This document shows, one piece after another, positions 1 to 26,696 of a DNA stretch of 26,696 bases. Below the pieces are notes generated by a model. The model was not told where the DNA came from, ran no database searches, and saw only the letters and a program-made list of their open reading frames with translations. The stretch's first letter is position 1. Every line of letters begins with the position of its first letter. The translations under genes were made by a program, and so were the position numbers. This stretch comes from Psammoneis japonica (lineage: Eukaryota), in contig QPGO01000056.1 of the NCBI GenBank assembly GCA_008632985.1, positions 186,001-212,696 of the forward strand, in the 5' to 3' direction.

Positions 1-320
1 AGTTTGGAAAACATTTGTGCGTTTGATTTGTTTGGTTCACATGCATTTGCAGTGAGCGCGACCAATCTCGCGCTCATCCTCATTGCTGGACACACTGGAG
101 CCGCTTCTTTTGCGTCATTTGTGTGCACGATGCCTCAGCTTGGAACTCAACAATGACACCTGGATTTTCTTTTACACAACAAGTTTGGACAAAATTTGCA
201 TGTTTGATTTGTTTGGTTCACATGCATCCACAGTGAGCACAATCAATCTCGCGCTCATCCTTGTTGTGCGGCGTGCAGGGACCGCTTTTTTGCATCGTTT
301 GCATGCAATGGCTCTGGCTG
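1..320. repeat. Diverged tandem duplication, unit ~181 bp
   Basis: 1-~135 (agtttgga...gtttgatttgtttggttcacatgcat...agtgagc...caatctcgcgctcatcct) recurs at 182-~315 with many transitions. Confidence 0.8.
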
Positions 321-504
321 CTTGGCATGCATTTGCATTTCAATCTAATTCAGGTGCCATGTTACACAAGCACGGAACTGTTTGGCTCTGCCAGATGGCA
401 GCTCATTGCATTTTGTCCAGAGCTCTGCTGTGGCCATTTGCTTTTTTTAAGTTGCCATGTGCCCTGCTTCGCATGGTGATTTTTTGGTGTCATTGACAGA
501 ATGA

Positions 505-597
505 CAAAAAAGAGGGGAGGAGAGAGAGAGGAGAGAGAGAGGAGAAGAGAGGAGAAAAGAGAGGAAAGAGAGGAAAAGGGAGAAGAAGGCAGAAAGA
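505..597 (+). repeat. Polypurine (GA-rich) low-complexity tract
   Basis: About 90 nt made almost entirely of A and G (gagagagaggagagagagaggagaagagag...). Confidence 0.9.
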
Positions 598-1410
598 GTT
601 CAATGCTGCAAGTCCAAGTGCGTGTTGTCATGCTTTGTTTTGATGCAAAAAAGCATGTTCTTTAGTGTGCCTCCGATGAATGTGAAAAGACATAAAGTTT
701 GTAGAAACAAAGCACAAGAAAAAGTTTTCCATGTTCAAGTGAGGGTGCACCCACGACACCCAGACAACGCAGTGCAGAAAACCATCCATCACAAAAAACC
801 ACGTGCTGCAGAAGCAGCCGATGCTCGATCATTGCCGTCAAACCTTCTCTTGCAAACAACACATTAATGCAGGTCAATTCCACAATTTGCTCTGTTGTTG
901 TGTGTCCAAGAAAACAGAGGTGAGAAAGTCCCAAAATGGGTGAAAACTCCTTCTGTGTTTTTGCTGCTGTTGGCATTGCTTGATTCTCACAACTTTCACA
1001 CTTCAATTTTGTTTTTCTCGACAGATCGAAGAGCACAGACCATCCTTGTTTTGAGAATGTGTTTGATTCAACTCCTTCCCATGGAGTGAAAGAAAACACC
1101 TTGATGAGCATCGTTGCTTTATTTTGCCGCCGCCACCACGTGCTGCATGAGGCAAGAACATGCCCTGAGCATTTCTTTCATGCGATTCCACGCAGTGAGT
1201 GGTGCTCCCTTGTTCAGGGACCAAAAGGGCATGGGAGTCAGCTGTGTTGGAGAAGATGGCATTGGAGCAGGTGGTTTTGGAGCAGTGGCTGCGTGCAGGG
1301 GCTGCGATGTTGCCGTCCATGGTTGGCAAGGAGTTGGGCCACTGTGACGCCATCGATGGATGTTGGGAATGCAGTCAACTCTGCTGAAGAGCACACGACA
1401 AATCGCAGCT

Positions 1411-1773
1411 GTGAGTGGGGACTGCAATGCGACAACGCCGTCAATGGACCTCAGGAAAAAGCAGGGGTTGCGGGAACGCCAAGGGGCTGTGGTTGAGCCA
1501 TCGGGCTGTGGTGTCACCATTGGGACACCGGTCAAAAGTCGAAACAGCAGCGGCAGCAAGAGATGGAAATGGACGTGCCTGTTGTGAGGGCACATGTCGT
1601 AGCTTCGAGTGGGGACTGCAATGCAATGAAGCCATCAATGGACCTTGGGAAAGGGTGGGGGCTGCGGAAATGCTGAGGGGCTGCAGTGATGTCACCATTG
1701 GGATGCCGGTCGAAAGTCGAAATGGCAGCGGCAGCGAGAGATGGAAATGGATCTGCCTGTCATGAGGGCACAT
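1411..1773. repeat. Diverged tandem duplication, unit ~180-195 bp
   Basis: gagtggggactgcaatgc...tcaatggacct...gtcaccattggga...aaagtcgaaa...agatggaaatgga...tgagggcacat occurs at ~1413-1595 and ~1607-1773. Confidence 0.85.
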
Positions 1774-1859
1774 TTGCTTTTTGTTTTGACAGAAGGCAAG
1801 TTTTGATTGCTCTTGCTGGTGATTGCCAGTCTAGCTGCATGGCACAATGATTTCCCAAC

Positions 1860-4100
1860 TGTGGATGCATCTGGTGCTCACATGAATGTCTGCCTCCATG
1901 TCCTTTGCAGTCTTGACATTGGCAGGCACGGCAAGTCCTCCTGCCCCTTTTCTCTTTGTCAGGGCCATGCCTTCCAGGACAATGATTTTGCAAGTTTGGT
2001 GGAAGCTCATTTTCATTGAAGGCAGCAGAATTTGATCCACCAATCCTTTCAAGGCCAACAAAAAAACTGCGCTCTTGATCTGTGGGTCGCATCACCTGTG
2101 GTGGTGGGAGTTGCATTGGTTGCGGCATCATGGCTGGAGGGAGGGTCAGCAAATTTTCATGCTCTGACATTTCAGCATCATTGACCAACAACACGTCATC
2201 ATTGCTTCCTTCCAGCAGATCTGCTGGAACATTCTCCCTGTTCAATTTGTCTGGAAGTTCGATCTCAGAAGTCATCCTGTCTGCCGCATCCTGCACCCTC
2301 CTGTTTCTCTCCCATTGTTTGTGGCACTTTTTGAGTTGGTGCTCATGCTTTGGAAATGTCGTCACGCCGTTCACATGTTGAGCCCATTTCAGAGACATGT
2401 CTTTCTCGTCAAGGTGCCCATTCTCTTGCAGAACAAGTCTTGTGAACAATCTGCACTCATCCGCACCATCTGCTGGTCAGAATGGGATTGGCACTCCCTG
2501 CTGCTCGCACAAAAATTTCAAGTTGCTGGAGAAGTTGTTCTTGACTTCTTCAGGAATCTCGGCCGCTCGTGCCCGCAACATGGTGTCAAGCTCTTTGGAA
2601 TGAACAGCAACTGCAACAAAGCTTTCATTGGTGTCCAACATGTCACTGGCCACCACATGTGATGGGTGCAAGAGAATTCCATGATTCTTCTCAACCAAGG
2701 CGACCACCTTGTCAGTTTGCCATGTGTTGCAATGCCCCATTTGTGGGCAACCAGGGATTTTCTTCTCTGCCATTTGGATGTTGTGTTGGTGTCACCTTTC
2801 AGACAACAGACAGTCACTGGACACTTTGTTCACATCAAGTGTGGTTCTGACACCTGCTCGAGTTGCCAAGTCGCCTGCTTGGCATCCTGGACTTGCCTTT
2901 CTCCGGTTGTTTCGGGCATGCGGTGGCACAACATCAACCTCAAGTCCCGGTTTGGCATTGCTTGGATCAATGGGCTGAGACAGGTCTGGCAACTCAAAGT
3001 TTTTTGCACACCTCGAGGGGTTTCATGACATCATCACCAGCACATTTTATCTGTCATTGCAACAGCTCGTTCTTAGACCACTTGGAGCAACGGATGTCAT
3101 TTGACTTGTCAAGCTTCATGCCAAGAACAACATCAATGACATGCTCAAGACTGTGATTTGCACGTTGCACCACATCTCTTTCTCAAGCCATCAATCCAAG
3201 CGACACGCATTTTACAGACTGAGAGAGTCCGGGAAGGTCAAAGTCTTTTGCAAGAATGTCAAGATTGTTCTCAACATTGACACCAATGAACAAAGCCTTC
3301 TTGCTCTTCAGGAACGACAACAGCTGGTGTGGAAACAGACCTTGCTTTGGCAACTGGAACAGCAATGCAGAAACCTTTTTGTCGAGTCTGCAGCCTGTCT
3401 GCAACAGAGCAACTCTGCCAGTCTTGTGCATTCCACTGATTTGGTTCATCGCGGTGTCCCACTTGCAGTCAAAAGCATGCGGGACAGCTTCACCTTCCAG
3501 CAACCCTGACGACTCCATCTGTTCCCTCAAAGCATCAATCTTTTCATTTGTGTGCTGTGCTGGCACCAGCACTTGCATTTGCTCAGTTTCATCTTCGTGT
3601 TGTAAATTGGGATCTCCAATGTCATTGTCAAGCTCCAGATCTCCAGCTGCAATGTTGCCAGTGGAATCATCACTGCCTGAATTTCCATTCATTGCTGCTG
3701 CCATTTGGTCCAGCCACTCCTGCATTCTTTTCAACGAGTCATGACAATCCACAAGGAATTGTTTGTCCCTTGGAGCATTGTCCGAGAAAGCCATTTTGGG
3801 GCCGGATTTTCCACGTTGCTTCTCGGTGTCATCCAACACCAACAATGCGGGTTGGAGCTGTTCAAGAGAATCAGTTCTGGCAAGCACTTGAACTTGCATC
3901 TGTCCAATCTCATTTGTCCCAGTTTGCAGAGTTTCACACACGCACTTCCCTTTGCATTGACCAAGCTTTTTTGGTGCCTTCACACTTGTGTCAATGCTCA
4001 GCTGTTTCACTGATGTCTTTTTTGTCTCTGGATCAAGACAGAGCCGCAAGTCTCTGTGCTGCCAAGTCCACATGTGGAGAGGCCCTCTGTCTGGTGCACA
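1860..4100 (-). pseudogene. Degenerate Dada-like DNA transposase with embedded WRN-like DEDDy 3'-5' exonuclease; 5'-truncated and internally deleted
   Basis: Minus-strand fragments in order: LSIDTS.KAPKKL...TNEIGQ...DSLEQL...FSDN (first two catalytic-D regions); AFDCKW, GRVALLQ, FIGVNV and IRCSKWS...QIKCAGDD (Exo I-III, the last normally YA..D); DCLLSER*H.HN...GHCNTW; WAQHVNG..FPK...KQWERN; C-terminal RTCRAC..C.G.GGR..C. In-frame TGA stops are consistent with CGA>TGA. The segment expected to carry DxxH/E appears deleted near 2850. Superfamily assignment is from recalled domain order, not a search. Confidence 0.65.
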
Positions 4101-4619
4101 ATCAAGAACGCAGAAGGCGCTGTTTTATTGTCCTTTGATGGGGTTCAGTTTCTGTGCTAACATGAACCTCGGAGAACGATACGGGCGAGCAAGCATGGAG
4201 CATTGGCCCCGCTATTCATTCGTAGCCTAATGCGTCAGTGAAGCAACCCGAGAAGAAGACTAGAGTACTTGAGGGGGGAGCAAAGCGAATAATTGAACCT
4301 GTTAGGAACTACAATACAAGAATAAACCCATTACCGTAGCTTGTTTTATGTACATTATGGATACCTAGGGCCCAGAGTCGGACCCAACGTAAAAATCGAG
4401 TGTTTGCTTCTTGGTTATAGGTACATCTCACCGAATTTAGTTTGTTTACTATGGCCGATCTTGTTGAGGATCTCATTTTCTCAGTTGTTTGTACAACTCG
4501 TGACATGAGAAAACCCATTTGGCTTATGTGTCCTGCGCTTGAATTATGGGCTAATTCGAGTGTGAGCGAAAAATGATGCAAAAAGAGTCGCAAATCCAAT
4601 ATTCGCTTGGAGTAATGAA

Positions 4620-5520
4620 TCATTGGAAAAGATCGGGAAGTCGACGCCGATACCACCATTTGGTCTGCAGACAACCGATGGCACCACCTCCTGGCCTTTC
4701 TCCCGAAAAGGCATGGACTACAGTGTAGGGATCAAACCCATATCGTCTGCTCCTCGCACCTTTACCATTGTCTTCTCTCATATATCTTGAAAACTTATTC
4801 AAAAAGGTTTCGCCTCCACCGCATACATTTGCAGTCTGGCCCCTGAACGGGCGGTTGTTGGCTGAGCACCTACCGCCCTCGAGATGCATGCGAGTAACCT
4901 GCAGTTTGACACACATGGTCTTCTCGTAAAAGATTGCGGATGCCTTGGCAACAATACTGGTAATCTTGCTTTTGCGCTTTCCACTTGTTGGTTCCTCCCC
5001 ACCTTTCGCAGAACAAACCATCATAAATGAAGCTCACCTTGATCGTCTTGAGGCACTGACAATTGCGGCCATTGTTGAGATTGTTACGGCATTGAAGCTC
5101 GCGCTCTTCCATGGGAAAGAGTTCTTCGGCAGCTCCTCGCAAGCTTCTTGTGGGACCTCCTGAGTCGTCTTCTGCGGGAGGAGGTAAGCCTTCGCCAAAA
5201 TGAATACCGAGGTCACGGAGAGCGTTTATTAGATCAATATCGTCCGGAGAAAACGTCACAAACGAGCCATCCTTTTGTCTCACGAGAGAGGTTGATCGTC
5301 CTGGTGCCAAAATGTCTATTTCGCTCATTATCCTATAATCGTCAACTGTGGCAGGGAGTGTTGTATCGTTGTATTCCCCAATGTAGACAGCGACTGGCAT
5401 CTCCTCTAATGATATCTTATTCCTTACCGTGTCTAGGTTTATAAGCTCATATGAATCGGGTGAATAGATTTCAGTATGAGGAACCAGTTTTACCAAGTTA
5501 TACTCCGTACCGTCAAGGGT
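4620..5520 (-). CDS. Hypothetical protein, probably spliced; 5' end unresolved
   Basis: Normal TA/CG content. The 208-aa ORF (5496-4870) has natural-looking composition. A GTGAG donor at 5037 and a CTGCAG acceptor at 4899 join it in phase 0 to ORF 4620-5024 (...CQCLKTIK|VTRMHLEGG...). No domain recognised. Confidence 0.35.
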
Positions 5521-6650
5521 CTGTTACGATTCCCTCCACCAAGACGGTTTGTTCTTCCACCTGAGAACCGGGTTTGAGAAGGTCAAGGCTCCCCAAAGCA
5601 AATACAAGACAGCACTAACCTTTCAAAACTACTGTATAAAGAAAATATTCAATGAAAGAAGTGTGAGTAAAGAGAGGAAATGAATAAATAAACATCAAAG
5701 TATGGGTCGGTGTCAGTCAAAATACCGGTGCGAGACCACCCGAGTGTGTGGCCGATGTTGCTCGCAACAGAAAAGGTGTGTTGGGTGAACAAACATCCAA
5801 GTGTGGGTCGTCACAAATCTCCTCATTTTGCGGCGATTCCTGTCAATGTGACAGTGCAATGTTTCTCGCCACAAAGAATCAAACACACAGCATGACCAAG
5901 ACATTGGAAACTTTTCGTGACTATGGTTAATCGATATCAACAGTGGTTATCATCAGAGGAAGTGAACTGAACGAATAAAGATCAAAGTATGGGTTTTGCC
6001 GCTCAGAAATGGCCGACAAAAGCAAAAAGACCCATCTTTCGATTTCTACACAACCATAACACCGTTTCTCGCCAACCCAAGGCCCTTACCTAACCATTTG
6101 ACCTCCTAAAAGTAATATCCGTGTCTTCAATGAACAAAAACGATGAAGAATAGCACAAACAAGGCCGAGTATGGGTCGCCGAGCGTCATCTCCAAAACCA
6201 CCCAAATCCACGTTCCGAAAAAACAGTCTCTCCGCTCTCCGCGCGCAAATCCCACGGATCGCGCGAAAGATGGCTCGTGGCGCGGCGCGGGTCGAGTCAT
6301 GCTTCCGCGCCGTGGGTTCAATCTCAATCGTGATGGGTCCGGGAAGAAGAACCTAACCTTTTTTGCCACAAGCGATAGATGTTGTGTCACAATCCCAGCA
6401 GCACGCTTGTTAAAAGCAGCAAGTTTGATCAGCAATAAAGAGACGAGGGGTCAAAAGAACAAAACAAGTGATGAGCGAAACTCAAGGGCAACAGGTGAGA
6501 GAGAGGGCGACGACAGAGTTTGGCGAAAGTTATATGTGTATGAACGCGATGAGCGATGAGAACACTATTATGCACTTATCGTGACTAATATTCTTTTGCT
6601 TTTATATGTAAATCAAGAGCATTCCGTTGCTGTCGACGGAGCTATCCGAG

Positions 6651-8488
6651 ATGAAGACCTCAACTGCTTCGGCAGAAGAAAAGCAACAAGTCGCTCAAGC
6701 GGAGGACACACCCGCATACGCAATTCTTCAAGCGTACGGGCTTCTCAACACATCGTTTCGCAAGGAACACTTTGATGACATTTTTGATAATCAAAAAGAC
6801 TTGACGGCCAACTCCAGCAGTTCCAAAAACATCCTGAAGAGACTGAAGTGGGGTGTGTACTTTACACCTGGCTGTGGATTCGTCCTTTATGTGAGTATTA
6901 TTTCGTGTCTGTGTGATACAAACTCAATACCTCTCTCCAGCTTTCCTCAAACACGTCTCGATGCATGTTCCGTTCGTCCATAGAATGTATTCAACACGGA
7001 GGTCACGGTTCCGCCTGGTCATGTGTGCTGTTTTATTGATAACGACAATGACTACCTCCTTGCTAGACCAGGGATTCATAACATTGGAGACCCCTTCCTA
7101 CAGCAAGTTGGATACCCCATCCCCGTTCTTCAGCAAGTCATTGAGCACGGCAACCGAACAATTGTTACGATTCCGCAAGGAAAGCTTGGCTATGCCGTTG
7201 ACATGGGCCAACCAGTGCTTTTACCACCAGGCTTGCACTCGTGGACGAGCGAGACACTTCGTTACGTCCGTACGTTTGAGCTTGACGAGCATGTCATTGA
7301 AGTCGGGCCGTACACGATACTGACTGTGGATGAAGGGTGAGGCGACACGCGTGTGTTGGTGCAACAGTTCAGTTTAGATTTTTTTCTTGATTGCTTACCC
7401 TTTTTCCCTCGGTGATTTCGAACAGGTACTCTGCAATTACCCAAAATAATGGCCTTCAGATCGTGCTGGATGGAGGGAAAACGCACTTGTTGACGCATCA
7501 AAAGTGGCGGTTCGAAAAGTTCATTACGGAAAAGATCCAGACAGACGATCTTGAGCGGATCCGGGCGGCATCGGCGGACAATGTCATCATGTCGGTCAAT
7601 TCCACCGTCGTGTGGAAGATCAAGGACGTGCGTGTCGCCGCTACAATGGCTGCTGAAACCATGGCGAATACCACCACTGGAGCCGTTTCCGCGGACATTA
7701 CCAAGCTTCGCCGTGATGTACTCAAGCAAGCGATTGCATCTCTGGCGGGGTTCATTGGATCCGTCAACTATTCGGATTCGTTTCATGTTGCAGCCGCAGC
7801 ACAAAGGAACATTGAAACAGCCGCCCAGGTAATTGCTGTGGAAGGATCTACGGAGGAAACGCAGCAGCAAGAGCCACCCACAGGGAGAATGGCCAACACG
7901 GACAATCCAATGTTTGACGCAGAAGGTATGAGTGATGCAGTCGCTCATGCTAATCAAATCACCAGCAAGTTTGGCGTCGAGATCCTTTGTATCAACATTA
8001 TTTCGGCGAATCCAGTCGACGACCACTTGACAGCATCGTTGGCTACTGGAGCGGTAGCTTCCGCTGAAGCTCTCCAAGCCGAAACCCAAGCCCGTGGTAC
8101 CGCCAAGGCTTTGAGAATCAATGCCGAAGCCGCCGCCATTACTCGAAAGATTGATGCCGACTCCAGGGCCATGGCAACGCTAATTGAGGCTCGCGCAGAG
8201 GGAGAAGCAGAAAAAGTACGAGCCGAGGGCAGCAAGGCCGCTGAAATCCTCCGTGCCGAGGGATCCAAACAGGCCGCAGACCTTATCGAGTCTTCCAAGG
8301 TTGCAGTATCTCTCGAAACTATGAAGCAATCCGCATTGGCGATCAAGAAAAGTGACAAGTTCTTCTTTGGACAAGAGCCGGGTTATTTGCCAAACGTTAT
8401 CATGCGTTCCGAAAATCGTGATGACGACTCTGGTGAATATCTAGTACCGCCGTCAGGTCAGACCGCGGCCCTCCATAGCCTGGCGTAA
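6651..8488 (+). CDS. SPFH/band-7 (stomatin/prohibitin-like) protein, 551 aa; exons 6651-6890, 6984-7336, 7426-8488
   Basis: Introns GTGAGT...TAG (6891-6983) and GTGAGG...CAG (7337-7425) join in frame (GFVLY|NVFNTEV; TVDEG|YSAITQNNG). SPFH-like core (SADNV.MSVNSTVVWKI.D...FGVEILCINIISANP) is followed by an AE-rich coiled coil (AEGEAEKVRAEGSKAAE). An additional upstream exon cannot be excluded. Confidence 0.88.
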
Positions 8489-8537
8489 CTCAGATCGGCC
8501 TTATTCTCCATCTATACTTAAAATGCATAAACTAGAC

Positions 8538-8606
8538 GATGACAACTCTGGAGAGTGTTGGGCAGTACCATCGGATCAGGTCGCGGCTCTCCATAGCATC
8601 GCGTAA
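8538..8606 (+). repeat. Codon-aligned duplicate of the last 23 codons of the SPFH gene
   Basis: 8420-8488 encodes DDDSGEYLVPPSGQTAALHSLA*; 8538-8606 encodes DDNSGECWAVPSDQVAALHSIA*. Same length, no indels. Confidence 0.85.
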
Positions 8607-8679
8607 CACGCGTTGATGTTGCCCTCCTTTGGTTCTTTATAGCAGCTCACACTTCAAATAAATAGTACAGTAACCGTAA

Positions 8680-10024
8680 TCAAGCGATTGGACGTTTCTC
8701 TTCTTCGGCTTTTTCTTGCTTTGCGATCCGTTCTTTGCGTCGTGCTTCAACTCCGCCGCCTTGTCCGATTGTGTGAGCAGGAAATTTCACGATTATTGCA
8801 GTCATGTTGTCTTGACTCCCAAGATCCAGCGACATGTCGAGCAACTGTAACAATCGGAGTGAGAAACAAGAGTGAGAAGCAAATGATGAATGGTGCAATG
8901 AAAGTCATTTCGTGACTCACCTCCTCGCATGCAAGCCCCAGGTTGGACTCGCCCTGATTGAACAAATCTGAGACAAAGGCTACGCCCTCCTCATTGGTAT
9001 GGACGTCCCAAATGCCATCACAAGCACATACCAAGAATAAATCCTTCTTCGCATCACGATTGTGAACGGATATTTCTGGAACGGCAGAAAGCTTTTGTGA
9101 CTCGGGGGATAAAGCCGGGGGCATCTTCGTGTCGCTTGCCTCAATGGCAGCCAGACCGATTTGAGACGGCTCTCGTTCCAGTACAATAGTTGGGTTTTTG
9201 AATCGGAAGTCTCCCAAAGCACGACTGACTGCCACGTCTCCGTCCACTCTGCCGTCTTCCACAAAGCCCCCAGCATTTACAATACGTTCCTCTTCTCTGG
9301 GACATGAAGGTTTGTGATCGCTACTCAACGGAATAGCTAGCAAATCCTCCGTGTTTTCGTCTTGTTGACACAGAACGGCCCGAGAATCACCCACAGAAGC
9401 ACATATGATTGATTCAGGTGTAAGTAGGATCAAAGAAACAGTGCATCCCGAATCTTCCTCTGGAAGTTGCGGCACGGATATTCGAAGGCCACACTCCGCA
9501 ACGGGTGGCGCAACGTCTTCGTTCTCAGGATTACCTTCTTCATCAAGAAAAGGCGTACCCTTTTGAACTTCAAGGTAAAGTTCTTTATCCAAATCTAAAA
9601 ACGTATCTCGTAGCGCAGCTTTGAGAAGAGGTAGCAACTGTTCCTCTAGAACAGTGGAGTCGATGGTCTGCGTTTCTCTCTGTCTTGCATACCGCACAAG
9701 AGTAGGCTGCCGACAAAGAATTTTCGACAAGTGTTGTGATGCATACTTTGCTGCAAATTTCCCACCATGACCGTCAAACACACAAAAAAGATAATGCCCA
9801 TAAAGTGTTTGTATTTCACCCCAGTTGTTTGGAGGCGGTGCACCTCGGACGCGGCTTTGAATCGTCAAAGATCCTTCTTGAGGAACAATGTGCGCATCCT
9901 CTTGTTCCGTTCTCCAACCCTGCATCGCAGATACTCCCCACTCAATATTCTCGTCATTATCAAATGTAAGAGTGCCCACATGCGTCTCCTTCTCTGTGAT
10001 TGGGTTCCTTAGCACGTTTCCCAT
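8680..10024 (-). CDS. Protein phosphatase 2C (PPM family), 422 aa; exons 10024-8921 and 8844-8680
   Basis: MGNVL.NP..EK start (MG, possible myristoylation), then QGWR..QEDAH, FDGHGG, VGDSRA, DHKP, VSRALGD and ACDGIWDV. A 76-nt GTGAGT...TACAG intron (8920-8845) restores LACEE|LLDMSLDLGSQDNMT. Confidence 0.95.
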
Positions 10025-10716
10025 TGCCTTCTTTTTCTCGCTGTAATCTTCGTGTTGATGTGTGATGTGCATGATGTTCCATGTTTCTCATTTCTCTCAA
10101 AGTAATAACTTCACGCCAGGGAGTTGCGTGAAATGTCAAAATTTTCGTTTTTCCCTGGGAGTTGCATGAAATGTCGAAATTTTCGTTTTTCCCTGTTTTT
10201 CGTGGTTTTTCGTGTTTTTTCGTGACGATAATTCATTTTACACATCCCCTAAAACGTTGCATTTTGGGCTATGCGAACACCAGACACCAGATAGAAGATG
10301 GGGTCGAACGGCGAACGCGGCGATGGTTCGTTGATGCGAAGCGAAAGTCAGTGCCGTCCACCGTCACCGTGCATGCCATCATCATCCACAAACCTGTGTC
10401 ACCAGTCAATCTAAGATGACAAGATGGTGAAGCTAATGCCAGCACGTTGATTTTCAAAAAGAGATTGGAACGATGGTGCGCAACAAGTCCAGATTTACAA
10501 TTAACTCTATTCCGACACAAAACCATTTTCTTATCGTGTCTTCGTGTGCTCCACCACAGATTCCCGGCAAAATGGTTTCAGAACAATGCAGATTCAGAAA
10601 ACAAGGGCACACAACAAGTGAGTGGGCAGGAACCCATGAGAAAGGTTGCCTTCATCTTGAAGAAGGCCCCACAACTCGCACACTACTGTATGTCCTGCAA
10701 AGTGCTCAAGTATGAC

Positions 10717-11321
10717 TGTGGGATTATTGGACCACTGCGCCACTCGTCACCAAAAGAGCTCCCCGTAGAGGGGTGTTGATCGTTTTGCAATTTATTCAGT
10801 GGAACTGCTGAGTTGGCAGTGATGCGCGAGGTGCGCGCAGAATCATCGGAATTGTGGATATTCTCACACTCCCCAGCGGACGGATCACGGATGGATGTTC
10901 AAGGTGAAGGAACTGGAGTGGTCTGGACGTAACTGAGTCTTGAAGATGATTCGATGTAAGCGTGTGTGCTTGATGTGGTGCGTGCCACGTGATGTCAGCG
11001 TTGTGACGTTTGACGTTCTGAATGTTGTCTTGTTGAAGATTGAGCTCTTCCCCGCGGTGCAGACATGCGTGCGAGTAGGGGAGGATCAGCTTTCCGAGAT
11101 GAGCGAGCGTGCTGAAGGATCTGAAAGTTGGGAATCGAACCCTTGTCCTCTAACGTCGTATTGCAACCATGTGGGATTATTGGACCACTGCGCCACTCGT
11201 CACCAAAAGAGCTCCCCGTAGAGGGGTGTTGATCGTTTTGCAATTTATTCAGTGGAACTGCTGAGTTGGCAGTGATGCGCGAGGTGCGCGCAGAATCATC
11301 GGAATTGTGGATATTCTCACA
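10717..11321 (-). mobile_element. TRIM (miniature non-autonomous LTR retrotransposon), 605 bp, recent insertion
   Basis: Identical 152-bp TG...CA LTRs (10717-10868, 11170-11321) with 5-bp TSD ATGAC (10712-16, 11322-26); the site is empty in copies B and C. On the minus strand: a PBS-like TGGTTGCAATACG follows the 5' LTR, a PPT-like GGGGAG abuts the 3' LTR, and AATAAA lies in the LTR. The 301-bp interior is non-coding. Confidence 0.95.
11131..11195 (-). promoter_or_regulatory. Candidate type-2 RNA Pol III internal promoter (A box and B box) spanning the TRIM LTR/PBS junction
   Basis: Minus strand: TGGCGCAGTGG (11195-11185) matches the A-box consensus and GGTTCGATTCC (11141-11131) matches the B-box consensus, at tRNA-like spacing. 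Confidence 0.5.
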
Positions 11322-12941
11322 ATGACGCGAACCCATTGGTTCCAAATCCATTCCGATCTTGTCTGCCTCTGAATGACTGTCCTTGCAAGACAATCTACTG
11401 TGGCTCTGGGCAGGCGCATTTGTATGGTGAGTGGTACAGTCGTGTGTTGCGCATTTGACATTTCACACCATGCTAAAATGATTGATGCCGCGCCATTGCC
11501 ACACAGCAGTGTTTTTGTTGCCGCAGGTGGATTGATGGTTCCATGTGTTGTTGGGCAGGGTTCTCATTCGTTTCCAACGTCTAAAAACAATGTTTTGATG
11601 TTAGGCCTTTTAGAGAGATTCCCTTCGGGAACGCTTTTGGTGCGGTTTCGGAACGCTTTTGGTGCGGTCCCGGAACGGTGGAAACACGGGAATGACGAAA
11701 TGCCTATTTCGTCGAATGGCATTTCCGTGTTGGAGCCATTGGCGGTTGTCATAGATATGGTTTATTGTCAAACAATGCCAGCAGTTACAATGCACCCTCA
11801 CAGTTCAACTTGTGGCCACTGTAACTCAAAATTGTTGAGACTTCTACCAGCCGTTCTTTTTCTTAGAGAAAATAGAAACCTGTTTTGACGGGTGCACCTT
11901 TTTGCAATAAATCCACACAATCTGTTAAACTTTTACACTGTTGTGCCATGCTCAAATAGTTCTGACAACAGTGCACTAATTGCGGTGCATCACATGTCTC
12001 ATTGGCGAATTGACCGGCTCCAAAGTTTGATTTCCGCGCGAATTGGTGCATGTGAGAACGTTCTCGGAACGCTTTTGGAACGCTTTTGGAACGCTTTTGG
12101 AACGGCATGCAAGGGAATCTTGAACGACAATAATCCAAAATGGTCTCCAGCCCCAGTCCCCCCCAAGAGGCCTTTTTTGGTTTTGGCGGTTGGAGCCATT
12201 TGGCGGGTTTGAATTTGAAATTGCACTGTCGCACGAAGCGATGAGGTTGAGACAGTCGTGACTGGTTCAAATCGGAGTTCGGGATCGAGAAGGGAACTCA
12301 ACGGCGTCTCTTGCAGTCGTGCGGTGCCATGCGTGTCATCATGCGTGCAGAAACGCCGTGACCGACAACGTGATGTGCTCATGGCAACCACCCATGATGT
12401 GTGCATGGACACACAAATTTGAACACAGTAGAAAATGAGCGCACAGGCAGGCACCGATAGAAGGTGTCGTCATCATCGATTGTCGCACCGTTTTGTCGTT
12501 CATTTCAGTGCTTGATGTCACCATGCCAACCCAATTGAGTGAGTGCAGGTTGTCATTTTTCACGCACTGTGCAACATCATTTAAACATTCTCATTCCATC
12601 CAGTGGGTTGTCTTCTCAACGAGAAATTTTGGCGGGGTCTGGTGAAGACACAACCACCTGCATTTCTGGGGGCATTTTGTCTCAGCACTGGTTGGGAAAA
12701 AAGGCAATTGCTGAGAAACCTTCCATGGAATTTTGACATTTTGTCAAATCAAACAGAGCCCCAAAAACACAGGATTTGTCCTGCAGCCAAATGCAACATT
12801 GTGTGTCTGTGGCATGTCCCCTGGCAAAAAGTGCGAGCAGCGTTTTGGTGGCAAGTGCACAAACTTTCGCAGCATCGTGCAGACTGTGGCGGCACTCGCG
12901 TGCAGGCGCAGGTCTCTCTGACATTCTGTGCGTTTTTCCAG

Positions 12942-15900
12942 GGAGTTGCATGAAATGTCAAAATTTTCGTTTTTCCCTGCAAAAACGCACAGAATGTCAG
13001 AGAGACCTGCCTGCACGCGAGTGCCGCCACAGTCTGCACGATGCTGCGAAAGTTTGTGCACTTGCCACCAAAACGCTGCTCGCACTTTTTGCCAGGGGAC
13101 ATGCCACAGACACACAATGTTGCATTTGGCTGCAGGACAAATCCTGTGTTTTTGGGGCTCTGTTTGATTTGACAAAATGTCAAAATTCCATGGAAGGTTT
13201 CTCAGCAATTGCCTTTTTTCCCAACCAGTGCTGAGACAAAATGCCCCCAGAAATGCAGGTGGTTGTGTCTTCACCAGACCCCGCCAAAATTTCTCGTTGA
13301 GAAGACAACCCACTGGATGGAATGAGAATGTTTAAATGATGTTGCACAGTGCGTGAAAAATGACAACCTGCACTCACTCAATTGGGTTGGCATGGTGACA
13401 TCAAGCACTGAAATGAACGACAAAACGGCGCGACAATCGATGATGACGACACCTTCTGTCGGTGCCTGCCTGTGCGCTCATTTTCCACTGCATTCAAATT
13501 TGTGTGTCCATGTGTACATCACAAGCAGCTGCTGTGAGCACATCACGTTGTCACGGCGTTTCTGCACGCATGATGATGCGCATGGCACCGCGCGACTGCA
13601 AGAGACGCCGCTGAGCTCCCTTCTCGATCCCGAGCTCCGATTTGAGCCAGCCACGACTGTCTCAACCTCATCGCTTTGTGCAACAGCACAGATTTCAAAT
13701 TCAAACCCGCCAAATGGCTCCAACTGCCAAAACCAAAAAAGGCCTCTTGGGGGGGACTGGGAGTTGCACGAAATGTCGACATTTTCGTTTTTCCCTGTTT
13801 TTCGTGGTTTTTTGTGACGACAACTCATTTTACACATCCCCCAAAGCTTTGCATTTGGGGCTGTGTGAACACCAGACACCGGACAGATGGGGTCGAGTGA
13901 AGAGCGAACGGCGAAGGCGGTGATGGTTTGTTGTGCGAAGCGAAAGTCAGCGCTGTCCACCGTCACCGTGCACGCCATTGTCATCCATGAACCTGGGTTG
14001 CCAGTCAGTCTAAGATGATGAGATGGTGAAGCCAATGCCAGCACATTGATTTTCAAAAAGAGATTGGAATGATGGTGCGCAACAAGTCCAGATTTACAAT
14101 TGACTCTGTTCCGACACAAAACCATTTTCTTGTCGTGTCTTCATGTGCTCCACCACAGATTCCCAGCAAAATGGTTTCAGAACAATGCAGATTCAGAAAA
14201 CAAGGGCACACAACAAGTGAGTGGGCAGGAACCCATGAGAAAGGTTGCCTTCATCTTGAAGAAGGCCCCACAACTTGCACACTGCTGCATGTCCTGCAAA
14301 GTGCTCAAGTGTGACGTGAACCCATTGGCTCCAAATCCACTCCGATCTTGTCGGCCTCTGAATGACTGTCCTTGCACGACAATCTGCTGTGGCTCTGGGC
14401 AGGCGCATTTGCATGGTGAGCAGCACAGTTGTGTGTTGCGCATTTGACATTTTGCGTTGTTGTGCTAAAATGATTGCTGCCGCGCCAGTGCCACACAGCA
14501 GTGTTTTTGTTGCCGCAGGTGGATTGATGGTTCCATGTGTCATCAGGCAGGGTTCTCATTCGTTTCCAACGTCTAAAAACAATGCTGTGATGTCAGGCCT
14601 TTTAGAGAGATTCCCTTTGGGAACGCTCTTGGTGCAGTCCCGGAATGCTTTTGGTGTGGTCACGGAATGGCGGAAACATGGGAACGACGAAATGCCCATT
14701 TCGTCGAATGGCACTTCCATGTTGGAGCCATTGGCGGTTGTCATGGATGCGATTTAGTGTCAAACAACACTGGTGGTTGCAGCACATCACAGCAGTTTAA
14801 CTCACAGCCACTGCAACTCAAAATTGTTGAGACTTCCAACAGCCGTTCTTTTCCTTAGAGAAAACAGAAACCTGTTTTGACGGGTGTGCCTTTTTGCAAC
14901 AAATCCATCTAATCTGTCAAACTTTTGCGCTGTTGTGCCACACTCAAACAGTTCTGACAATGGTGCACTGATTGCAGCGCATCACATGTCTCATTGGCGA
15001 ATTGACCGGCTCCAAAGTTTGATTTCCGCGCGAATTGGTGCATGTGAGAACGTTCTCGGAACGGTGTTGGAACACTTCTGGAGCGCTTTTGGAGCGGCAT
15101 GCAAGGGAATCTTGAACGACAACAACCCAAAATGGTCTGGCCCTCAGTTCTCCCCAAGAGGCCTTTTTTGGTTTTGGCGGTTGGAGCCATTTGACGGGAT
15201 TTGAATTTGAAACCTGCACTGTCGCATGAAAAGCGATGAGGTTGAGACAGTCGTGGCTGGCTCAAATCGGAGTTTGGGATCGAGAAGGGAACTCAACGGC
15301 GTCTCTCTTGCAGCCGCACCTGCCATGCAGCACACTCATGCGTGCAGAAACGCCGTGACAACATCATGCATGTGCTCTCACAGCAACTCCGATGATGTGC
15401 ACATGGATGTGCAAATGTGAACACAGCAGGAAATGAGCTGACAGGCGGGCACCGACAGAAGGCAACGTCAGCATCGATTGTCGCACCGTGCTGTCGTTCA
15501 CTCAGTGCTTGTGATGATGCACCATGCCAACCCAATTGAGTGAGTTGTTTTTCACACACTGCACAACATCATTTTGACATTCTCGCTCTAGTGGGTTGTC
15601 TTCTCAACGAGAAATTTTGGCAGGGGTCTGGTGAAGACACAACCACCTGCATTTCTGGGGGCATTTTCTCTCGGCACTGGTTGGAAAAAAGACAATTGTT
15701 GAGAAGCCTTTCATGGAATTTCGACATTTTGTCAAATCAACCAGAGTTCCAAACACACAGGATTTGTCCTGCAGCCAAATGCCTCGAATGTTGTGTGTCT
15801 GTGGCATGTCCCCTGGCAAAAAGTGCGAGCATCGTTTGAGTGGAAAGTGCACAAACTTTCGCAGCATCGTGCAGACCGTGGCACTCGCATGCAGGCAGGC

Positions 15901-17348
15901 AGGTCTCTCTGACATTTCTGTGCGTTTTTGCAGGGAAAAACGAAAATTTTGACATTTCATGCAACTCCCTGGGGCCAGAGACTATTTTGGATTGTTGTCG
16001 TTCAAGATTCCCTTGCACACCGTTCCAAAAGCATTCCAAAAGCGTTCCGAGAACGTTCTCACATGCACCAATTCGCGCGGAAATCAAACTTTGGAGCCGG
16101 TCAATTCGCCGGTGAGACATGTGATGCATTGCAATTGGTGCACCATTGTTGGAACTGTTTGAGCATGGCACAACAGTGTAAAAGTTTAACAGATTGCATG
16201 GATTTGTTGCAAAAAGGTACACCCGTCAAAACAGGTTTCTGTTTTCTCTAAGAAAAAGAACGGCTGGCAGAAGTCTCAACAATTTTGAGCTGCAGTGGCC
16301 ACAAGTTGAGCTGTGAGGGTGTGTTGTAACCGCTGGCATTGTTCGACAATGAACCATGTCTGCAACAACCGCCAATGGCTCCAACACGGAAATGCCATTC
16401 GACGAAACAGGCATTTCGTCATTCCCGTGTTTCCACCGTTCCGGGACCGTGCCAAAAGCGTTCCGAAACCGCGCCAAAAGCATTCCCGAAGGGAATCTCT
16501 CTAAAAGGCCCAACATCAAAACATTGTTTTTAGACGTTGGAAACGAATGAGAACCCTGCCCGATGATGCATGGAACCATCAATCCACCTGCGGCAACAAA
16601 AACACTGCTGCATGGCAATGGCGCGGCATCAATCATTTTGGCATGGTGCAAAATGTCAAATGCACAACACACGACTGCACTGCTCACTGTGCAAATGCGC
16701 CTGCCCAGAGCCACAGTGGATTGTCTTGCAAGGACAGTCATTCAGAGGCAGACAAGATCGGAATGGATTTGGAGCCAATGGGTTCACGTCATGCTTGAGC
16801 ACTTTGCAGGACACACAGCAGTGTGCGAGTTGTGGGGCCTTCTTCAAGATGAAGGCAACCTTTCTCATGGGTTCCTGCCCACTCACTTGTTGTGTGCCCT
16901 TGTTTTCTGAATCTGCATTGTTCTGAAACCATTTTGCCGGGAATCTGTGGTGGAGCACACGAAGACACGACAAGAAAATGGTTTTGTGTCGGAGTGGAGT
17001 TAATTGTAAATCTGGACTTGTTGCGCACCATCACTCCAATCTCTTTTTGAAAATCAACGTGCTGGCATTGGCTTCACCATCTTGTCATCTTAGATTGACT
17101 GGCAACACAGGTTTGTGGATGATGATGGCATGCACGGTGACGGTGGACGGCACTGACTTTCGCTTCGCATCAACGAACCATCGCCGCGTTCACCGTTCGA
17201 CCCCATCTGTCTGATGTCTGGTGTTCGCATGGCCCAAAATGCAACGTTTTACTGCAGGGGATGTGTAAAATGAATTGTCGTCACGAAAAAACAGGAAAAA
17301 CCACGAAAAACAGGGAAAAACGAAAATTTCGACATTTCATGCAACTCC
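12942..17348 (-). mobile_element. TIR element copy B (reverse), split by copy C into 12942-13759 and 15972-17348
   Basis: Reverse complement of copy A. The sequence resumes exactly across the copy C insertion (ggggga-CTG...CTG-gggccagagac). Confidence 0.88.
13760..15968 (+). mobile_element. TIR element copy C (forward), complete 2209 bp, nested in copy B
   Basis: Both TIRs are intact, with a perfect CTG TSD at 13757-59 and 15969-71. Confidence 0.93.
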
Positions 17349-19188
17349 CAGAAAAAGCGTTCTCCGAGCTCGCGACGCGATCTTCAGTCTGCTGGTGGGA
17401 GCGCGTGAGCGCGAGCTGATCGGCATCCGCACCTTCCCATCCATGCATTGGAGAAACTGACCTCTTCGCTGCACAACAGTTTGAAGGAGTCCCTCATTTT
17501 TTGAGTTTGTTTGAGGAAGAGACAACAAAGAGTCAGCAGGAGGGCGTGCACAGAGAACGGGCTCTCTTGAGCCGCAGCACGTGCGGCACCAGGCCACTCC
17601 TCTGAGCGGCACAGCACACAAACCAAAAATGAGCTCTGGCAAACATTTGCCACCTTTTCTTGCATGACACTGCTCCAGATCTTTTTGTTCTGAAGCCTCT
17701 TCCTTGCCTTTGTTCAATGCTTTCTTTTTCAATTTTCCTCTTTCTCTCCCCCCTCGTCGTCCCCCCCACCCATGTTTTTTTTTGCCAAAACGCCCTTTTT
17801 TGTTGTTGGCGGCAAGCCCAGTGTTCACATGTGGACCTTGACAACTGTTGTGTTTGGCAATCAAGCAAACATGTTGTTATTTCACAAAGCAGCACAATGT
17901 GAAAAATGTTTGCACTCAGCACATGTGGACTCACACAGTGCAAAGAACCTGCGCCGAGTCAAGTGCCTTGCAACAGGAACAGCGGACATTGCAAATTTTC
18001 CACAACTTGTCGAAACACAATGACAATGGTGACCTCGAATGCAACATGCTCCACCAGTGGCCATGTGCTCACCACAACACTGACATGCAAGGACAGCACG
18101 CATTTAATTTCATGTGTGCATGCCTTTGATGTGCAGCAAAAAAAATGGGCGTTTGAGTGGGACCGCCGACTTGTCATTTCCACCTTTGTCCTAAAAACAG
18201 CATTGCATTTGAATGAGGCCATTTGCAGTTGTTCATTTTAAATGTTAAAATTGTTTGATGATTGTCCATGAAAACAAGAACATCAGGCACCGCAGTCGAA
18301 GCACGACGATGACGGCCATCATGTCATCTCTCAAAATTGGCCCAGTGGCATGAGGGATGGAAGTGCATGCAAATCAATCTACACTGCATCACAACAACAA
18401 AGCCAATGAGCGTTCCTTGTGAGGTGATGCTTTGCAACTCACCGCTTGTTGCAAACATTGTTGTTGTCACTCGTGCTTTTGTTGTTGTGTTGTTTTCTGT
18501 TGCAACCCATCAAAAATGTGGAAAAACCCGGAAAAGGGACGTGCAAAAAAAGAGCCAACGTCCCCCTTGAGCAGGAAAAAAACAACTCAGGTTGTCCCCC
18601 CTGCTGTGTCAGGAGGCCACAGCGGCTCCCCCTCCTCATCATTTTGCTGCAGCAGCTCAGCACCGTGCCCACTTTGAATGCGCTGCCCAGCTGTTTTTTG
18701 TGCAATGATGCATGTGCTTCCTCCAGAGTGGTGACAACAGTGGTGCAAAAGACTTTTTGCAGCTGCTCAAAATGTGGGATTTGCGTGACCACTGCCAGAA
18801 GTTGAGTGTTTGTCACTTGGCCTTGAAGACATCATCATTTCTCTCTCTCTGTCCTGATGACACACCACTCCTCTTCTCCTCTGGCTGGTGTGGTGCACAT
18901 GACCTTGTGTGGTTCACTGTGCTGGTCAGCCCCCACAGTCAATGTGAGAGCACAAGCTGTGGAACAATGGACAGATTCATGTCATGGGCGTGGCCACTGA
19001 TGTTTGTTGATTGGCCTCTGTGTTGATCACATTTTGTCCCTTCAGTCTAAAAAAAACATCCCATTTGCCATCAAAAGGGATTTTCCTGACAACAGTCATT
19101 TGTTGGCAGAGTCAGACATCAAGGATCAGGCAAGTCAATGGAGCAATTGACATGGTGTTGTGCAGCATGATTTCCAAGTGTCATCCTC

Positions 19189-19919
19189 CTGTGCTTGATG
19201 TGCATGAGGCTGGTCAATTGGCAACTTCTGTGAAGGAGTGTGTTGGAACATTGGGGCCAGAGGTGGTTTTCACAAGACAGACAAAGTTGCAGTTCAGGGT
19301 GCAGTGATGATTGTGGACAATGTGGCAAGTTTGCATTCATGACTCGGTTGAGTTGTGAGTCTTGTGCTCACTTTTTAGCTTCTGCACCTGGTTGACACAG
19401 TGATGACAGCTGGCAACAACAGCCAATGTGTTTGCAATTCACAAAGTGAGCCAGGAGATGGCAAGACCAAATGTCCACTTGATTGCAAATTCCAATCTAC
19501 TTTCCCAGCCCTTGTCTGCAGATGTTTTTCAACTTCCCAACCTTTGAATGATGCCACTCCTTTGAGTGTCATGCTGCAACTTTTTGGTTTCTGTGTTGGA
19601 GCTTTGTGGCTTGCTGACTGGTGCACATTGGGTCTCGCTGTCTGTGAAATCACCATGTGGCTTGCAAATGCATTGCCACATTGCTGTCAACTGCTGCTGC
19701 TGTGTTGACCAAGTGCAAATGCTAAAAGGCAAGCTCAAGACCTGCAACTCAACCTCTGAGCTGTGAGAATGCAAACTTGCCACATTTTCCACAATTGTCA
19801 GTGCATCTCACACAGCAACTTTGCACGTCTGTCCTGTAAAAAACCACCTCTGACCCCAATGTTCTAACAGTTGTGTGCTGTTTGTCAGGAGCTGCCAACT
19901 TTTGTTCCATCAAGCACAG
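19189..19919. repeat. Diverged inverted repeat, arms ~19189-19368 and ~19732-19919, spacer ~360 bp
   Basis: gaacattggggccagaggtggtttt...caaagttgc...attgtggacaatgtggcaagtttgcattc...ggttgagttg matches the reverse complement of caactcaacc...gaatgcaaacttgccacattttccacaat...gcaactttg...aaaaccacctctgaccccaatgttc. Confidence 0.8.
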
Positions 19920-20060
19920 CCATGTTTCCAAAGTTGAGCAAACCAAGCAAAGTTTGATCAACAAATTCTGTGCCTGGCAGTCATTCTGTTGTCAACAAGG
20001 AAGTTGCACCCAGCTCCATGGTGCTGCACATTTTTTCAAGTTTGCTGAGTTCTCAGCTCC

Positions 20061-21440
20061 ATGCCAATGGAGCTGGCTCCTGCTGTTTTGACAAAATGCA
20101 TGTCTGCACGCACAATTGAGTTGGCAACACACTGCACCAGCACACCAACATTGGCTCAAAACAATCTGCATTTGGAGGGGAAGGGTCTGGGACCAAATGG
20201 GCAAGATGAGCAGCCTGAGTTGTGCTGTGTAAGTTTGGAGGAGATGCCAAATCTTTTCAAACTGGTGCCACCACAGCAGCTCCAGTTTGATGATGAGCAA
20301 GCTCAATTGAATCACCAGAGACAATTGGCACCCCAAAAAAAAGCTTTGAGAGAAAAATTGTGAACAGTCATTCTTTTGACATGTTGACATTGGTGAATTG
20401 ACAATGTGCTGGGAGCATGGTAAATTTCTGTTTCTGCAGATCTTGTCATGGTGCAGTGGAGTCATTGGGCACTGTGGCATTGTTTGTTGTTTACATGAAC
20501 ACATTCACATGCACATCTGCATGTGCACAATTTGTTGACTGTGTGCTCTGAAGCTGACAATGACAAGGATGTCTTAAAAGCCAGAGAGATGGCATCTCGA
20601 TCAACAACATCTGGAGTCCATCTTGACACCATCTTGACAATGGAGCACACAAAAAAATGACAAACTGCAAGACCAAGATGCCGACTCTCGAAATGAGTCT
20701 GGATCCAGCTACAATTTCCTGCTTGTTGCCATTCGTTTTCTGTTTTTGGGCTGATGAGATGATGGCTAACTGACAGTTTGTTGTCGCATGTTGTTTGTAA
20801 GTCTACACGTTGGATTCTAAATGCCATGTGGAAGTTCTTGTGCAACGAATCGAGATGTTGTTTGACCCTTTCGATTGTCTCTGGAGCAAACCAAAAAAGT
20901 GGTTTAGATTTCAACAAGCGCAACATGCCACCGATCAGTGCGACACGCAGATGTTTCATGTTGATTTTTTAAACATTAACACACATCATGTTGTGTGCAC
21001 AAACACAATGATGGCTCTCTAGAGAGGAGCAGTGCAGAACAAGTCAGGTCTTCCCATGCGAAAGTTCTCATAGTCCGGATGTGCTGAGCAACACGAAACG
21101 CCTTCAGCAAGTCATTGTCTCTTTCATAGCCGACGAGCTCATGGCGGCGGAAGCTGCCGCGGTTCCCCATCTCCTCAAGCCCTGCATGCCTCTTTTGGAA
21201 ATGACTAAGTTGCTTTCCAAGGCGACGCCGCAGAGATGCGAAAGTCATGGAAACTATGGCAAGTCCTGGATGAGTCCCCAACCAGGCGCTAGCATGATTG
21301 GCAAGTTGTTGGAGTTTGATAGGCAAGGACAGGAGAATGTCATCAACTTGATGGAGTCAGTGCCTGTTCAGGTCCACAAATCAGCATGGAGAGGCCACAA
21401 AGAGAGATTCGTGGAAACTTGAATGACAATGCCAGCCTAA
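20061..21440 (+). pseudogene. Fragmented coding remnant of unknown family
   Basis: Protein-like fragments at 20061-20363 and 21081-21422 end in TGA. The second continues to TAA at 21438-40, about 65 bp from the convergent host gene's stop. Confidence 0.35.
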
Positions 21441-21504
21441 AGATATTGTGTCGGTCATGAGAGAACGTTCTGGGCACGGGTTGTGTTGTGGCAAGCCATG
21501 TACC

Positions 21505-22841
21505 TCAGAAAACGCACTCGGCGAGAGCTGGCACTTTTTCGGCATCCCCGAATGCTTCTAATGCTTCCATTCGACGATCATACTCAATAAGCTCCTTGAG
21601 CAGCGCAGAAGACGATCGGCGGGTTCCAACAAAGGCTGATCGCGCTCTCGACGCGAGTGCCAAGTCCTGAAAGTACCCTACTCCCGCATACGGACCGTGT
21701 TCCGCCCGCCAGCTCTCTCCTAGATCGTGGTTTGCAATTTGGACAGTGCAATTTCTTTTGTTTCTGAGAAATTGTGATAGCTTCGATAATGTGCACACTC
21801 GATCAGACATGAGAAAGGCTCGACAGAATTCCTGTTTTTCTTCTCGAGCAGCAAGCACTTGATCCAAACAATTCTTTTCATGATCAATCGCACAGCCTTC
21901 ATTGGTGACGTTGGAGTGCCGTGAATGCAAAGAGAGCGAAAATTCCTTTGGATGGTGATACTGATTGGTTTCAAGAATGGCTTTCGTAAATCGAAAACTG
22001 CGTCGAAAGAGCATCCCATACAAAAAATCGGTGCCCAAACTGTACAGAGAAGCAGCTGTCGATCGAGCCCAAAATGTATGCAACAGTTGTTTGCTTTTCC
22101 TTGGCGCCATCCCTAACCTTCCCAACATTTGAGGAAAGGCCACAACAAGATGTTTGTAATCCGCGTCTACTCCAATGCGATTTTCTGGCTTAATGCCGTA
22201 CTTTCTGTTTTCTTTCTCGTCACCATTCCAGTGTGTTGCCCAATGTGAAACCTGATGAGGCCGCCCGGGGAGATTCAGTCGGCGCGAAACGTCCTGGTAT
22301 GAAGGAATCCACCGTGAACGCTCCAAAATATTATCACAGTCTTTGACATGGTTGGCACTAGCACAAATGCCGCTGTCATGATCTTGTCCATACTGTTGAC
22401 AGTTTTGCGTATCCCAATAGTCCCAAAGAAGCGTTCGATTCGTCAGGATGGCCCACAAGAAGCCTGTGCTTAAACAAAAAGATCGACAAAGAATTACTTA
22501 CGACACTATCTTCCTTGCAAACAATAGTTGCATGCTAGGATATACCTACTGTTCATAAAATGATGCAATCGGTTCCCCGCCTGTTGTGGACACGAATAGT
22601 ATGCAACGGCATACAATCGATTTTCGGGCTGCCGTCTAAGACTCTCAACGGAATGCCATTCAATGTATTGTTCTATGACATGCCACGGTTTCTTCCCTGT
22701 CGGAGATGATTTCGCGATTGGTCGATCAGCAGCCGACGCTTTCGCATTCATTTGCATCAAGCTCACGCGAGTCCTCAACATATTCCAGAACTGGACCGCG
22801 AGTAGGAGCAGCAGTCCAAAATACAGCATGTTATTAGCCAT
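21505..22841 (-). CDS. Putative glycosyltransferase (fucosyltransferase-like type II membrane protein), 416 aa; exons 22841-22550 and 22463-21505
   Basis: N-terminal hydrophobic anchor. An 86-nt GTAGGT...CACAG intron gives AGNRLHHFMNSFLWAILTNRTL. SLHSRH, FLMSDR and QDLALASRARSAFVGT..SSS resemble the three conserved motifs of alpha-2/alpha-6/O-fucosyltransferases. The gene model is solid; the function is inferred. Confidence 0.75.
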
Positions 22842-22966
22842 GCTCGCAACACGGTGGCACCACTCTAGCTTGTAGGGATTCTTGACGATACAGGGTTCAG
22901 CTCTTTCTGAAGAAGCGTTTGTCTACCGGTACGTGAAGGTGGAGTGAGGCAGTTTCAAGTTGAAAA

Positions 22967-23452
22967 AGCGGCTATCGCCGCTTTTCTCGTTTATCCTCGG
23001 CGGCGATCTTCAAGCTAGTGTAAATCTAAAGGCCAGTGATCCAAGGTAGGAGTGGAGTGGGCTTTACTAGCACACGAACTTTCCTTCTCCAAACAAAAAA
23101 CCCAGGCTGGACGGCAAGGGCCAGAGGGCGGGAGAGGTGGGAGCGTTTTAATCTATCTAGGGCCCTCCGGGCCGGCTTGCTGTTGTTGTTTCCAAAGGAA
23201 TGAGAGGAAACAAAGCAGCCGGTGAGAGAGGCGGCCAGGAAGTTCGGGAACTTTCAAATGGAATGGGGAATCTCGCCTTGCGGATTGTTCGAGGACAGCG
23301 GCTATCGCCGCTTTTCTCGTTTATCCTCGGCGGCGATCTTCAAGCTAGTGTAAATCTAAAGGCCAGTGATCCAAGGTAGGAGTGGAGTGGGCTTTACTAG
23401 CACACGAACTTTCCTTCTCCAAACAAAAAACCCAGGCTGGACGGCAAGGGCC
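22967..23452 (-). repeat. Split direct repeats: B2 22967-23122, A2 23123-23296, B1 23297-23452
   Basis: Two identical 156-bp copies (agcggctatcgccg...ggacggcaagggcc) offset by 330 bp. Calling the spacer A2 is inferred from Ngaro architecture. Confidence 0.9.
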
Positions 23453-23552
23453 TCCAGCCACCTCCAAATGCACTGCATGAGCTGCGCAGGGCGCAGTGGA
23501 GGCTGTGATAAATTGGGTGGGAGAGGTGGGATCGTCTGGCGGGCTGTGGCGG

Positions 23553-24706
23553 TCAAGGCATGGCAGGAGCAATGGGAACGTCGGCATTCGGATGGAGGAC
23601 GAAGTGGCCACCGGCGAGCATGCGTTGGGCGAAATTGCGCATGACAGGCTCCGCTTGCAGATGGAGGTGTCGGAGCATTTCGTGGACCGCCATCGGCCCA
23701 AGAGACGAATTGTGTCCGTGTCGACTTGGGCACACAGCAATCCCATGGCACCCGCGGCTCGAAGGCAGTGCGCGGAGACATCGGAGGGAAGGAATCCGAG
23801 ATTCTGTGGACCAAGTGCAGTGACGGCAGTGCGGAGGATGGACGTGATGTCAGTGGGACTGACTCGGTGCCAGCGTCCGTTGCAGAAGTAGACTGACAAA
23901 GGTGTGTCAGGCAAAGCGCCAAAGGCGCGCAAGTGAAGTGTTCGGCGTACGGCAGCTTTGACGGGGCAGAGTTGCGGGTGGCCGGAGAGGCCAAGGCCGA
24001 CAACTTCGCCACGAACTCCATTCTTTTGCGCAGTGAAGGTGAGCGTGGTGAAGGTTGCAGCGGCGAGCTGCGCATCTGGGGTGTGGAAGACATCCAAATA
24101 GATGCCACCAGCGGAGAGGCGTACGTCGGCGAGCCAAAAAGGAGCAGTCTCCGAAGGGGTGGCTGTGTGTTCACCAGGATGCAAGAGAAAGAAAAAGGCA
24201 AGGGCGATCATGTCAGCGACAGCATGGGTGCCGGGGTGCTGACTGGCAGCAGCAGCAGCCAAGATCCAATGGAGTGCGGCCACGGGGACAGGTTTTACAC
24301 AGTCGGTGGGCGGATCCTGCTTCTTGCAGCAACGGATCTGGCGGGTAAGACGGAAATCCAAGCCGCCTTGGAGGGTGAGCCGTGGGTCCGGGGCCCCCAT
24401 TGCAGCGAACGTTTGGCCAACCGACCGCAGGGCATCTTCAGCGGTGCGTGCACGGATGGGATTGCCACGTGGGGCGAGGACTCCGACTCGACATCGGTGG
24501 AGGAAGACTTGGAGGAATGAGATGGGGTCTTCGACTTCGACAAGGAGTGGATCGACGGCCAGTGTGTGGCAGAAATTGGCCCAGAGGTTCCAATGGGTGT
24601 CGGCGGCGGAGGCTCGTGAAGGGGTGACTGCGAGGGCAACGGCTCTCTGCGCAGCACCGAGGTCACGAAGGAAATCAGCTTTCGTGGCGGGGTCCACAAG
24701 CGCCAA
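23553..24706 (-). pseudogene. Tyrosine recombinase of the YR retrotransposon, inactivated
   Basis: AFFFLLHPGEH (normally LRPGEY), QKNG.RGE, CPVKA, SAHCLRAAGA and LLGRWRS, then a frameshift near 23683 into EMLRHLH (catalytic Tyr replaced by His), ending at 23553. Confidence 0.9.
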
Positions 24707-26696
24707 GGTTTGGTCTGCGGGTGATGAGCATTAAAATGGTGCAAAAATTCCGTGTTGGTCAGGGATTGTAAACGGGAAGCATCGTCAGCGGCGGTGTTGA
24801 GGGTGCCTTGTAGGAAGTCGTGAATGGTGACGTGACAATGGAATCGTTGATGGCAAGCTTGGTGGCGATGGAACTCGGCACGAAGCTTAGAGGCAGTGGA
24901 GGAACCTTTGCGTTGCCAGAACAAAGCACCTGAACCATCAGTGCGCTGAAGGTTGGTGCGCTCCCGCAGGTCGAAACATTCGGATGCAGCGCATGAATGG
25001 ACGATGCTGCCCACGAGTTCAAGGTCGGTGTTGGTGATCGGGCCGTGAGGATTCTCGTAGGTGGCGAGGTCCTGGGTGACCTGGTTTGGGAAAGGCATGT
25101 GCCAAACAACGGGACCGGGGTTGGTTTGAATGCGGCGGCGTCCGTGTGGACTAAATTTTAGTTTGGTGGCGCGTGGGACGGAGGCTGCGGTGGGTAAGAT
25201 GACACCGCCGGCGCCATGACCGGCCGCATCATGGCAACCATGGACACTCGGGTCCAAGGGGACAAGTTCTTGAATGCGCACCGGGCGTTGTTCGACGCAT
25301 GCNNNNNNNNNNNNNNNNNNNNNNNNNNNNNNNNNNNNNNNNNNNNNNNNNNNNNNNNNNNNNNNNNNNNNNNNNNNNNNNNNNNNNNNNNNNNNNNNNN
25401 NNNNNNNNNNNNNNNNNNNNNNNNNNNNNNNNNNNNNNNNNNNNNNNNNNNNNNNNNNNNNNNNNNNNNNNNNNNNNNNNNNNNNNNNNNNNNNNNNNNN
25501 NNNNNNNNNNNNNNNNNNNNNNNNNNNNNNNNNNNNNNNNNNNNNNNNNNNNNNNNNNNNNNNNNNNNNNNNNNNNNNNNNNNNNNNNNNNNNNNNNNNN
25601 NNNNNNNNNNNNNNNNNNNNNNNNNNNNNNNNNNNNNNNNNNNNNNNNNNNNNNNNNNNNNNNNNNNNNNNNNNNNNNNNNNNNNNNNNNNNNNNNNNNN
25701 NNNNNNNNNNNNNNNNNNNNNNNNNNNNNNNNNNNNNNNNNNNNNNNNNNNNNNNNNNNNNNNNNNNNNNNNNNNNNNNNNNNNNNNNNNNNNNNNNNNN
25801 NNNNNNNNNNNNNNNNNNNNNNNNNNNNNNNNNNNNNNNNNNNNNNNNNNNNNNNNNNNNNNNNNNNNNNNNNNNNNNNNNNNNNNNNNNNNNNNNNNNN
25901 NNNNNNNNNNNNNNNNNNNNNNNNNNNNNNNNNNNNNNNNNNNNNNNNNNNNNNNNNNNNNNNNNNNNNNNNNNNNNNNNNNNNNNNNNNNNNNNNNNNN
26001 NNNNNNNNNNNNNNNNNNNNNNNNNNNNNNNNNNNNNNNNNNNNNNNNNNNNNNNNNNNNNNNNNNNNNNNNNNNNNNNNNNNNNNNNNNNNNNNNNNNN
26101 NNNNNNNNNNNNNNNNNNNNNNNNNNNNNNGAACCCATCGGACATGTCTATTTTCATGAGGTGGACCCGTCCTTTGGCGGGATCGGCAAGGAGAATGCGA
26201 CGCAAGAGTCGATCGAGCGCGCGTCCAAATTGCGTGGCCTCGACCGGTGCGTTAGGCTGTGTGGCGTCGTTGGTGCCAAAATGCGTGTAGTCGACAATTG
26301 GCCGAGGCCGTCGACTGTGTTGTGGGACCACGCCAATGGGGCTAATGCGGAGGCCCGGCAGTTGTCGGACTTCCTCGCACGGGACCACGACCCAGAAACC
26401 CTTGTCCACACAGTCGGACATGTCTTCTCGTAAAAACTCGATGTGTTCGTAGGCGGACTTGTGGGGGCCCCTGTCGACACTAGCGTCGAGTTCCTCAGAG
26501 CTCCATGGTGCGTCGGCAACGGTGATGGGGACTCCGTGATGCTGGCAGTGGCGAAGGATCCGGCGTGCCGGATGATTCTGAATGCGGCGCATCGGGCCCA
26601 AGTCACCTCGTCCACGACGTTGACGCAACAAATGGCTGAGACCGTGCTGACGCAAAATTTTAGTGTCGCGTGTGACACTCTACCTAATTTGTCAGT
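24295..26696 (-). pseudogene. Reverse transcriptase-RNase H ORF of the YR retrotransposon (degenerate, gapped)
   Basis: RT motifs RGPHKSA, LRISPIGVVPQ..RRPRPIVDYT and KIDMSDGF; RNase H motifs GCHDAAGHGAGGV, ITNTDLEL and N.AADDASR. A Ser/Pro-rich tail overlaps the YR ORF by ~410 nt. Confidence 0.88.
25303..26130. other. Assembly gap (828 N)
   Basis: Run of N. Confidence 1.

Follow-up and report, generated by a model that had tools for sequence, protein, structure and literature searches.

In-place change of TpA to TpG and CpA in mobile and repeated DNA of a diatom

What removes the dinucleotide TA almost completely from repeated DNA, while the host genes alongside keep theirs? The question is raised by a stretch of 26,696 nucleotides from Psammoneis japonica (contig QPGO01000056.1), analysed here as a whole and called the window. 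It is diatom nuclear DNA, and the best named relatives for its host genes are diatoms. These genes lie in a block of normal composition (TA o/e 0.57, CG o/e 0.99) placed between repeat-rich blocks (Table 1). The window also includes a gap of 828 N, which marks the assembly as scaffolded.

Table 1. Position, strand and supporting evidence of the features discussed
Feature	Position	Strand	Evidence or remark
TA-poor, CpG-reduced multicopy repeat block	1..4126		k-mer depth 100-409 vs 58.6 for unique DNA
Decayed WRN-type 3'-5' exonuclease domain	2940..3530	-	PF01612, E 1.9e-6; WRN exonuclease 2fbt_A, E 5.4e-10
Host-gene block	4127..10116		dinucleotides normal; served as internal control
Band 7/SPFH gene	7391..8488	+	Band_7 match weak: E 3.5e-4, 21.1 bits, under the 23.6-bit cutoff
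PP2C gene	8747..10087	-	Pfam PP2C, E 5e-53
Copy A	10120..12944	+	three-copy alignment; only partly mutated
Young insertion in copy A	10717..11321	+	repeat family D4, 100% identity; missing from B and C
Copy B, 3' part	12938..13756	-	inverted pairs I3 (97%) and I14 (99%); BLAST
Copy C	13760..15968	+	nested within copy B; heavily mutated
Copy B, 5' part	15972..17348	-	BLAST and alignment
Multicopy repeat DNA, low in TA and CpG	17352..20500		k-mer depth 113-887

Against the local genic ratio, TA occurs 15 times instead of the 155 expected in 1-4126 (Poisson P 2e-47) and 45 times instead of 324 in 12001-20500 (P 2e-84), corresponding to o/e values of 0.06 and 0.08 as compared with 0.57-0.63 in the adjacent genes. 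The TA counts given in a preliminary description of this DNA are thereby reproduced (15 in 1-4126, none in 1833-3047, 28 in 4001-4500), and the neighbouring genes are indeed normal. The dinucleotide AT is not depleted (o/e 0.84-0.87). In 1-4126, where CG is also reduced (o/e 0.43) and TG and CA are raised (1.54 and 1.84), the excess of TG plus CA (~272) equals the deficit of TA (~140) plus that of CG (~134); in 12001-20500 the excess is 577 for a combined deficit of 477. The right border of the first block is sharp, at ~4127 as read from the border sequence, and the block contains tandem repeats of ~180 bp and a decayed WRN-type exonuclease gene. When the exonuclease domain is translated through its stops (written as X), there is no Tyr among 197 residues, and the four aligned Tyr positions of WRN are occupied by L, C, M and C (Cys at two of four). 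In 17352-20500, TA is present 0-5 times per 500 bp and CpG only 1-2 times per 500 bp across 19001-20500 (CG o/e down to 0.06 in 19001-20000), and a six-frame search of this region returned no Pfam match. All TA-poor bins have the k-mer depth of multicopy DNA, the unique-DNA depth being taken over 6671-9338. Only mobile or repeated DNA is depleted, and the host genes alongside are untouched.

How TA was lost can be followed in a 2.2-kb family with three copies in the window, which is a non-coding DNA transposon bounded by terminal inverted repeats (TIRs); we could not find any reverse transcriptase or other coding capacity in the 2.2-kb element. Copy A has its 38-nt terminal repeat twice (10120-10195) and carries a miniature LTR-like element of 605 bp, whose two terminal direct repeats (152 bp) are identical, whose ends are TG..CA and whose target duplication is the 5-bp ATGAC. 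Copy B is a single minus-strand element (17348-15972 plus 13756-12938) interrupted by copy C, on either side of which lies CTG, a 3-bp target duplication (13757-13759 and 15969-15971). The 3' part of B and the 3' end of A form a near-palindrome, and CAG flanks the entire A..B array (10117-10119 and 17349-17351). The three copies recognised earlier therefore stand, with a corrected layout in which B is one element split by the nested C and A bears the 605-bp insertion. The copies are further set apart by indels, CpG changes and nested insertions, and so behave like real paralogues.

All four homologous sites that had been quoted as examples are present and read TA, CA and TG in copies A, B and C, respectively: gcTAtg/gcCAtg/gcTGtg, ctcTAt/ctcCAc/ctcTGt, caagTAtgac/caagCAtgac/caagTGtgac and aatcTActg/aatcCActg/aatcTGctg. 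Across the alignment, TA-related sites show CA and TG in 35 cases, CA, TA and TG in 13, CA and TA in 16, and TA and TG in 7. These patterns bear out the claimed direction from TA to TG or CA, that is A:T to G:C at either base of TpA, with polarity based on the three copies plus indirect outgroups rather than on a family consensus. Among 29 listed differences in repeat regions outside 5686-6793, eight pair TA in other genomic copies with CA or TG in the window, and none shows the reverse. The decayed exonuclease gene, devoid of Tyr and with Cys at two of the four Tyr positions of WRN, points in the same direction.

As a control for specificity, all dinucleotide pairs two transitions apart were counted across the three-copy alignment, giving 54 for CA/TG as compared with 8 for AC/GT, 6 for AT/GC, 5 for CC/TT, 1 for AA/GG and 0 for CG/TA. 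The same pair makes up 17 of the 25 double-transition sites in three other repeats of the window, unrelated to this family, and the internal repeats of block 1-4126 also differ from each other by CA/TG double differences. Within the window, A>G is more frequent at TA (3 of 27 opportunities after T) than in the contexts AA, CA and GA (0.3-1.9%). The TpA specificity that had been proposed is upheld, as is its separateness from CpG decay, and most CpG sites survive. At least 77 ancestral TA sites can be inferred, of which A retains 36, B 14 and C 11; CpG sites survive at 85-98 of 122 per copy (96 in B, 85 in C), and TA loss is estimated to proceed, per site, about eight times to an order of magnitude faster than the loss of CpG from these copies. 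Between the sister copies A and B, 46 of the 77 TA sites differ but only ~1% of other positions (9 and 13 private changes outside TA, respectively), a comparison that gene conversion between them near the palindrome centre, where the 3' arms are 97% alike, could skew. This disparity indicates that TA was changed to TG or CA on DNA, in place, at about 100 times the background. The TIRs, the 3-bp target duplication and the mutation of sister arms where they lie likewise point to DNA, and not to an RNA copy.

The TAA/TTA context is refractory, an A before A being largely spared: T[A>G]A is changed at 7 of 76 opportunities, as compared with 57 of 172 with other 3' bases (P 4e-5), and 49 of the 60 TA retained in TA-poor DNA lie in NTAA, as compared with 131 of 304 in normal DNA (P 3e-8). 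Of the 23 sites where TA is kept in A and changed in both B and C, 11 have the same outcome in the two changed copies, close to the 12.5 expected under independence. We found no strand-coordinated runs of outcomes (21, 35 and 34 runs for 21.4, 30.2 and 33.9 expected), which lends no positive support to a processive single-strand deaminase.

Concerning the trigger, the preliminary description had proposed a "reverse RIP" directed at repeats. Its restriction to mobile or repeated DNA holds, but the repeat state as trigger finds no clear support: 5337-6670 is multicopy yet normal in TA, so that being repeated is insufficient, and the sister copies A and B, of equal age and sequence, have kept 36 and 14 of 77 TA sites, respectively (Fisher P 0.0003). 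Moreover, copy A has kept 31 of 53 TA in the 1.8 kb nearest the gene and 5 of 24 farther away. A position or chromatin effect fits better than homology sensing, given this unequal fate and the fact that the less mutated part adjoins the gene.

The best explanation for the demonstrated signature as a whole, with its direction, its context, its in-place action at the DNA level and its restriction to repeats, is a diatom process that rewrites TpA to TpG or CpA in silenced mobile or repeated DNA, to which we assign a probability of about 0.75. Such a process would turn A:T into G:C at one or the other base pair of the palindromic TA step, acting in place after a copy has inserted, and independently copy by copy, strand by strand and site by site. 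It would mostly spare TAA/TTA and stop sharply at the host-gene border, and since TA loss is far quicker than other change, old copies would end up nearly TA-free. The driver would be an enzyme, most likely an ADAT2/TadA-like deaminase that converts adenine to hypoxanthine on DNA, and targeting would probably depend on silent chromatin or position instead of repeat homology. The earlier statement that no such system had been described is superseded by a 2026 preprint on TpA hypermutation in Bigelowiella natans (Mettrop et al., bioRxiv 10.64898/2026.01.13.699255), and from the resemblance of the signatures the diatom process may be of the same kind.

The strongest competitor, which we nevertheless consider unlikely, is that the thymine of TpA in silent chromatin is modified (to 5-hydroxymethyl- or 5-formyluracil, or in a base-J-like manner, by a TET/JBP dioxygenase) and that its subsequent mispairing with G or faulty repair produces T>C. 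This change is indistinguishable from A>G at TpA in double-stranded DNA, and all our sequence results fit equally well. Both 5-hydroxymethyluracil in dinoflagellates and base J in kinetoplastids are enriched at T before A, which would agree with this mechanism. However, the authors of the B. natans preprint prefer adenine deamination (bioRxiv 10.64898/2026.01.13.699255). In the literature searched we found no report of 5-hydroxymethyluracil in diatoms, the titles and abstracts all concerning dinoflagellates.

More doubtful still is error-prone repair of the Pol eta type, recruited to methylated or damaged repeat chromatin and placing G across from T at TpA. This polymerase has a known bias towards A>G at WA, and transitions do dominate (237 of the 284 variable columns of the alignment). 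However, a preceding A does not raise A>G (8 of 426 opportunities, as compared with 3 of 27 after T), so that W reduces to T alone, and TAA, a classical hotspot of somatic hypermutation, is precisely the context that resists change here.

We give very little credence to ordinary decay of ancestral CpG, in which deamination of 5-methylcytosine would yield TG or CA, and a further C>T would yield TA. CpG decay does occur, with CG and TG at 31 sites, CA and CG at 18 and all three at 3, but it cannot remove TA, which is down to o/e 0.06-0.08 in the repeat blocks; given the number of surviving CpG sites, triple loss is far too improbable for the 35 sites with only CA and TG, and the 13 sites combining CA, TA and TG exceed the 3 combining CA, CG and TG. 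These survivors, together with the missing CG/TA differences, lead us to reject it.

Just as improbable is an artefact of sequencing or polishing, in which modified bases at TpA are miscalled and genuine TA enters the assembly as TG or CA. If the miscall depended on the strand, a palindromic modified TA would yield seemingly random TG and CA outcomes, and the assembly is scaffolded. However, contigs of a public run (X1, at a unique k-mer depth of ~58) match 1313-1727, 2395-2805, 3882-4571 and 17775-18359 with no difference over 411-690 bases and without half-and-half TG/CA mixtures, reproducing the TA-free stretches exactly, although this run, with its library type unrecorded, is possibly from the same sample as the assembly and is incompletely independent of it. 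Indels, CpG changes and nested insertions between the copies also argue against a misreading.

It is hardly credible that transposon transcripts were edited by an ADAR- or ADAT-type enzyme preferring a 5' U and were then reverse transcribed and reinserted: the UA preference agrees and the A and B arms could form long double-stranded RNA (inverted pairs I1-I7), but the element has TIRs and a 3-bp target duplication and lacks a reverse transcriptase, ADAR is not known outside animals, and for these copies the in-place divergence of arms and tandem repeats at TA sites leads us to reject this route. GC-biased gene conversion or selection against TA, equally hard to credit, would account for a net AT to GC change and for the apparently homogenised 3' arms, and fails on the context-limited A>G, on the retention of AT and on the independent loss of TA in non-coding copies.

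Concerning known systems, the 2.2-kb family resembles PIF/Harbinger-like non-autonomous DNA transposons in its TIRs of ~38-41 nt, its 3-bp CTG/CAG duplication and its lack of coding capacity, and the 3-bp CWG/TWA target duplication presumably ties it to that superfamily, although the window contains no transposase. Ascomycete RIP likewise affects repeats and transposons through dinucleotide-specific transitions with sharp borders and spares genes. However, RIP changes C:G to T:A, mostly CpA to TpA, and creates TA and stops, whereas here TA is destroyed and TAA and TAG stops vanish; RIP also requires duplication and a premeiotic stage, and the unequal sister copies argue against pure homology sensing. 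Decay of methylated CpG, also active here, similarly turns a palindromic dinucleotide into TG or CA by transition on either strand, but concerns CG rather than TA and is by estimate ~8 times slower per site in the three copies. Animal deaminases (ADAR, A>I with a 5' U; APOBEC3, C>U) also edit foreign nucleic acid with a nearest-neighbour preference, UA being preferred by ADAR; they act, however, on RNA or single-stranded replication intermediates, whereas here resident double-stranded DNA is changed in place, and the strand-coordinated clusters left by APOBEC have no counterpart in our copies.

The closest parallel is B. natans, an unrelated alga in which, according to the preprint, integrated foreign DNA was shown experimentally to undergo hypermutation from TpA to TpG/CpA: of 231 mutations that arose in two integrated viral regions of mutation-accumulation lines, 230 were A>G or T>C, each of these GC-biased changes lay at TpA, and DDE and reverse-transcriptase domains were over-represented among TpA-depleted coding sequences (Mettrop et al., bioRxiv 10.64898/2026.01.13.699255). 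This is so far the single previous report of the pattern. In both cases foreign or mobile DNA is targeted and host genes are spared, and the long-term trace is TpA depletion with a gain of CpA and TpG in clusters of windows. As the preprint describes it, however, the process was measured directly in a rhizarian, in single-copy giant-virus and virophage inserts where TpA is mildly reduced (Rho 0.45), whereas in the diatom, a stramenopile, it is inferred from paralogues, in small non-coding DNA transposons and tandem repeats with o/e values of 0.06-0.08. The main text of the preprint mentions neither a refractory TAA context, nor an absence of strand runs, nor a gradient with distance from the gene. 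What is new here is the first stramenopile case, near saturation and with a TAA-refractory context.

We found two blocks of the window almost devoid of TA: 1-4126, with an observed-to-expected ratio (o/e) of 0.06 for this dinucleotide, and 12001-20500, with 0.08. The ratio reaches 0.57 in 4127-10116, which carries genes for a PP2C phosphatase and a Band 7/SPFH protein, and 0.63 in 22001-23500. At the genic ratio 155 and 324 TA would be expected in the two blocks, where we counted 15 and 45 (Poisson P 2e-47 and 2e-84). At the left border the change is abrupt, from one TA in the final 500 bases before 4001 to 28 in the following 500. TG and CA are both in excess (o/e 1.54 and 1.84 in 1-4126, 1.69 for each in 12001-20500), and by arithmetic on dinucleotide counts the TG plus CA excess of about 272 in the first block corresponds to a TA deficit of about 140 plus a CpG deficit of about 134; in the second, the excess is 577 versus a summed deficit of 477. 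The DNA affected consists of inverted-repeat-bounded transposon copies, tandem repeats and one decayed gene, and the block with the PP2C and Band 7 genes is spared.

On either strand, both blocks also contain many open frames, 120-313 codons long and overlapping, without a protein-family match, since the stop codons TAA and TAG were lost together with TA; such TA-free repeats yield long false open reading frames that mislead gene prediction. CpG is nearly absent as well from 18501-20500 (1-8 per 500 bp vs 25-33 expected), the CG o/e being 0.7-0.95 in the three transposon copies A, B and C described below; the repeats of 18501-20500 are older and bear both decay signatures. A run of 828 N at 25303-26130 is a scaffold gap.

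Concerning the host genes, the best named relatives of the PP2C protein are all diatoms (Ditylum, Amphora, Seminavis, Cylindrotheca and Attheya), with identities of at most 45%, and those of the Band 7 protein are Attheya, Odontella, Triceratium and Eucampia (75-80%), followed by Seminavis (64%) and the pelagophyte Aureococcus (61%); these matches place the DNA in a diatom, probably of the polar-centric type. A Pfam scan of 15 stop-to-stop open reading frames, and of read-through six-frame translations of 1-4130, 4131-7390, 17350-21500 and 21400-25300, returned nothing beyond PP2C, a weak Band_7, an exonuclease domain and a sub-threshold Phage_integrase. The last is the only match (E 0.14, 12.4 bits vs a cutoff of 27.1) of a 461-aa open frame at 23345-24730 on the minus strand (60% G+C, TA o/e 0.21), which may be a putative Crypton- or DIRS-like tyrosine recombinase. 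Immediately upstream lie two direct repeats of 156 bp, 100% identical and 330 bp apart (22967-23122 and 23297-23452), which may represent another young terminal-repeat structure.

Genes and mobile elements located in the window
Feature	Position	Strand	Basis and remarks
Decayed WRN-type 3'-5' exonuclease domain	2940-3530	minus	PF01612; 2fbt_A E 5.4e-10; in-frame stops
Band 7/SPFH protein gene	7391-8488	plus	Pfam Band_7 hit weak
PP2C phosphatase gene	8747-10087	minus	Pfam PP2C E 5e-53
Transposon copy A	10120-12944	plus	Self-comparison, three-way alignment
Insertion in copy A	10717-11321 (605 bp)		Terminal direct repeats (two, 152 bp, identical); ends TG..CA; 5-bp ATGAC duplication
Transposon copy B (two pieces)	17348-15972 and 13756-12938	minus	Self-comparison, three-way alignment
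Transposon copy C	13760-15968	plus	Inside B; 3-bp CTG target duplication

Self-comparison and three-way alignment identified three full copies of an element that is non-coding, about 2.2 kb long and bounded by terminal inverted repeats of 38-41 nt. A and B form a tail-to-tail palindromic dimer of 7.2 kb (10117-17351) with the same terminal repeat on each outer end and CAG on either flank, and it looks as if this dimer arrived as one inserted unit. In A this terminal repeat occurs twice in succession (10120-10157 and 10158-10195). The element encodes no protein family according to Pfam and no reverse transcriptase, and Pfam scans of open reading frames and six-frame translations found no transposase within the window. 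It is a derivative of a DNA transposon, a retroelement being excluded, and it shares terminal inverted repeats and a 3-bp target duplication with PIF/Harbinger-like non-autonomous DNA transposons, whose related autonomous partners carry a DDE transposase. Fourteen metagenome loci matching the terminal-repeat motif were dismissed as chance matches, because their likeness to the window does not extend beyond a 19-mer and their TA ratios are all ordinary. The insertion in copy A is a miniature LTR-like element (TA o/e 0.37) with 100% identical repeats, and is very young since it occurs in copy A only; part of its interior (about 11130-11210) appears tRNA-like by eye, and ARAGORN and Rfam gave no match.

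A site with CA in one copy and TG in another can descend from TA or CG only. The preliminary description had proposed that TA was changed to TG or CA and had quoted four triplets of homologous sites, all of which we recovered in the three-copy alignment. The alignment contains 13 sites with TA, TG and CA together versus three with CG, TG and CA, plus 35 further sites where the copies show only CA versus TG. When double transitions were tallied for every dinucleotide pair, CA/TG was found 54 times, AC/GT 8, AT/GC 6, CC/TT 5, AA/GG once and CG/TA never, and of the ancestral TA positions inferred, which number at least 77, A retains 36, B 14 and C 11. The direction and specificity proposed earlier were right. 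Outside this element, CA/TG pairs make up 17 of the 25 double-transition sites of three unrelated window repeats. Contigs of a public sequencing run (X1) that derive from other genomic copies have TA opposite a window CA or TG at 8 of 29 places and the reverse at none of 29, among the differences listed (40 of 157) and for repeat regions outside 5686-6793.

The decayed exonuclease domain lies in a TA-free multicopy block. Tyrosine codons are TAY, and TGY encodes cysteine. The domain has no Tyr in 197 residues, and Cys stands at two of the four Tyr positions of WRN, one of them the Tyr of the Y-x3-D motif, a residue with a catalytic role. It may be part of a transposon or a dead copy of a host gene. 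These comparisons point to transitions, A>G or T>C, that strike TpA alone and leave TpG or CpA.

The few private changes outside TA and CpG contexts in A (9) and B (13), compared with 85 in C, identify A and B as recent sisters about 1% apart. Nevertheless, 46 of the 77 TA sites are not alike in the two, and B has changed at 25 of the 36 sites where A retains TA. By a crude estimate from this comparison, TA changed at about 0.6 events per base vs about 0.0065 elsewhere, roughly 90-fold more, and, equally crudely, TA loss outpaced CpG loss in these copies about 8-fold. Where A retains TA and neither B nor C does, the outcomes in B and C are identical at 11 of 23 sites, independence predicting 12.5. 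The TpA process acts in place, fast, and independently copy by copy. Strand-coordinated clusters are absent from all three copies, the TG/CA runs numbering 21, 35 and 34 vs 21.4, 30.2 and 33.9 after shuffling. The base 5' of the T has little influence, whereas the base 3' of the A matters: an A followed by A was mutated at 7 of 76 opportunities, vs 57 of 172 when followed by C, G or T (P 4e-5). Accordingly, most surviving TA lie within NTAA (equivalently TTAN), namely 49 of 60 in TA-poor DNA vs 131 of 304 in normal DNA (P 3e-8).

The main mechanistic alternative to adenine deamination is a modified thymine at TpA, since the T>C change it would cause is inseparable from A>G by sequence alone. 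An error-prone polymerase of the Pol eta type, with its bias towards WA, is unlikely given that AA is unaffected and TAA refractory. CpG decay by deamination of 5-methylcytosine could also have generated CA/TG sites, and CpG loss does occur in these repeats as a secondary process, but it is powerless to remove TA. It would moreover be too slow: CpG is kept at 98, 96 and 85 of the 122 sites having CG in any copy (A, B and C), as against 11-36 of 77 for TA, and with CpG so largely intact the loss of the same CpG from all three copies should be rare. Biased gene conversion or selection is excluded by the low rate of A>G after A, C or G (just 0.3-1.9% of opportunities) and by normal AT dinucleotides (0.84-0.87). 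ADAR-type hyperediting of RNA followed by retrotransposition is likewise excluded, because inverted-repeat ends, a 3-bp target duplication and the lack of a reverse transcriptase speak against an RNA intermediate, and sister arms and tandem repeats have diverged in place.

As for a sequencing artefact, if a modified base had been misread or hypoxanthine left unrepaired, every site should yield a mixture of TG and CA reads; the X1 contigs show no such mixture. Over unique DNA the depth of this run is even, at about 58, and the run is perhaps from the assembly's own sample, its library type being unrecorded. Its contigs show no difference from the window over 1313-1727, 2395-2805, 3882-4571 (across the border) and 17775-18359, and one and two differences over 17323-17783 and 18507-19194.

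The preliminary description regarded the process as a candidate for a repeat-targeted reverse form of RIP, and every TA-poor bin is indeed multicopy (k-mer depth 100-1532 vs 58.6 for unique DNA). However, this framing remains unproven, as 5337-6670 is multicopy too (depth 345-487) yet has an ordinary TA content, and the sister copies are unequally affected, TA being kept at 36 of 77 sites in A vs 14 of 77 in B (P 0.0003). The enzymes suggested in the preliminary description are likewise unproven. Other copies of 5337-6670 differ from it by TA to TG or CA at three of 11 places among the differences listed (5686, 6057 and 6087), and it may be a still unmutated member of a family mutated elsewhere. 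Within copy A, TA was kept at 31 of 53 sites in the 1.8 kb adjoining the PP2C gene vs 5 of 24 farther in (P 0.003). We read the unequal retention as an effect of position or chromatin and not of homology sensing, with gene conversion between the palindromic 3' arms, which are 97% alike, as a confounder.

Any mechanism would have to act on DNA and in place, spare TAA, leave no strand-coordinated runs, work about 8 times faster than CpG decay, respect sharp borders and be weaker beside an active gene. We tentatively propose, with a probability of about 0.35, that TpA erasure is a conserved genome defence of Stramenopila and Rhizaria, perhaps of SAR as a whole (Stramenopila, Alveolata, Rhizaria). 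In silenced chromatin a nuclear enzyme would rewrite TA, with an adenine deaminase of the ADAT2/TadA type and a dioxygenase that modifies thymine as candidates; on ordinary diatom transposons the process would reach saturation, and the gradient from the gene-proximal copy A to the internal copies would reflect coupling to heterochromatin rather than homology. If this is true, TpA erasure would join 5mC/CpG decay and fungal RIP as a third genome defence directed at a dinucleotide, with the odd outcome of deleting TAA and TAG stop codons, TATA elements, and the TA, TTAA and TWA target sites of transposons. If general, TpA erasure would reach beyond one alga. Its signature in a diatom makes it look less like a peculiarity of a single species and more like a defence that may be common in a major and ecologically weighty group of eukaryotes. 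Ages of transposons dated by divergence will be greatly overestimated if TA sites are left unmasked. Genetic tools exist for some diatoms, in which knock-outs could be used to look for the enzyme responsible.

Fungal RIP changes C:G to T:A, typically CpA to TpA, and so raises TpA, whereas in the window TA is lost. RIP is also triggered by duplication, mutates both copies together and depends on a RID/DNMT-type cytosine methyltransferase homologue. In the window, mutation proceeded copy by copy, B and C agreeing in outcome at 11 of 23 sites, and the sisters A and B kept TA at 36 vs 14 of 77. The dinucleotide lost by 5mC deamination is CpG, while here TpA loss dominates and CpG loss is secondary. 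Our literature search, which left most subscription journals outside its scope, found no diatom report of TpA, RIP-like or A-to-G hypermutation of transposons; a SPLASH preprint was discarded as a precedent, since 'hypermutation' there means immunoglobulins only.

The single prior report of TpA-specific A:T to G:C hypermutation of foreign DNA is a 2026 preprint on the chlorarachniophyte Bigelowiella natans (bioRxiv 10.64898/2026.01.13.699255), which shows the same signature and reduces the novelty claimed in the preliminary description. According to this preprint, 231 of 302 nuclear mutations in mutation-accumulation lines mapped to two regions of integrated viral DNA; with a single exception these 231 were A>G or T>C, and every such GC-biased mutation was on TpA. 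The viral-region rate exceeded the genome average about 1000-fold, in some lines only, new mutations arising at about 1e-7 to 1e-6 per site and generation (bioRxiv 10.64898/2026.01.13.699255). The preprint also describes a process acting on single-copy inserts, with no repeat needed, an enrichment of DDE and reverse-transcriptase domains among TpA-depleted coding sequences, and an ADAT2 homologue as a candidate enzyme; it does not mention diatoms or stramenopiles, and its main text gives no trinucleotide context (bioRxiv 10.64898/2026.01.13.699255). Both TA-poor blocks of the window lie within the depletion thresholds that we drew from this text for membership of the B. natans type, and two further defining features of that system, transitions restricted to TpA and targets that are foreign or mobile sequences, were also found in Psammoneis japonica. 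On sequence comparison, the window case would therefore appear to belong to this very recently described kind. Compared with the B. natans system as described there, it differs in three respects: the host belongs to another lineage, the targets are tandem repeats and small non-coding DNA transposons, and the depletion is near saturation.

Follow-up and report, generated by a model that had tools for sequence, protein, structure and literature searches.

The window (the whole stretch of DNA analysed, 26,696 nucleotides) ends in a dead DIRS-like retroelement on the minus strand (23553-26696), a pol followed by a tyrosine recombinase. Its visible frames hold no stop codons and a single one-base deletion, and its recombinase is without intact catalytic residues, with His at both the box-I Arg and the Tyr nucleophile positions. 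The element runs from the start of the reverse transcriptase (RT), through 828 N and an RNase H part, to the tyrosine recombinase.

26131..26679, minus strand: pol N-terminus, reaching RT motif A (KIDMSDGF); 37 relatives at ~50% identity
25303..26130, no strand: run of 828 N over the reverse transcriptase core, no readable sequence
24295..25302, minus strand: pol C-terminus with RNase H-like region and tail; stop TAA at 24297-24295
23553..24730, minus strand: remains of the tyrosine recombinase ORF, stop TGA at 23555-23553

The recombinase ORF has 238 homologues and is 70% identical to the relative protein P0001. It is split over two frames in tblastn because the Asp codon that follows GRWRS is one base short (between 23684 and 23683), a base that is present in a sibling contig from sequencing run X1. 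The C-terminal pol part overlaps this ORF in a different frame and shares 41-48% identity with the pol frames of 58 relatives; the stretch corresponding to the N run spans 3207 to 4039 (832 bases) in the relative locus L001.

The element resembles the DIRS order (DIRS1, Ngaro, PAT-like) in its ~6 kb unit, where a Cre-like tyrosine recombinase comes after a pol that has putative RT and RNase H-like parts, and Pfam found neither integrase nor protease. It differs in that neither inverted terminal repeats nor an internal complementary region were found in the relative L062 (which showed only a 6161-base unit repeat), that the Pfam models stay under threshold, and that the window copy is without its 5' part and has its RT core masked by N. 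A pol profile built from 20 relatives matched HIV-1 RT over motif A at E 0.0048, the window's own RT core being N, and Pfam RVT_1 reached E 0.21-0.23, under threshold. The motifs HDASG, DLE and DN are conserved in the alignment consensus of the RNase H-like region, for which profile and fold searches gave no match. A structure model of P0001 (pLDDT 81.8, under 50 in the Tyr segment, residues 331-352) matched Cre recombinase at E 1.4e-6 and TM 0.52-0.67, with Xer recombinases and integrases ranking after Cre, and so the family is predicted from this model to have the Cre/integrase catalytic fold. By sequence alone the recombinase reached only E 0.25 against Pfam Phage_integrase; the three window ORFs returned nothing relevant from Pfam, the recombinase ORF had no meaningful phmmer match in the PDB, and its profile A1 had 0 matches there.

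To establish which residues the copy has lost we compared it with 37-80 metagenome relatives that have intact catalytic residues, and a column was called conserved at 80% agreement or more. The catalytic roles of the box-I Arg and the Tyr nucleophile are those that we presume from the known motif order of the recombinase family. Relatives carry TAY where the window carries CAY or TGY.

23667..23669, minus strand: recombinase nucleophile Tyr (RYLH motif), CAC (His) in the window; Tyr in 80/80 relatives (TAC 67, TAT 13)
24167..24169, minus strand: Tyr of LLRPGEY, CAC (His) in the window; Tyr in 80/80 relatives (TAC 40, TAT 40)
24179..24181, minus strand: box-I catalytic Arg of LLRPGE, CAT (His) in the window; Arg in 80/80 relatives (CGC 33, CGG 15, CGT 14)
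24326..24331, minus strand: RCCKKQD, TGC TGC (Cys Cys) at a Tyr-Tyr pair of the nearest relatives; second Cys is Tyr in 66/80
24491..24493, minus strand: HRCR, TGT (Cys) in the window; Tyr in 44/80 and Val in 30/80 relatives

A first-pass annotation had read seven motifs as sites of former Tyr codons, and all seven lie where it placed them, including the CAC codons at 23669-23667 and 24169-24167. The relatives are unanimous that the positions in EMLRHLH and PGEH were ancestrally Tyr. The reading of HRCR agrees with the commonest residue there, ahead of Val, and that of RCCKKQD holds for the second Cys. The first Cys is Tyr in the nearest proteins (P0001, P0004, P0008-P0010) and CAC in a sibling contig, but mostly Ala (27), Ser (22) or Gly (13) across the relative loci. 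The Cys of VVPCEEV (26368-26388, inside the N-terminal pol part) is Tyr in 22/37 relatives, which favors the proposal at less than 80% agreement. The call for GCHDA is unsupported because the position is variable (Thr 13, Ala 11, Tyr 9, Phe 7 of 58). The annotation was also right that the catalytic Arg went separately, by CGT>CAT: its loss is a CpG transition, and a sibling contig retains CGT at 24181-24179.

Across the conserved columns of the DIRS-like element, a small sample of 7 for Tyr, this residue was kept once and replaced by His three times, by Cys twice and by Phe once (a transversion), whereas Phe and Trp were kept in 23/23. Tyr was thus lost in 6/7 columns against 29/281 for other residues as recounted (the Fisher test was run with 30/281, p = 1.6e-5) and against 0/23 for Phe/Trp (p = 1.2e-5), which bears out the expectation of the earlier reading that Tyr would be replaced more than the other aromatic residues. 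The C-terminal pol part alone kept 0/3 conserved Tyr (His, Phe, Cys). Among 201 sequences the only other one with His or Cys at conserved Tyr columns (3/4) was the relative protein P0003, from an unrelated metagenome source.

Only one dinucleotide is specifically lost. Position-matched relatives predict 73.5 TA in the DIRS-like element and 21 were observed (0.29), compared with observed/expected values of 0.73-1.22 for the other 15 dinucleotides. In each of three segments the window had fewer TA than every relative in a leave-one-out test, the depletion being milder at the RT start (8 observed, 17.0 expected) than in the recombinase (6 and 29.9). Conserved TA dinucleotides were kept in 0/4 cases, conserved AA, AT and TT in 4/4, 5/5 and 13/13, and nearly all others at 83-100%. 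Of the 23 sites that are TA in 40% or more of the relatives, 7 read TG in the window, 6 CA, 3 TA and 7 something else. The copy is also richer in G+C than its relatives (AA, AG and AT at 0.73-0.78; CC, CG and GC at 1.17-1.22), and part of the A/T loss is therefore not TA-specific. Ordinary neutral decay, G+C pressure or biased gene conversion, with the Tyr losses falling by chance, would fit that rise and a copy that is dead by frameshift and lost Arg; it is nevertheless hardly credible, given that AA, AT and TT stay at 0.75-0.97 and are all kept where conserved, that Tyr and Phe/Trp fare so differently (p = 1.2e-5), that the edges of the tracts are sharp and that host genes are spared.

The earlier claim that TAA and TAG stops were being erased has weaker support than the rest of that reading. 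In 23553-25302 the frequency per kb and strand is 2.6 for TAA (median of the relatives 5.85) and 2.0 for TAG (median 8.7), and TGA is unchanged (13.1 against 14.6). The pol stop reads CAA in place of TAA in one sibling contig, but its position differs among relatives (column 355 in 15/58, column 361 in 3), and the window has TCA, not a product of TA>CA or TA>TG, at column 355 and TGG at column 361. These letters suggest, at most, that the pol stop may have been erased in the window copy.

The direction of the change had to be established independently, because pairwise comparisons of copies give none and a reversed polarity (a RIP-like CA>TA in the relatives or in a less mutated repeat copy) would yield the same pairs. 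An outgroup-free polarity test was available elsewhere in the window.

10148..17356, no strand: nested direct and inverted copies of a ~2.2 kb unit

Here the three-copy sites had the pattern {CA,TA,TG} 14 times, {CA,CA,TG} or {CA,TG,TG} 34 times and {CA,CG,TG} 3 times; the patterns other than {CA,CG,TG} require a TA ancestor that was separately changed on either strand. Reversed polarity is ruled out by the outgroups and these three-copy patterns. Sibling copies of the DIRS-like element changed independently: contigs from run X1, more than 98% alike, carry TG<->CA double changes relative to the window at 23668/9, 24300/1, 24330/1, 24863/4 and 25098/9. The nucleophile codon, CAC in the window, is TGC (Cys) in an X1 contig, and the box-I Arg codon, CAT in the window, is CGT (Arg). 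Relatives, three-copy repeats and sibling copies provide three independent tests, and all agree with the earlier view that TA is ancestral. The differences between sibling copies are, in addition, a hint of recent activity.

Both strands were changed. On the coding strand TA>TG (7) and TA>CA (6) are about equally frequent, and therefore DNA was changed and not an RNA intermediate. The window element being a retrotransposon, A-to-I editing of its RNA by an ADAR-like or ADAT-like enzyme, fixed by reverse transcription, has some appeal, and ADAR-type enzymes prefer U before the edited A (10.64898/2026.01.13.699255, available text). Such editing predicts A>G on the coding strand only, and Tyr became His about as often as Cys; this strand symmetry refutes RNA editing for the DIRS-like copy. 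The same signature is present in a DNA-transposon-like element and in non-coding inverted repeats, and TG<->CA differences separate, in situ, copies that are over 98% alike. ADAR also has a 3' G preference, unlike the order T, C > G > A observed here. RNA editing as the source of the signature is accordingly very improbable.

This order was obtained from 77 inferred ancestral TA sites, a set with rough baselines that omits places where all three copies changed alike, at which the event rate by the base 3' of A was 0.47 for T, 0.43 for C, 0.32 for G and 0.20 for A, with no effect of the base 5' of T (0.34-0.38). The 84 TA that survive in depleted zones include ATAC and ATAT 0 times, CTAA 26 times, GTAA 20 times and TTAA 11 times. 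The 3' preference TAT, TAC > TAG > TAA is an addition to the known process.

The hypermutation is confined to repeats and spares host genes. In a 500-base profile the zone of the host genes PP2C and Band_7 (Pfam) has TA observed/expected of 0.42-0.77, against 0-0.17 in the repeat zones, and TA density falls from 48 in 22400-23509 to 14 in 23510-25302. A 156-base exact high-copy repeat adjoining the DIRS-like element (22967-23122, 23297-23452) retains 8 TA per copy, and repetition alone is therefore no trigger. The coincidence of the tracts with repeats, which are likely to be modified, also brings in a sequencing or assembly artefact, the misreading of modified TpA bases as C or G. Three sequencing runs were found, all from a single sample and study and with no RNA data set listed: contigs from X2 cover only 20832-23207, X3 gave none, and X1 may be the window's own source. 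At 15 positions in the DIRS-like element, including 23668/23669 and 24180, every aligned X1 contig differs from the window letter, so that the window's exact CAC at the nucleophile and CAT at the Arg were not seen in that run. An artefact is still very doubtful: X1 contigs (word depth ~68) agree with the window's TA-poor stretches to within 0-3 differences per piece, P0003 shows the same His/Cys replacements in material from elsewhere, and the copy has a deletion and CpG changes as well, as expected of a truly old copy.

A second element in the window bears the same footprint.

1..4100, minus strand: Dada-like element; DUF6729, DEDDy 3'-5' exonuclease, Cys-rich C-terminal tail; 157 homologues

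This element kept 0/6 conserved Tyr. The proposal that IKCAGDD (3030-3050, minus strand) marks a lost exonuclease III Tyr is upheld, since Tyr stands there in 8/8 homologues and Cys in the window. On homologues of ~1500 aa Pfam detected DNA_pol_A_exo1 and DUF6729, the former with E values from 4e-13 to 7e-17 (homologues 1284-1549 aa long). Dada transposons (Kojima and Jurka 2013, PMC3706591, available text), known from the stramenopile Ectocarpus, encode proteins of ~1500 aa that have a Cys-rich motif at the C terminus and carry an inserted DnaQ-like 3'-5' exonuclease. The homologues of 1-4100 likewise have a DEDDy exonuclease within a ~1500-aa protein; 1-4100 is a putative Dada element, a label that we take as a lead.

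We consider a DNA-level TpA hypermutation of the dead DIRS-like copy very likely, a judgment that concerns the process on DNA and leaves the enzyme aside. After genomic insertion, a process acting on TpA only would have rewritten ~70% of the TA of the copy to TG or CA, by A:T to G:C transitions on either strand; a change on the coding strand would turn Tyr into Cys (TGY) and one on the opposite strand Tyr into His (CAY). Every Tyr codon is TAY and a pyrimidine is preferred after the A, which makes Tyr codons prime targets. The recombinase nucleophile, the PGEY Tyr, several pol Tyr and, in the second element, the DEDDy exonuclease Tyr would all have been lost in this way, and the box-I Arg apart from it, by ordinary CpG transition. 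The process could remove TAA and TAG and would never make a stop codon, and a dead copy would therefore retain long open frames. The efficient killing of Tyr-dependent enzymes that the first-pass annotation had stressed would be a consequence of the process rather than a demonstrated purpose.

The agent is presumably an enzyme. The best candidate is an adenine deaminase for DNA, of the ADAT2/TadA kind and targeted to silenced or foreign sequence, which we consider about as likely as not. TpA is self-complementary, and A>G on one strand is indistinguishable from T>C on the other; the context can be read as T-A-Y or equally as R-T-A. The same signature could thus come from modification of the TpA thymine (e.g. 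to 5-hydroxymethyluracil via a JBP/TET-like enzyme) followed by mispairing or misrepair to give T>C, and dinoflagellate 5-hydroxymethyluracil sits preferentially in TpA. Nothing in this analysis shows thymine modification in the window's organism, however, and a literature search returned no paper joining 5-hydroxymethyluracil, transposons and TpA. The sole published treatment, in its available text, proposes adenine deamination (10.64898/2026.01.13.699255), and we judge thymine chemistry unlikely.

That treatment (Mettrop et al., bioRxiv 10.64898/2026.01.13.699255) concerns Bigelowiella natans, in which integrated DNA of giant viruses and virophages undergoes TpA hypermutation. According to the available text of the preprint, TpA>TpG/CpA mutations arose de novo in mutation-accumulation lines, some of which mutated at a very high rate, and an ADAT2/TadA-type adenine deaminase directed to silenced or foreign DNA was proposed. 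As in the window, only TpA changes there, to TpG or CpA by strand through A:T to G:C transitions; the changes are confined to foreign or repeat DNA with the remaining genome normal, and over the long term TA becomes scarce and CA+TG abundant, a footprint in which genes for reverse transcriptase and DDE enzymes are enriched. The differences are that B. natans is a chlorarachniophyte, whereas the host of the window is a probable diatom (PP2C best match at 45% identity, named matches all diatoms); that viral inserts are targeted there, and transposons and inverted repeats here; that its NCLDV region has TA observed/expected of 0.45, compared with the far deeper 0-0.17 of the window; and that mutations were seen arising there, compared with a footprint only here. 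A 3' neighbor preference and the fate of Tyr codons were not found described in the available text, supplements aside. In a literature search TpA hypermutation was unreported in diatoms, and the B. natans preprint was the only report found.

Better-known systems share features with this footprint and part from it in chemistry. Fungal RIP is also repeat-confined and dinucleotide-specific; it acts on either strand once an element has integrated, and can inactivate transposons. It converts CpA to TpA, raising TA, making DNA AT-rich and creating stops, whereas in the window TA is destroyed, G+C rises, stops are erased and never created, and an exact high-copy repeat adjoining the element is untouched. 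RIP itself (C>T at CpA, with TpA excess) is ruled out by the depletion of TpA and the polarity TA to CA/TG. ADAR/APOBEC hyperediting in animals likewise cripples mobile elements by deamination-type transitions, with U before the edited A in the case of ADAR, but acts on RNA or single-stranded cDNA with strand bias, and in the window both strands are affected equally and non-retro elements too.

TpA-specific hypermutation has been described only once, in a chlorarachniophyte (2026 preprint). That transposons of a probable diatom bear the same footprint, at much greater depth, suggests either an ancient process that is widespread in the SAR group or multiple origins. The Tyr>His/Cys rule is a simple alignment-free marker that fixes polarity, and it explains how tyrosine-needing recombinases, exonucleases and polymerases are inactivated with their frames kept open. 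Hypermutated tracts may mislead annotation, since they yield long ORFs that are spurious and 'proteins', such as P0003, in which a catalytic Tyr is replaced by His or Cys. The 3' preference (TAY over TAA) can be tested on any candidate deaminase. More tentatively, and with the balance somewhat against it, diatoms and chlorarachniophytes may share a dedicated genome defence in which a predicted DNA adenine deaminase with a T-A-pyrimidine preference is guided to silenced mobile DNA; it would still be active in the window's genome, because TA sites have changed independently in sibling copies that are over 98% alike, and it would disable elements by missense at Tyr and other TA-bearing codons, leaving long open dead frames that gene callers and metagenome protein sets pick up.

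The dead DIRS-like retroelement has visible frames without stop codons and a single frameshift, and it shares the window with a second degenerate element, host genes and an exact repeat.

Features of the window (positions in window coordinates)
1-4100, minus strand: degenerate copy of a ~1500-aa protein with DUF6729 and a DEDDy 3'-5' exonuclease
7391-8485: Band_7, weak Pfam match
8750-10087, minus strand: PP2C phosphatase (Pfam E 5.4e-53)
22967-23122 and 23297-23452: exact 156-base direct repeat, spacing 330, 8 TA per copy
24730-23553, minus strand: tyrosine recombinase ORF, overlapping the pol end
25302-24295, minus strand: RNase H-like pol end
25303-26130: N run of 828
26679-26131, minus strand: pol start up to RT motif A

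The recombinase ORF has 238 homologues, the closest 70% identical, and in a fold search the model of one such homologue (P0001, pLDDT 81.8; a relative, not the window copy) matched Cre recombinase at E 1.4e-6. Comparisons below use 80 related loci, hereafter relatives, out of 367 confirmed from a single metagenome scan, which have a unit of ~6 kb in the order pol then recombinase; a pol profile from 20 of them matched HIV-1 RT over motif A (E 0.0048). The RT core of the window copy is unreadable behind the N run, whose 828 bases compare with 832 for the RT core of relative L001, and the run appears to be masked sequence, not an assembly gap of unknown size. The pol end and recombinase start share ~400 bases read in different frames, in relatives (4608-4986 in L001, for example) as well as in the window (24295-24730). 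Four relatives' contigs (L062, L004, L076 and L022) hold more than one unit at a period of ~5.9-6.2 kb, with a repeat identity of 100% in L062, which implies either a tandem arrangement or an assembly of the element as a circle or with terminal repeats. Pfam returned no match on the window copy of the retroelement; the scan behind the PP2C and Band_7 calls covered 64 of the 71 window ORFs of at least 110 aa, the other seven all lie in 23348-26696, and two of these were covered by a separate Pfam scan, one being entered with its upstream stop codon.

The first-pass annotation had proposed that TA to CA or TG changes converted the element's tyrosines to His or Cys, and all its motifs were found where it had placed them. 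The nucleophile Tyr (RYLH) and the PGEY Tyr, each Tyr in 80/80 relatives, are both CAC in the window, and the box-I Arg, likewise present in 80/80, is CAT. At three further positions relatives have Tyr in 44/80 (HRCR), 66/80 (the second Cys of RCCKKQD) and 22/37 (the Cys of VVPCEEV); GCHDA proved to be a variable position with Tyr in just 9/58, and its reading as a former tyrosine fails. Across columns with at least 80% agreement among relatives, conserved Tyr was kept at 0/3 positions in the recombinase, 1/1 in the RT start and 0/3 in the RNase H part; of the six lost, three became His, two Cys and one Phe. All 23 Phe and Trp in such columns were kept, as were 30 of 35 Arg, all five Arg losses leading to His or Cys by CpG transitions. 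Altered non-Tyr columns number 29/281. Tyr is lost more than other residues (Fisher p = 1.6e-5, run with 30/281 altered non-Tyr columns where the count elsewhere is 29/281), and more than Phe and Trp (p = 1.2e-5). The recombinase coding sequence holds 2 Tyr and 6 TA, against relatives' medians of 7.5 (range 4-12) and 30.5 (range 11-48), respectively. Among 201 recombinase sequences, His or Cys occupies three of the four conserved Tyr columns only in the window and in P0003, a homologue from another metagenome source with 68% identity to the window copy (HRHR, RCCKKED, PGEH, MLRCLH), a pattern that hints at such Tyr>His/Cys copies in environmental data too.

The element at 1-4100 has an architecture of the DUF6729/exonuclease type described for some Dada transposons (PMC3706591). 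Its exonuclease III Tyr was also correctly annotated as lost, being Tyr in 8/8 homologues and Cys in the window (IKCAGDD). None of its six conserved Tyr was kept (five became Cys, one Trp), whereas 42/187 non-Tyr columns were lost (p = 1.8e-4 against Tyr) and 1/12 Phe and Trp. In-frame stops of this copy fall mostly at homologues' Arg positions, which is the pattern of CGA>TGA at CpG. By the genetic code, TA>TG or TA>CA destroys TAA and TAG and never turns a sense codon into a stop. Over 23553-25302 of the retroelement, the frequency per kb per strand is 2.6 for TAA (median of relatives 5.85), 2.0 for TAG (8.7) and 13.1 for TGA (14.6).

That TA was the ancestral state, as first proposed, is upheld by three independent tests. 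One used relatives with intact catalytic residues as outgroups. Another drew on a ~2.2 kb unit present in nested copies, both direct and inverted, at 10148-17356, where three-copy alignments gave {CA,TA,TG} 14 times, {CA,CA,TG} 20 times and {CA,TG,TG} 14 times, against three cases of {CA,CG,TG}, among 460 variable dinucleotide columns; because only TA or CG can give both CA and TG at one site by single steps, the far commoner patterns point to a TA ancestor. The last compared contigs of sequencing run X1 with window 17400-25302, where an element depth of 150-570 against a single-copy word depth of ~68 implies several sibling copies. TG<->CA double changes separate siblings from the window at 23668/9, 24300/1, 24330/1, 24863/4 and 25098/9, in a comparison where X1 comes from one study, may be the window's own source and shows sibling letters only at 15 places in the element. 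The nucleophile codon is TGC in a sibling and CAC in the window, a sibling has CGT at the box-I Arg and does not share the window's one-base deletion, and the pol stop TAA is CAA in one X1 contig. As to the repeats themselves, 12152-13761 is a 94% palindrome at whose start heavy TA depletion begins, and copy 10148-12156, which contains an exact 152-base direct repeat (10717-10868 and 11170-11321), retains 36 TA where partner copies retain 3-8 per segment.

The window is eukaryotic, and depletion is uneven along it. Host genes occupy 4001-12000, and TA observed/expected (o/e) is 0.42-0.77 near them, against 0.16-0.34 in the retroelement; it is 0-0.17 in 1-4000 and 12001-20500, and 0.38-0.88 in relatives' loci. 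The TA count is 48 in 22400-23509 and drops to 14 in 23510-25302. Retroelement CG o/e is ~1.0 against 0.04-0.08 in 19001-20500, and TpA loss and CpG loss are therefore separable. In that latter stretch CG and TA (0.08) are nearly gone and CA/TG o/e is ~2.0; X1 word depth up to 2914 with many joints at 19248-19511 marks it as a high-copy, satellite-like repeat. The 156-base repeat is also high-copy (depth 984 in X1; 695 in one contig of run X2), and its retained TA argue against repetition alone as the trigger. This TA-rich repeat, itself unmutated, adjoins the hypermutated element, with a sharp tract edge at ~23510-23553.

The closest PP2C homologue is just 45% identical, and the named organisms among the best 120 PP2C matches are all diatoms (Amphora, Seminavis twice, Cylindrotheca, Attheya, Fragilariopsis and 'Psemu1', which we take to be Pseudo-nitzschia), so the host is probably a diatom and not Bigelowiella natans. 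The literature searched yielded no report of TpA hypermutation in diatoms. For B. natans lines, a 2026 preprint (10.64898/2026.01.13.699255) describes de novo mutations solely at TpA, to TpG or CpA, located in integrated giant virus and virophage, with RT and DDE genes enriched among TpA-poor coding sequences and an ADAT2-like candidate proposed. The window carries the same kind of footprint, but in another lineage, with transposon targets and far deeper depletion.

Against position-matched relatives, TA in the retroelement was observed 21 times where 73.5 were expected (0.29), and other dinucleotides at 0.73-1.22 of expectation. In leave-one-out tests the window copy had a lower TA ratio than any relative: recombinase 0.20 (relatives' minimum 0.36), RT start 0.47 (0.49) and RNase H part 0.26 (0.49). 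The lowest ratios among relatives (0.36-0.51, in L027, L028 and L042) could reflect mild hypermutation of copies in other organisms or merely G+C-richness, while L012, L078 and L080 (CG o/e 0.48-0.50, CA/TG 1.3-1.47, TA near normal) read as CpG decay without TpA loss. Places with TA in at least 40% of relatives read TG seven times in the window, CA six times, TA three times and something else seven times, so both strands were mutated about equally, and RNA-template editing is excluded by this near-equality.

Among 84 TA surviving in depleted zones, ATAC and ATAT are absent (17% and 7% of 303 TA in normal zones), and CTAA (26), GTAA (20) and TTAA (11) are enriched. The three-copy repeats provided 77 sites whose ancestral state was inferred to be TA, a set omitting those where all three copies changed alike; there the event rate by base 3' of A was 0.47 for T, 0.43 for C, 0.32 for G and 0.20 for A, and the base 5' of T had no effect. 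With rough baselines, this is suggestive of a T-A-Y target motif or, equally, R-T-A with thymine as the target. We infer an enzyme and a targeting mechanism behind the TpA changes. Tyr codons, being TAY, would lie within the suggested T-A-Y context.
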